In this document: piece after piece, positions 1 to 64,000 of the stretch
How positions within the stretch are numbered: position 1 is the stretch's first letter
How the letters are laid out: each line of letters begins with the position of its first letter
Program-made: the position numbers and the translations under genes
Source: Balanoglossus misakiensis
Taxonomy: Eukaryota > Animalia > Hemichordata
DNA: 64,000 nt
Assembly (NCBI GenBank): GCA_040954595.2
Contig: CM082595.2
Span: 6,412,137-6,476,136, forward strand
Direction of reading: 5' to 3'
The notes under the pieces: generated by a model
What the model was told of the DNA's origin: nothing
The model's database searches: none
The model's input: the letters and a program-made list of their open reading frames with translations, nothing else

Positions 1-3000
1 TACGGCGTGAATTTGTGTAAAATCCAAGTCGCGCTTAAAAGCGCACAATGCTGATATCATGACTTTTCTCTGCTGCCCACAGCCATTGTTGGTACTTTCC
101 CAAGAAAGTCTTAGTATAAGAGATTGTAATCACCGAATTCTTACATTCAGTGAGTAATCTGCTTTTTTTTCGGTGGCGCATCACCGGCACAAAAAAAGCC
201 ATAGCGCAAATCAATCTCCAAGACAAGAAAGTACAGATAAGCTAATTCGGTGGAGACACCGCTGGTGGCGCTCTTTCGGGTTGCCAAAGCGAATAACCGC
301 GCTTGATTCTCGCAAGAGGTTTTGAGTTATCTCCTCCACTGCTGGCATTTCTTAACTCAAGATATGTTGGTGTGTGTGTGGGCATTGTTCACCACAAGCG
401 AGAAATGCAAGTGACTCTGGTGTGGTTAGATTGTTGTTTAACACCCAGCCTTGTGCACTTTTGCCTGTCCAGTCTATAAAATTGTAGCAATAACATGGCG
501 CGTTAGTTCCAACGTGCATTTTTTATCTAAAATTGTTATATATTAAATGTTATAGTTTATATTTGTTAAATGTGCGTACTTGGTATCGGTTCCTCAGCTA
601 TATATGTAATATTTTGTGGCTAAATATCGGATATATTGACATATAAACAAATGAATAACATGAGGCCGTCAATCACAGCCTTATAATTATGCAAATGTTT
701 AACATTCTGTTTACTTTCTCTGAAAACTTAATGCATAAATACCACGGATGACGTATTGACGTTGTTATCGAAGGCATTGTATGTTTTCTTGGCCTTGCGT
801 GTTTTCAGCAGAACCACGGAAACTAGGAAAGATTAAAGACTAGGTTAGAAAAAAATTAAGGTAGAGCAAATGATTTAGCCAGACAACGGTGCAAACAACA
901 ATGAGAAGCTTCTTCGAAAGTTATGACGCTTACTGAGTTTGCCACTAGTGATGATGGGTGTGTTGATCTGTCACGAGTAATTTTATGGAACCCTGTAACA
1001 CTGTTTTCCTCCGTAGAGATCCAACTTTAACACAATGCTCAATGGGTTTGGACCAAACTTGATGTGAGAGTGTTAAAAGTAGACAGCAACAGCTTATTTT
1101 AAATTCCGTTAAGGGTATATCAATATCTTCTTTCTTTTAATCCTCGAAACGTGTTCAAACGTCAATGTTGATTGTTGTGAAGTAAAGGTATGCATAACCC
1201 TGTATTTTTCTTGTTTCAAGTAGTTTGACCAATCACGTGACAGGTATGTTTCCAGGATGTACTGAGGATTTGATTATTGGTCAAATATCGATAGTGACAT
1301 ATGGGATTGAAGTTCATGTGATTGCTTTAAGTAAAATTCCATTAGGCCATCCTATAATTTACATGTATGCACTATTCTTGAAGCGAAGACAGCTATCCGG
1401 CGTAAATCAAAAGCAGTACTATCCCGCTGAAAACTTTAGAGTGATTTTAAGAGTCAGGTTTTAACACTTTGTCCGTGCTTCATTTTTGTCGCTTGCGTAC
1501 AGATTCCCTAGGCAGTAAAACAGAAATGCAATCAAACGAGTGTGATGTGTGTACGGCAGGGTTGGTCGTGTGCCTTCACAAATCAACGTGGAAGTTAAAC
1601 TGGGAAATTGTTTTTGGATTGTTTGAAAACAACAAGCGGGCAAACACAACCTCAGTGTGCATGCCGACATATTTCTTTAGCTTCCAAAATGGTTGACTCC
1701 ATGTTTGAATTCAGTTAATGATGGTGGCCATATCAAGCAAGGAGTAGGCATCTCATTCCTTTTCGCTTCCTTCTTATTCTCTCAAGGGCCAATACCACAT
1801 AACAGACGAGATGAACCACGACCTTTGGTTAAAGGGGCATTTGTTATTCATGGCTGACCCTTTTATCACCATATATATCTGTAGAAATACCCACGTCAAG
1901 GTATACGGGCCTTCAAGAAGGAATGAGGGGACTCGGAGGCTTCTAAACTTTCACAGAGATGTGTTTTGCTGCAGTATTTTTTCTCTGGTCACGACATACT
2001 ATTACAGTAGCATTGTGTAAATTTGATATCATTGGCGAATTACAGGGCATGAACTGTGTTGTCAGAACAATTTTTTAAAACTATTATTTGCGAGTCGCCG
2101 TGAAGAAACGACGGTCTTGTTTGAAATTTCGTATCACCCACCCCTGGGCGTGGCAGGATCTAGCTCCCAAACATAAGCAAAAGCTTGTAGGGCAAAGATA
2201 ACTGATCATCACGGGTCGAAAGCAATGATAGCTCAAGCTGTGACTCAGCATTCGAATCGAATTCACGGGCGACCATTTTGGCACGTAAGCTTAACAACTT
2301 CCCGTCTTTGTTCACCTCTAAAAGCAGCCTACAACAGCTGATGAAATTCGACTATGATTTCATTCCTCGCCACAGGATGTGATTAAAACCCCAGGTAGGG
2401 AACTGAAGCTTCTCGGCTAAAAAGGTAACGGAACAATTGCACGGCGTTCTGGGTAGGAATCCGTTTCAACAATTCCAAAACGGGATATGTGATGTCTTCA
2501 GGTGGCATGTTAAAATTAGTTTCAAGCGGGGATTTGAAGAAGTTGAGTGCTAATAAAAGTCAGCAGGGCATTTACCTGTATAATGTGCATTTAATTAACA
2601 TGACTTTTCTGCGACGCGTTTCAAAGGAGCGTGTAAGGACAGAATCTCCACCACCGGGCGTTCGGCAAAATTGACCTCGATTACACCTTTGTGTGTTGAC
2701 GCGCCGCGTCAACAAGAGTGTCAGACTATATGACGCAAACTGGAAGAATCAATGGAAGGATATAGTTCCATTCACTGAATCAACGCTCTGTATGTATGCA
2801 TGTATGTGGGCGAGGCTGTGCTTCGTGATATGGTTTTTAGTGCCAGCGATACTAATGGATGTTGTGAAATATGTGCCCTGAGTCAGATAGAAGTTGTGGG
2901 GCAAAAGCTGTTTTCGATAGATAGTGTGGCGCGTGGGTTTCACGAGTGGTAATCTGTATTCTAGCGATACTCAGTTGAGCTCAGGGTCTTTCTTATTTGG

Positions 3001-3075
3001 TTTCTACTTTTGCTCTGCTATCAAAATAAGAAATATGTTCGATATGTTATCTCTGCCCAGCCCACGTACTTAAAA

Positions 3076-3238
3076 ACATACATGCATACATAGATACATA
3101 CATACATACATACATACATACATACATACCCGGTACATACATACATACATACATACATACATACATACATACATACATACATACATACATACATACATAC
3201 ATACATACATACATACATACATACGGTACATACATACA
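3076..3238. repeat. (TACA)n microsatellite
   Basis: Direct reading; explains the MYVC-repeat ORFs. Confidence 0.97.
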
Positions 3239-5850
3239 TGTTCATTCTTAGAATTATCTTATTTGAGGGATTTATGAATGAATGGTCATTTTTATAAACA
3301 AATAAACGCGGCGCAACAACCCCTTCACTTTAAGTTATTTTGTCATTTGATCTGTAAGTCTGTTTTCTTCAAAAAGTACAGGCTTTCTTTAGGACTGTTT
3401 GCACCAATATCTAGTCACCACTGAACAGTGAAAACAGACGATACCTTCAATGTGTGGGTTTCCTGTTGTTTACTTGCTGTGTGTTGTCGATGACCAAATT
3501 GGTGCTTTGTTATTTGTTGGTTGATAAATATAACCTTCAAAATATAGGTTGCATGTTGTTTGCTTGTTACATGTTGTCTGTGACCAAGGGGTGATGTAAA
3601 ATATCACAGTGTTGTCATTCAGTGCCCACAAAATGAAAGTTACACGACGCGACACAAAATTTCAAAGGCCACATTTCTGCGTGTTTGTACACATGTTACT
3701 GTTCTTCAGATCCACCCGCCCCCTATCTATACATTGCAGTTTCAAAAGGAACAATTTATTACAATCGTGTACTAGTTCGAATATGCCCCTGACGTCAGAA
3801 GGGAGTGTACAGGTATTGTGGAAGGGAGATGTTTTCGAATCATTTATAATAGTATGACGTCAAAGCTTGTCTTAAAATAACTTAGTTTTGGCTAAGTGTT
3901 CACTAAATATCGGTTTTGGAGCTGATTCTCTGAAAGATCAAATATGACCGATTTTTAATCTTATCTATTCATGTTAGTCTGATAAAGACCCTATTTACTG
4001 CCACTGTACATCCATCATACGAATGTCATGCAAATGTATATTTTGGTTTGTGTTTGGCGTTTCACTTGAATTTAGTTATACAGAGATGAGAAGGAAACCA
4101 AACAGTGCTAGTATATATCTTGAGTTTTAGGTTTATGATAAACATGCAGCCATCTAAAATATGAATGTCGTGACTAAGCATCATAGCACTGACAATACTA
4201 GTTTAGGTGTAGTATATAATTCCTCTTTGTTCCATCTGTCATTTGCATTCAGAAATAAATCAATTACAACCGAAATCATTGGAATTCGATTCAGCTTCAC
4301 TTATTTGACTTTTTTGCTTACAAATATAATCACATCTCAAATCTCACCCCAGTACCTTTAATCATTTCTATATAGATAAGACGATCTAGGTGTATCATTT
4401 ACGTTTTATCTATTACGCTGTCGGCAAAGGATTAATATCAATCTGATAAACCTTGTTTTGTTGACCCAACGTTCTTAGATCTTATTCTACTCAGAAATAA
4501 TTCTTTGACGACATTGATGTTCTTGTGTGCATGCGTCTTCCGAAGATGTATAAAAATTAAACAATTTATTTGCGATAAAAATGTTCCTTATACTCTACCA
4601 TCAAATGTACATGTACATGTCCATGTCAGTGTCAATGTGATTGGGAGTGCTGAGTGGTACAAGATTAAATTAATTTTAATTTATTACAGATACCGTGAGA
4701 ATTTGGCATTTTGCTGTAATTCTGATTGTTCGATATTGTGTAACTAAACAAATTTCAAAACATCAGAGGTTAAATATGTAACAGTTAAATAAAAAAATTA
4801 AAAGCATTTCCTGGATATTTGTATTTTTTAAAATCAAAGATATGAAATCTGGGACCCTCTGAAACTTGCCAACATTATCGATGTTGATTACTTTCTTAAT
4901 CACATCCTGTCCAATCTAAATTAAGAAAAAGTAGATCCTGTCAACAATAATTAGGTATTTCTATTGCTAGATGCTTTCCGTATTGTCGAAAGTGTGTTGA
5001 CACTTCGGTTTAGACTGTTTACAATGTGTTGTCTTCGTCAAAGACTAAATTGTCCTGCATTTAATTTATTCACTAATGGTGTTTACTGCCAATGTTAAAA
5101 AGTATTCGATATCCATAGAGTTAAAATGATCCGGGGAAGTTTTATTAAACAGTTGTACATGTACCAGCTTGATATTAGTTCCAAAGGTCTACATTTCCGA
5201 CCAGCATCACTCAGGCTATTGGCTCAGTGGTTTTTAAAATGTGGGTTAACTTGCGGACAACACAACCCTATTGGTATTACTGCCTATAAAGTCACTCTGC
5301 AGAGTAGATCACCTTCTGGTCACGTGTGTCTGTCTGTGTTCCTTGACAGCACATTTAAGACCTTTAATAGTGCAACTGTATGACCAGTGCAGCAGTTGCT
5401 TGAAGATTCAGCGTCAATGCCCCATGCTCAGTGGGGCTAATTAGGTATGCATGACATCGACTCCATTGCACTTTCGAACAATGTCCTGCCTTTGCATAGT
5501 TTATAGTAAATGCGCAGTTATTCGATCAGCACAACAAACCAAAATCGCACACTTCTTTGAAAAATCCAAAGTAATTTTGTCGAGCCTGCGGTATGTTTAT
5601 CTTCCCGGAGCACAGCAAGGCCCTGAGAGATTTAAATCCCACTGTCCACTCACAACAATACATCTGCCTAATAGAGTTTTGTAATAAGGCTTATCTAAAC
5701 CAATGATGGTTTTAAGTAACTGAGCAATGAAACTCCAGAAACCAATTTTCGAGTGTAATGTGTGAAAAGAATGCTGAGGTCCTCTGAGATCATTTTACAT
5801 TAAATAATAAAATCTACTTATATTACATATCGCTGTGCGTGGAAATTGAA

Positions 5851-6064
5851 AGATAGATAGATACATAGATACATGTACATTGTGTATTCGCTTACCCTTA
5901 TGTTTGAAGATAGATAGATACATAGATACATAGATAGAATAAGATAGATACATAGATAGAATAAGATAGATACATAGATAGATAGATAATACGATTTAGG
6001 AGTTCGTTGCAAGTACTGCTGGCAGAGTGCTCGATGGTGTAAATCCAGAGCTTGCACACCTTAC

Positions 6065-6113
<49 letters not shown>
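5851..6113. repeat. (GATA)n microsatellites: degenerate tract 5851-5990 and pure tract 6065-6113
   Basis: Direct reading. Confidence 0.95.
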
Positions 6114-6999
6114 TTGCCTACCCTTATGTTTGAAATATTGTTTTTAAGACAATAATTTTAATGAGCCTTACTTTTCACTGTATTATTGTATTCCGGATCC
6201 AACACGTGTGTTAACAAGCAATATCTACATCCGCACTAATTGCTTCTTCTCTTTAAAAGACTGAGTGAATACGGTGCAGGATTTAGAAGAGATATAAATG
6301 TAGTTACCAACGTGCGTGCGGCAAAGCTGTCGTGTGGGAGTGTTGACTAAAGGAGTTTCAGCGGCAACAAAAATTTGTCGCTACCTTCAAAGTTGTCAAG
6401 TTGTGTTGAAATGGAAAATACCCAAGCAAATAATGTCTCCAGAGAAAGAAAAGTTGTCTGGAAAGTAAACCTAATTCAGGACGCCAAATCTCTAGCCAAT
6501 ACAATATCATAATGTGAAACATAATGTTTGGCCATTAAATAATTGAAATCTGATGCAAGTGCAGCTTTCTTGATGTCACCTACCATGATTCTTAGCTTTT
6601 GAGTATTAACAATGTAGCCACGTTTTGGTGGTTAAGAGCCTGCGATTTGGGGCTGTTATATGTTCTCTGTAAAGGTCATATTCATTAGATCGACATCCAT
6701 ATATTTTGGGGGGCTTAGGAAGTTGGGTGACTAATCTACAACAGAAAGCCATACATTTGGTTTCTGTTTCCTTCTGTATGGAAACACTCACTGTCTTCAC
6801 ATCCGTTGCAGAGACGAAAATACTGCGGCAGTATATGCAGTAATTGTGGCTCGTTGATAGTTACCGCCGTTCGCTATATTTCTTCCCGAAGAAAGTAATA
6901 GTTTCACATTCAGTAAGAAAGTTTTACGTTTTACATTCAACATCTGTTGTTCTGACATATCTATGACGTAAACGTATGCCCCCGCACAAAATACAGTTG

Positions 7000-7712
7000 T
7001 TTTCTTAATGGGTCATCATGGTGATTTTTGCTGTTGTTGTGTTCCCACATCTTATGATCACTGCTTTCTGCATCTCTAAATGACACGTGAGCGGGACTGT
7101 CTTCTCATGTCTTGAAGTTTATGAATGTGTTTACTCTTTAAACAAGATCACTGTTTATGAGATGGAAAGGGTGCATATGAGATGAATATTACCCAGGGTC
7201 GGATTATGTTCGGCCAACCGATATAGTATCCATCCTTCCAAGTCAGAGTGAATGCCAAGAAAGCAAGATATTCATTTCAGATGTGTATTCCATACTTGCA
7301 TTGTGAAATGGGAACTATTGTGTATCAAATTTATGAGATCGTGTCGTGGTGTATCAATTTTATGAGATCATGTGTTGGGTATTGGGTTTTACAGAGATCA
7401 ATCCACGCAGGCGTTTACTGGGCAAGCCCCGGTGGTTTTAGTTGATGAAAGATCGGTATCAAGCGAATAGATATAAAGTTACCAGGGTGTAATCTTAATG
7501 GCTACATGTACTTTTGCATAGCAATCCTTTTTGGTTGCAACCCGGGGATAAACAAAATTGGAATGCCAAAGTTTATTGAAAACTATCTTCTTCATTTCTG
7601 ATCAATATCACTAATGGAATATGACGAATGAATGCCAAATGGGTGTGAGTTTCGGTTTGACTCGTTGTTGAGGTTACCGTACGTTGTTTGTCTTTGTTGT
7701 TTTCCTCATCGT

Positions 7713-7784
<72 letters not shown>

Positions 7785-8450
7785 CGACGACTATAATGAG
7801 GACAATGATGACGATGATGATGATGATGCAGGTGATGATAATGTTGATAACCGTCGATGTTGTCTTCGTCATCATCATCCTCATCGCACTTCCATCTCTC
7901 CTAATTTTTAGTTGGCATTGGTTGTATAAGAAAATTAGTGCTGATTTCCCTGGCTTCAGAGATTGGTAATAAATACTTTGCTCAATATACTTCATGTACT
8001 GACTTCATAGATGTCCATCTCTCCAGCCCTGCTTCAAACCATAATGTGCAGTTCCTATGTGGTTCCACATCTTGTTTATGGTACTTTACTTCCATCTTGC
8101 TCATGACTTTTTATACACAGGAGAATCTTCAGTTTAGGTGTGGTCAGTTTTGCCTTGCCTGTACAACACTAATTAGTAATACCATCAGTGCCTTCTACAT
8201 TTGGCTTTCTTTGGAGAGAGTCTGAAAATCATAGATATCTTTTTGACTTTTCTCCGGTAGTAATATCAGAAGCGGTTGGGAAAATTACTGAATAGTTCAG
8301 GATTTGGTTATCACTGACCTTACTTCATTTGGTTTTGTTGGCATTGTAGTAATAGCCGTGGTTACCATTGTGTGTTTGTCTGACCAGGAAGAATACACCG
8401 CGAAGGATTTTCACAAAAGCTCTAAAATTTGAGGATGTTGGAAGAGTTAG
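7000..8450 (-). mobile_element. Probable heavily decayed non-LTR retrotransposon reverse transcriptase fragment
   Basis: RT-like motifs appear in the expected order on the minus strand: GTDGITN (8192-8172), KPGK (7956-7945), FIRHIPL (cf. NFRPISL, ~7620), QKGL (7533-7522) and AWIDLCK (7408-7388). The frames are broken by stops and frameshifts and a GAT tract is interposed. Boundaries are uncertain. Confidence 0.4.
7714..7850. repeat. (GAT)n microsatellite, pure then degenerate
   Basis: Direct reading; produces the poly-D, poly-M and poly-I ORFs. Confidence 0.97.
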
Positions 8451-10797
8451 TCTTGGGAAGATTAAAAAGAAGGCAGTGAACACCGAGATAAGTGACCACT
8501 TATAAGAAAATATAATATTGGAAAATGTGGAATAATTTGACTCACCGGATTTCTCGTCATCTAGTAAAATTGTGTCTAATGGTGCCTTTTGGCGTATACC
8601 AAGAACAGGCTTTTGTATTGACACTGAGAATTGAATTCCCGGAAAAGAAAAAAATGACCTGTCTTGCTCTTCCTTTATGTTTTTTTCTGCTTTCGAATTG
8701 AATGAATTTCGAATGGAACTCCTGATCTGGCTGTTGAGTCACTCAATACTGCAGCTACTCCCGCCGATTGCTTTCTGCTAGTTGTTATTTCTATGAACAT
8801 ATCCCGCCAAATTTTGTCCCTACTATTTTCAGCAAAGCCTTGGCCTATGACGTAGGAAGCTGCATCTGGTTTTTGAAAATATCAAGCTTTTCTTACGTCA
8901 TTGTTTTAATCTCATGGAGTTCATGATTTCATCATGTCGATGTAGAATAAATGCTTCTTAGCTTTCTTTGAGCGTGGGAGGGGGGGGGGTGAAATAATTT
9001 CTTAAAGTAATGGGTTACAGTCCCAGTAGCGGTATTATTTCTATTTGGCAAGTCATCATCCTAATAATCCTCATAATAACTTAAAGATTTAGTCACTCCA
9101 TCCTGTAGTTTAGGCTCAGTCGTCAAGTCAACCGCTCAGTGACTTATCAATGTATTAATTTTCTTATAGGTCAAAGGTCAGTAACTGCTATTCCCAAAAC
9201 CTATTGTGTGTTGTTATATAATCGCGTCCCCGCAACAGTCAACTTCAGCAATTGCTAGTAGGGTCTTTTTTCACATGTTATTGCGATACTTAAAGGGACA
9301 AAGTCTCTCTCTCGCTGCCCTATTTTCATTAATTATGTTTGATACAAGACACCATTTATGTTATTCTACATGTGGATATATAGTGACTAAACGTTCGACT
9401 ACACACAACTTCCATCGCATTTGTATGAAATGAGAGTAAATGGTAGAGGCCTTAATCATTTTGAAGTATTTACATGCCTTTGATATATTCCTATCATACA
9501 CATGTAAAAAAGCGGTGCATATTTTTAGTGTATTATCTGTGTATTCTCATTCACCAATACACCTTTGTGATATGTGTGATAACAAGGCGGCGCTCACCAT
9601 AAGCTGTGTACAATAACGTGATACAGCCATCGTTTGAAATTAAATATTTCATGATTAAATAATCTTTTGTGCAGAACTATTGATGACACTTTCCATTTCT
9701 TTTTCGACTGGGGTGTGAATTATTTTCATTAAACATATATTATGCTGCAGGCCATTAAAGCATAATTCGACGATTTGCTTTCAGGTGAAGAGTTTTTTAC
9801 ATTCACCATGCAGATAATACTCTGGTGTCATTCAATCTGGACCATTTCTAATCAAACATCATTACCATGATGTAACGGATTGGCGTAGTTTATTTTTTCC
9901 AATTATTTGATGCCACCAACAGTTTTATATCATAGCTCACATGTTTTAGACAACGATACCTTGACCCCAGATAAAGATTTCTAGTTGACGCCCGTGCTTT
10001 CAATCTGATCAACTGGGTCTAACATGGGTTTAGAAAGAGACGCAAAAACAATTCCCTCACGAAGCGTACCGCCCTGGGACTCTAGCGAACACCTCGCGAA
10101 TTCCACTCTAATCAAGAGGACTCCCGAAATTTTGAACGGTTTGCCGAGAAAAGTCGTGACTGAAAATAGTAAGCCTGTTGTATGTTCTTCTATTATCGTT
10201 GATTTGAGCTAGCAGGCTCGATAACTTACAATGATTCAGCAACACGTGAAAATTATTATGTGGTACAAACTATCTTTGTTTTAAAATTGAAGAAATAAAA
10301 AATTTCTGGATAGGAAGACAATTTTTCAAGTCTGCAAGGTACACTTACTACAGACACCAGTACAACCATCCACTACGTTAGACATTATTTACGTGGCAAA
10401 TTTAGTTTTCATACAGTAAATCTGTCAATTGCTTAACCTTCTATGCGTAGATAATTTGATTACTTTTGACGTCATTTGTACAGTTAACGAAATATGATAT
10501 TTATTTCATGGCCAGACAACATATCTTTGTGTAAATGCCCATTTTGCATAGTTATCACGGTTACGTAGTGTGGTTATTATTATCACTGAGTGTTTTTGAC
10601 CTAGATGTGGTTTTAAGGTTAATTTTTTCATCTTATGAATCTTTGCCGTGAGACAGTGTATGCAGAACAAGTTTAGTTTTTAATCCATCATCTGAGGAAG
10701 GGGAGTTTATTTAACTTTACATGTGAGTGAGTGTGTGTTTGATGTGTGGGTAGTTGACTTCCATTTGTCTAACTATGATATACTATTCATTGGTTGT

Positions 10798-10917
10798 ACG
10801 CGCCCCGGGGACAGATTTTCAGAAGAATGTTAGTCCTCCAAACCTTTAAATTATTTGCCATATAAAAGTGGCCAGAAGTCTTTTTAAAAGCAAAGAAGAA
10901 ACATGGCTTTCACCATC
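10798..10917 (+). repeat. Dispersed repeat fragment homologous to ~61899-62030
   Basis: GCGCC.CGGGGACAGATTTTCA...CTCCAAAC...AGTCTTTTT.AAA.CAAAGAAGAAACAT is shared by both loci. Confidence 0.75.
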
Positions 10918-11199
10918 ATAAAAGTCTCTACTGCCTAGCCACGCGAGATCTTGTATGGTCTCATAGAGTTCGGAAAATAGTCTATTGATGAGGAAATTTT
11001 GGATCCATTCCGAAAAGTTACTGAACTGCTTCTTTCCAAATTTGTTATACCGGTACTAAAAAAAAAGATAGAGAAATAGAGCGTTCCTTGTATTTTAGCA
11101 CTGCAGTAAAACTGTAATGTTTTCTTCCCAGATCCCAAATCTACATGTATTCTCAAAATTGTGTATTCTTGACTCTCTGAAACAAATAGCGCCATACTT

Positions 11200-11268
11200 T
11201 CCTTAAACAAAATACTCATACACAACCAACAATGCAGTGCTCATGTCAAAATCACACAAAACTTTATT
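11200..11268 (-). terminator. Putative polyadenylation signal of the neuropeptide mRNA
   Basis: AATAAA on the minus strand (TTTATT at 11263-11268), ~490 nt after the stop, followed by a GU/U-rich stretch (ttgttggttgtgtatgagtattttgttt). An alternative ATTAAA lies at 11659-11654. Confidence 0.6.
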
Positions 11269-11760
11269 TCCGACTAAACGAAATCAAAATGTCAAGCCAG
11301 TTATACTTAACGGAAAATTCCCATTCGAAATTCATTAGTCTGTGTATATTCTCGACAAATCAAACCAACATCAAGAAATTCTCGTATAATCAGAAATATG
11401 TACACCATGTAAAATACTATATTCTGTTACCATTATGCATATATTGAAATCATAACGCCAACAGAAACACCTCATCAGGCAACAGTGCGCCTGCGCCGAC
11501 CTTAAGTCTGGCTGTGAGGGTGCATTGGTTCGAACAGGTGCAAGAGTGGTAGTTAACAATTAACTTTTATGCTAAGACACTATTTTCACGAATCTATCAT
11601 CTTTGTTATCGAGATCAATCAATTCTGTGAAGAATTGCTTTTGTTCTGCAAACTTTAATCTATCCAAGAAAGCCTCTGTGGTAAGAAAATAAAATTTGGG
11701 GGTTGTAGTGAAAGGCCATCACGAATATTTCGATACGAAGTGCAATACTTGGGATATGTG

Positions 11761-13206
11761 TTATTCGTCTGCGTTTTCTTCGTCTGGTAACGATCTCTTT
11801 TCTTCTTCTCTCTTACCGAGAACGTCGAATCCTCCGACACCGAAATCTGGCTTGGCTTTCTTTCCTAAGACATCAAACCCTCCAACACCGAAATCGGGCT
11901 TAGCTTTCTTTCCGAGAACGTCGAATCCTCCGACACCAAAATCGGGCTTAGCTTTCTTGCCGAGAACGTCGAAGCCACCAACACCGAAATCTGGTTTAGC
12001 TTTCTTGCCGAGAACGTCGAAGCCACCAACACCGAAATCTGGTTTAGCTTTCTTTCCAAGGACATCAAACCCTCCAACGCCGAAATCGGGCTTAGCTTTC
12101 TTGCCGAGAACATCGAAGCCACCAACACCAAAATCGGGCTTAGCTTTCTTGCCAAGAACGTCAAATCCTCCTACACCGAAATCTGGTTTAGCTTTCTTGC
12201 CGAGAACGTCGAAGCCACCAACACCGAAATCGGGCTTAGCTTTCTTGCCGAGAACGTCGAATCCTCCGACACCGAAATCGGGCTTAGCTTTCTTGCCGAG
12301 AACGTCGAATCCTCCGACACCGAAATCGGGCTTAGCTTTCTTGCCGAGAACGTCAAATCCTCCTACACCGAAATCTGGTTTAGCTTTCTTGCCGAGAACG
12401 TCGAATCCTCCGACACCGAAATCTGGTTTAGCTTTCTTGCCGAGAACGTCAAATCCTCCAACACCGAAATCTGGTTTAGCTTTCTTGCCGAGAACGTCGA
12501 ATCCTCCGACACCGAAATCGGGCTTAGCTTTCTTGCCGAGAACGTCAAATCCTCCTACACCGAAATCTGGTTTAGCTTTCTTGCCGAGAACGTCGAAGCC
12601 ACCAACACCGAAATCTGGTTTAGCTTTCTTTCCAAGGACATCAAACCCTCCAACACCGAAATCTGGTTTAGCTTTCTTGCCGAGAACGTCGAATCCTCCG
12701 ACACCGAAATCGGGCTTAGCTTTCTTGCCGAGAACATCAAATCCTCCGACACCGAAATCTGGCTTGGCCTTCTTTCCGAGAACGTCAAATCCTCCGACAC
12801 CGAAATCAGGCTTAGCTTTCTTTCCAAGGACATCAAACCCTCCAACACCGAAATCTGGTTTAGCTTTCTTGCCGAGAACGTCAAACCCTCCTACACCAAA
12901 ATCGGGCTTAGCTTTCTTGCCGAGAACGTCAAATCCTCCGACACCGAAATCTGGCTTGGCCTTCTTTCCGAGAACGTCAAACCCTCCAACGCCGAAATCT
13001 GGCTTGGCTTTCTTTTCTCCTTCAAATCTCCTCCTCTTTCCTCTACTGGCGCTTATTCTTTTCCCAGTTCCCCTGCAGTAAAACCCAATGGTTTCAAGTT
13101 GAAAGTCAAAGCATGGCTGTGATCGTCGTTTGCTTATTTGATGTGGTTCTGTTTCCGATCTCAGATTGTTCACGTGATTTTTCAATGAATCTGTTAGACT
13201 TCTTTT
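11761..13206 (-). CDS. Neuropeptide precursor, main coding exon: 25x AKPDFGVGGFDVL-amide, one Cys-bridged peptide and spacers (481 aa; full precursor ~504 aa)
   Basis: Part of ORF 11761..13212. Preceded on the minus strand by a polypyrimidine tract and acceptor (ctttttctttttggcttttgcAG|AAA AGA), so the track's TTG 'start' is intronic. Peptides are bounded by KK/KR/KRR sites with Gly amide donors, the C-terminal tail is acidic (EEEKRSLPDEENADE) and the stop is TAA at 11763-11761. Confidence 0.93.
   Translation of the reverse strand, partial: KRSLTDSLKNHVNNLRSETEPHQISKRRSQPCFDFQLETIGFYCRGTGKRISASRGKRRRFEGEKKAKPDFGVGGFDVLGKKAKPDFGVGGFDVLGKKAKPDFGVGGFDVLGKKAKPDFGVGGFDVLGKKAKPDFGVGGFDVLGKKAKPDFGVGGFDVLGKKAKPDFGVGGFDVLGKKAKPDFGVGGFDVLGKKAKPDFGVGGFDVLGKKAKPDFGVGGFDVLGKKAKPDFGVGGFDVLGKKAKPDFGVGGFDVLGKKAKPDFGVGGFDVLGKKAKPDFGVGGFDVLGKKAKPDFGVGGFDVLGKKAKPDFGVGGFDVLGKKAKPDFGVGGFDVLGKKAKPDFGVGGFDVLGKKAKPDFGVGGFDVLGKKAKPDFGVGGFDVLGKKAKPDFGVGGFDVLGKKAKPDFGVGGFDVLGKKAKPDFGVGGFDVLGKKAKPDFGVGGFDVLGKKAKPDFGVGGFDVLGKREEEKRSLPDEENADE
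11809..13008 (-). repeat. Coding 48-bp tandem repeat, 25 units, with a 4-unit (192-bp) higher-order pattern
   Basis: 400 aa = 25 x 16 aa. Units differ at synonymous positions only, except the last, which ends KR. Diagnostic variants recur at 192-bp spacing: 'ctacacc' at 12171/12363/12555 and 'ggcttggcc' at 12761/12953. Confidence 0.95.
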
Positions 13207-13245
13207 CTGCAAAAGCCAAAAAGAAAAAGTTCAGATTAATATAAG

Positions 13246-13291
13246 ATAATGTAATATAATGTAATGTAATGTAATGTAATATAATATAATG
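13246..13291. repeat. (GTAAT/ATAAT)n pentanucleotide microsatellite just upstream of the splice acceptor
   Basis: Direct reading. Confidence 0.85.
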
Positions 13292-13346
13292 TTGCCTTGA
13301 GTAAAATATGATAAAAGTTTAAGACTTTGATTTTTTATGGTACATA

Positions 13347-13555
13347 CTGTAAAACACTTTATTTTCGCGAGTTTAAATTTTCGCGATATCCAGAGAGACC
13401 ACTGTTTCGCGAGTATTAATTTTTGCGCTCTCTTATTTCATTCACTGCATCGTTGTATTTTTAAAAAAGTGTACGCGACTTTTTATTTTCACACTATTTT
13501 GGCTCTCGCGTATTTCGTGAAAATTTATTGCTCGCGAAAATAAAGTGTTTTACAG
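13347..13555. mobile_element. 209-bp MITE with perfect 25-bp TIRs and TA flanks (Tc1/mariner-like non-autonomous element)
   Basis: TA|CTGTAAAACACTTTATTTTCGCGAG ... CTCGCGAAAATAAAGTGTTTTACAG|TA, with internal repeated TTCGCG motifs. Confidence 0.88.
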
Positions 13556-14868
13556 TACTACCTTAAATCAAAATATTTTCCAGTTGGTTTTGGAAGTGGG
13601 CGAAAAGGCATGCCCCATGCTTTCGTAAGAACATTTATATTTATGGCCTGGTGTGTAAACGAGCAGCCACTTGCCATTCTGGTACCAGGTTGATAAATGG
13701 CGGGCAAATGACCAATTGAGACCTCATTTGGACTACCGTTTTTTCGAGTGTTTTGTCTCATCAAGCTGTGCAAACAACTCTGCACTTTGCTTTCGCGAAC
13801 AGTTGCAAGTGGCCACAGTTATTGAATTCTTTGTTTCACGTCCTCTCAAAAAAAGTTTCACAGTTTTTGCGAGCCAACGAGCTAAACCATGTGGCCACAA
13901 TGATTGAATGTACTGCGTTTGCCAACAAACCGTACACCCGTTGCTAACAAACAGTTCAGCATGTATTAATTTGCACCTTCTGATATAAAAGGAGTTAACA
14001 CTAGTAAGCATAATGCCCGCATATGGTTAAAAAGTCATGTCAAAGTCTTAGCTGACCTATGTTGGTGGTCTTTTTATGTATGCCACCCAAATAAAATTCT
14101 GTGGTTCGTTAATTCCTCTTTAGTTGTGATGAAATTTGCATGCGTGATCATATTCACAGATGATTCTATCCATCACTTTATTTGGGGTGTTCACCAAGAA
14201 AACATAAAGGTGTCATGTATGCTTCTTGGCCGTCTACATTAATCGAACAAAACAAACTGAACATCGCGATTGAGTCGTGACTATAAAACTCGAAGGCAGT
14301 GCTTACTCATTCGCGATCCATTACTGCAAAGATCGCACCGGAGGTCGTTGTGCAGAGGCTCTTAAAAGAAACACTATACAATCACAAATATAGGCATCCA
14401 CTCTACTGAATTGCTAATGTTCAGGTTTCTAGTCTGAAAACAAAAATAGATATCATCGCGCAACATATTTTGGCGAAAAGGACTTTGTAATGGCTTGTGA
14501 TGACATTAATGTGCTTTCCGATGCAATTTTATTCACATCTGCGTCTTGATACCAATATTACTGTTTTGGATAAGACGCTGATCCTGAACTAACAATTTAC
14601 GTCTTTCCGATAAAGTTTGTTTCGGTCTGTCGCACTTTGTAAAAGCACGTGCAGTACTAGAATGCAGTGAAGTGTCCGACAGGAATTGTCAGTCAAGACA
14701 TGTAGGTTGTTTATTGGCTTATATCCGGCGTTCAAATAATGTGATCGTTGATACTAACTTACTCATGCGAGCGTCGCGACATAACCTACATTTGGATAAA
14801 AAATACTGATTGTCAGTGCTATGTATAGGCACGTTTATCCATATCCATTGCTTATTATGGTCGGCAAA

Positions 14869-14899
<31 letters not shown>

Positions 14900-14905
14900 T
14901 TGTTG
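14869..14905. repeat. (GTT)n microsatellite
   Basis: Direct reading. Confidence 0.9.
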
Positions 14906-17900
14906 AGAGCCTCTTGGTATAATATACAGGGTCAGACAAGCATTGTCTTCGTTTGTCATCAATTGAATTGAATTGAAATGAATACTCCACCACGACACTG
15001 ATATTTCCTATTGCAGTGTGAGTCTCATGAAAGGACACTTCTAATCTGAAATAGAATATGGCGCTCACGAATCAATTTCCGGATTTCAAGTTGGCTTAAT
15101 CATTGACAATGCGCCTCTACTGTCTCTGTGACTTAATCTGTGCTGCCGTGTATGTCCTGTACACATCACGAGCAGCAAAACAACGAGCTGTATACGGTCA
15201 TGCCATTAAGCACTGGAAGGGCGCGTTGACAGTCTTGGAAATGTTTTCAAAGGAAAGCAGGTTTCAGCTGACGGGCATATCATTTTGATCAAGCGCGTCT
15301 AACATTGCTCATTTACAACGATAAATTGTCACACCTGATGACCTGCTATTGATTTGTAAAGCAGACATGTCATCGAGGCTGAGCTGGAGACGTCTCAGTA
15401 ACGCGAGTTGTCTGGGACTGGAATTGTGACCTGTATCTATCGCACCCGTGTGGTTTGGTGAAGGGAATCTTTTCACGACAACTTGACGTGTGTTGAAGTT
15501 TCCATGAGTGGAGTTGATTAGCAGATGTGGCAGTCAAGTGGCCTCTTTTCGGTTAAGCCATCGTGTGCCTGTTTCTGTCTGCCTTGCGCACAAGTCAACC
15601 AAAACTGACATATGTTCTGCACGAGACCCTGCAAGATTTCGTGTGGCTAGGCAATTTACACATGTGATCAATTTCATGACAGAGGACAATGTAACACAGG
15701 AAAAACAATACCTGGCCCATTGTGTTCAACGGCTAAAAAGTTACAATTTTATTGTTAAACTCTCCTCCTATATTCTACTTTCATACAAAGCTTGATTATA
15801 TTTACTAGATACCAACCCGCTGCTATGACAACTGACCAAATCTCGCGAGATCTCGCAATGAGCGAAAATGGTCTATTTATAGTACCTGAGATTCTCCGTC
15901 GGTGATGAAAATATGAACTTGAGGGTACACAGCATGTGGTCTGCACTAATCTATGGGTACTGCGCAGTGCATTTTTCAGAACCGGGAAAACAAATATACC
16001 GACACTTAGTCCGCTACTGTGCAAACTCTAACTACATGCAGAGTGCTGTTGGGTTGGTTACCTTGGTTTCTAAATCATTTTTCGCGGCCATGGTCGTTCA
16101 CAACTAGTTTTTATTGGAAATAGAACCAGATGGTCGTAAATTAGAAATAATTGTTCGGGACTTTGTACTTAAATTTGAATCGACAATACAATATCACAAT
16201 TTTTCAATCACATAAATAGTCTGCAAAGCCCAAAACCAGACAAATGACGAACTTTCTCCAGGTGTTGATCGCGACAACGATATGCATCATGGCGACATCT
16301 TGTGTTGAACGTTGGGGGAGGGATAGAATAGAGACAATGAACTGTCGTCAGCCTTCTTTTCCCCCTATTTTCTACTTTAATCGATTAATTTGTGAATGAC
16401 GGATGCAAGTCAGTCAGCCACTTTCCCACTGCAGATGTCTTTGCACGACAAAATTAAACCTATTGAAATTTTTTACAAAACAACTAAAAAGTCAAAACTG
16501 ACGGAAAATCAATTTCGGCTATTCGTTTGAGTCGCTTGCGGGAAGAGCTTCTAAATTAACACGGACTCCTAAAGCCGGCAGTCTTTTATGGAACATGTTT
16601 TCGCGAATCAATTTGAAAGAAACGACTACGCGAGAAGAACCTTGTCTTTTACAGAATTATTTTGTAATAATCCTTGGTTTGAGGGAAAAATGAAAATATA
16701 AGACAGCCTTTTCAGTTTCGCGTGTACATCTAAAAAATACCTACATGGATGGACGAAATCTGATTTGAAGTGCTTTTATGGGTATTAGGATAAAACTAAT
16801 ATACAAAATTGTCGCTCGGTAAACGAACCGAGTAATTTCCGTTGGGTTTGACCGATAAGCAGCCATGCTGAAATGGAATTATCTTTCAAGGATAGACGCC
16901 ATTATGAAACAGGGAATTCTGGGAATTCCCAAACATTTCTATCTTGTATGTTTTTGGGAAGCAACCAGGGCATTGATCTTTTATTTATACTATACTGTTA
17001 ATCATGGCAACAGACATTATGGTGTGTTGTTTTCCCCATAAAATAGTCTGGGCTCTGTGTTTATTGCTTTAAAGACTTTGCTAATGAGAACACTCCTCAC
17101 ATTCATATTTAAAATGGCCGCCAAACTAGTTGTTAATTCAATAGGAAAACTCATTTGTTGATAACGAATAAAAAGAGGTGAACATTTTATTGTATTAGCC
17201 TTTAATGGTTTAGAACAAGCTACAATGTTATAGCCAATAGGCGGAAGAATTACTAATTAATAATTCTCAGTTGCATTTCCTGTATCAAAGGTAGTAAATT
17301 GTTCAACCATAGTGTTCATGTTCGTGGTATTCGGATTGGAGGTGACGCGACAGGAAATATTTAAAAATTAATCTGAATGTGATTCTGCTCTGACGCCGAG
17401 AAGGTCAGCCAAGACTTTGTTTGACAAATCCTGGCAAATTCTCATGCGTTTTAGTTTTGTAACATTATACATCCTTTAAAAGGCCAATACTGTGTGGTCT
17501 TGTTTGAACACATGCCCAAGTTCCTATTGACATTGCCAGACGTGTAAAAGCGTTCAATATTTGACTGCGAACTTTTGCAATTGTGGTTTGGTTTGTTTTC
17601 GTGACCTGTGCGAATTGTAAGATCACGGCTGAACGCAAGCCGGATAATTGAAATTTCCGGTCTGCTTGCTCCAACCATACACATTCTCTGTTCTGACTAC
17701 ACGTACTTACAATATATAACCAGTGGCGCTATTTCTTGCCACTTTACACTTATTTGCCTGGGAGTCTGTTTGTTCAGGTTTTCCCACCTATCAACATAAT
17801 GTACACTTCCAATTTCACGTAATTGACTAGACAACATAGCTGACTTTACAAAGTACATGTATTTGCAGCACTGACTATAATCTTTGTCACAGCACTTAGA

Positions 17901-17958
17901 CATTACGCACAGATTCAGTGGCATAGAATTACACATTACGATGTCCAAGTAATTTGCA

Positions 17959-17979
17959 TAGATAGATAGATAGACAGAA

Positions 17980-18045
<66 letters not shown>

Positions 18046-18061
18046 TATTAGACAGATAGAT
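17959..18061. repeat. (GATA)n microsatellite
   Basis: Direct reading. Confidence 0.96.
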
Positions 18062-21000
18062 TATCTTTTCATGGAATGTTAACCTTTAGCTCCTGTACAC
18101 TGGTGTACGTCACTTTATTCTGTTACTTCTACATCTGTGTTAAAATGTAATAATGGTGATGCTTCTCTCTGTTTCGGAAGAATAGTCTAATGGCTCGATT
18201 GTGATCAGATGGCAAGCAGATACAATCGCTACCGACGTTGCACACATTGCCTCATCTGGCGAGTCAGGCAGCGTTGACGAGGAAAAAACACATTCCCAGA
18301 GTGGACTAAATGGAAGAGTTTAATCATAGTAGATAATGCTTGGATGATTGCCCGACTTTCTAAACATAGGTGCATTACTGAACATAAATCCCCTGATTGC
18401 AGGTCACATGAACATACATATGTTCAAGGGTCAGTGATCTCTGGAAAAATGAAGTCAGCCGACAGTAAATGTATGAAGTAACAGAATAGAAGCATGTCGA
18501 AATTTTTCATTCAAATATCTACATTTGTAACGTTCACTTTTGTTACATTTTGCGTGATTTGATAGCTAATCATAACATATTTCACCAATATAGTCCATGC
18601 ATGTTGCTTTTCCAACTATTCTTACTCACCCTGTGGGGGTTTGAGCAGACAAGGATAAAATTTAGCCGCATGCTTCAACCAAACCAAGTGAAGTTGTTAC
18701 ACCACACCCATCTGCATGTGCGTGTACATGCGGTCAACCCCACTAAAGTGTGAAAATAATTAATGTTTTTTACGGCAATGAATATTCTCTGTGTACAGTA
18801 TAATTACAAACCAACGTCCTAGTGTAGCATATTGTGTGTTACCATCAAATTTCCATGTAAATTAAAATCACAGAATCGCGGATCTTCAAGCCTTGTGTTC
18901 GACAGTATCATTTATGTTTAGTTTACAAATCTTGCGGTTTAATTTGACCGTCTGAGTTACTATAAGATGTGGTTATTATTCCCACCCTGATATAATATAC
19001 ATTTGTAGCGCCCATGTACCCTATAGCACCACTTAGATAAGCAGGAAATAATGCAAAAAATCATGAATAATATTAGGCCTATGCCTGAAATATTAATCAG
19101 ATGTATCATAGCGTAACCTATCAATTCCCAGAAAAAGCATAAACCTGAAATTAGTATGAAAATACATTGATTAAAAAAATAGTTTAGTTTAATGATTCAT
19201 ATAGAATGCGTCTATTATGTTCATGTTAACACTTTCAAAAAATGAGTATAACAAATTGAATATTCTCTTCAATTTTAGAATTTCATGTGACCAAACATGT
19301 TAATTTAGCACGTGAATTCGTAACATGGTCACAGAATATTTGTCTACTATTTATCCGAATTTTATAAAACAGACAAATTAATCATGTGAGGCTATGATCA
19401 TTGGTGAGCAATGTTTAAAGAGGCGGTAGCTGTAACTCTTTGTTTTCCTTTTTGCTTGGGAACAAATACAATGCTTCATTCTGCCTTGTAAACATATCAA
19501 TATTCTAAATATTTTACTTGGTTTAATTTGCATATAGCCAATAGGGTTACTGGTGTGATGACATGTGACTTGGAGTCTAGGAATTCATATGTATTCATGT
19601 TTACATGATGGGTTAAAGACAGATTTGGTGTTTAAGCATGTTTTAGGGAACAGATAAAATACATCAAAAAGAGGAATTTTGTTCCGTAGGCCGGCAAGGG
19701 TGCAAATTAAAGCGTCCTTCCAAAACCCTATCAACTCTACTGAAACCATCATAGCAATGCAGTGTCTTTGTTGCCATAGCAGTGAGCGTGCAACAGAAGC
19801 TCTACCAGTAACCATCCTCATTAAGGGTATTTTGCGAAGCTCTAAATTTTGTTTCAAAAGCATGTTTATTCATTATTAAGATGGGGAGATGTCACATCTG
19901 TCCATGACCTTTGACCAACAAAGAGCTACTCAGGACTTCCCTACCTCTACAACCAAACCGATGAAAATCCATAAATTTTGATCATGGCAAGTTTAAAACC
20001 AGGGAATGATCTTTCATCAATGAAAATGTGCCATTTATCCTATAATATCATAAGTGATGACCTTCGCATTTGGGTGTTATATTCTTTTGTATTTTATTTT
20101 GGTTTTATTTCATTTTTTAATTCATAATTATTCTTTGTAATAGTCTTACTAATTAGCGTCGTAATACTGACCTGAAATATAATTTAGCGCTGCTGTCCGC
20201 GTGTTCGTGTTCAGTGATATGGTCTGATCTGTTCTGGACTGGACGAGACACTTAATGGTTTTAATCGCTTTGAAGCAATCAGTGATTTACACGGACCACA
20301 TTCTGCGCTTTTCTTTAAATATTAATGAAAGCTGTTCGTGTATTAATTAATTTTTAATGACGTAACTCCACGTAATATCTTGTGTTTTTGACAAATGCAT
20401 ATTTTATTGAATGAATTGAAACTCCTGGGAATGGCGGCAATATCAAATGAAACAAATCCTAACTACAAGACAATAAATAGATCGTGAAAAGTTCGTTTTG
20501 CAATTGAAACTCGCATTGTATTCATAAGAAAAAACGATGATATATTTTGATATTTGATGGTTTTGATTTCCATTTAATATTTTACCCAGTATGCAATAAA
20601 GATGTCCAATTTGACAATCACCTCGAAGGTAGCCAATTGTGTACACTATGGAAAAATTTAAAGCAATGGTTGCCTGGTGACGGTGTAATGGTTGCAAATT
20701 AGTTCCAATATCGGTCAAGAACACCGGTGCCAGACAAAAATGCAGAGGCATAACTTCCCGCCAAAACCGGATAGAAGGCTAAACGATAGCCCGCATTTGC
20801 CCTTCTCTGTGATTCGAAGTGCCAGTGATGGCTAATTGTCACACAAAATAGAAAATCACACATTTTCAGGTCGTCGGCACGCCTATAATCCAAGTACAGT
20901 ACATTTTATCCTCTAGGTTCGTTCAGACAAGCCCACAACTTAACCTTTCGAAATTAAGCTGCCTCAAAAGACAAGCGGATCAGCCGTGTGTTTGAAGGGT

Positions 21001-22768
21001 AATTCGCTGACAAATTGACCACTACACTTAAGTCATTACACGCTCTCCTATATTACTCCTCAAGTGTCTTTTAGCTTTGAAGTGAATAACATGTGTAAAT
21101 CACGCATGGAGTATCTGATGTGTTCTACTCAACTTTGTTTGCCGTCGTGTGCCTACATCTGGCTCGCTGCCGATGTATTAAAAATACATGAATCTTATTT
21201 CTCGGGATGTAGAAAGCCCTTAAATTTCTAAGCGTCTTGTCAATTTCATCCGGAGTTTCACGGGAAAGGGAAATATGCCTTTCTGAATCGCCACTTTCTG
21301 AGAGCTTTATAACTTTCAAAAAGGAAAATTCAATTCAGCATTAGCTGTTAATCTTTAATCTTCGCCAAATACACAAAGAGATACCGTACGTTTCTTAGAG
21401 ATGACTCGGTATACTCTCTTTCGGTTTAATGACGCGAAAAGCCGGATGAACTTCTCCTCGCAAGCCGATAGGATTTCCTATAATGTAATTTTTTTTAAAT
21501 TCATTTTTTTTATTTATTTACTGAAGATCGTTTTGCCGCAAGATATTTTTTCATCCCTGCCACTCAAACTTTTCCTTTCATCACCTTTTTTGATTGAAAA
21601 ATGCTCTGAAACTGGTATTGTGGTGGGATTTTTGAAAGATGCCATTTTTGATGTAAACACCATGACGGCAGGATGTTCCATCTGGCTACTGCGAATCTGA
21701 GTTGTCGTTCTTTCTGTTGGTTCTTTGCTCGGCCGTGCAACCCAGTACCCAAGAATGTAACACATAGGCGGTACCTCCCCTACTGTTTTCCTAGTACAAT
21801 TTTACCGCCAAAACTGTAACAAAATTTCTCGTTGGGTCGATAAATTCACACAGTATGGTACCTATTCGAGATAGGGACATTTATAACCTGAAAATTCATC
21901 ATTGCGGTCCAAAATAAACCACCCAACCATACAGTTTGCGCAAAACGATTTTCTAATAACCAAATTGCTTATTATTAAAAATCATTACAATACGTTATCT
22001 GGGGACAGTGATATTAATGGAAGAAATCTGCTTTATTATCTCCAAAATTGAATAGTAAATTATTCATATTTTGCTTCTCAATTGCCAACATTAAGCAAGA
22101 AAGACTCTTGAGCTAAATAGATTATAATTCAGCCCCCACTGCGCGAGATAACAGTATAGGTAAGAACAACGTGTATTGTTCTAATACAGATATACAAATC
22201 AGTGGGAATAAAGTAGAGGAATGATGGATTTCTGCTTTGATTAGGTGAATTTGGCAAGAAATACTAATGTATAATTTCAAGTTCCAGCTGGATGGTAATA
22301 TCTGGATCTTACCTTTTTATGACAATCATGATCTATGGGCCATGAAATGTGGGCTTTTTCAACTTTTGACTGTACAAAGCCAAAACGTCAAAACTAAGAT
22401 TATGAGAAATATCGCCTAGAAAGGTAGCAGACTGATATCATTCAGAATGTAAAAAATGTTTTTTGACTCTTGATAGCAGAACAAAAAATCAGTTATCGTA
22501 TCGAAACGTTTTGATATCGCCGACGGCTTGATTTATTATACACTTAAAATGCTTTTTACTTCGCAGATGTGCGTTTCTATGACAACATTTCCATTTTAAT
22601 GTACCACCTAGTGAGAACTCGGGCTGGACCTCTGCGGTAATGGGGCTGCCTCGGCCGAAGAGAAAATTCATCCACGGCTGGCCCACGCACTGCGTTCAAG
22701 TGACATCAAATTCACTTACAATGGTAGGTGTATTGCATTGAGAATAGTCGAGATGGCTGAAAACTTAC

Positions 22769-22837
22769 CGCTTTTTCTTCGTCGGCTTTGGTTACGAAGA
22801 TCACACAGGCTAACGATAGGACGAGTAGAATTTTCAT
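22769..22837 (-). CDS. Neuropeptide precursor, coding exon 1 (signal peptide): MKILLVLSLACVIFVTKADEEKA
   Basis: Reverse complement reads gaagATG AAA ATT CTA CTC GTC CTA TCG TTA GCC TGT GTG ATC TTC GTA ACC AAA GCC GAC GAA GAA AAA GCG|GTAAGT. It has A at -3, a basic N-region, a hydrophobic core, a T-K-A cleavage context and a consensus GTAAGT donor (22768-22763) in phase 0, matching the phase-0 acceptor at 13206. The join of the two exons is inferred. Confidence 0.85.
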
Positions 22838-22894
22838 CTTCGCTTCACTGCGGGTGGACGTCGATGCGACGTCGTCTCTGTACTGTAGGGCCCA

Positions 22895-23085
22895 CTAATG
22901 CGTATGGCTGGACAACCACGTCCGGTTGCTATTTAACCCTCCTCCTGCGAAGTGAACAAACAGAGCACTTATGAGTGTCACGCTCACAAGACGAGAAACA
23001 AAGTGGTGGCGCGGTTTTAATTAGAGTGATATTTGAATAGGGAATTTCGCCTGGGCGGCCGCGGTAATTTAACATGCAAATGTCC
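22895..23085 (-). promoter_or_regulatory. Putative core promoter of the neuropeptide gene
   Basis: TATA-like TTAAATAG on the minus strand at 22936-22929, ~95 nt upstream of the ATG (implied TSS ~22895-22905). A GC-rich GGGCGG lies near 23053 and an octamer ATGCAAAT at 23074-23081. Motif-level evidence only. Confidence 0.5.
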
Positions 23086-26000
23086 TGTAGTCGGTGACGA
23101 AAACGGATGCACTTGAGCAGGAAACAGACGGGGAAGTCGTCAACGGTGAGAGGAGAAATTCAAATAAGGATTGTTTTTAGAAGTATTGTTTTGGCACACG
23201 TCCATCAATCCATCACTCACTTGATGTCCACAGCGGTCTAAACGTTGCCACTTCCAGCGGACGGGGCAGAAAAAAATGCCCAGAAAAACCCTGAGCGCGC
23301 GTGGACGACTTAAGTGGTATTAATAGGTCGACCAATATTAGTTCAGTGCTCGCAGAGGAGGTGGCCCGGCTGTGCGCAGGCTCCTAATGACTGGCTGAAT
23401 TCATTTTCAGATCAAATATAGTGCCATCTTATAGTCTGCGTTACGACAGCAAATCGATTTCCCCGACAGTGTCATACACATCACTCACTGTTCAAGTCGT
23501 CAGCGTTGGGCGTGGCTTATAATCAGCATATGCCCCACCTAGCGATGAAGCCTGATATTGTACATTCTCTGCTAACGACGTTGCTGTATGGTTGTTATAT
23601 TGACCCCCCCCCCCCCCACCCACCCACTGCAATATGCTCATGCCAGTGGAGATATGTCTTCCAGGAACTCTTAATACACGTCAACAATTTCCAAAAGCGG
23701 GCATTTCAAAGCTATGATATTCAAATTTCTTCTAAATACGACCCCAGTAGATTGCACTGGACGGCAGCTGACTTCACAAACATGGAAAACTACACCATCC
23801 TGAGTTTACAATTCCCTCATTTGACAAACTTGAGAAGAAGGATTACCGCAACAGAAACCGTTAAAACCACATCTCACTGCTAGCAGCAAATAAATGTTCG
23901 TCTGTTAATCAAAATCTGCGATTTGGCATATTAATATGACTATCGACTCGGTTATGGCACGAACACCAGCTTTGCCGGCACGCGCAGAAAAAAAAGACAT
24001 ATTCAAACAGAGAATCATTCCTTCAACACAAGATAATAATTTGAGGTGTCAAATCAGTTTTGTGCCGTGTAGCACTTTGAAGAAACTGGTATAGTGATAG
24101 TAATATATAGTTTTCAGTGATCAGGATGGTTTTAAATTTTTCTGTCCATGTTGTGTAAATCTTATATGGAAAAACAATAGGGGCAGCAAGCGTAAATATG
24201 TAAGTTCATCCTTCTTGTGCGTTTAGACCTAAAATGATTTTGTGCCATATAATGACTTGTTGCACCGATCACAGTGGAGAGACAGATTGTATGAGAAACA
24301 TGAGATTCAAATATGTGTGACTGTAGCAGTAACAAGGAATACTTATTAGCTTAACAATGCGTCTCATAATACAGATCAAAGTAAAGCGGTAAAAATTATT
24401 TGTCTGGGGAGTTTTAAAATAATGTGCTTGTCTTGGCACGTGTTAAAACGTGTGCGGCCCTTTTTTCTCGGTACGCTCGCGCATTAATACCGCCCCGAGA
24501 TAATCGCTGATGTATCCTTCCGCGAAGAAAATTGGCGGATAGTTGCACGAATTTGTGGGATAGGGGAATTTTTCGTGAAAAATCATCCTTTCCTGTGATA
24601 ATAGCAAGGCTGGTTTCAAGTATTATAGTTTTGCTTATCAACATTACTCTACAGTTGGCAATCTTCCACGCCTTAGTTCTTCGAGTTTAAAGAACCATAA
24701 TGGCTTAAGTGACGTGAACAGCAACCATTTTATCTCAAGATAGTGCCCTAACAGTGCAAGTTATGAGGGAGTTAACATCTTAACTATATTTAATGTCATG
24801 TTTGATACACACTTGGTATATCTCCCCTGAACGCGCATGCTTTAATCGAGTGGTTTGTAAAACAATCTCTCTTCAAATCCCTCGCCGTCTTCACCCACGT
24901 GGCAACTATCGATCGGAAATTACCTTTATTACGCATTCAGTCTGCACAACGGCAAGGTTAACACACTCAACTCGCTGTGTCAAAACTTAGCCGCTATGAT
25001 TTGTCTTTGACGTTGTTCATGATATTGTTTAATCGAATGAAATAAAATGTTAATTTAGTCGCTCTCATAACTCCATTGATCAGTTGACCTTGTTTCTATT
25101 TTATTTTGTGGAAACATTGCGCGGTTAATGATATTCTTTCAAAATATTGATTTCGGGGGAATTATTCATCATTTTCGTGGTGTAAATTATTCATTGTGAA
25201 ATTAATATTCGGAAAGGGACGGTTGGGCGTTTCGAAAATCTGGAAAACGAGATCTATTTTGTATTTCTGTATAGTGCTGTCCGGAGTACGATAGAAAATG
25301 TATCGATGTACATAAGCACAGGTTCAATGCCACAAACCCCTACCCTTCACCATTAGCCAGAACTAGCTACGACAACCACGACTTCTAGAAATTGCCGGCA
25401 ATATCTGCACTTAAGGACAGGAAAAAGGGTGGTATTTTTAACAGGTCGGATACTCGGAACACGATCCACTCGAAGCTACTTCTTGCCAACCTCAACAATA
25501 TCCGATATTAGGGAAGAAATTAAACTTTACCATTGGCGAATTAATCCTGCGCTGTGCATGACAACTAAAAACGTACATGCCTGGAGGTTACAGGACAGTA
25601 TTACTTAAGTGGAGGAAATATTAGTATGACGGGGGCAGTCGTCTCTCTAGTCACATTATTGCTGGAGTAATTTTACATCAATTAAAACAAAGTTGGAGGC
25701 ATAAGGCTTGCGACTTCCATGTTCAAAGGTTTCCTTTGTGGGTGGTCGTGCCAATGGTTTCCGTCGTTTGTAAAGTTGCCTTGAAAAAAATTAATTGAAA
25801 GGTATTCAGAGACCGAATTCCAAAAAACATCATTCTAATGTGATATGTGAACTGTGCATTCAAAAGTTGCTTGCAGAATTTAAAGTTGTTGTTTGTTCTT
25901 GAGTAATGTCGCGAAAGAATACACATGTCTAACTTTCGAGGTAAAACCTCCACTTGGATAGTTTAAGAAGAAAATAGTTCATGATGTTATAGGGTATATT

Positions 26001-26159
26001 TTGATTTATACATTACGACTCTAAGTAAACAAACGTAGATTAATGTTCGTTAAAGAGCGGACTTGTTAAGTACACTGGAGTGCAACAAGGATCAATATTC
26101 TTGTTTTACATGTTTTACTTCTAAATTTTATGGGTTTCTTGCAGTGGCAACGATGAACG

Positions 26160-26480
26160 GTCGTTGCCAAGTGTCCAGTGGCTTCATTTTGTACGGTGGC
26201 CTAAGGTGCCAACTTTACTGCAAACCAGACAATATGGCCGCCTTGTGATAATGTCTATGGTACATTCGTTGCCAAGTGTCGCATGGTTGCATTTACCATA
26301 CACTATAAGCCAAAGGGTCAAGTTCACTGAAAACCGGACAATAAAATGGTCGCACAGTGATAATAATTATTATGCTGCATTCATAGCCGAGTGTTTTATG
26401 TCTACATATACCACAGATTTTTAGCCAAAGGTATCAGCTTCACCAAAAACTGGACAATATGGCAGCATAATGATAATTGT
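26160..26480. repeat. Degenerate ~105-115-bp tandem repeat, about 3 copies
   Basis: TCGTTGCCAAGTGTC occurs twice and AAAC(C/T)(A/G)GACAATA..TGG..GC....TGATAAT three times. Confidence 0.65.
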
Positions 26481-29400
26481 TGATTCTGAACTTGCAGATC
26501 TCATTAACTCACAATCATTTCAAAAATAGAATTCCCAAAGTGAACACCGAACCAAATAAAACAACATAACCCGGATACAATTTTCACCAGGCTTGTTTTC
26601 GAACTGTTTGGATTGAAATGAATGGGAACTCTCGTGAGGTTTTGCAAATGTTGCTGAACTGAATAACCAAGAGATGCAAAGACCATACATGCATATTCAC
26701 CTAAGATCGAAACCAGTCTGACAGCGAGAACAATACTTGGAAAAATTCACCGTAAATTCGTTGATAGTGATATCAAAGGGAAAGAAATTATCCATTGTTT
26801 ACCAAAACTACATCAAATTTTTTGTATTATGATGGAATGAAATTAACATACCCAAATGTCACGCCCGAAATAGAAATGAATTTTTCTGCGCGAGTCCACA
26901 CAAGTTGCCGTTTCTAGGAATTTATTGATAAAATTCATCCCGAAATGCAACATAATAGTTGTTCGGAGTTAACAATATAAACTCATTTTCCTCAGATGTG
27001 TATGAATATTAGAATTCTGATAGCGAATCAAAGTCTATTTAATCTTAAAATAGGGTGAGAGTGTTACTTTGTGTTTGAGTAAGCCTTTTATGTCACACTG
27101 GCGTGCCGTATCGCTATATATCCGTGATGTTAAGACGGGAAGGGTCAATTTTCCATTAACCCCGTATTTTCCCTGTGCAGCGCGGGACACTGTATTGTTA
27201 TCAACATACATGTATTTGTTTTCACTGCACTTTTCTGAAGCTCATGGCTGTTCTCTCTTTTGATCACCGCTCTTCTGCTTGCTGTCCACACACCCTGGTG
27301 TCAGCCGACGCTCTACTTTCTGTCATTAAATTTATTCATTAGTTTCTTGTCATACTTTACTGCTATATGTGTGTAACCGGAAAAGATTTACACGGATTTG
27401 ATGTTTTTAATTCTCAAAAAGTAATTAGAAGAAAGATTTAATTAAAATCTGACAAATCTTTTCCCCTAATTAGCATTGTCACTTAATAAGATAGATGATG
27501 TAACGTAATGAGCGAACTTCCCACTGTATGCTATAAAATCCTGTTAATCTTGAGATTTTATCTGTCAGACATAACTGATTGATATAATTTAAATGACAGG
27601 AATACAAAAGTGTCTATACAGCTTGGTTGTTTGCGAAGCTTCCGCAGGATGGCGGGTAACTCCCGAAAAGTATGTGCACATGCGCGGTTTCGCGGTTCCT
27701 GATCATGTTGCTGAACTAAATAAAAGCACCACACAGGAAAAGAAATTTAAAAATAAGAAACATATTTCCTAAATTACTAATTAGCTACTATAAAAGTAGA
27801 ATAATTGGTACAGGCGCCTGTTTTGAGAAATCTTAAAAATTTGTAAATGAGCAAAACTCAAAAAAATGAGCGGATGTTGAATGGTTCTCCCATTGCCAAT
27901 TTCCGGCTTATGGGACTGCGGTTTAGACCAAACTAGACTATCACAAGACAGGCGGCGGTGTACTTATCACAGTATAGTCTTGTCAAATAACCAGGACGCA
28001 TATGCCCTATTACATCTCTGGAAACAAATTGACATTGGTTACGACATACGAAGGTGTTTGCATAACAGATAATACTTGACAGTTGGTTTTATTAGGGTAC
28101 TTAAATACCGCTCTGAAACCAGGAAGGTTACTCCCCCTCCCCCAAATCCCTTTCCACACACTTATCACTTCAGTTAGAGATAGGATTGACATACAGTGGT
28201 ACAGGGGGTGACTCTCCTTGGACTGTGGCCGCTCCAATGCAATAGCCTGCCCCCATCTTTTTTTCACTGAGCAAATTATGTATTTATCAATAAACGGCCG
28301 TGACGAGGTCAAACAACAATGCGTTTCATTAGTGCTAGAGGTGTGGATTTCCTTCGTCAACATTAATTAAGGTTTGATACACAAGAAAGCGCTTGTTTGT
28401 ACGCTACTCAACGGGTCAACATCCTGAAACGTCATGAATACTATAATGTCCATATTCGAACTAATTGGTTTCGCGGCTGAATAATAACAAGTATGTGGAG
28501 TACATCACGATATTGCCAAAATGATAATTCATACACACACAAAAACTTAACAGTACGATATATAGGCATTTCTCAAAAGTCTATCTGTATCTGTTTTCTC
28601 TGCAGGAGACACCATGGCGACATCGCCGAGGTCGGCATGGCAACCGCGAAGAATGCACGGTGAGTTTCCGCGCGCTCTCAGAAAATTTAAATGCCTCGTC
28701 ATTGTCCAGCGAGACAAAGGCGCGATCCACTGGTTGTGGCTGACAGATATCTGTCACAGTTTCCACACTGGTTGCGTTTTATGTGGCTTTCTACTGGGAA
28801 TTTGAAAAGTGTACGAGTTGTAGAGTTGTTCGAGTAGTAGTGAAAGGGTGTGCGCAAGACTGCGAGTTAAGCCTGAAGAGTTACTTGTTTTGATGAAAAT
28901 TTCACATATTTAAAGGCGCAAATTAAGTCTTTATCAATTTTTACAATAGTAAATTGATTAACTTCATGAAGATTTCAATGGAAAACAGAAGCTTTGCACT
29001 AGACAAATTTTCAGTATCCCCCCCCCTTACCTTCATCAGTTGTCCAGTTTATTAGAATTGCGCTAAAATGTAAAAATCCCGGTTCACCGATACGTTCGCA
29101 AAGGGCGAGGTTAGATGAGTCTTTTGTCAGTTGCAGTAATTTCAAGTTCATTAACCTTTGAAATGTATGAATAGCTTCTAACAAATTCCGCGAATAATAT
29201 ACACACCCATTTCTTCGCAAAGAGGTGGATCTGCCCCATATAAAAATTAATTTCAGCATTATAATTGAGGAAATTTATAATTATAAACCCTTTGTGTAAA
29301 CGCCAGTAGAAGGACTTGTGGCGTCATCCCGGAATTTGATTAAAATCACGATAAAGACACAAAACAATTCATCAATAAATACTTAACGGGTACTTTAAAG

Positions 29401-32400
29401 ATCCTGCTTATTTCCTGCCCTCGCGTCAACAGTACCCTACGTACATCATCGACATTTAGTGTTATTTATGGATAATTTTAAACGATCATGTGAGTGGTGA
29501 TGGTTTCAATGTGACCCATGCCTTATAAATGAAAGAAGAGCATTAAAGGTGCATCTTCTATAAGAGCAAATTTATTTATGAATAATTCATTAGCAAACAA
29601 AGGTTTGGCACTCCATAAACATTTAATGTCAACAAGAAATGATGCGAGAACCAGGGACGGAAAATTGCTTCGTTATTTGTGAAAGATAATGTAAATGTGT
29701 GTTTAATATTAATCTGCCTGAGGTTTACTTATTTGTCGAAAAAAACTAAGCTAGTGGTTGCCTGTTATACTGGGATATGTTAAAACCTTCAGTCGGATTC
29801 AAAACAAGCTAGACTCCCTTGTCCTGGAACTTGAAAGCATCGGACATGTCATTGTCCACTCAGTGAAGCTCGGGATGGGTTTCTCAGTTGTCAATCAACT
29901 TTACCAGCTGGGAAGGTATTCAAGGGCGTCGTTGACACTCACTCAATCTGTTTTGCATATTAAATAACTGCATATCCAACGGCTGTTACGTCAAGAGGCC
30001 TAGCATGGCTAATATGCGCTCCATCTTGAATAATAGGGCATAGAGTGCCCTATTACGCATATATGAAGTGCACACACCTGCCCCTGTTATTAATTTGTTA
30101 TGGCTAGACCATTATGGTCATCTCATAAAAACGGAGTACGTTTTTCTAGTCATTGAACAATTTTAAAAGACTGGTTCGAGATTGGACTAGAAAATTTGGA
30201 CTTAACGTTTGGTCATAACTTCATGAGAGATTATAGAGGTGCATAATGAAAGTACTGTGTCCTTTAAACTAAAGTCAATGTTTCAGTGTTCGCTTTGCTC
30301 TCATAATAGCATGGACTAATTTTTTTTTGATAAGTCTGAATTTGTGCGGCCCCGCCTACATGTTGATCAAACATTCGGTGACAGCTTTTGTCAAATTAGG
30401 TAATATCAGCTCCTGACGTCAACGCCATAATAAAAACCAGCCAATCAGGTAGAATAAGGCGCGGTGTTCCGTAAGTAAGATCGTGCGCAGGAAAGTGCTC
30501 CAATAGAAACCTTGTACGTATTCTGCCCTATGATTGGCCGAATCACTATCACGTGAGGTGCATTTTGCGAAGACATATGCAACGAGCGTTGTATCGGTTT
30601 TGGAACGGTCACCTGGCCACTTGGAAACTAACTGCGCATGTGCACGCCAGATAAAACGAATAGAAATCTAGCTGCCCAAGTGTGGTGCAGGAGATCCCGC
30701 AGATATTCTGACTAGTAGTATAAACCCACAGGGTTGTGATACAAACAACATGTTCACATTCAAGATACAATATGACAGCTGTCTCCCCTCGTGCCCCCAC
30801 ACACACCTGTCTCCCAACAGTCTGTTTACCCAGGCCACAGGCGTCATTGAAATTTTCCTCGAGATATTGCCACTCAGCAACAGAACAAACTGTCTCATTC
30901 CCGCGTGAAATTGACGGGTTTTCTGTGGTAAATTGTTGACTTTCCCTCCGGGAGACAACTGTACACTGTTACACTCATTGTCAGTCAATATATGTGTATA
31001 AATACCGCCCGAAGTAGCAACAAATTTGACAACTTACCCTTGTTTGAAATACTGCACTGCTTACGTCATTGTAAATTTGCTAAATTCAAATAATGTATGG
31101 TAATATAGCAAGCTATATTTAACACAATGGGTTTTCATAAAACAATAACCCCACCTAATTCTTCTACATATGGGGATATGACTTGCTTCATACAAAGGGG
31201 ACAGTGCTTCATATGAATCGGTCTCATGAATTTGGTTGAATGCAAAATTTCTAAATTGCGCGTGTAAGTGCAGTCGTGTAGCCCAATCAGAATGAACTCA
31301 AAAAGAGTGGATTGCAGTACCCTATCAGGGATCTGCCACTAATGGCCCGCATGTACCAGAGTGATCGTTAGTGTAAAAAGAGAAATAGCGAGGCAAGCTG
31401 AGGCCGCGGGAACCGCGATCGTGCTCAGCAAATTAGTAATGGTAGTCCTTAGGTGTAAACACACCTTCCTACCCCCAAGAGGCAATTAGGGTGTCCGCCT
31501 TTGAGTGCAACGTGGTGTTCTCTGCGTGTGAATAATGCAGTCGTGTTTTGATACTCAGAAAGAATACTGTATGCTTCTCCACCAATCTGGCTAATTTTTT
31601 TGCGTGCGTCTATGCACCAGGCGCGGTTATCAGAAAAGTTATACACGCGTTCTACTTAATGCTGTTTTATTGTGACTTAAACCTGCACTGCCTGCTTGTG
31701 CAAAATCAGAGTGGTGGTTTTAACTGCCCAATTTCTCGTTCCACAAGTAACATACGCATATTTGAGGGGAAAAATATATTACATCGAAACTACAGCTTTC
31801 TTTCATTTGTATGTGACAATACCGAAGCCCAAAAGAAGCCTGAAATGTTAAAGTTGAAAATCCAGAAAAGAAGAACGGATTCGTTCTGGTGTAAGAGCAC
31901 ATAAAATTGATGAGTTTTTGTGTGTCAAAAATTAACGTTAAAGGAACTTAGAGCTAATTCGTCATCTGAAAGGCATTTATGTGGTTGTGCTTTTGGTTAT
32001 TTGGTTATGATTGTGGCCTTAAAAGTATTGGTGCTTTATAGCACATAGTCTGGCTGAACTGGTCATGTGACAACTGAATGTAATATTCAGTATTTATTAA
32101 TGTAAAATGGAAAATGATGCCTTAAGGCAAGAGTTAACTTAAAAATTAATGACAGTTAACTGGATTTTGGTATATTTAAGCGAATTTCCAAAGATTAATA
32201 ACCGACTTTTGCCATTTCTATTGTTTCCGGTCCGCAATAATACAAACATAATTGCGTTTACCTTAGGTAAATGAAAAATGACAGAGAAAACTTCATTAAA
32301 ACCCTGAGCATGGTTTTCAATCATTTATAGGTATACAGTCACCTATCTTAACCCACATTTAACCACAGTTACCATGGACATTTGAGATTTAACCAATCAC

Positions 32401-35400
32401 AGATTTTCACTTGGATGGCCACGCGAAAAAGTGAGCCACCACACGGTCTTCAGAAGACTCGGGCACATTCATTAACCCCATACAAGCACATGTAAACTAG
32501 ATGTAGTTGTACACCTTTAAATGTAACACAGAAAGACATTTGGAGTAATCACATAAAACAACAAAAATTATTTTTTTTTAAAATAAAGACAGATTACTGG
32601 AGATTTTCTCTGTAAGTTTGCTAATAGACTTTCTAACTACCATACTTTTTTTTCATTTGAGGCGATATTGTGGAAGTGCTAGTTTGTTTTCACAAAAAAG
32701 AATATTACATCCAGCGGTAAGATCGCAAGCCGCTACTCCACAAAAGGTTTTTGGCTAATCGTGAGCCCCAAAACGATAACCTACATCAGCGCGAGACGAC
32801 GGGATTATGAATTTTCATCGGTAGAAAGCACTTGAGTGGCAGAGCTGCGTTCGCCCTGCAGTTATATACAGCGCGGTGTAGAACTATCCAATATGTATGA
32901 AGCTTTTATCAACAACATGGCTCTACCATACGCGTTTCAACAAAGGGACTGGAAACATATTCCGACTGCAATCTAAACCACAACACAAACCTCGATACAG
33001 CTCTGAAATATGTATGATATCGCTTTCCAAAATAAAAGCTCATAGTATTCTTCAGACTTCGTTTCAGATATTGAAATGAATTTATGTTGCGCGAAACTTA
33101 CTCAAACTAAATTAAAGTTAAGAAGGTATACTATTCAGTTAATGCATGCATGCAGGTTTTTAATTGTTTGCATATGAAAGGCAGTAACTTATGCTGATGT
33201 CATAAACGGAAGTTTAGAGTTTGCTGGTCGTCAGACCACTGAGGAAGCAGATAAAGAGAAACCTCCATTCACAGAAATGTGAAATTTGATTGGTTGTAAC
33301 AGTGGGTTACTCCGATTGGCTAGCATATTATATCTTGATAGTGAAGCTCAATTTTCTAAAAACGGATGTCAAAATTTGTTACACATATTCTTAAAAATTT
33401 ACTCGATGAATGATAGAAACATGATCGCATAGGGGGATCGACAACTGACCATAACCAATCACTGACGCCTAAGCACGCATGCGTTTTGAGCAACTTCCGG
33501 GAGCACTTTTCAAAGTTACGGATTCCAAAATGGCAGTTTACCTTTGTCTGCAGGGATAAACGATAGTTTAGGTCACATGATTTGGTTTGAGTCAAACTCT
33601 TGGAGGAAAGATCAGTCCAAAGGAAGCTGTTCATGGTGGAGAAACTGACCGGTCTTAATGTAGCTTGTCTCGGAAGTACAGTCTTCACCAGTTCTCCAGT
33701 TACAGCGTAGACATGGGTTGCAATTGGATGGGCGTTGGATTGTAGGTCCGCAAACACGTAACGCCTCCCCCCCCCCCCCCCCCATGCGATGAACACGTGC
33801 AAGATGGAGTCTGGAAGCCGAGCAACTGGCGGGAATACCCACGCAGCCAATGACGTGGAAAGTGCCCTTGCCTGAATGCAATCCCAAACAATCCCATAAT
33901 CCCCTTATCAGTTAACGCTACTCTACGCGTCCACTGGAACTGTTGGCCAGTCGTGATGTTTCGAGGCATGAAATTCCACTTACATGTACACGTAAAATAT
34001 TTCCAAAATCATAGACGTGGAAAGAGTAACACAACAGTAAAGTCGAGTACAAATTTCCAAGCATAAGCTGCCATACAATCTGTTTTACATACTTAAATTT
34101 TAGTCGTAGGGCTATTAGGCTGCCAACTTCATGGGCAGGGCCACAGTTCCTCAAGAAAGATGGTGTCTTTCTTGGGAGACTGTGATTTCAAGGCTAAGGA
34201 TGGTAGGGATTGCATGCATTACACTTTATGTAGAAAGGTGGACAACACTGACTAAAATATTGTTCTGAGCGATAAGACGGGAAAATTTACCAAGAAGTCG
34301 GTCCGAACATGAGTAAGACGTCTATGAGAACTTACTTTTATACATGAATGAATGAGTATTGCTCTGTTAGTACTCCTAACATAAGACTCAGTAAAAAAAT
34401 CTTATTTGTCCTAAAGTTTAGAATAAACTCACAGCTAGCTCCACTCAACTAAATTAAATTGCCCTTCAGCCCTAAAATGATAATTAATATTAAAAATGAA
34501 TCGATAGGCCAAAATGAGTTCCGAATAATCTGATTAAGGCTGACCTTGTTCCTGGTGAACACAAAAACTCCTCTGCTGTCGTCACGACGGCAAGATAATT
34601 CGCGCGCCTTCCTGAATAAGACTTTCTAAAATATTAACCATGCCCCATGGCTTAACCTATTTCAGAATTTCGAAAACCGACAAATGGCCTCTTAGATCAA
34701 TGTCTCCGAGACTTTCTCAAGACCTGACCCGAGATAACCCGAAGTGGCCTGATATTTCGGTAGAACTTTGTAACTGGCCCTCCGAGCTCCTTCTCGCTGA
34801 TAAACATTGAATGCAGAAGAGTGTCTCCTGCATTGTGTCACCGCATCACGGTAATAACTTGGGAGTTTCCCATTATCCGGGTGTATCTATAGGCTATGTC
34901 TTAGAACTTCTTCGGAAGTTAATAAATGGGAGTTACAGAAGAGAATAATGAACCGGGGGTGTATGTGAGTGTGTGACTGTTTTCCTTTCACAAAGTACTG
35001 AAACATCGCTGGCACGTAAGCTAAAATTCAGTTGGTACAAATCGTGGGCGAGGAAGTGGAACTTTAAGCTAACCAGCATGACCTTCACATTTTAAGAGCT
35101 ATGTCTTGCGCGGCCGCTGAAGTTTCAAAATGGAACGGCATTCATTTTTCAAAAGAACTTCAAACTTGTAAAGTATCAACGCCCACCCACTGTCCGTTTG
35201 TTTCCAACATCTACTACCACTTTACGATAGAACTGCAGTTTACACACCGATTTTGGCCAAATTTCAGTCCTTACGATAATTTGGTTTGTTTCATGTTGAC
35301 ATTTCTGGTGAAAATATGGACTTAAGATTTGTAAGCCCTCGCTTCCAAAGAGATCTAAACTTTCAGCGAATGACATCAACGCTCGATTTTCAATGCTTTT

Positions 35401-38400
35401 CAATGACATAGGCCAAATACTAAAAGGTTGGTTTTGTGGCGAGTAAGCGTCCAATTTAATAAGCATACTACATTGTAGCTAACCATTTGTTCTTGGCAGT
35501 GTATCCCATTGCTAATATGTGGCTAACTAGCCCAGCTAAAAGACAATTACCCACACAGAGACATAATATCCTGCCGTCTGATTCCCCACTGAAAACAATA
35601 GACCCCTTGCTCCAGACAAAAAGGAATATGAGATTGTCCGCAGGAGAAACAGATTCCCTTTGCGCAAACGCGATCTCATTCCGTGTGCTAAACCTTTAGT
35701 GGGATATCCGGAATACATGTATTGGCCACGTGCATCGAATCTCTTTTTCCTTTTCTGTTGGGAATCAAACATTCTCTACTTTTGCATCTGGTGGGTTACA
35801 TTCAGTCCCCAAAGAATAACAGAAGACTAGCGTCCCCCTTTAATGAAAGACTGGTTCACCCAAAGTTATAACTGGCTGTGAATAATGGAATAAATCATTC
35901 CGAAAATATTCGTTGGAAGGGTATCTGTATTCGAGTATCATGCACAAAGATTTGGTGCAACATTTTAGTTAGTTGTGGGTACAGAAAATTGCATTTACGA
36001 GATCTCAATCTATACTCTATATGCACAAACCGATGTCAGATGGAGTATAACTATAAGTCGACAATAAACAGTGCCCAAGTAAAAAAAAACTAGAAACAAC
36101 GTTTTCACATCTAAATGTATTTCGTGATCGATGACATATTCTATTGAGGGCCTTTGTGCATTTACAAGTTACATTTTTTTACCAATTTTGCGAACAAGGT
36201 GTTGTACGTGAGTCTGTCGCGGTTATACACGAACAACGCAAGTGTCCCATACATTACATGCAGATGCCAAGTGTCGCAAGGAGATGCGTCGGTTGAAGCC
36301 CATGATATGTGACTCGCATAACCAGTTCTTATAACACTTCAGCCAAATGTACATAATCTCGTTCAGGTGAACACGGCTGCCAGTAGCCCCAAGGTGGTTG
36401 TTTTCAATCTTGCATGACGTGAATATTTTCCTTGAATCTACAGAGTAGTACTTCATCAGTAACACGCACTGCATATTTGGGTTTTCGCCTTGGTTATATA
36501 TTTTGAAGCCTTACAGTCGACCTACGCTTGCTGAGGGAAAAACACGAGGCACATACTAAACAGGAACGTGTGATTTAATTCATAATTTCACTTTGTGTAG
36601 TCATTGTGGACAATTAAATTTTGATTTAGAGGTCGAAAAGAAGACTGTCTTGACCCGGCAGGCACCACTTGTGCGTCAAACTTGCCATTTTAATTGGCAT
36701 GTTATGGCTTACTTTTACAAAGCCCAGACATTAACATATCTGAATGCTAAAAGTCTCTGCACATTTAGTCTTCCTCTCTGACGACACAATCACTAACTAC
36801 GACGATAGCCTGTCACCAGGGTAGGGCATAGAGCAAGCACGGTCAGAGATGAGAAATCGAGCAGGGAGCGATTATAGGTGTCGAAGATGGCGCCCATCCG
36901 AAAGTAGATGGTGGAAGAAGCCGGATGAGAACATGGGACTGTTAAATGTTGTCTGTACTGTACGAAATGTAAATTAATATGATATGCAATTTCAGTGTCC
37001 ATCTCTAAAGAAACAATCTATATGATAGTGGGCAGACATAGATGTAAAGGTGGCAAAGGATTTGGGGCAAAAATAATATTTATTTTATTAATAATCTAAC
37101 AATAACTGATAAAATATTAAACAATGATCTCTGTGACGCCATCTAAATTTTTTAACAAAATGGCGTCCGTTGTGAAAAAAAAATGGAGAACACATAACCA
37201 CAGTCATTCACAATTACAGATTTACATCTGCTGAGGGAACTTCGCGCCAAAATGTCAAACAAAAAAGAAGTTGTCTAATTACTTGTGTAGCGAATCTCAC
37301 TGGTGTGTTTATTCATTGATAAACATCTGGAGTGTGATTTGAAAAATATGAAGTGCCCACGTTAATTTTGATGATGGAACCGACAAATTTTAGTGCTGCA
37401 CAAAACAAGAGCGTGTATGTAGTGCACTTTTGCCCTAAATAGCCTTATTTTATCTATATCTGACTACAGAATCGAAATTACCAGCACCACAAATGCTTTT
37501 AAGTCTGGAAACCCAGTGATCATTATTCGCGTTGTCGTAAATGGAATGAATTTTTTTTTTCTCAACCAGCCCGGGGAACAATATGTGCGCTCTGTCTGAC
37601 AGCCGCGTGGCGGCCATTTTCTGGATTCCGAATGAATAATCAACGGAAGTGCCCTGGGAAGTGTTATATTTCGCGCCATGTCTTCGGGGCTGTTGTAATA
37701 ATTGATATTATGTGACCTCAGATACTTCAAGCTTCAATCCCGAGCATCCCCCACTGATTTACATTGCATAAATTGTCCCCCGCACATTTTGCCGTAATTT
37801 GAGCAAACAGCTCTATACTCAGCAGGGCTGGGCAAGCGCGTCACTGCACTGCACTCGCTGGACTCAAACTAACCGATTGTGATATCCTCTGATAATTACC
37901 TCGCAAATCAAAACCTTTTAAATCATATAATCGAATAAACAAAACAAATATGAACAGTTTCAATAAGGAGCACAATTATGAGTATGGTGTGACAAACAGC
38001 ACGGATCTAGATGGAAAATAAGAGGGGGAAAAACACGAGCCCGGTAGCGAGAGAGCCAATGTACTCGACGGACTAGATGAGTTGTCAGACCTGAGTGTTA
38101 GAGGTGTTGACCTCTTCCTGTCCCGCTTGTAATTAACTGTCAGTGTACGTTAGTACGCGAAAGTGCCAAAACAAAAACGAGAGCACGATGCCAGTCAAAT
38201 TTGACGACGCGGACATTGATTGTTGTAAAGTAACGTTGCTTCTGCAGTTATGTTTGTTTAATTGTGTGACTATCCAGACAGAGAAATCTCCGAACGTAAA
38301 CGGCAAACACTAAATATTCTTGTCCAAACGGAAGATTAAAACTTCAGCGGAATTCACAAAAGGGGTGATGCGATTGGCACATCGTTCCGTTTGATACGAA

Positions 38401-38940
38401 CGACCATTTGTAAACCAACCCAACCTCACGTTCACAATGGCATGTTTCACGTGACTGAGTGACAAGGCGGTAATTATTCGCTCTCCGACCAAATCTATGA
38501 GAAATTTACACTCCGTCACTGCATTGAGTAATGAACTTCTTAATTTATTAATGTGAACAAAATCCACCCAGGAAACCAGCTCAAACCAGCGGCGTGTAGA
38601 TGGTTATTAAATGTAAACCGATAAATATTATCTTCCATCTATCAGGTTCATATTGCTAATGCATCCTTCCAGGTTAAATTTTAATAATGAATGTGAAGAA
38701 AAACTCAAGCGACGTCTTTCGCGTGTCACATACACCAATGCTCAAACTTCGGGTATTGTCAGATTGATAATTTATGATTTACCGAGTCAGTATATTGCTT
38801 GGTCAGGTTCTCACAATATCGAAGGCAAGCGTACTGTAACTGAATTTACTAGCAGTGTAAGTCCAAACAGTTGGTAACTAAGAGAAAATTCCCTATCGCT
38901 GAAAATCTTGAAATGGAAAGGCGAGTACTTTTGATTTTTC

Positions 38941-39764
38941 TAGTATGAACCGCTATTGCGATAAATTTGTTTTGAAAAAGATTGCATACAGTGTGTTTTA
39001 TGGCATTGAACTTGGATACTGTCAAGGACCTTCATTCTGTAAAGATGTGCTGCCGAGCTATATTTTCGATTATGATATTTTCTCTGTCGTTTGGCCAGAA
39101 TGCCAGGCCTGGTGTTTGAAGCACGATGACAAATTGGACAATTTTGTTATCGGACAGGATGTTTTTTGTGAGTCCAGCGACATCATTTGCGAGAGGTACA
39201 TCATTACCAGAACTACATAATTTGTTGTTGGTATACTGTGAGTGATAACAATAATTCTCCACGGGGTCAGTATTGCACCAACTTACATTTTCGTTCCAAG
39301 TCATTGTGACGAGAATTCGTCTGCTATTAAACACATAACAGATGCGCTCACCAGGCAATACAAACGATCATTATCCAGCTGTCCCTAAATATCAAAAATT
39401 GCCTTCTTCCGTCGAAATCGCTAATTTCCATTTAAGCAGCTATATCGGTTGCAATGCCCCATTTCCCCTTAGAAAGTACATCGCACTGAATGGTTTTGTT
39501 GGTGATTTTGCTGTGAAAAATCATTGCCCTTCGTCGATCGTTAATTGGGTTGGAGTCAACAAACTTGAAATTGCGCATCTCCCTCCAATTTGATTCGCCA
39601 TGCGTCGGACCACAACTGATCTGCTGACAATTGAGCATCGAGATGCAAATTGATCGTTTTGGGCACGACACTCTCATTGTAGGCGCGCGACTAATTGAAG
39701 ACATCCGCAGTTGCTCAAAAATGGTTGTAGGCGTTAGTATCGGGGTCCCTTTCACCAGGCGCAC
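38941..39764 (-). pseudogene. Possible decayed SGNH/PC-esterase (CASD1/TBL-like) coding remnant
   Basis: Ordered minus-strand fragments across frames: CDVLSKGKW / LQP-YSC, then FLIFRDS (39398-39378, cf. IxFxGDS), NDVPLANDVAGL, VIVLQTPG and MKVLDS...THC. It contains multiple stops and frameshifts, and the resemblance is by eye only. Confidence 0.28.
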
Positions 39765-42700
39765 CGCGGTCGAAAGTTTGACAAAGTTGTCCTTTTGCGT
39801 AGAAATTGCATAGTGTTCCCCCTATGTGTACACTGGTATTTGAAGAACACGATTCCGTGAGCCGCCATCGAAATAATTGGTAAGCCAGTCCGCAGCTTGT
39901 TATACGTCGTGAATGGTAATTCGGCAGCTGCGATATCTGACTTACAATATCCAAAGTCAGATTTTCACGAGCGCGGACATTTAAGTACGCGGGGCTTTTA
40001 GCGTGGCGTCTATGGAAAGGTAAAAAGTGCCTTCTATATTATATGGCGGCGAGGGATAAAACCAGTAATCGTGAATGCTGCGCGTGGCAATGCAGTTTTT
40101 TATCTGTGAAACGTGTCACAGTTGTTCCTTGGTCCTTGCTAAATCCTTTACATTCTACTCCATTATTTACGCTGCCCGTGAGCGATCAGGCTTATCCTCT
40201 GCGATGTTTTGTGAGGTGTCCACGCCTTAGCTAAATCCGATTCTAGTTCCAGATTGAGGCCGTATCTCTACGGTGTGACCACAATCGCTGCGCGCAATTA
40301 AAGTAGCTTTCACAGTCACAGAACTTTTCCAGTCATGGCGGGAAAAGTGGGGAAAAGTTATTTTGTCACCTGTCTCGGTGGGAATCAAATAGTGAAAGTG
40401 ATTAAATCGCTTAATGATCCCATTTGATTGGGACAAAATGACTTGTATATTGAAAAAAGCGGAGCAATATGCAATATTAATATGCTATCTTTAATTGGTG
40501 CAAGCATGTTACATAATAGTGATTAGATTCTAATTTAATATTTGTCAGTGTAGGCTACTAACTCCTGTTCACTGTTTTATTAATTAGTTAGAGAGAATAA
40601 TCCTGGAAATCGCCACCTGTGTAAAATCTTTGATAATTCCATAGAAACAGAAGGTTCAATTAATGCAACAACACATTGCTTTAAAAGACGTCATATTGGA
40701 TATATATTGATTATAAAAATGACATTTTGTGCATTTTATTATTTTCGTTAATTCCAGCCACCAATACATGTTTGTCCAAGACGGTTCAGCAAGTCACGTG
40801 CTGGTCAAAATTGTTAAAAAAAAGTAATTCTTAACAAGACTTAATACCAGGACAAAACCACAGAAGACAAAAGTAGCAAAATACATACGTGGAGGAAATT
40901 GCGCAGAATCACAAAGGGTGCAACATTTGTACTGAAACCTCAATACTTAAGATCAGTAGCCCTACTATAAACACCTCTTACATTACTTACCGTACGATTT
41001 TGCCTTAAATCTGAAGTCGGAAGTATTAGCATAATCGTTTTTCACAATTTTCACTCTCTCAAGGGGCGCAGACGCGCTAATTGACAGTAATGAAGTGTTT
41101 CGCTCTGAATGAATGGGACTGCAGGATTTCCGCAATTTGGCAAGCCACGCCCCGTCTGACAAGCATTAATGGACGATTCATGGAACAATGTGACGACAGT
41201 ACAGGCTGCCGTTCGAGGTACATTGTCGCTTCACATCCCTGTGGAATAATCCCAAATTACCCGTTAAAATCATGGGTAGAGGGCTCAATGGTCTCCATGC
41301 ACGCTGGACGAAACGGCACAGGACTGTTCTGTGTGACGAGTTCAAAATTTGACTATTCATTAATTGAACTTGATCTAGAACTAAGTTTAGTTTAGTTCAG
41401 TTTAGTTCATTTTAGTCCTGGTTTTTTGGTTATTTTGATTTGCAATCATGTTTCTCCTGGTTCATCCCATTTCTTAACTGAATCCCTCGAACTATGCAAA
41501 TCCTATACCGCGGCATTACCGAGAAAATTAGACGACCAAAATACTGGATTTGAAACTACCCGTTTATCATGAAATAAGCAGCAATTTGATAACGCGAAAA
41601 TGATATTAATCGTCGAATCATTTCTCTCTTAGAAGGTGAAATGCTTAATCCAGAGATGGGCCTGGCTGACCAACCTTTGAAATAAAAATCACGAAAGTCA
41701 ATTTAATGCAGTGTGATTGGAGACGAGTGTGTACACATAATCTGATAGCGTTTTTTTTTCTCAGAGAACACCGGGGGCGAGTGATCAGATATAGTGATGA
41801 TTTGTGATACCCAATATTTACAGTCCAGCGACTGATTGTGCCGATATCTGAAGTCGGTGAAAATTGATACCTAGCTAGCAGAGTGTGTAACATTTCAATG
41901 TGTTTAATAATGCGTCTGAAGGCGAAATTCCCGTGCAGTTTTTAAGACGACTGGGCCGATATTGTTGTGCCACCTTTCAAGCGAGGCATTATCTTTCGCT
42001 TCTCGGGTTACCTTCTTTGAAATCGCAGCTCGCGAGAGTCTGTGGGCCACAAAAGATGACAGGACACTTCTTTTTCCAAGGGAAGATAGATGATGTGACG
42101 TAGTTCTGTGACGTGGGGTGCCCACATTCAACAATCTCATAAAGAGCGGAAGTAGCTGTAATGGACTTCTTGATCCTCAGTAACATTACGTCTTCACATA
42201 TTTTTTTAAAAAGCAGCACATCACGACTGTAAGTAGTTTTAAATCATTTTATGGCTAAAACAGACACAGATTCTATCATATAACCAGAAATAGCCCAAAT
42301 CGAACACTTACACAATCATATGATACATCCGTGTTTATGCCATTTAATACTATTTTTGGCGTCTGTCATATGTGCTTACATAAACCTAGGAATAAATTGC
42401 CCCATAATTGAAAACAATATAGACCAGCTGAGTGCATCTGTACGAACAAACGTTTTTGTTTTTTTCTCTTGCATATCTTGGTCACAATTGCCACCACAGA
42501 TACTCGACAATATTTTGTACTGCCTCCACCCCATGTCACAATAGTCTACAATTTTTATACCATAAACATGTTTGGTAATTGTAATGATTATTATGACTAT
42601 TTTGGCCTTTAAAACCGAGGGGGGAGCTCATCTGGCGAAGCACCTTAATTTAGCTTGGGCCCTCACTACAACCGGAATTAAAAGTACCTTTATTTCAATT

Positions 42701-45700
42701 AGACAACTTTTACCTGGTAGGAATTAGGGAATTTTGTGAAATTTAATTCTCTCGTGTCGTTACAACACTTTGGATGACCACAGGGAAATGTATGCAGTAG
42801 CTGTGGGACCCGTATACACATGGGAGTCTCAGACATGCATATATGCAATGCCATGTTTGGGGATTGGCAATGCTTGCTGTGAGCGCAACCTTGATTCGAG
42901 AGTACAGCGGCAAGTTTCGACTTCATCTTTATTGATGACGCATGTTGATAATACACCCGAATGAAAGAAACGTGCTCAGTCGATATATTATAGTTCTGTT
43001 TGACAATATGACGGTTGCCACAAACACCGAAGAATCTTCGAAGAGATATTCGCAAATACTAAACTTAAAATTTTTAGAAATCATGGCTTCACGTGTTTTT
43101 GTCAGCTTAAAAAACGCCATTTGTGAATAAACCACAACAGTCTCGCATCATTGGCCATTGCTTTAGTGTTCAGGTTATTCACATGATTATACTTTTAAAA
43201 TATCTCGAGAGGGCGCAAAACTTGACAAGGAATTCAACACGACTCGTAGAGGTAGAAACTCCAGTCTTACAGGACAGAAGCATCGGCAAAGTACAGTATC
43301 TACTTCTGTTAGTTTTTCAAACTGTGCCCTTCTTGAAGAAGAGAAACCTCCTCACTGTGACGCCTTCATATGTTATAATACTAGTATTACTCCGCCGATT
43401 AAAGTAGTTCCCAGAAAAGAGGGCACTGAGATTATAGATGAAATGAATTATTTCAGGCAAACTTGCAAGAGAACTAAGCAACGAAATCTACAGACGTCAG
43501 ACATGTCAGTTTGGGTGATTTGAGAAAATAGAGTAGAATATGTACTACCAACTTGGTTTCTGTTGTCATGGTGTATAATACAGGGTTCATATTTTTTTAC
43601 TTCAAAAAAGTCAACCATATTCAGAAAAACGTCACGAAAAATACTTACTGAATGAATTATTGTACCTATGTCATGTACAAACGTCATTTCTTCGTACAGA
43701 GTAATCAGATACAGGCTAGGGAAAACCTGTTTAGGTATTGCACGATGGACTTGGTGAAATGCTGTTCATTTGAAGAATTTGCAAATCTTCACGTAAAGTG
43801 GTGTCAAAGGTGTTGTGGTTTGACAGTCAAATGGGAAGAACAAATTCAGGTATTTTTAGATAGAATTTGACCCTTGACAAAAGCTCATGAGAAAAGTATC
43901 TGGAACTTTTCCCGTTTTTCGTATTTCTGAATAAGGACCGGTTTTGTTTGTTTTAACTATTCCATAATTCTCTTGCTAACATCATTCTGATAATTGTGAG
44001 AGCAATTGATTTTAAGCAAGCTGAATCCATTGTTATCGAAAAACTGTTTAGTTACGTCTTTTCTCATGTATTTAAAGAGTTGTTTTTGGATGACTGGTTT
44101 AGTCTAAGTCACTACTATGCTTGTGTGTATGTACGGATTTAATGAAACAAACACAGAGAACGCATTGTGGCCTGTTTAAAAACTGATGGTAACTCAACAT
44201 GTAATTCTCCCGTTGTGTCTAAAATACAACGATTAAGTCTGAGAGTTAGGGGTACTCGTAAAGCGTGCGTCAATCAACATCAATCGCTGCACGCTTCGAA
44301 TGACAACTTGAAGTCGATGATGACTATTAAATAAAACGTATGAGTTTGAAGTGAAATATGCGTGAAGCCACATCAAGTAAATTAATAGGCATCAAGCTGT
44401 GTTAACACAAAATGATTTAAGAGACAGAAAAAAGATGGAAAAGTGGAATTCGCGTGTCATAAAACGATTTCATTGTAAATCTCGCCAAAGTTCGATAGAA
44501 AATATTATATTTTGATGGGAAAATTGAATGTTCGGGGTTTTTATTTTTCCTGGAGGCTGATCCATTGGCCCTGCTGTTGGACGTCACTATAAATGCTAAT
44601 CGAATCACAGGACGCCCATTGACGTTGAGAATTAACAAGATCGACTTTTTTACGCGGCGACGAAACACCGCTAATAACGCTCACAATTTCGTAAGCGCCG
44701 TATATTTTACCGACTCGCGCGCACTTCAGGGAGCCATTGCTGACGGAGCGGGGCTGTAGCGCCTCGGGATTGGCGCGATAATTTGGCAATTTATAGGTAA
44801 CTTTAACCCAACAACACCGAAAATGTAATTTACGCTTACGAGAAATACCCATGGGCAAAACACAATAAATTGCCATCCTCGTGGATTTATGGAGATTGTA
44901 TTTGACTTGCAATTTTCCATAACTTAAATTGGTCGGTTATTCATACGTAAAGCGCAATACGACCCCGTTGAATGTGCGCGCTAGAAATGCATGTAAACTT
45001 AATCATCAATTCCTGGCTCTTATACCTAGCAACGCAAAGCACTCCTTAATGCTAATACTGGTAGTATCTCGGGTGACTAAATCGTAAGTGTGGATTAATA
45101 AATGGGAGCATAAACTCGGACAAATTGGTTGAATTTCACATCTGTGTGAACATGTGTCATATAATATGACCCCAAGGAAATGAGAATAAAGAATTATTCC
45201 AGTGGCTGTGACCATTTTGTGTAAACGTACGCGCTATAAACCTATTCACGCTCTACGTGACGATGACATGATGATCTCTAGTGGGAACTTTGAAAACTTG
45301 TCGCGGTGTAGCGGACTGGTATTTGAACAAATTTGAGATGAACTGGTGCTTCTGTGTTCTGAGGTGCATGAAACGTGTTCAAATTTACAATTGACTTAAA
45401 TTATAAAACAAAAATATTACACATGAGACATTTAGAAGTCTTGAATCAAAATTTTACATTCTAATATCTATTGTTCATGAATGTCATTTTGTCAACGTGT
45501 ATTCACAAAACATTTGCACATTTTCTTCATTCTTTTTGTCATAAAATGCATTAGTTTTAAGAAAAATACTTTCTTTTCTTTCGTTGGAATCCTTTTTAGG
45601 TTTGTGCGTCTGTGTAACTATCTCCTTCCAAATCATGTGGAATAATTTCCAAATTTTGGCGGGAAATATCACGTAGTCAAAGGTGAATACCCTTCAATGC

Positions 45701-46059
45701 TACTACACAATGCAACAATTTAGAATGTGTGTCGCTAGCGGAAGCTGAAAAATCGATACATCCGTTCTGTAAATGTTTATAGGTCCTGTAAAGCTCAATT
45801 TGTTCGTCCTTTTCGTCACATGTTCCAAACTAATTCACTTTGCGATTAATGTACCAAGTCACAGCATCACATTACATCAAATAAAGTTATCTTGGCGTAC
45901 ATTACTGTTTGAGACAACTCTATGCTTTGTTGTTAGTAAGGTGTCTGTATGCGTTTATGGTGTGGACAACAGGGCTATAGTCAGGAGCATATTTCTTTAG
46001 CCGTGCTCAAACACTACGGTACAAAAACTGTCCATTTTGCCTGTTCCTGTATCTGACAA

Positions 46060-46760
46060 GCGCGAACATCCACCCTGGGCTCGTTACACCCAGCCGCGCT
46101 CAACTTCAATATGCAAATATGTCGCGCTTTCATCAAACCCATCAAACAGGAATCACTCAAACCGCCCAACTTGGCGCGTCCTCAAGACAATCACCTCTTC
46201 TCCCGCCATTTTCCTTGCCACATCAACGCATTCAATCACCCGCGGCCGTTCCATTCGGTTCACTTATTCCCCAGACAGTTAACACATCGCTTTGCCATCT
46301 TACACATCTTACCATCCGTGCCTTCAACTGACATGTCATCTGTTCGTCCATCTTGCCACAACCCACCTGGTCATCTGGTCACCAGCTCTGAAAACCATCG
46401 TTCACCCATACATGCGTCATATTTCCTACTAGTTCAACCCGCCCATGTGTTCATCATCCAATCTCATATCCGTATATTTCTTTCATCTCCATTCCTCAAT
46501 CGAACTTTTGTCAATTGATCCATACACCCACCCACCCTGTCACCCCCTCAAATTCCCTGTCAGATGATTACCCAAGTTACTTAGAAAGTGCAAACTTTTT
46601 TACACCAATCAGCTAATTCGCCCTCTCAATCGGCCCCTTCAACAACCCAACATCTTACCCCAATCCACCTACTACCTCATTCACTGATCGCCTTTCAACC
46701 CACCCACTGTCGTCGATCAATTTAATTGTATCCCTTAAATTCAATCCAATATCAAACTTT
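46060..46760. repeat. C/A/T-rich low-complexity tract (decayed CCAT/CCAC-type repeat)
   Basis: Strong G depletion on the + strand and recurrent ccatc/ccaccc/tcatc words. Confidence 0.6.
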
Positions 46761-49700
46761 AAACAGCCTTCTGTCTGCCATTACCTTAAAACACTGATCA
46801 GTACAACATCTCAACATGGAACTCATCCAATACTTTCTGCTACAACGGCCTGTGAGTCGATTGCGTGAAATATCAAATGCCACCGACAAGGTATAAATCG
46901 CTTCTCGACTAAGTGCCAATAAACAGCAACATCAGACTGTTATGCCTCTTATTGACTGCGAGGCATTCGTCTTATCGGGGGAAAGGGCTTAGCTCGGCAT
47001 TGTGCTCAAGCGGTTAAGTCCTAAACCGCCGCGGGCGTCTGATCAGCGCAAAGAGCGGAGATAAATGCTTCTCGTGTTTCCAGTTTTCAAAATTTATCTA
47101 TAAAAGCGCAGTTTATCAATAAGTGTAAATACAAAGTAACGTTTTCTTATTTTTAGAACTGGTTCAGTTAGTAGATGTAGTATTGTGTCAACCAGTCATG
47201 CAAGACAAAATCGTATTGTAGGCTGTATCTGGTTTTACTACAAACTATGTTCTTTATAAAACTCTTTTTCTTGGAACAGTCTACACTTTTACTTGTGAAT
47301 TTTCCACTTTTGTCCTGGGGTATAGGATTCAAATTTTCGTTCCATCAGTACTTCCTATTCGTGGCACATTGTTGGTATTTCGTGTCCCATTCTTACCGGG
47401 AAGCTGTCACATTTATGTATTCAGTTGTTCCATATACACCATGTGAGCAGGACTCCTCCTGCCTGTGCGAATAGCGAAACGAGGTCTGTCAGTTTCAACT
47501 GAAGGCCCACTTTCTCTTGAACTTAATTGAGAGCGATCGGCTAAGGTTCAACCTGGGAAACGAGGGGCACACGTTTCAAATCATGTAGATGTCAAACGAT
47601 TTCGTGTAACAAAACACGACGAATTCCCAAAAGAAAATTAGTCATTTCAACTCACCCTTCCACAGCATCAGTGCCGTCGGCAATATTATCTTTGCATTGA
47701 AACGCTTTGTTCTCTATGAATATCGCACCGGGCTTCAATGATATTAAACACGTGACTCTCTGTGATTTTTACAGTTTGGCCTTTGATTTTGCTTTGCGTA
47801 TCAGATGTTTCACATCGATGACAAAAGGTTCTCATTCATCCCTGTCTCCCTAGATACATTCTCGATTAGCTATGCATTTCTAGTGAAGAATTTCAGTCTC
47901 GTTTGCAGGGTCTACATTTTTATGACTGCATGAATGTATGATATTGTCAGCCTGGTACTTGTTTCTATTACACAGACATAAAACATGCAATTTTTGATTA
48001 AAAGTATGTCTTAAAATTCTTAAGAGACACATCTGGTTGTTTTCTGAGCAACGCTGGAATGACCTGAATATTCGCCTCCCCCTAATGTTCCTTGCAAATC
48101 CCGTTTACTGTCTACTCAAACTGTTCTCTAGTGTTGCTTCGTTTGTATTTTGTTGGACAGACCCTACTCATCCGACTTTGATTAGAAGTATGGTTTACCC
48201 AAATTCCAGACTTTTTTCTTGATAAACCGAGAACGACCCTTATTTTTCCTGGCTGTAGTACCCAGCAAGACAGCCCCCCCCCCCTTCCGAGGAGACCGTA
48301 TACTTGCATGTAAACACCGTCCAACTGCCCTGCGAAATAACGTAAGTCTTAACAGATTAGCCAAGCCGAGCCGCCTTTGCCAAAGCAGCGTGGCCGTGAC
48401 ACAGGTATTAGGAGACACAAACTCGTCATGGGAATGTATCGGCCTTGTGTCGTTATTTCCCTAATCCACCTCGTTCACACCGGCGAGACCAACGAACATT
48501 TCCTGAGAGGCTAAGCACCAGTTGCTAAGTCTAAAGTATTCATGCACCGGGAGTATCAAAATCAACTTGTACTTTTAAGCTCAACTGTAATCTTACTGAT
48601 TGTAGCTTGGGGGGGGGGGTATTTTTTCAAATTCATCAAATATGTAGATTCGTTGTTTAAGTCATGTCGTATGCTAAAGCACCAGGTGTTCAGCAAGTCT
48701 ACAATGCGCATCTGGGTAAAATACATATTCATTATTGGCCATAACATGTGCACTCCTTTTCATGCAGCAGACGCGAAAGCATACATAAGAACAAATAGCA
48801 TCGGCGTTGGCTGACAGGTTTAGAGACTCTGTACCACTGTGGTAGTGGACACTCCTTTTGAAACTCTCGATTTTGTTCGAGGATGTCACATACAATAAAC
48901 GCCGCGTTGTCCACTTGGGTCTGTTAACAAATCACTGCCACAGCCCAGCCTTCAGAAGAACTCGTCACTCGCGAATGAATCACACAATCTCCCCTTAACA
49001 GCAAATGCTCAGCGAAGCCTTCCGCAGAGAAATGTATAGACTGCCAGACTTAGACAAAACAACACATTATTTCACTTACATGTATAACAGTGTATACACT
49101 GTTCAGTACGATTACGGTAATCTATGTCGATATCATATCAACTTTTTCATATATTTACTCACAAGACATAGGCCATAATTTACTCCGTCTAAGCAAAGAA
49201 ACGCGATCATATACCAAATTGTCGAAACATTTCATTGGCCTATAAGAAGTCAAATTAGCTGCCTCAAAAATGAGTATAACATGCTGTCTCTGTTAGACAT
49301 CGATCATCAAGGAAATGGGTGGACGCTTTTAGGAGAATGTTGTAATGATCTAGATAGATGGAAATCAGATCTACATCCGAACCCTGGTGTGTGTACTTTC
49401 TGCCTCGTACAGTACTGTACTGCCAGGCGAGTGAAGACGATATGTCCCTGTTTGGGTCCGCTCCCCGCCGTCTTATTACCTGCGTTCGTTTGATCTGATT
49501 TGCCGGTGATTTAATCATTTTATCTGCGGTCCTGGTTATTACGTTCTCCGGCGAGACAATAAGAGAAGGCTGTCAGTTTCCGGACTTGACGGAAACATAA
49601 CGGAACCTTTAATTCATCAGTGGCGGCCGACAGCCAAGGAATGATGAACAACCCTCTCTGCCTTTTAATTAGTAACCTTCGCGTTATAGAGGAATCGAGC

Positions 49701-51879
49701 CGGAATTTTCCACTCAGTCTATGCACCTCGCACAGCGCGGGGAAACAGCTAACCAGATCTGTGCTTTCAGGCGGCAAGATAACTTAATTATGAGTGTCAA
49801 TGACTGAACAAGAACGATGAATGAAATCAAATCATCGAGCGTGTCTCCTTACACCCTTCTTACACAAATTCAGGCGTGAATTACACTTGCTCACTTCTAC
49901 GCAGCGTCTACGTGTAGAAAAATAGTATCAAGGGAAAAAAACCTGTTTACTTTTTTGGTCGCGTGAACAATCAGTCGCGCTTGCTCTGTGACACTGATAG
50001 CAATAAATTCCCATTGCAGTTTCCAAAAGGTTACAATAATTGAAGTGACATACGAAAATTGCTGTTGACGCGGGGGTGTTTTGGATGGTTTCCCTCCAGG
50101 AATATGCAGGGGAGTGATTGTTTTATATTTTAATATTTTTTTTCTTGGTTTCAGGGCATGCATGGTGCTGTCGAACACCAGGAGATTGTATCGCAGTATC
50201 GCGTTTCAAGAGGTTCGGTGGATGTGATAAAGTTTCAAGTTTGTTCTCGGTAAGTGATATCGGTTTAAGCTGTCTCGTCCTATTACATGTATCATGTCTG
50301 TGCAGGCGCTAATTGACGCGCACGCGTTAGCGCGAGGGAGCGCGCTTCTCACCGCGCCATAATCCTATGCAGCCAACCATGTTAGATGATAGCTCGTGCG
50401 TTTTGAAATGAAAACATGATACTATATATTAGTGTAATCGAAAGAAGCGAATTTGATTCCAGAAAACAATATCTCAGACTCAGTTTTTGTCCGGAACGCT
50501 GTAGGCTCAAATACGCAACCTCGGCATGACTGTTTCCCGCGCTTCAGTCGCGGTGTAATTTCGCTAATACACTCCGTGAAACCGACTGCATCTAGTATTC
50601 ATGCGTACCAATGTATTAACACAAAATATATTAAAGTCCATCCCCCTTAAAGAATCCAAAATGACTCTAACTGACACAGAGAGAGTTCTTACGCAGCGCA
50701 TAACCTAATTGGCTCTCCCGTTCTTTGTTCTGTGGTTTGGAATTTTCCGTGATTATTTTTTTTCGTCGAATAGTACTCCCTCACAAAGAAGAGGAATGCA
50801 AAGACAGAATTTCACTGTCGTCTCTCTGCTCCATCTCCCGAAAATACATACTCTTTAGAAAAAAAAATCGCTTTAATGTCGACACTCTAAAAAAGCCCGT
50901 AATTTGCCGAATTTAATACTTATCTTTCGGTGAGGAAAGAAAGAAATCCATGATAACGTATCAGGAAAATTGAATCTGCTATTATCCTCGTCTTTTATGT
51001 TCTTGAGATTACTATATCTGAGAAGAAGAAAACGGTCGCCTCGCCGTTTCTCTTATGTTCTCTATTCTCAGGGATTATGTTGATTGTAATCCGTATCCAA
51101 ATACAGATGATCACTGGAGTTTCTATTTCAAAACGCTGCGTTTCGTGTTTCAATATTAGCCTGAATAGCGAAGATCTTTGTGTTCTGTCATAAAGTGACC
51201 TTAAACTTAAATTGCATTCTCAGTGAAAGAAACCATCATCATTACTATTATTATTAATAAAATTATAGCAACTTGCCTTATATATTTGCTGATTTGCCGC
51301 GAGCGAAAGTGTGGACAAAAAAAATCGCTGTGTAATAATTGATTCGCGCATTAGCGAGGACAACAAGTGATGTGCGCCGGATTTTCGGAATTAATTATTC
51401 ATCTCGATATGCAAAATCGAAAATGCTAAGCCGTGAGTATAGTATTAAGAAGCTGTCCCGTGTAAATCGTGCGGTTGTTACTGTCTTGTTGTACACAGTG
51501 GGCTGCATAAGGGATATATGCTTGATTCATTTCGGAAGAGATTGTCAGCTTTGTCATGTTGTTGTACGCTCTTTGCCGGAATGTCACCAAAACTCGGCAC
51601 ACTTGTTCGAAATTTGCAACAAACCTGTTTCACACAGACTGGATAACACAACAAAATGTGAACTAACTTACCTGACCAACAATGCGCTTCCCTTCAAGTT
51701 GTCTCTTTCTTCTGGTGGGACGTTTTTTTAAAAACTCCAAATTTCAAAGTCTTCGTGAGAAAATGAAAAGAAAGTTCCAGCCGACCTTTACCGCCGCCTT
51801 GCAATGGGAGACAAGAAAATATTCAAGGTTTATATACTCCTTCGAAAGGACTCAGAGGCAGATCTGGCTCATGAATAAA

Positions 51880-52095
51880 ATTTGCATATTCAAATAGAAG
51901 AGAGGCGGCAGCCAATCAAGGCTTCGAGCCTCCCCCACACAACCAGTCAGTGGAATTAGAAACTTTTTAATGCCTCAACTGAGGCGCTCGCTTTCCCCTC
52001 GACTAGTGTACGGGTCCCCCAAGGCGTTAGTCGCTCTGCTGACGTATTCCGAGTCTTTACGCATGCCAATAGAAATGGAGGAGGTATAAAAATAC
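51880..52095 (+). promoter_or_regulatory. Promoter-like motif cluster (octamer, two CCAAT boxes, half-CRE, TATAAAA)
   Basis: ATTTGCAT 51880-51887, CCAAT 51912 and 52066, TGACG 52040, TATAAAA 52085-52091. No downstream gene was identified. Confidence 0.3.
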
Positions 52096-53751
52096 CATTT
52101 CCGGCGTAATAATAGCCGGCCCTTTAGATTATTTGGCAGTTTATCACCGTCTCTGTAGAAGTCTCTCGAACTCTGAAATGAAAAGTACGGTTTCGGGAGT
52201 AACTGTGACGCCGTATAAATATATAATTCTTTCCAACAATTAAAATCGCCAAGTTGGCGCTTGATGTCTGATCGCTTTAGCGTCTATTTGCTTTCGGATA
52301 TAATATTTCAAGGTTTTGAATTTCCTGGAGAGAGCTGAGGAAAAAAATACTTAACGATTTACGGCTTTGTGCGATTTCAACATGACTTGGTTCTCGAGCA
52401 AGGCAGGGAGTCTTCTTCAGAATTTATCAATGGATAGACCCCATGTGGATCATGCTTATTAAAACGCGATGAGAGTGTTATTCTGTGATTCTCTTCAAAA
52501 ATCGAGCTTAAAATTAATTATCAGGTAATTGAAAAAAACATCTTTGGAGCTGTAAATATCCTCAAAATCCACCTTCACCGAAATATTTCTTCCATATTTT
52601 TTAAGTGTGGTGTTTTTGGCCAATATGTTGACAGTCCTCGAGGCGAATATAGCCGAGAGTTCTTCTCTCGAAAAACCCTTGTATATTTTAAGAGATTCTC
52701 TGTTGGCAGATATAGCAAATCTCTGAATAATGCTAAGCCAATTCTTAAGGAGGTTTAAAGACGGTAATACCACTACAAGGATGGGGCGGCTTCATTTTAC
52801 CAAGATCTGTGAATTCCTTATCTCAAAGGCAAGATAGCAACTTCTGTGCGTAGCTTTCTTTCTCGATATTCCAGAAAGATAACATATTTTTCGTTCACAT
52901 ATCGCCCACTGCTTTAAAAATTCGTTTTGTTCTGCCTAAAAAGGCTATACCTTGTTTTATGTAAAGATTTTTATTAAAAATAGAAGTGGGTGTCATATAC
53001 TCTCAAATAAAACTCAGTAAAACTGTTTTCCCTTCAGACTTTTATAAACCGACCAAAAAATTTCGGACTTGATTTTACTTTTTAATTAAAAACCTTTATT
53101 GCCTTTATAGTTCACATATACATGTTTGTTCGTACTATAAAAAGACAGTCATAACTCACTCATCTACATACTTTAACAGATCGGACTTGAATTTTATTTG
53201 CGCTGACGGTTTTCATCAAGAAATTGCAGTAGATACGCAAAATAAAATTACTAAAACAGCAAAAAATTAGAATTAGTGGATCTTCAACAAGGTGCAATAT
53301 CTTTCTGGACGTACAGGCAGGCATGTTGAGGAATGTTTACAGCCAAAACACACAGAAGTTTGTATAAATGGAGTAAAATCATATTAACTTTCGCTAGTGA
53401 ATAAGGCCGCGATATAATCCACTGTTTCTACATATCACTGACGCACACAGCAACCTCAAAAGGCCTGTAAAAATATGCCAAGAGAGTTATATTTTCAAGT
53501 TATCGATTAGAGGTAATTTTTCATTTTCACTGGTGACGTCACGTGTTTGGAAAAGCGACCTTACGACCTTATCTGGAAGGCAGCTGTTCAAAGGACAGGG
53601 CTTTATGTGCTCACACTGCAGGCACGCGGCAAAAAGGTACCGTTAAGTAATTTTTATTTCCCGGGCAATCATTCAGAGATTAAAACAGATGTTCTGTTTT
53701 CATTTGTCAAAGAGGTGTGATTCACGCGAGTTTTAACCCCCCCCCCCCCCC

Positions 53752-53891
53752 TAGACTCTCTCACAGCCCACGGTTCGCTACCTCAACGGTTTGGCAAAGA
53801 AGCACCGTTTGGTGTTGTGTAGCGAACCGGGCACACATGCAATCAGTCCATAAGCCTGCATGGACGACGAGAGGGGCTGTGAGAGAGTCTA
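53752..53891. mobile_element. 140-bp MITE with perfect 18-bp TIRs (TAG...CTA) inserted in a poly-C tract
   Basis: TAGACTCTCTCACAGCCC (53752-53769) pairs with GGGCTGTGAGAGAGTCTA (53874-53891). An inner 11-bp inverted repeat CGGTTCGCTAC/GTAGCGAACCG lies at 53771-53781 / 53819-53829. The element is flanked by C15 and C10. Confidence 0.85.
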
Positions 53892-54848
53892 CCCCCCCCC
53901 CTTACTTAGACATGCTAGTTTCTACAATCACGTGATATTTTCCAGTGTAAAGTATACTTCTCCGCGCGTCTCCCGGATGTAACACAATTGCGCGTGTTCA
54001 CCTCGCGCCAGTCGCATTTCTCGATACAAACTTGTGCAACTTGAGAACCGCTGAGTTGTTCGTCAATTGCCGTGGTTATTAACCCCACTGAACTGCCTGA
54101 CGTATGCCGCTCGACACGATCATAACAATCTCAGAAATTCATCTAAATTGCTAAATCCCTTATTACAATACTGAATGCATTCATGCATGCATAGGTAAGC
54201 GGGCCTGCCAAAAACAAAACCGGTTCCCCATGGAAGATTGCTGAAACTAAAATCAAATGTCTCACTTTGCAACCGTGTTCGGTAGTAAATCGATAGAGAC
54301 ACACATAATTTTGTCTTTGTCCTATGTTGAAGTTGATAATTTGGGAAAATAATATGATTGGGCTAATTACTTTGCTGAAAGCTTACTTCAAGTCAGCTGA
54401 AGTTTCTTAATTGTGGTTTTCAATTGCAGTTTTTCCGGTACATGAGTTATATTCAGTTACATTTAACGAATTTCACATTCTTTGCGGGTATGCATCTCAG
54501 TTGTCTTCTACTTAATCCCCCCTCCTCCAGCACATTAATCTTTTTCATTATTTGTCATAAATTCCTCCTGGCAACAAGCATAAGCCATATCACAGCGTTG
54601 GTGATAATACTCTCTTTCCTTAGTTAAGTATTGTTTCTTAGTATGTCAACATTTCTTTATTTCCTCTCCCGGAGAATGACGTTGGTTAATCACACTAATT
54701 GCCTACTAGTTGTCCCACTGTTGACCCCAGTGTATATGATCCCGTTCATTTGTAGACATTTCTACGGCTGATCATCATCATTGTGTGAATTTTTACAAGT
54801 AACCCCACATGTACAGTTGTGATATATCAGATACATGCAGATATCTAA

Positions 54849-55161
54849 TATTATATTATACCAGTATATTGATGGTGTAAATCACGCTATTTGATTGGTC
54901 GAGACACGACACGTGACCATGATATATTAGCCATATACCACAGTCATATATCATAGTTAAAGAAAATGCCTTTTTAAAATGTTTTATGCAAAGTTTCAAT
55001 ATACTGGCATAATATAATAGCAATAAAACACCCCCAGCCATGGTATACCACTCGATTTTGACCAGTTCAACTCCATATACGCACTCGCTATCGCTCGTGC
55101 GTATATGTCGTGAACTGGTCAAAATCTCGTGGTATACCATGGCTGGGGGTGGTTTATTGCT
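54849..55161. mobile_element. Palindromic non-autonomous DNA element with two adjacent stem-loops
   Basis: A 24-bp inverted repeat (54849-54872 / 54996-55019, 1 mismatch) is followed by a near-perfect ~143-bp hairpin at 55019-55161 (AGCAATAAA..CCCCCAGCCATGGTATACCAC..GATTTTGACCAGTTCA..CATATACGCAC / GTGCGTATATG..TGAACTGGTCAAAATC..GTGGTATACCATGGCTGGGGG..TTTATTGCT). Confidence 0.8.
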
Positions 55162-56415
55162 TAAGTGAATACTAGTACAAGAATATATCATCAAAATAAA
55201 GCACAAAGCTACAAACAAAGAGTTTCCAACAAAAATAGTGCACCATGACCTTTTCAGCATGTGTTAACAACTTTGCAACGATTCGATCCTTTTCCTGGAA
55301 ACGTATCCTACACCCCTTTAATCTAGAGCTTTTCTTGCGTTGGAAGTTGGAATAGAAGTCATGGAGTAGCCTGTTATTTTCCTGAAATGCTGTTCTTTCA
55401 AAATGTCATCTAAATAATGCCTGATTTTACGTATATACTCGTGGGGAGGCCGCGGGCAAGCAGGCAGGCAGGTATATATACGTAGTTGTGTGGGTGTATG
55501 GGTGGGTAAGGATGTATACATATCTATGTATCTATCTATGTATATGACTGTACATGTATTATTTAATTTATACTTTTATGACACTTTCTGGTATACACCA
55601 TAATTTGTTTAGACCATAACTTCAGATTGGCTCAAACATGATAGACCAAGGAACCATGGAACCACACTATCATCTTAAAATTTAGCAGTTTCAGTAAGCA
55701 TCAGAACACAATACTTATGTTCGTGAAAGCGATTTTGTTCCTTTAGATATTTAAGAGCAGTTTCAATCATATGAAAATGTAGAATGTTTTACAATATTCA
55801 TTAATATTTTTAAGTGTTTTCATCGTGGAAAGAATCTGAAACATTAAGATTGGTAATTAGGCGGGACGAATGTCGGTTGTAGGTTAATGTTCACTGTTGT
55901 TTTAAACCCAATAATCAGTTTAGCATAGGCTGACGTCAAAACCTGTCAACGAGTACGGGGAAGTAGACTGCATATTTCTCTCTCCGCCTTCTCTACGAGG
56001 CATTTGGGACTTAGCGTTCTAGTTGCAGAAACACGACTTCGACTAGCCGAATAACTCAGCCCTATGGGAGTCGTGGGGGACCGTTGGTGGTTTTTACCAC
56101 AAAATAAATATCGTTAAAGTTAACAGCCTGAAATGGTCCAATGGGAGACGTGGTCTTAAACGGGCAAGTGCTATGTCTTGGGCATTTCTGTAGACATTGA
56201 GACACACTTCTTTCATGGATAAACGATAGACCTGTTGTCAGAAGCAAGTCACTGGTTAAATGCACAATTTTAAGAAAATCTACATTTTAAACCCAAACAC
56301 GTTTTCTTCCTAGATTTTAACGTAACGTTTTCTTATTCTCTGATTTGGTGCGTACGGTTATCTGTACACAGGTCAGTAACAGTTCCGCACATACTCAGTG
56401 AGGGTCGTCTGAACT

Positions 56416-56683
56416 TTTCTGTTTATGAACACACCAACTTTTTTCCAACTGTTCAGGGAGACCCTGCCAACCAATACATGTTATATCAAAGTAAACTGAA
56501 AATGTGATAACAAGTAACGACGCGTTGTTTACTATGACATGCAGTGTTATACAAATAACAACCACGTTGTTTGCAATGGTGTACATTATAGCGGCTGCAC
56601 TTTGTGCCTTATTTTACTTGCTAGCAACTGCGTTGTATGGGACCGATACAGGCAGCCATAGATGTGGGGACACCCTCCTTTTG
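56416..56683 (+). repeat. Dispersed repeat copy A (~270 bp), homologous to 60911-61183 in inverted orientation
   Basis: Shared blocks such as GTTCAGGGA.ACCCTGCCAAC.AATACATGTTATATCAAAGTAAACTGAA.ATGTGATAA and GCTAGCAA.TGCGTTGT.TGGGACC.ATAC. The spurious ORFs at 56504 and 60811 are visibly similar for this reason. Confidence 0.85.
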
Positions 56684-57344
56684 ATTAGAAGAACAGAGAA
56701 TGCCAGCTCAATTTGCATTTATACAATTGTCACACGGGCATCATGATCTCTTGAGCTGGGCAGTTTGTTACATTAAATCTTAAGTTGTTAACCAACTTCC
56801 TGAACCAGACGTGAAACACAAAAACGCCTTTTTCAACGACATAGTGTCCACATCAATATGATTTTCTCCTCACCCGCCGGTAAAGGAAGCAAGACTACCG
56901 CTCGAAATTCGCACAATACAAAGCTTTGGTATCCTTCTTGAGAAAAGTATATAGGTGTTTTTTTCCTTCAGGCATTTGATCGATTTTTCTGACGCGGGAA
57001 TTTCTTATCATTAGCTATCCCCTGTTGAAGACGTTCAACAACACAGTTTGCAGCAGTAGCAGACAAAAGGAAGCCTATAGATATTTTGGAATAAGGATTT
57101 TCGAGTCGACATTTGAATGACTTCATTATACTGGGCTTTTAGGTTATTGTACATTTTTACAAGGCTGCAGTGGCGCCTTATTGGTAAGCACTTTCAAAAA
57201 AGTTGCTTGTTTCGGATCCATAACTTTAAGTCGTTACGTACTTGAACGAGTGAGTATTATATGAATACATAATTGAGTCTTGTGGTCAGGTAACTGTAAT
57301 CCACAATAAGCAGACTAAAGCCAAACTTAGACTGAAAATACACA

Positions 57345-57615
57345 CAGGAAATGACGTATTGTCGTGTCTGTAAGTGCGCATTAAGATGAGTCATCAGATG
57401 AAAGTTCTTTTCCCTGCGTGTGTGCATTCAGCGCGCGCGAACTGTGAACTGTATTGACGCGCAAGAGAGCTGACGTCAAAACAAACAACAGTCGACGCCA
57501 GTGGCTGGTATTGATTTGTGTATTTTCCAATTACTGTCGGTGACAGTCATTGTGGTTCGTTTATGATTCGACCGGAAGTTGAGGCGTATGGATATTCATA
57601 CGCATAAAGGTGAGT
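57345..57615 (+). promoter_or_regulatory. CpG-enriched motif cluster (AP-1, CRE, ETS) ending in a strong splice donor; possible non-coding first exon
   Basis: TGAGTCA ~57388, TGACGTCA ~57471, CCGGAAGT ~57572 and AAG|GTGAGT at ~57610. Confidence 0.3.
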
Positions 57616-60600
57616 TAACATAGCAATTAGCGCCATTAATTTAATCCCATTGCGTCGTGAGTCTAAATTGATGTCACACTTTAAACCTAGCCGGACACTC
57701 AAAAAGGTTTATTGTTTAATCAAAATGTTGGCAGATTTAATTTGCATAAACTCATATTTTCGAGAAGAATGAGGGCTTTTGATCATTGTAGTGGGCGGGG
57801 CGTTTAGGAGGATGCGGTGATTGTGAAAGGCGGACGTTGTCTTTGTTCCGGTTTTTGGTTCGTGAGGTTTAAATAATTAGTTTGCAGTTCAAAGTAATTT
57901 TAAATGAGGGGACTACTCAAAATTTAAAATATATTACCATTTTTCTCATTTTTAGATATATTATACACCAGTAAATTTTTAAAACAAAAATAAACAGAAA
58001 ACAGAGTATTCCCATTCTACTTTTTCAATTAGCTGATCTAACACATGAGGTTAAATGCTGAGTCAGCACTTTTCCTGCTTCTATAGTTTCTCTAGAAACA
58101 TCTTAATAAAAATCAAACATGGTGACATAATGTTTCATTTATATCGTTAGACAAAGCTGCTTGTTCGGTACCTTTCGCGAAAATTTTAAGAAATTGACAA
58201 TATTACAAAATATTTTCCCAAAATTATAGATATAAGGAATGTGATAACCACGCACTACTTCTGGGTAGTTCCCTAGCTTGTATAACATGTATACGCATTG
58301 TAGATACTGTGTAATTACCTCCCATTTGTTCTGGCCATTCTCGAAGGAATACTATTCAGTGTGTCTGCACGATACTGCATTACATCACTATTTCCAATTT
58401 ACTGTATACAAATGGTTATAGCACGCTATTTTTCATGGTATGAAACCAGCCTTTTCATACCAATGGCGTACATGTGTACCGCAACGCTTTTAGCAAAGAA
58501 TACAATACCAGAAAGGTGTTTCCAAAATATTCAAAGTTATGCGTGCCAAAATAATGTGACATTTATGCAGGCTTATAACCGATAGCTATTATCCTTCACT
58601 TAATATATATATAAACACATTCCATCTATGTATAAGGTGGAAACAAGTGGTGACGTTTAATGAAAATGGGGGTGTTTCTCTAATTTTGACCGCATTGTTG
58701 TACTTTTTTTGGTGCGGAATTGCACGATGCTTTGCTGACTGTTCATTATTCCGAAATCTAATTTCGAAGTTATGTGTTTATCGGTTATGTGTTTCCATTA
58801 AACCACTGTTCTACATTATCGGATCATTGACACGAGCGGACACTGCGGTTCATCTGAAGCCATTACTCGAAATAATTCGTCCTCATCCGAAGGATTGCGA
58901 TGAGTTTCACAGTAAGAGGATTACATAGGTGTAACCCTCTTTTGTTTTCTGTTGCGATTGTAATACAGAGCATACATGTTCAGCCAGATGAGCTGATAGA
59001 AAACACAGATATTTAAATAATTATAACACTTTCGGAAGCAAGTATGTTTTACTGAAATCGATACTCCACTTACGTTATCATGTTATTAAATAACGTGCGT
59101 AAGTAATGTAACACGCGAAATAGTTCGCCAGAATATCATTACAATGCCTAATTGATACAGGTCAGTAAGGTCACCTAATGTTTACTTAAAATTATTTTTC
59201 CACGTCATCGTAACATCTGAATCCAGTGATGTAATTTTCCAAGAGAAGTCCTCACGGCATGCAATTGTAACATTTAAGTTGGGTTAGGAAATGTATCAGA
59301 AAATGTCCAGGATCATCGCAACAAAATTCAATCACATATGGAAGATTGTTTCTGTGTGTGGTTGTAATTGTGTCAAAAAGAACAGTATATGTAACATCTG
59401 GTTCATGTTTCAATATTCATCAACTGTTCTTTCTTGTTCTACTGTATGCAATGCTAGAAACGCGCAGCATCACATTGTCAGCATGTGACATGTGACCAAT
59501 AAATTCAGGTCCGGACTTAAATTGTGTTTTCAACATCAGCAATGTTGACTGTACAAACTTAACATGTGAGTTGATAAGCTGTGTCATGCTGTCCATAGAA
59601 ATGAATATTTGGGCTAATAGACCACGAAAATGCAGGTCACACACAGTAATGACAGTAAAAACACAGAATAAAAAGTTACAGCTAATGGAGTTCTAAATAA
59701 GTCCAGTAATGATTTACTTGATTTGATTCCTCCACATGGTAGATACCACATAAAAAGTCATAAAAACTATGTCGTTCTGTCCAGTTGAATTAAAATCGCT
59801 TCAAATAGCACCAACTGAACGTTTCCTTCATGCGTTAATTTTCAAATTGACGATCAATCAGAGATACTATAAAGGGGTTCTAGTAGCTATAACACTCAAC
59901 AAAGTGTAGCTTTTCACAGAAAGTGAAAACAAGTCATAATGAAAAAAGTGATAATTTTTATGATCACGTCTCTTTAACGCCTTGGTCTCATCACCCTAAC
60001 CGGTTTTATGATACAATAAGTGTTCACTACTAGAACCTTTTCACCCACTTGTATAGAAGTATTTACAACACTCTTGCTTATTTCTTCTGACATGCCAATA
60101 ATTCACCTGGGTTATTTTTACTTGGTGAAATGATAGTTTCTCTTTCCCGCACATGCTATTTTGTTCCTCCAAAGATGAGGTTTTGTTGATCCCCGGCTAT
60201 ATTCGTTCCACTCGACACGGGCAAAGGGATTATTCTTGATGACGACACCGTATCTGTTTCGATGTTCGAGCTAAGTATCGAGGAGATTTATGGGTGCTAC
60301 TAGAAATTGTTTCCACTCCTTTATTGCGACAAAAACGTATGGAAGTGCCACACATTTCCATCGACGACTGTAACCTTTTACTTGAAGATGACAGAACAGA
60401 TACCCCGGGTAATTGCTCGCCGACACGGTCGGGGCTTTTGTCGATCATGAATAAAAGTCCCCCATTGCTAAATTGGAGCTAATAGTGACCTCGGACCCAA
60501 TATCGCTTATTACTGGCTTTAAGTGCCTCCGATTTTGCTGTGTAATTTCACATCGGGGTGTATGTCAAAGCTGAGATCCCCCGGCAACATAATTCAAAGG

Positions 60601-60910
60601 TTTATGATACCGATAATTCACAAGGCAATATGAAATACTCACAAAAGGTTAAACCGAGAAGTGTGTAAACAGAACATGATTTTGATCTCAAGTCGTTGAC
60701 AGACCCCATGAAGTCATGTACAGTACTCACTGGTGCTGTAAAAATATGCACCATGCAGTTTTCACGGGGATTTTCTGTTACATTCTTCGTTTCTTCTATT
60801 GGCGCGAAGTTTATTGGTGGCTTTCAATCCTGTTGACTATATGGTACATGACTTTCGCTGGCTTTATCAACTGAGAGGAAGGGATTGTGATGACACCACT
60901 GTGTGTCGTC

Positions 60911-61183
60911 TTTAAAGAGAAGGTGTCGCCCCGTCTGCGGCTGCGGGTATGGGTCCCACACAACGCAATTGCTAGCCAGTCAAAGTAGGTGCAAAACATA
61001 ACTGCGACAATGTACATAATTGCAATAATGTAGTTTTTACTTTGTATTAAGATGAACGTCATGGTAAACAATGTGTCGTTACTTTTTATCACATCTTCAG
61101 TTTACTTTGATATAACATGTATTAGTTGGCAGGGTGTCCCTGAACTGTGGGAACAATGCTGATGGTGTGTTTGTACACAGAAG
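60911..61183 (-). repeat. Dispersed repeat copy B, beginning at TTTAAAGAGAAGG (possible TTAA-target DNA transposon end)
   Basis: The reverse complement aligns by eye with 56416-56683. Confidence 0.85.
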
Positions 61184-61898
61184 AGTCGCACATGTGCAGT
61201 TCAAGCGACCGTCCCCATCTAAAATAATAAATGAAAAACCAATGAGCCTAACTCTAGAATTGGTCCACACAGACGGCTTGATCTGTGTCAGTAACGGATC
61301 AGGAAATACAATGAGATTCCGAGAATATTTGGCCCACATCATTTTTCTCACAGGGACACAGTAGCGTGTTGTGTTGCCAAATTAACAATGTTCCTATAAT
61401 TCCATATATGTAGTTCATATTCATATTTAAGCTGTAGATAGTCGGTGACTATGTGTTCAATCAGCTAATATAATACAGAGCGTCACGCTGATAAATATTT
61501 CAATATAGTAAAAGCTTCCAGCATCAGTAAGCCCCGCACATTGAATGACTCTTTCACAAGTTCCATCTTCAAGCAAACGCAGGAAGTTCTATCCCTTGGG
61601 GTGATGAATTGATTTTAAATCTTCTTTGAACGAACGAACGAAGACCTTGAACCATGGAGCAGGGATTTTTGTACGATCACCGAGTTAGAAAATCTCTCCA
61701 AATCCAGTACAGTGAACAAGACTATCCAGTTCTGTTCCATGAATTGAATGGTTGAAGCCTATCTTTTTTACGCTAATCTTAGTCCAAATATATCAGTAAA
61801 ATTAATGGGTAACACAGTAAAACATCAAACTTTCACTCTCCGGCGCATGCGTACAACTTGTCATGGAGGATTACAGTTTGTCATTCTGTTTTTCTTGT

Positions 61899-62030
61899 TT
61901 AAGGTAGTGCGCGCCTCGGGGACAGATTTTCAAAAAAAAAATATTGAACTCCAAACTGTTCAATTCTTAGCTATATTGAAGTTTGTCAGGAGTCTTTTTG
62001 AAAACAAAGAAGAAACATAGCGTTCCCCCA
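61899..62030 (+). repeat. Dispersed repeat starting TTAAGGTAGTGCGCGCCTCGGGGACAG (likely non-autonomous DNA transposon end)
   Basis: Homologous to 10798-10917 and begins at a TTAA. Confidence 0.7.
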
Positions 62031-63054
62031 TTTTCTTTCATAAAGATCGCCACTTGAATTTTTTCCATGGAGTTAACACAGAGTTAACACACAGACGGCG
62101 GCCATTTTGAGTTTCAGAGACAATTTCGCTCTCTCATACAAAATTTCGCTTTGCTACTATTCCCTCCCTTTGAAGACAGTCATAACTGGAAGGCCAGTAT
62201 TCTTAAACTCATCGTTGCAATATAAACCCAATAATATCAAATAACTGTAAAATAGAGCAACAGTCGGATCATTTTATTAAACTCGTCGTGCAATCAACAC
62301 CACGTGTACACTTACTACAGGGTCAGCCTCGCGCATTCTTCTCGAATCCACACACATCAGAATCAAAATGTTCCCACACATGCAAGGCATCACCGCATGC
62401 AGCCAAAACGATGACGCGGAGAACAAACAGATAATGGACATTTGCCGACGGACATATCGATTGAGAGTCAAATTCGGGAGTCACTCCTTTTCTCTCCATT
62501 GTATAGCCGCAGTGTTGCTGGTTGCCGTAATTCTCAGAACCAAATTATGTCTTTTGTGTAACCAACGAATTCGACACAGTCAAACGGCATATTTCATTAT
62601 GACACCGTACCTTATTTCTATTTATACAAAACTAAATATCAACCTCGCATTACTTTGGAAGTGAAACTCGAAACGATCACTATAATGTCTTTATTGTTTT
62701 CTCAGTTCATATCAAAATAGTGTATTGATATTGAATTTTACAATATCTGTCGATTTAAGCCCGTCGCGTTGACTACAACATGTAGCGCACGGCAAATGGC
62801 GTCCATTGGCGTTTTCAGGCGGGGGCGATCAAATTAAATGAATCAATTCTTTGGTAAGCGTTAACTTGAAATTTCAAATAAATAAATACACTGAATTTGA
62901 AGAAACTGCATGACTTTAATGGGGGAAAATGAAACTAAACGTTTCCTTGTCAAATGTAGTAGTCATTCTCCAGTTCTTTTGAACAATTTAAGAATTCAAA
63001 TTCAATGATAGGCGATTTTCTTAGCATGTGGGCGCAGAGACCGGTAAGATTGGC

Positions 63055-63215
63055 AGAGGGAAAGAGACACAGAGGGGGAGGGGGAGACAGAGAGAGAGAC
63101 AGAGAATGAGACAGACGGACAGAAAGAGAGAAAGAGAGAGACAGAAAAGACAGGAAGAGAGAGTGAGAGAAAGACGGAAAGACAGAAAGACATAGAGAGA
63201 ACACTGGAGAACAAG
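63055..63215. repeat. GA/GACA-rich low-complexity tract
   Basis: Direct reading; explains the S/L/F-rich minus-strand ORFs. Confidence 0.9.
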
Positions 63216-64000
63216 GAAAACTGTCACCGCTATCCCTACCCTTGCATGTCAGACAGGAGGAGCGACACATAGGCCAGACAGACCGACTGATCTCCCTCGC
63301 CTTCAATAGTCAAGCCCGCCTCTTACTCGTCGCCGAAGGTATAAAAGCGTTGTTTGAAGAACTTAAACTAAAAAATACAGTGCCAAAAATAAGAATAAGT
63401 ATCGATTTCATAGGCCGTTTCGGCGTGACTGATAGCCGTATTTAAACTTAAACTCCTGCTTCAGCGAATTTATATTGCTGATTTTACTTGTAGACACTTT
63501 TTGGGTAAATACTTCATAAACGACAAAGGCAATTACAGCTGCCGTCGTTACAGTATGCAAAAGTTCACCAAATTGCTTGGAAATGGAATTTTCTATTAGG
63601 AATATCCACTTTTAGAAATTTAAACCATTTGTTAACACTGCTGCTATAAATTTTCCTGTCCCCGATTGGCCATTAAAATACAGCAATTACACCAGTCGGC
63701 GATTATACGGCCGTATAGTTAAGGCTTGCGGTGACTGTGTAGGATCATTAGACCAACGCCTGTAGGTTGAGGTATTTAGTGTCTAACGTCTGAATATAGC
63801 TTTACGCTTTCCCGTGGGGTAAAGGTCTTTCTGATCGTAATCGGGGTTATCATTAGTGCGAGCCATAAAATTTACGTCTCGTTCGCCGCTCTCTGCATGC
63901 GCACGCACGCAGAAAAAAAAACAGACAGCCAAGAAAAAGAACGCGAAACAGGGCATAGTCCTCTATACATACGGCATATCCACAACATATGCACAAAGCG

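Follow-up and report, generated by a model that had tools for sequence, protein, structure and literature searches.

Pedal peptide/orcokinin (PP/OK) precursors are, by a partial and unproven likeness of sequence, the nearest named family to the repeated peptide described here. No receptor was known for this family as of PMC5656890, and it was left open whether PP/OK was lost outside the echinoderms among deuterostomes or merely diverged there (PMC5656890, PMC5069636). Sea cucumber members end in non-aromatic hydrophobic residues, three to six residues past D-P-L (PMC6586643). A precursor of annelid type with amidated repeats flanked by G-K-K is also known, and in echinoderm precursors KK is counted among the sites of cleavage. 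Many precursors of comparable design have been assigned to no family, with 19 from crinoids (PMC9793003) and seven from sea cucumbers (PMC11868395). Orphans of this kind are routine among invertebrates, and unless it proves to be a truncated PP/OK, the present gene is one more of a familiar type. It offers ready testable ligands with predicted masses, a dominant amidated 13-mer and a looped 19-mer, for a signalling system unnamed in the sources searched.

The predicted gene lies on the minus strand of the window, which is the whole 64-kb stretch of DNA analysed. Coding exon A (22769 to 22837; 69 nt, 23 codons) starts with ATG and ends with a phase-0 donor, GCG followed by GTAAGT. Coding exon B (11761 to 13206; 1,446 nt, 481 codons and a stop) is preceded by a long pyrimidine tract and CAG. 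Both the signal-peptide exon with its GTAAGT donor, at 22837-22769, and the phase-0 acceptor opening the large exon before 13206 had been proposed in the first-pass annotation and were recovered here. The DNA between them would form a phase-0 GT-AG intron of 9,562 nt (13207 to 22768). Joining the exons (22837-22769 to 13206-11761) gives 504 aa and a stop in a single frame, and re-translation returned the product earlier reported at this length, with 24 KK-ended units and a final KR-ended copy. The stop-to-stop frame of exon B contains no Met; ORF-based annotation would overlook the gene because its start is 9.6 kb away.

By a simple in-house score, the exon B acceptor ranks in the top 4 of 3,464 minus-strand AG sites and the exon A donor in the top 11 of 3,723 minus-strand GT sites. 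A combined filter for a signal peptide and a phase-0 donor was passed by one candidate in the 50.8 kb upstream of the acceptor, exon A itself (1/1), and by none on the 64-kb plus strand; the thresholds were chosen with exon A known, so that the plus-strand control is the informative part. Within the predicted intron, no further exon of phase 0-0 stood out as a strong candidate. From the sequence we infer that a gene with the exon A-exon B junction is highly likely to be real, and the splicing, expression and processing of its precursor are predicted on the same basis.

Exon A encodes a heuristically predicted signal peptide with a basic residue at position 2 and a hydrophobic core at about residues 3-15 (hydropathy about 3). 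Cleavage is likely after Ala18, with small residues at -3 and -1, and would leave DEEKA as the remainder of the exon. A non-amidated segment of 23 aa (13132 to 13200) follows between KR and KRR and may be a spacer or a minor peptide. Next come a predicted single-copy amidated peptide of 19 residues (13063 to 13122) with two Cys, C-x11-C-R-G-T-amide, whose predicted MH+ is 2208.98 with a disulfide, and a predicted pentapeptide, ISASR-amide (13039 to 13056). The single-copy peptides are parted from the array by R-G-K-R running into the tetrabasic KRRR (13027 to 13044), a site of furin type; the furin consensus is R-x-K/R-R. The array itself is composed of 25 units of 48 nt (11809 to 13008), each encoding AKPDFGVGGFDVL-G-K-K, or G-K-R in the last. 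All 25 copies of AKPDFGVGGFDVLG are identical, with KK after 24 of them and KR after the final one, and every unit (25/25) thus ends in a Gly amide donor and a dibasic site. The 13-residue AKPDFGVGGFDVL-amide has a predicted MH+ of 1320.70 and, with one Lys and two Asp, is net neutral to slightly acidic. An acidic C-terminal tail with one KR (11764 to 11808) closes the precursor. Of the general features of multi-copy neuropeptide precursors, a signal peptide (by heuristic), dibasic-bounded repeats ending in Gly, and purifying selection are present.

Variant codons in the array comprise 19 synonymous changes and one non-synonymous change (p about 2e-11 against site counts), the latter being K to R at the last cleavage site, and this excess indicates that the coding frame is under selection. 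Across the 25 units, 18 distinct DNA sequences encode one peptide. Two distinct translated units are found in the coding frame, against 5 to 18 in the other five frames. An antisense ORF of 462 aa on the plus strand (11693-13081) was rejected as a shadow of the coding frame, since its units vary (five distinct among 24, versus two among 25). A higher-order period of four units (192 nt) is displayed by the array, with a mean difference of 3.57 at lag 4 versus 4.6-6.3 elsewhere (p 0.0012 over 12 lags); unequal crossing-over, adding roughly four units at a time, would account for the growth of the array. The earlier proposal of a functional precursor gene is supported by the purifying selection on the array, by the Met-less exon B with its unique upstream signal-peptide exon, and by the standard layout.

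A sequence match to a possible TATA box, TAAATA, is present at 22930 to 22935, where the first-pass annotation had placed a TATA-like element. Its role is less certain than its presence, for an AG at 22946-22945 ranks 56th of the 3,464 candidate acceptors by the same simple score, and its use could place TAAATA inside an exon with the true promoter further upstream. Downstream, the AATAAA and GU-rich tract noted before were confirmed: a likely polyadenylation signal at 11263 to 11268 begins 493 nt past the stop and is followed by a G/T-rich tract. A second candidate hexamer, ATTAAA, is found at 11659.

Searches of protein collections and of the literature brought up no close relative of the precursor, which agrees with the earlier statements that its peptides match no named family, the partial PP/OK likeness aside, and no near-identical annotated precursor was met in these collections. 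None of about 8,000 word-sharing candidates was a close relative in either of two comparisons, and the exact precursor sequence is absent from the protein collection searched. A phmmer search of 1.84 billion representatives returned 33 weak, repeat-driven matches, none at E 1e-30. No neuropeptide family of Pfam was matched; the hit to FapA_N (E 9e-10) was rejected as a sum of weak repeat matches over the array, no stretch of which passes alone (15 bits on a shorter piece against a cut-off of 27). A literature search for the motif found no publication, and DVLGK is missing from a neuropeptide supplement of 3.87 million characters. Among metagenome contigs, 193 protein-pattern matches yielded no confirmed case and a degenerate DNA pattern yielded none. 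One PDB match (E 0.19) was attributed to chance, and two ESM Atlas queries gave no usable match and are uninformative. An orthologue that has diverged and whose repeats differ in length could escape all these homology searches. No neighbouring gene was recognised when 341 of the 358 window ORFs of at least 55 aa were compared with Pfam, which gave eight weak matches, none at the curated cut-off; the other 17 were 16 microsatellite frames and one ORF overlapping the array end. Rfam gave no match in the window.

The locus very probably encodes a real neuropeptide precursor of standard design. The reading we moderately favour is a gene of two coding exons whose product is a secreted neuropeptide precursor from an unnamed, probably lineage-restricted family, yielding 25 copies of an amidated 13-mer and one disulfide-looped peptide. 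Within it, a neuronal or neuroendocrine role is quite probable, and the placing of the array peptide outside any named family is likely, if slightly less so. By established precursor biology, the signal peptide would take the precursor into the ER, and a furin-type cut at RGKR/KRRR may come first, parting the looped peptide and the array. Cleavage at KK and KR would then fall to PC2/PC1-type convertases, carboxypeptidase E would remove the basic residues, and PAM would turn Gly into the C-terminal amide. KK sites are cleaved less reliably than KR. Pro at position 3 of the array peptide would slow aminopeptidase attack. Given the product ratio of 25:1, most of the transmitter would consist of AKPDFGVGGFDVL-amide, accompanied by the looped peptide as a minor co-transmitter. 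By analogy, AKPDFGVGGFDVL-amide would most likely act on a GPCR, modulating muscle or cilia.

That the array peptide belongs to the PP/OK family is the strongest alternative, though we regard it as unlikely. An ungapped alignment pairs residues 5-13 with the start of starfish ArPPLN1a, five of nine being identical (F-G-V-G-G-F-D-V-L versus F-G-M-G-A-Y-D-P-L; PMC5656890), but this motif (shuffle p 5.5e-5 strict, 1.5e-3 relaxed) was fitted post hoc to one of very many peptides. Sea cucumber PP/OK peptides begin with F-G and are amidated (PMC6586643, PMC11868395), and a sea cucumber PP/OK gene has two exons (PMC6586643). Members of the family typically carry a hydrophobic residue, usually Phe, at or close to the N-terminus; in the array peptide, Phe first occurs at residue 5 of 13. 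Many related peptides between KR or KK sites are found here as in family precursors, which are multi-copy (12 to 21 copies). However, the echinoderm core is a mid-peptide (D/E)-P-(L/M) or D-(P/T)-L, whereas the array peptide has a terminal D-V-L with nothing after D-x-L, no C-terminal aromatic (Phe/Tyr), and no protostome N-terminal F/L-D-x-I motif. The only two amidated-neuropeptide-type precursors among the 33 phmmer matches are both snail pedal-peptide-type, and the 14+2 period of the array is frequent in lophotrochozoan pedal peptide 1; yet the snail match is displaced by eight residues from the register of the cleavage sites, and the in-phase alignment gives p 0.068 versus shuffles. If the gene is a truncated PP/OK of a hemichordate or cephalochordate, it bears on the question of loss versus divergence. 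A bolder version, to which we give little credence, is that this gene is the PP/OK orthologue reported missing from hemichordates (or another non-echinoderm deuterostome) and went unrecognised after a shift of the cleavage site in the array, being now cut after D-x-L and amidated. The out-of-phase snail match and the in-phase match to the starfish front would then record how circular permutation turned an older repeat into a new neuropeptide.

It is rather improbable that the precursor is real but non-neuronal, serving as a pheromone secreted in bulk, as a peptide of the egg coat or of gamete signalling, or as one of skin or defence, with the dose raised by 25 copies. Perfect identity of all copies suits a bulk product, and convertase-cut multi-copy precursors exist outside nerves, the beetle acaloleptin antimicrobial polyprotein being among the weak phmmer matches. 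The sperm-activating peptides of sea urchin egg jelly are likewise Gly-rich and multi-copy. Against this, the mature peptide lacks the positive charge of cationic defence peptides, selection has kept this array uniform where those for defence or reproduction usually diversify, and Gly-dibasic ends at every copy are typical of the regulated neuroendocrine route.

A wrong or incomplete gene model, with another or an extra upstream exon on exon B or a copy number that is an assembly artefact, is very improbable: the possible acceptor 5' of the ATG points to one or more further (untranslated) exons, repeat copy numbers of neuropeptide genes are frequently mis-assembled (PMC6586643), and the exon junction is predicted from genomic sequence, but exon A had no competitor in 50.8 kb, the intron no strong internal exon, and at least 18 of the 25 copies, being distinct in DNA, are not simple assembly duplicates.

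Compared with known looped peptides, the 19-residue peptide of the favoured neuropeptide precursor resembles elevenin/L11 in its two Cys, in C-R-G at the second, and in a dibasic site two residues later. L11, however, has C-x8-C and follows the signal peptide immediately, as a single peptide with no array; with C-x11-C spacing and a mid-precursor position here, it was rejected. The ambulacrarian MCH-type peptides share an Asp two residues past the first Cys and an Arg that follows the second; in them ten residues separate the two Cys, W-R is conserved, and the peptide stands alone at the C-terminus of a precursor of 88-91 aa. With Asp present but W-R absent, an 11-residue loop and a position that is not C-terminal, this assignment was also rejected. 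For the array peptide, a D-Y-G likeness to CCK/sulfakinin was discarded, as it has neither Tyr nor a C-terminal Phe-amide. The Saccoglossus VIamide/VLamide precursor, given by an EST identifier in PMC10508912, bears a name that implies the same C-terminal V-I/L-amide.

The precursor resembles the echinoderm PP/OK precursors ArPPLNP1/SMP and AjPPLNP2 (PMC5656890, PMC5069636, PMC6586643) in its signal peptide, its many near-identical peptides bounded by KR or KK, F-G near the N-terminus and a D-x-L motif, and the sea cucumber ones also in amidation and two exons. It differs from them in the four residues before F-G, in D-V-L instead of D-P-L, in the lack of a C-terminal aromatic segment, in the extra Cys-loop peptide, and in the identity of all 25 copies. 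Lophotrochozoan pedal peptide 1 and the snail precursors P0003, P0011 and P0051 agree in phase with the array peptide at G6, at F10 and in having a hydrophobic residue at 13, and P0003 has a 16-residue period with G-K-[KR] ends; they are set apart by the N-terminal F/L-D-x-I, missing here, and by a best alignment whose register does not fit the cleavage sites.

A degenerate pattern search of the whole window, allowing up to 2 mismatches, recovered exactly the 25 copies of the AKPDFGVGGFDVLG-type unit in the array (11809-13008, minus strand) and none elsewhere. The array comprises 18 distinct DNA units encoding one peptide. Of the differences from the majority unit, 97 fall on third codon positions, one on a first and one on a second; counted as distinct variant codons, 19 are synonymous and the sole non-synonymous one is a K to R change at the last cleavage site. 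Given 11.3 synonymous and 36.7 non-synonymous sites, the binomial p for 19:1 is about 2e-11. The five alternative frames contain 5 to 18 distinct units, with stops in four of the five. This synonymous excess and the variability of the other frames establish that the array is protein-coding and under purifying selection. Units at lag 4 are the most similar (3.57 differences vs 4.6-6.3; p 0.0012 over 12 lags), and Tandem Repeats Finder likewise gives a 192-nt period; unequal crossing-over that duplicates blocks of units would be expected to leave such a pattern.

The array lies in exon B (13206-11761, minus strand; 1,446 nt), which is preceded by a pyrimidine tract and CAG. Since its stop-to-stop frame has no Met, an upstream exon is required. 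A first-exon filter (ATG, basic n-region, hydrophobic core and phase-0 donor) was applied to the 50.8 kb of minus strand upstream of exon B and let through one candidate, the 69-nt exon A (22837-22769), beginning with ATG and ending at GCG/GTAAGT; applied to the window's entire plus strand, it let none through. By home-made splice and first-exon scores, with thresholds set with exon A in view, the exon B acceptor is among the four best of 3,464 AG sites and the exon A donor among the eleven best of 3,723 GT sites, and the intron yielded no strong candidate for an internal phase 0-0 exon. Joining the exons by coordinates reproduced the first-pass annotation: a predicted 22769 to 13206 junction in phase 0 and a 504-aa translation in which KK follows 24 of the 25 copies and KR the remaining one. 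The large intron it described on the minus strand spans 9,562 nt by the coordinates of the predicted exons. The 19:1 selection, the Met-less exon B and the sole passing upstream exon also favor, at the sequence level, its proposal of a functional precursor gene. A TAATG/CATTA pentamer microsatellite (13237-13292) lies immediately upstream of the acceptor's branch point and pyrimidine tract.

Candidate transcription signals were recognized from sequence words. The proposed downstream AATAAA and GU-rich tract are present (11268, minus strand, followed by a G/T-rich tract). The proposed TATA-like box is present as the word TAAATA (22935, minus strand), but its position relative to the transcript is less secure: an AG at 22946-22945, ranking 56 by the home-made acceptor score, may be an acceptor upstream of the exon A ATG, in which case the word would be exonic, with an untranslated exon further upstream. 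Several ACGTC/TGAC words, CRE-like by eye, occur around the candidate promoter (22855-22990). The TAAATA...CCATAC...TTAGT arrangement there recalls the 5' start of the Saccoglossus NNFamide mRNA in the available part of PMC10508912, a likeness probably due to chance or to a core-promoter layout of a generic kind.

Cleavage and amidation motifs are present in the 504-aa frame. Following established precursor biology, the precursor would enter the ER via a predicted signal peptide cut after Ala18, convertases would cut the KR/KK sites, and carboxypeptidase E would trim the basic residues before amidation by PAM. The predicted main product is 25 copies of AKPDFGVGGFDVL-amide (MH+ 1320.70), accompanied by one looped C-x11-C 19-mer amide (2208.98; encoded at 13063-13122, minus strand), ISASR-amide and acidic spacers. 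A single furin-type R-G-K-R/KRRR site separates the single-copy peptides from the array and could permit an early cut and separate sorting of the two, for which the Aplysia egg-laying hormone precursor is an analogue. By analogy, the peptide would most likely act through a GPCR, with a role on muscle or cilia.

The window has a GC content of about 39% and a CpG observed/expected ratio of 0.91. TACATGTA occurs 13 times vs 1.9 expected, along with eight poly-C/G runs of 8 or more and ACAT, AGAT and TGA microsatellites. Such features fit a marine invertebrate, whether ambulacrarian, lophotrochozoan or cephalochordate, and favor none of the three over the others. No other recognizable gene was found in 1-64000, where 341 ORFs of at least 55 aa lack a Pfam match at the curated cut-off, and no Rfam match was obtained; the locus lies in gene-poor DNA or is surrounded by small exons. 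An inverted pair (56432-56682 and 60914-61164; 251 nt, 77% complementary, 4.2 kb apart) is likely two dispersed-repeat copies or old transposon ends. A MITE-like, hairpin-like inverted repeat occupies 55019-55161 (51-nt arms, 94% complementary, 41-nt spacer). Region 46001-47000 shows strong C-over-G skew (-0.43) and raised GC (0.46), with two plus-strand Pro/His/Gln-rich ORFs of 116-153 aa having no Pfam match.

Word-index searches, scoring about 8,000 candidates each, gave no relative at E 1 among proteins of 264-842 aa or at E 10 among those of 79-254 aa. When a 161-aa piece was run with phmmer against 1.84 billion representatives, 33 matches reached E 0.001 and none 1e-30. Two of the 33 are, by inspection, multi-copy precursors of amidated neuropeptides and carry 22 and 18 Gly-dibasic sites; the others have 0 to 4 each (matches above 900 aa were inspected over the first 150 residues, the counts covering whole proteins). 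The snail proteins P0003 (Biomphalaria; labelled uncharacterised or FMRFamide-like) and P0011 cluster with a Plakobranchus 'pedal peptide protein'. In the alignment, however, the array unit's F-G and F-D-x-x-G fall across the cleavage site of the snail precursor, an 8-residue shift out of phase with p 0.015, a post-selection value chosen from a huge library; aligned in phase, the score does not reach significance (p 0.068). By sequence, the Biomphalaria glabrata precursor (P0003, P0034-P0036) is pedal-peptide-type with an amidation Gly on most copies, and these entries carry the labels 'uncharacterized' or 'FMRF-amide neuropeptides-like'.

No paper with the diagnostic peptide motifs was found in the full-text literature, subscription journals and figure-only sequences being outside its reach, and DVLamide and DVIamide had no occurrence in the full texts searched. 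Apart from two unrelated GGFD, the motifs are absent from the supplements of PMC10508912, PMC9793003, PMC5627052 and PMC6188537, with bioRxiv supplements outside the scope. The PMC8557429 supplement has no match to DVLGK; its available portion holds scattered four- and five-letter matches, the 11 inspected being unrelated or pedal peptide. In the accessible part of PMC10508912 the Saccoglossus VIamide/VLamide precursor is given solely as an EST id, and, compared by name alone, it could be an orthologue.

Membership of the array peptide in the pedal peptide/orcokinin (PP/OK) family is rather doubtful. The starfish peptide ArPPLN1a matches its residues 5-13 at 5 of 9 ungapped positions (PMC5656890, in part), and sea cucumber members share an F-G start and amidation (excerpts of PMC6586643, PMC11868395). 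However, echinoderm members are defined by a Phe close to each end and by (D/E)-P-(L/M) in the middle (PMC5069636, PMC9793003, in part), and the ophiuroid ones in the available text of PMC5627052 all continue past D-P-L, whereas the array peptide stops at a terminal D-V-L, without Pro and with no residue after it; moreover, an F/L-D-x-I start typifies lophotrochozoan pedal peptide 1 (PMC8557429, in part). Two defining features of the family were looked for and not found, and the array peptide was therefore not classed as a member. It is very improbable that the precursor is the missing non-echinoderm deuterostome pedal peptide; PP/OK peptides are reported as not found in hemichordates or chordates, though divergence might hide them (PMC5656890, PMC5069636, in part), and these reports are why host identity matters for this precursor. 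The looped peptide was rejected as elevenin because Cys spacing and position differ, and as MCH because spacing and position differ from those in the available parts of PMC9793003 and PMC4772807.

The first-pass annotation had matched the peptides to no named family, and neither the word-index, phmmer and literature searches, which gave no close relative, nor the comparisons with PP/OK, elevenin and MCH supplied one. The two-exon locus very probably encodes a genuine neuropeptide precursor, standard in its architecture, whose peptide is as yet unassigned. Such surveys commonly turn up orphan precursors: of 20 predicted in crinoids, 19 have no assigned family in the available text of PMC9793003, and two sea cucumbers yielded 7 new precursors (PMC11868395, in part).

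What the first reader, a model, noticed from the sequence alone, without database searches (positions are those of the whole stretch)
11809..13008. 25 copies of AKPDFGVGGFDVL-amide: possible truncated, amidated relative of pedal peptide/orcokinin-type peptides
Seen: 25 identical 13-mers, each followed by G and KK (KR for the last). Recalled from the literature: starfish myorelaxant peptide FGKGGAYDPLSAGFTD and related FGGKGAFDPLSAGFTD are multi-copy, non-amidated pedal peptide/orcokinin-type peptides. The core here, FGVGG-FDVL, aligns with their N-terminal FGxGG(A)[YF]DPL but lacks the SAGF tail and gains amidation. The internal DFGV-G also echoes the allatostatin-A/buccalin xFGL-amide motif, but no cleavage site follows it. 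The family assignment is inference; it may be a new family.
Basis: partly seen in the sequence, partly recalled or inferred. Interest (0 to 1): 0.8.

Follow-up and report, generated by a model that had tools for sequence, protein, structure and literature searches.

The report
Tail-less pedal-peptide-like neuropeptide gene
A real, spliced animal gene encodes 25 identical copies of a short peptide that is predicted to be cut out and amidated as a nerve signal, and that is likely a shortened offshoot of the pedal peptide/orcokinin family, lacking the end piece that known members carry.

Summary
Observation confirmed: 25 identical AKPDFGVGGFDVL-G-KK units (last KR), minus strand, with almost purely synonymous DNA variation. 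They sit in exon 3 of a 40-kb, three-exon gene. One public contig joins a non-coding exon (51808-51672), a signal-peptide exon (22944-22769) and the array exon at GT-AG sites. No orthologue turned up in protein, Pfam or literature searches. The best resemblance is to crinoid pedal peptide/orcokinin (PP/OK) peptides, not starfish ones: same GG-hydrophobic-D-x-L-G core (18 of 24 crinoid copies; shuffle frequency 0.0003, chosen after the fact), but without the six-residue aromatic tail, a defining feature. So it is not filed as a member; descent from PP/OK is about even odds. Amidation is not new to the family. The animal is not identified by any search. If it is an acorn worm (recalled repeat families only), this could fill a gap where PP/OK peptides were reported missing, and may be the orthologue of the Saccoglossus VIamide/VLamide precursor, whose sequence I could not see.

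The parts
51829..51916 (-). Likely core promoter: TATATAAA starting at 51836, octamer ATGCAAAT at 51887, reversed CCAAT at 51916
   Evidence: Function untested.
51672..51808 (-). Exon 1, non-coding (no ATG); GTAAGT donor at 51671
   Evidence: Loose end of run X2 contig maps uniquely to 51675 onward (two letters differ from the window further along); 5' limit inferred from 134 loose letters.
22945..51671 (-). Intron 1, 28,727 bases, GT-AG
22769..22944 (-). Exon 2: 107 bases of 5' UTR, first ATG at 22837, 23 codons: predicted 18-residue signal peptide plus 5 residues; phase-0 GTAAGT donor at 22768
   Evidence: hydropathy 2.2-3.4 over residues 1-16; no SignalP available; run X2 contig covers 22769-22947 only
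13207..22768 (-). Intron 2, 9,562 bases, GT-AG, phase 0, between signal-peptide exon and peptide exon
   Evidence: Loose end of the X2 contig equals window 13177-13206 exactly, one match in the window
11263..13206 (-). Exon 3: 481 codons, stop at 11763-11761, about 500 bases of 3' UTR
13057..13122 (-). Single two-cysteine peptide SQPCFDFQLETIGFYCRGT followed by G-KR and preceded by KRR; predicted disulphide loop (C-x11-C) and amide
   Evidence: Read from the translation; processing inferred; no relative found
13039..13056 (-). Short ISASR-G between KR and KRRR; possible minor amidated pentapeptide or spacer
   Evidence: inferred
11809..13008 (-). Array of 25 x 48-base units, each AKPDFGVGGFDVL-G-KK (last KR)
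11761..11808 (-). Acidic C-terminal tail with one KR site, and TAA stop
   Evidence: covered by X2 contigs 11263-11802 and 11773-11830
11263..11268 (-). AATAAA, likely polyadenylation signal
   Evidence: X2 contig ends at 11263 while DNA contigs of X1 and X3 go on (one study only, weak hint)

Best explanation
This is a spliced three-exon gene for a 504-residue protein that is predicted to be secreted and cut into 25 copies of an amidated 13-residue neuropeptide plus one two-cysteine amidated peptide, and the 13-mer is likely a tail-less offshoot of echinoderm-type pedal peptide/orcokinin peptides. Shown: exons, splicing, reading frame, selection on the peptide. Inferred from established precursor biology: the signal peptide routes it to secretory vesicles, prohormone convertase cuts at KK/KR, carboxypeptidase trims the basic residues and PAM turns the Gly into an amide. 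Inferred origin: an ancestral unit like the crinoid one (aromatic-x-x-GG-hydrophobic-D-x-L-G, six-residue aromatic tail ending in G, KR) lost the tail between the two glycines, so that the core Gly became the amide donor, and unequal crossing-over spread the short unit through the array. Inferred action: a high-dose neuromodulator of muscle or cilia through a receptor not yet known, as for PP/OK peptides.
For: Splicing at both GT-AG junctions in one contig, with no intron cover. Signal-peptide-like start, first ATG, phase-0 join. 25 identical peptides from 18 DNA variants. Crinoid PP/OK peptides: 18 of 24 copies in two species carry GG-[MLI]-D-x-L-G, all 24 carry hydrophobic-D-x-L-G followed by six residues ending in G-KR (my count); best gap-free match 6 of 10. 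Starfish and sea-cucumber PPs: 8 of 10 peptides seen fit FG-x3/4-hydrophobic-D-x-L (my count). Shuffle frequency of these motifs in the 13-mer: 0.0003, 0.00007 with the N-terminal aromatic, 0.0007. The only neuropeptide precursor among 10 weak hits in 1.84 billion proteins is a snail precursor of PP-type peptides, aligning its F-D-x-I-G core on F-D-V-L-G.
Against: The C-terminal aromatic residue, described as conserved and important for activity, is absent; x in D-x-L is Val, not Pro or Thr (Met occurs once). The motifs were written after seeing the peptide and many families were considered, so the shuffle values overstate the case. The snail hit is out of register with the cleavage sites, ranks 5th among unrelated 16-residue-period repeats, and per unit is not significant against 21 stored protostome units (P 0.07 best register, 0.14 in register). 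The AKPD start and the two-cysteine peptide have no counterpart in the PP/OK precursors I saw. No orthologue, no neighbouring gene for synteny, no peptide or tissue evidence. KK sites are less usual than KR (recalled). The spliced run is labelled 'DNA?' by the tool and is one sample.
Confidence: 0.5

Rival explanations
1. A lineage-specific multi-copy neuropeptide family (for instance the hemichordate VIamide/VLamide type) with no PP/OK ancestry; the likeness is convergence among Gly- and Phe-rich short peptides.
For: No hit to any PP/OK precursor in register. Defining tail absent. Authors note convergent C-terminal likeness to pedal peptides in a brittle-star precursor. S. kowalevskii has a precursor named VIamide / VLamide (VIG, IVG) of no assigned family.
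Against: Gap-free 6-of-10 match to crinoid PP/OK and low shuffle frequencies. The VIamide sequence was not seen, and it could itself be PP-derived.
Confidence: 0.35
2. A divergent allatostatin-A/buccalin-type precursor: many copies, Leu-amide end, internal D-F-G-hydrophobic-G-G.
For: Snail buccalin-like peptides (family name recalled) have D-x-F-G-F-x-G-G-I-amide, echoing the internal DFGVGGF; both are amidated and highly repeated.
Against: The amide here sits three residues further on; the G-[LI]-amide end is absent (motif recalled). No such precursor among the hits.
Confidence: 0.07
3. A protostome-type pedal-peptide array whose cleavage site moved (circular permutation of the 16-residue unit), or a full-length protostome PP1 that lost its N-terminal F-D.
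For: Same 16-residue period as the snail precursor; best alignment is shifted by 8 residues. Phoronid PP1 peptides end in G-F-D-S-F-G-KR, in register with G-F-D-V-L-G-KK (shuffle frequency 0.003).
Against: Neither register is significant against stored units; the N-terminal hydrophobic-D-x-I hallmark is missing at the peptide start.
Confidence: 0.06
4. Not a neuropeptide gene: a minisatellite, assembly artefact, or the plus-strand Pro/Ser-rich open frame is the real product.
For: A 462-codon open frame exists on the plus strand.
Against: Synonymous-only variation in the minus frame, 5 different units in the plus frame; spliced contig with minus-strand GT-AG sites and a signal-peptide exon.
Confidence: 0.02

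Closest known systems
Crinoid PP/OK-type precursors (Florometra serratissima, Anneissia japonica; PMC9793003 section 30 and supplement passages)
   Same: Signal peptide, spacer, tandem dibasic-flanked copies (12 each); N-terminal aromatic; GG-hydrophobic-D-x-L-G core; Gly before the basic pair (amidation)
   Different: Crinoid peptides carry six more residues with Tyr/Phe after the core Gly, mostly start aromatic-Pro, vary between copies and use KR; here no tail, AKPD start, 25 identical copies, KK, and an extra two-cysteine peptide
Starfish myorelaxant peptide and ArPPLN1; sea-cucumber AjPPLN2 (PMC5069636, PMC6586643 passages)
   Same: FG-x3/4-hydrophobic-D-x-L; multi-copy precursor of similar size (426 residues, 19 copies in Patiria); AjPPLN2 amidated
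   Different: D-P-L rather than D-V-L; tail with Phe or other residues present; starfish forms not amidated
Lophotrochozoan pedal peptide 1 (Biomphalaria P0006; phoronid PedalPep1 in PMC8557429 supplement passages)
   Same: 16-residue period in P0006; F-D-x-[IL]-G word; phoronid C-terminus G-F-D-x-F-amide
   Different: Their F-D-x-I lies at the peptide start, here at the end; match not significant per unit
Saccoglossus kowalevskii VIamide / VLamide (VIG, IVG), EST G826P5251RB11 (PMC10508912 passages and S1 Table)
   Same: Name implies a V-[IL]-amide end, as here; precursor of no assigned family
   Different: Sequence not seen, so identity is untested
Echinoderm MCH-type peptides, for the two-cysteine peptide only
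   Same: P-C-hydrophobic-D-aromatic ... Y-C resembles crinoid MCH; Arg after the second Cys as in other echinoderms
   Different: 11 rather than 10 residues between cysteines; no Met/Ile after the first Cys, no Trp-Arg or basic residue before the second; N-terminal rather than C-terminal in the precursor

Membership tests
Multi-copy neuropeptide precursor (general kind) | N-terminal signal peptide | tested here: met
   Basic residue, hydrophobic core, small residues at -3/-1 in exon 2; hydropathy only, no SignalP
Multi-copy neuropeptide precursor (general kind) | Repeated peptides between dibasic sites, Gly amide donor, selection on the peptide | tested here: met
Multi-copy neuropeptide precursor (general kind) | Spliced transcript | tested here: met
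   Run X2 contig joins three exons; run labelled 'DNA?' by the tool, read as RNA by inference
Multi-copy neuropeptide precursor (general kind) | Mature peptide in neurons | not testable with these tools
   Needs mass spectrometry and in situ hybridisation
PP/OK, echinoderm type | Phe near the N-terminus | tested here: met
   Phe5, same spacing to the core as in sea-cucumber and one crinoid peptide
PP/OK, echinoderm type | Asp-X-Leu core with X = Pro or Thr | tested here: inconclusive
   D-V-L: Asp and Leu kept, X is Val; one crinoid copy has Met
PP/OK, all types | Aromatic residue near the C-terminus, after the core | tested here: not met
   Peptide ends at the core Leu-amide
PP/OK, all types | Precursor clusters with PP/OK precursors by sequence | tested here: inconclusive
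   One weak, out-of-register hit to a snail PP precursor among unrelated repeats; echinoderm precursors were not held as sequences, so no clustering was run
PP/OK, all types | Shared intron position and synteny | not testable with these tools
   No genome held, no neighbouring gene found; the same 5' UTR intron plus phase-0 intron layout occurs in F-type SALMFamide genes, so it does not discriminate
PP/OK, all types | Shared receptor | not testable with these tools
   Receptor stated unknown in 2018; one search listed 2 papers, the 2024 one not read
PP, protostome type | x-hydrophobic-D-x-I at the peptide start | tested here: not met
   pattern taken from stored proteins P0006, P0030-P0034
Allatostatin-A / buccalin | C-terminal aromatic-x-(x)-G-[LI]-amide (recalled) | tested here: not met
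MCH type (two-cysteine peptide) | Met/Ile after first Cys, basic residue penultimate to second Cys, C-terminal position | tested here: not met
   Phe after the first Cys, Phe penultimate, N-terminal position

The most novel reading that the evidence does not exclude
This is the missing hemichordate pedal peptide/orcokinin gene: a six-residue deletion between two glycines cut the peptide down to the conserved core and made that core's glycine the amide donor, and the gene also gained or kept a disulphide-loop peptide. It would be a natural minimal ligand for a family with no known receptor, and would explain why searches missed the family in acorn worms.
Probability: 0.25. Interest if true: 0.72.

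Novelty: new variant of a known kind. Interest (0 to 1): 0.5.

Why it matters
PP/OK peptides relax starfish muscle, their receptor was unknown as of 2018, and as of 2016 they had not been found in hemichordates or chordates. A strongly selected natural peptide that keeps the core but drops the tail thought essential tests what the family's active part is, and gives a ready ligand for receptor screens. If unrelated to PP/OK it is still an undescribed, abundant candidate neuropeptide plus an orphan cyclic peptide, which is useful but commonplace for a poorly studied invertebrate.

Tried and rejected
Protein searches with the exon-3 protein: none of 7,999 candidates of 264-842 residues at E 0.01, none of 7,993 of 30-263 residues at E 0.1; longer proteins were not searched with that tool. 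HMMER over 1.84 billion representatives with a 130-residue piece: 10 hits, best E 9e-9; 9 are unrelated repeat proteins, including a beetle acaloleptin precursor. Pfam: only a spurious FapA_N sum over repeats with 0 passing stretches. ESM Atlas: no usable hit, which shows nothing. PDB sequences: 1 hit at E 0.19. Rfam: 0. 131 of 137 other open frames of 75 residues or more scanned (6 simple-repeat or overlapping low-complexity frames left out): 4 hits, all under Pfam's cut-off. Literature: 'GGFDVL' 0 papers; six further motifs, 3 unrelated papers; FDVLG 0 and FYCRG 0 in the PMC8557429 supplement; GFDVL 0 and PDFG 0 in the PMC9793003 supplements. Earlier scan notes: nothing that bears on this. 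Run search: no RNA holder listed by record. No genome held. PMC13554239, PMC6660194 and bioRxiv 10.1101/265579 passages held nothing on this family. Jekely 2013, Mirabeau and Joly 2013 and Kim 2018 were not held; their supplements, and figure alignments I could not see, may hold the Saccoglossus VIamide sequence or this peptide's relatives. The automatic scan for extra exons in intron 2 found none, in line with the direct join. Structure prediction was not run: it says little for short flexible peptides.

Full report
Observation. The array lies on the minus strand inside a stop-free frame 13230-11761. It holds exactly 25 copies of AKPDFGVGGFDVLG at a 48-base period from 13008 to 11809, 24 followed by KK and the last by KR. 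The 25 units are 18 different DNA sequences. Variation falls at 14 third positions and one first position; 19 of 21 distinct variant alleles are synonymous where 23.6% of single changes would be (P 1.6e-10, indicative because copies share ancestry), and the two exceptions are a Leu codon and the final Lys-to-Arg. Other frames give 5 to 17 different units. The peptide is therefore under purifying selection and the plus-strand open frame is its shadow.

The gene. A pyrimidine tract and CAG end at 13207. 9.6 kb upstream is an exon with the first ATG at 22837, a signal-peptide-like 23 codons and a phase-0 GTAAGT donor. Three public runs of one sample hold the region. In run X2 one 465-base contig covers 22769-22947 only; one loose end equals window 13177-13206 and the other maps uniquely from 51675, where another GTAAGT donor and, about 28 bases beyond the contig's inferred start, a TATA box lie. 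Runs X1 and X3 cover intron sequence there and show no such join. X2 also covers 11263-11830 and nothing from 9412 to 11247, ending at an AATAAA. The tool labels X2 'DNA?' as a guess; I infer it is a transcript library. The gene thus spans about 40.5 kb with introns of 28,727 and 9,562 bases and encodes 504 residues. Besides the 25 copies, exon 3 encodes a 23-residue spacer, one two-cysteine peptide with G-KR, a short ISASR-G, and an acidic tail.

How it likely works. From established precursor biology (recalled; the enzymes PC2 and PAM are described): secretion via the signal peptide, cleavage at dibasic sites, trimming, and amidation from Gly give 25 amidated 13-mers and one disulphide-loop amide per precursor. 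None of this is shown for this peptide. By analogy with PP/OK peptides, which relax starfish muscle and sea-cucumber intestine and regulate pedal muscle and cilia in molluscs, the likeliest role is modulation of muscle or cilia.

Relatives. No orthologue was found among 7,999 and 7,993 word-matched candidates or 1.84 billion representatives. Of the 10 weak hits, 9 are unrelated repeat proteins and one, ranked 5th, is a Biomphalaria precursor of pedal-peptide-type peptides (family name from my comparison and its hit to an 'orcokinin-like' protein). Its alignment puts the snail F-D-x-I-G on F-D-V-L-G and is out of register with the cleavage sites; per unit against 21 stored 16-residue units the score is not significant (P 0.07 and 0.14). 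This hit is weak evidence at best.

Comparison with PP/OK. [quoted passage not shown] The first is met, the second nearly, the third not. The closest match is crinoid: by my count 18 of 24 copies in two species have GG-[MLI]-D-x-L-G, and all 24 have six further residues ending in G-KR. The present peptide matches one of them at 6 of 10 positions without a gap and stops at the core Gly. Shuffles of the 13-mer give this core in 0.0003 of cases, 0.00007 with the upstream aromatic; the motifs were chosen after seeing the peptide and several families were tried, so this is suggestive only. Loss of the six residues between the two glycines would give this layout in one step; that is inference. Amidation is no departure: sea-cucumber PPs are amidated. 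Because a defining feature is absent I do not file it as a member; I put descent from PP/OK at about 0.5.

Other families. Allatostatin-A/buccalin fails at the amide end (motif recalled). The two-cysteine peptide partly resembles echinoderm MCH but fails its listed features. The intron layout matches F-type SALMFamide genes and is probably generic.

The animal. No call identifies it; the window holds no other recognisable gene and no genome is held. Dispersed repeats at 9285-9411, 10792-10914 and 61903-62130 remind me of enteropneust (acorn worm) genomes; this is recall, untested, perhaps 55-60% likely. It matters because PP/OK peptides were reported unfound in hemichordates in 2016; my searches listed no title announcing one, but I read only some of the listed papers. 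S. kowalevskii has an unassigned VIamide/VLamide precursor expressed in the anterior dorsal proboscis whose sequence is not in the table I read; it could be the orthologue, in which case the family is already named though undescribed.

Papers seen: passages of PMC5069636, PMC5814872, PMC6586643, PMC5818035, PMC5627052, PMC4772807, PMC10603993, PMC6660194, PMC13554239, 10.1101/265579; passages, section 30 and supplement passages of PMC9793003; passages, supplement passages and part 21 of 387 of the PMC8557429 supplement; passages and S1 Table of PMC10508912. No paper was read whole.

Verdict. A real, expressed, previously unmatched multi-copy neuropeptide gene; a new variant of a known kind; probably but not demonstrably a tail-less PP/OK offshoot. 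Interest 0.5.

Noticed in passing
window 9285-9411: A short repeat of very high copy number: thousands of contigs of all three runs pile on it. Likely a small non-autonomous transposon.
   Followed up: no
window 10792-10914 and 61903-62028: Two copies of a dispersed repeat, 86% alike over the matched parts (D6 and D7).
   Followed up: no
window 55019-55161; 56432-56682 with 60914-61164: A hairpin with 51-base arms 94% complementary, and an inverted pair of 251 bases 77% complementary 4.2 kb apart; MITE-like.
   Followed up: no
window 22802: A run X3 contig leaves the window sequence at a GATC inside exon 2; likely a proximity-ligation join rather than an insertion.
   Followed up: no
window 11830-11859: An X2 contig shows a further variant of a repeat unit with two changes, both synonymous by my reading.
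   Followed up: partly
window 1-64000: No other gene recognised in 64 kb: 131 of 137 open frames scanned against Pfam gave nothing above cut-off; the neuropeptide gene fills 40 kb of the window.
   Followed up: yes
not in the window: PMC9793003 supplement: Antedon PCNP4, listed there as an unassigned precursor, has the same first peptide and a near-identical N-terminus as the two crinoid PP/OK precursors, so it looks like the 'missing' Antedon PP/OK precursor.
   Followed up: no
not in the window: proteins P0012, P0013: Biomphalaria precursors of pedal-peptide-type peptides are named 'FMRF-amide neuropeptides' by their source.
   Followed up: no

Follow-up and report, generated by a model that had tools for sequence, protein, structure and literature searches.

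The only two-cysteine peptide of the precursor described here is given a probability of about 0.5 of being a secreted cyclic amide. It would form a disulfide ring within a proposed two-exon invertebrate neuropeptide precursor, with excision at KRR and G-KR followed by amidation, and would likely serve as a signal with its own receptor. The same precursor is predicted to yield 25 identical linear amides, which resemble pedal peptide/orcokinin (PP/OK). As part of the same joint explanation, and at the same even odds, the ring would be an orphan peptide lying outside the MCH, elevenin and somatostatin/AstC families.

Gene model and coding evidence

In the window, meaning the whole 64-kb stretch of DNA that was analysed, a minus-strand open frame at 13230-11764 comprises 489 codons. 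A putative signal-peptide exon further upstream would complete it, giving the following features.

22838..22944, minus strand: likely 5' UTR sequence at the start of the first coding exon, placed from sequence context
22769..22837, minus strand: putative first coding exon, the best of three candidates, with an ATG, 23 residues, a hydrophobic signal peptide and a GTAAGT donor in phase 0
13207..22768, minus strand: putative intron of 9562 nt in phase 0, from the in-phase join of exon 1 and exon 2
11761..13206, minus strand: second coding exon by sequence, from a T-rich CAG acceptor to the stop, carrying all predicted peptides
13132..13200, minus strand: 23-residue spacer between KR and KRR, by translation
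13063..13122, minus strand: single C-x11-C peptide with its amidation Gly, by translation; a predicted cyclic 19-mer amide
13039..13056, minus strand: second single-copy predicted amide, ISASR-amide (531.31), directly behind the ring; missed in the earlier reading
13027..13044, minus strand: RGKRRR, containing the only R-X-K/R-R (furin-type) site of the precursor (RGKR, residues 78-81); also missed in the earlier reading
11815..13008, minus strand: 25 tandem copies of AKPDFGVGGFDVL-G with KK between them and a 48-nt period, each a predicted 13-mer amide (1319.69)
11764..11814, minus strand: acidic C-terminal tail with two KR sites, by translation

The evidence that the frame is coding lies far beyond chance: all 20 derived alleles in the repeats are synonymous, compared with 24% of single changes expected (crude P about 3e-13, a value that ignores mutation bias and the shared history of the repeat copies). 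The repeat is 14 residues long (AKPDFGVGGFDVLG) and is protein-identical in 25/25 copies, which are nevertheless written in 18 distinct DNA units; 14 of 45 DNA positions vary, 13 of them at third and one at first codon positions. Among the parts of the precursor, selection is demonstrated for the repeats only. Two plus-strand ORFs (11693-13081 and 11869-13122) were rejected as antisense shadows, their repeats changing amino acids where those of the minus frame do not.

The first exon was sought on the minus strand from 13230 to 64000 as an ATG, a hydrophobic stretch and a phase-0 donor. Three candidates were found, and the exon at 22837-22769 was by far the best (hydropathy 3.16 vs 2.38). Its signal peptide was judged by hydropathy, and the -3/-1 rule puts the predicted cut behind Ala18. 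The untranslated part follows a pyrimidine-rich CAG acceptor near 22945, which implies a non-coding exon further upstream. We infer that this signal exon is spliced onto the exon beginning at 13206, and the junction puts KR directly behind the acidic pro-piece. Two weak internal exon candidates (22369-22313 and 20645-20586) were found among the single phase-0 exons scanned, and their translations look unrelated. A 57-residue minus-strand ORF at 63786-63956, with a signal-like start and G-KR, was rejected as an exon, the donor being absent where expected, and was judged to be chance.

The two-exon model, with no further exon assumed, gives a precursor of 504 aa with Cys only at 11 (in the signal peptide), 55 and 67. 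Two features expected of a multi-copy neuropeptide precursor are found in it: an N-terminal signal peptide, by hydropathy and on the proposed splicing, and repeated peptides lying between dibasic sites with an amidation Gly (25 copies). Its basic sites are KK (25 times), KR (four times), KRR and KRRR.

The ring segment

Positions 13063-13122 on the minus strand translate to SQPCFDFQLETIGFYCRGTG, residues 52-71 of 504, with KRR before the segment (13123-13131) and KR after it (13057-13062). The codons of its two Cys start at 13113 and 13077 and are the only Cys codons of the open frame; 11 residues lie between Cys55 and Cys67. The predicted ring amide has a monoisotopic mass of 2207.98 (2209.99 reduced). 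The earlier note had placed both Cys of the mature region in one C-x11-C segment bounded by KRR and G-KR, upstream of a 25-copy linear peptide, and translation of the minus frame confirms both points. The cyclic amidated 19-mer that it drew from them holds as a fair sequence-based prediction, to which a signal-peptide exon is now added; its status is that of a predicted product. Release of the Cys-pair peptide in the form of a cyclic amide is probable.

The arrangement of the ring is modestly beyond chance and is suggestive rather than compelling, because the number of Cys is at chance level (two in 58 free residues vs 2.2 expected from intron frames) while their placement is somewhat unusual. 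With basic sites fixed, 27.7% of 200,000 shuffles put both Cys within one dibasic-bounded segment, and 2.4% put them within one that also ended in Gly. Across the six frames of the 64-kb window, a single site matches dibasic-C-x(3-15)-C-G-dibasic. Origin of the ring as a decayed repeat copy was considered and rejected, its protein score being reached by 18,855 of 20,000 shuffles and its DNA score by 997 of 2,000.

Predicted processing and release

Prohormone convertases cleave KR, KK and KRR sites, and the resulting ends are trimmed by carboxypeptidase and amidated at Gly by PAM. On entry of the precursor into the ER and removal of its signal peptide, Cys55 and Cys67 would be the only pair left to be oxidized. 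Downstream of the ring the order is ISASRG, KRRR, FEGE, KK, the 25 repeats and the acidic tail, and RGKR sits between the single-copy block (ring and ISASR-amide) and the repeats. An early furin-type cut there would part the N-terminal block (spacer, ring and ISASR-amide) from the repeat block, and later PC1/PC2, carboxypeptidase and PAM steps would yield one cyclic 19-mer amide, one ISASR-amide and 25 13-mer amides.

The resulting 1:1:25 ratio would be set at synthesis; separate sorting of the two blocks may lead to another ratio at release. R-X-K/R-R is named as the furin motif in a reference title of PMC2119775, a paper that also describes the Aplysia ELH prohormone, in which the first cut falls at a unique tetrabasic site and the halves are sorted to different vesicle classes. 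Like the present precursor, the ELH prohormone is divided into two blocks by a unique multibasic site (PMC2119775). However, it is unrelated in sequence, and split sorting, shown for ELH, is here an extrapolation (PMC2119775). With the single R-X-K/R-R site placed between ring and repeats, peptides made at 1:25 need not be co-released at 1:25. The 1:25 co-release stoichiometry proposed earlier thus stands as a ratio of synthesis, while release may depart from it as in Aplysia ELH.

Comparison with known cyclic peptides

MCH-type peptides lie at the precursor C-terminus; Cys1 is followed by Met/Ile, and the residue two before Cys2 is basic (PMC4772807). In echinoderms their ring has 10 residues, among them D at Cys1+2, W at Cys2-3 and R at Cys2-2, and in eleutherozoans R follows Cys2 (PMC9793003). 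The ring here shares with ambulacrarian MCH-type peptides a single disulfide, D at Cys1+2 and R after Cys2, the latter two being two of the five echinoderm features. It differs in having 11 residues in the ring instead of 10 (8 in vertebrates), in lying near the N-terminus instead of the C-terminus (residues 52-71 of 504), in having F instead of Met/Ile after Cys1, and in having G and F in place of the W-R before Cys2.

Elevenin has 8 residues in its ring, conserved D, F, P, R and G, and no second peptide in its precursor, and its activity depends most on G17 and R16 (PMC10175484). It is described as non-amidated (PMC5627052). The ring resembles elevenin/L11 in the C-R-G behind the ring (reached by 0.7% of shuffles) and in a length of about 20 residues. 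It differs from elevenin/L11 in its ring of 11, in P instead of D before Cys1 and in I and F at -4 and -2 instead of the F-x-P-x-C arrangement (PMC10175484). It also carries a Gly-KR amidation signal and is accompanied by 26 further predicted peptides.

Somatostatin/AstC peptides are single-copy, lie in the C-terminal region, are usually non-amidated and have a central F or WK (PMC5627052), whereas the ring is N-terminal, predicted to be amidated and free of W. Amidation alone does not exclude AstC, because AstCCC is amidated. CCHamide, GGNG and EP peptides are single cyclic amides next to the signal peptide, with a His-amide or GGNG-type end (PMC5627052); here some 33 residues separate the ring from the predicted signal cut, and the peptide has an RGT-amide end. 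Altogether, the likeness of CFDF...CRG to known families, raised in the earlier note, is partly borne out: C-R-G is common to elevenin and D with R to echinoderm MCH, but ring sizes and other features differ. Its proposal of an elevenin-, MCH- or somatostatin/AstC-type receptor appears weak, since the ring lacks published defining features of all three, and these receptor families are unlikely candidates.

The repeats compared with PP/OK

PP/OK peptides have Phe near the N-terminus, a D-X-L core with X = Pro/Thr and an aromatic residue near the C-terminus (PMC9793003). The repeat reads F-G-x3-F-D-V-L, with Phe near its N-terminus and D-X-L with X = Val; its peptide stops at Leu, with no aromatic residue after D-X-L. 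Starfish and holothurian PP/OK share with it the register F-G-x3-hydrophobic-D-x-L (PMC5656890, PMC11868395, PMC6586643), reached by 577 of 500,000 shuffles for a motif selected post hoc. Some phoronid PP1 peptides end in G-F-D-x-F-G, and the repeat ends alike (409 of 500,000 shuffles) (PMC8557429). PP/OK-type precursors (starfish SMP/ArPPLNP1, holothurian PPLN and spiralian PP1) also carry many copies, and amidation occurs in holothurian PPLN as it is predicted for the repeat. The repeat differs from PP/OK in its AKPD extension, Val at X and the lack of an aromatic tail.

Inspection by eye of the PP2 entries in one part of the supplement of PMC8557429 showed no Cys-pair peptide, and no PP/OK precursor was found among the phmmer matches. 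The repeat peptide looks like PP/OK; the likeness is partial and falls short of membership. According to PMC5656890, from 2017, no PP/OK receptor was known.

In the repeat array at 11811-13015, the 48-nt repeat shows a higher-order period of 192 nt (92% vs 88% matches). This period suggests expansion in blocks of four units, and repeat copy number may be variable between alleles.

Precedents and alternative explanations

Cys-bearing segments are found in many precursors with linear copies. In Platynereis the WLD, AYNPY and FMRFamide precursors have a signal peptide, a Cys-bearing N-terminal segment and then many short copies at dibasic sites, and WLD also has KK spacers, like the repeats here (PMC3890597). 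In the displayed entries, none of the three shows sequence likeness to the ring precursor, and the WLD and AYNPY segments have four Cys (PMC3890597). Brachiopod PP3 precursors have a Cys-rich N-terminal region (PMC8557429), and RGWamide/APGWamide precursors have two Cys at the C-terminus. Ophiuroid np18 has four linear copies joined to a Cys-rich region (PMC5627052). Echinoderm kisspeptin precursor 1 likewise has a Cys-pair segment upstream of a linear amide (PMC9793003, PMC5627052). In crinoids a cyclic and a linear amide are predicted from it, and in the starfish precursor KP1.1 the Cys pair was placed outside the mature peptide by mass spectrometry (PMC9793003). Kisspeptin precursor 1 carries two peptides compared with 1+25 here, and its C-terminal LPF-amide is absent here. 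Because precursors that combine a Cys segment with linear copies are already known, there is no need to invoke fusion or a special stoichiometry, and the earlier description of a cyclic peptide 'fused' into the precursor is not borne out. These precedents, including the starfish Cys pair, make a non-signalling Cys loop a real rival: the pair would be a structural loop of the pro-region that aids folding or sorting, or a by-product, and only the 25 linear amides would signal. We consider this possible, at clearly less than even odds. It agrees with how common N-terminal Cys segments are in multi-copy precursors (Platynereis and brachiopod PP3), with the C-terminal Cys of RGWamide/APGWamide precursors, with the exclusion of the KP1.1 pair from the mature peptide and with selection being seen in the repeats alone. 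However, the ring segment is short, aromatic-rich and ligand-like; it is flanked by KRR and KR and, as in few shuffles, closes with an amidation Gly. The Cys pair of Platynereis FMRFamide, 14 apart, is not bounded as an amidated peptide in the sequence displayed (PMC3890597).

Descent from a known cyclic family is improbable. The ring would then be a diverged MCH-type (or elevenin-type) peptide that entered the gene by fusion and acts on the receptor of that family. Eleutherozoan MCH likewise has D at Cys1+2 and R at Cys2+1 (PMC9793003), and C-R-G matches the elevenin residues that matter most, G17 and R16 (PMC10175484). With Cys fixed, the combination of D at +2 with R-G after Cys2 arose in 0.046% of 300,000 shuffles, for a pattern chosen post hoc; because this match is rare, though picked afterwards, the MCH reading is kept at low odds. 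Against MCH are the position, the residue after Cys1, the lack of a basic residue at -2 and W at -3, and a ring that is neither 8 nor 10; against elevenin are the ring size, the residues before Cys1 and two before Cys2, the predicted amidation and the company of other peptides. An extended form of this idea has very little probability in our view: a PP/OK-type gene would have taken up a diverged cyclic peptide of MCH-like type, a single precursor would serve two ancient signalling systems, and the furin-type cut would allow their separate release. If the animal is a hemichordate or cephalochordate, this would in addition be the PP/OK gene that those groups are missing. Processing or structure might differ from the model, and here too the odds are long. 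Readthrough of KR would give a longer cyclic peptide ending in ISASR-amide, for which a second Gly and a stronger multibasic site are available six residues downstream of the ring. A hidden exon could add Cys and alter pairing, the intron being 9.6 kb long and the scan having covered single phase-0 exons. G-KR is, however, a canonical amidation signal, and exons 1 and 2 join in phase with KR directly after the acidic pro-piece. A secreted cyclic amide thus remains our preferred explanation of the Cys pair.

Searches for relatives

None of the searches revealed a relative. A word-based protein homologue search gave 0 matches at E<=10, for a short query and a method weak for distant peptides. 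A phmmer search of 1.84 billion representatives gave three matches (E 1e-4 to 3e-4), all to unrelated repeat proteins. One of them is a beetle acaloleptin from NCBI nr. The library therefore includes NCBI nr animal proteins and would probably have revealed a close, annotated orthologue whose repeats are similar. Sequence searches would miss a distant relative that has only the 19-mer in common. The ESM Atlas gave no usable match to the precursor, and PDB sequences gave 0 matches. Among metagenome contigs, 0 of 255 pattern matches were confirmed; two single matches in microbial-looking contigs (L001 and L002) were judged to be chance.

No published description of the repeat motif was found in full-text literature searches, and no matching precursor appears in the displayed supplement passages of PMC9793003, PMC8557429, PMC6425005 and PMC3890597. 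The accessible parts of PMC11087051 and bioRxiv 10.1101/265579 hold nothing relevant to the precursor. A Saccoglossus VIamide/VLamide (VIG) precursor is named, without sequence, in the displayed text of PMC10508912, and could be related to the one described here.

Surroundings in the window

The precursor gene stands alone, with no other recognizable protein-coding gene found in the 64 kb when 146 of 171 stop-free stretches of at least 72 aa were compared with Pfam (the 150 longest minus four shadow frames of the repeat). The only Pfam match above cut-off, FapA_N on the repeat, was rejected because its score adds up over the repeats: no single stretch passed. Rfam gave 0 matches in the window.

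Window GC is near 39%, and microsatellites are present; together with the 9.6-kb intron, these features would suit a marine-type invertebrate whose genome is large. Just inside the intron, at about 13346-13560, an element of about 210 nt was noted by eye, with inverted ends (TACTGTAAAAC ... GTTTTACAGTA) and repeated TCGCGA motifs; it looks like a MITE. A 251-nt inverted repeat pair (56432-56682 and 60914-61164; 77% complementary, 4.2 kb apart) is likely two copies or the ends of a mobile element. A hairpin-like element at 55019-55161 has 51-nt arms, 94% complementary, and a 41-nt loop. The region at 46001-48000 has a GC skew of -0.25, raised GC and no Pfam match in the frames scanned, and is possibly a decayed mobile element.

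Significance

The precursor is real, orphan and new in sequence, and ordinary in kind, its layout being already known. Its evolutionary value is limited without orthologues. An undescribed neuropeptide precursor is added, and its three predicted products of defined mass lend themselves to receptor screening and peptidomics. Should the repeat be a truncated PP/OK peptide, it would bear on the residues that the PP/OK family needs, and if the ring is active, it would be a new cyclic ligand for an orphan GPCR.
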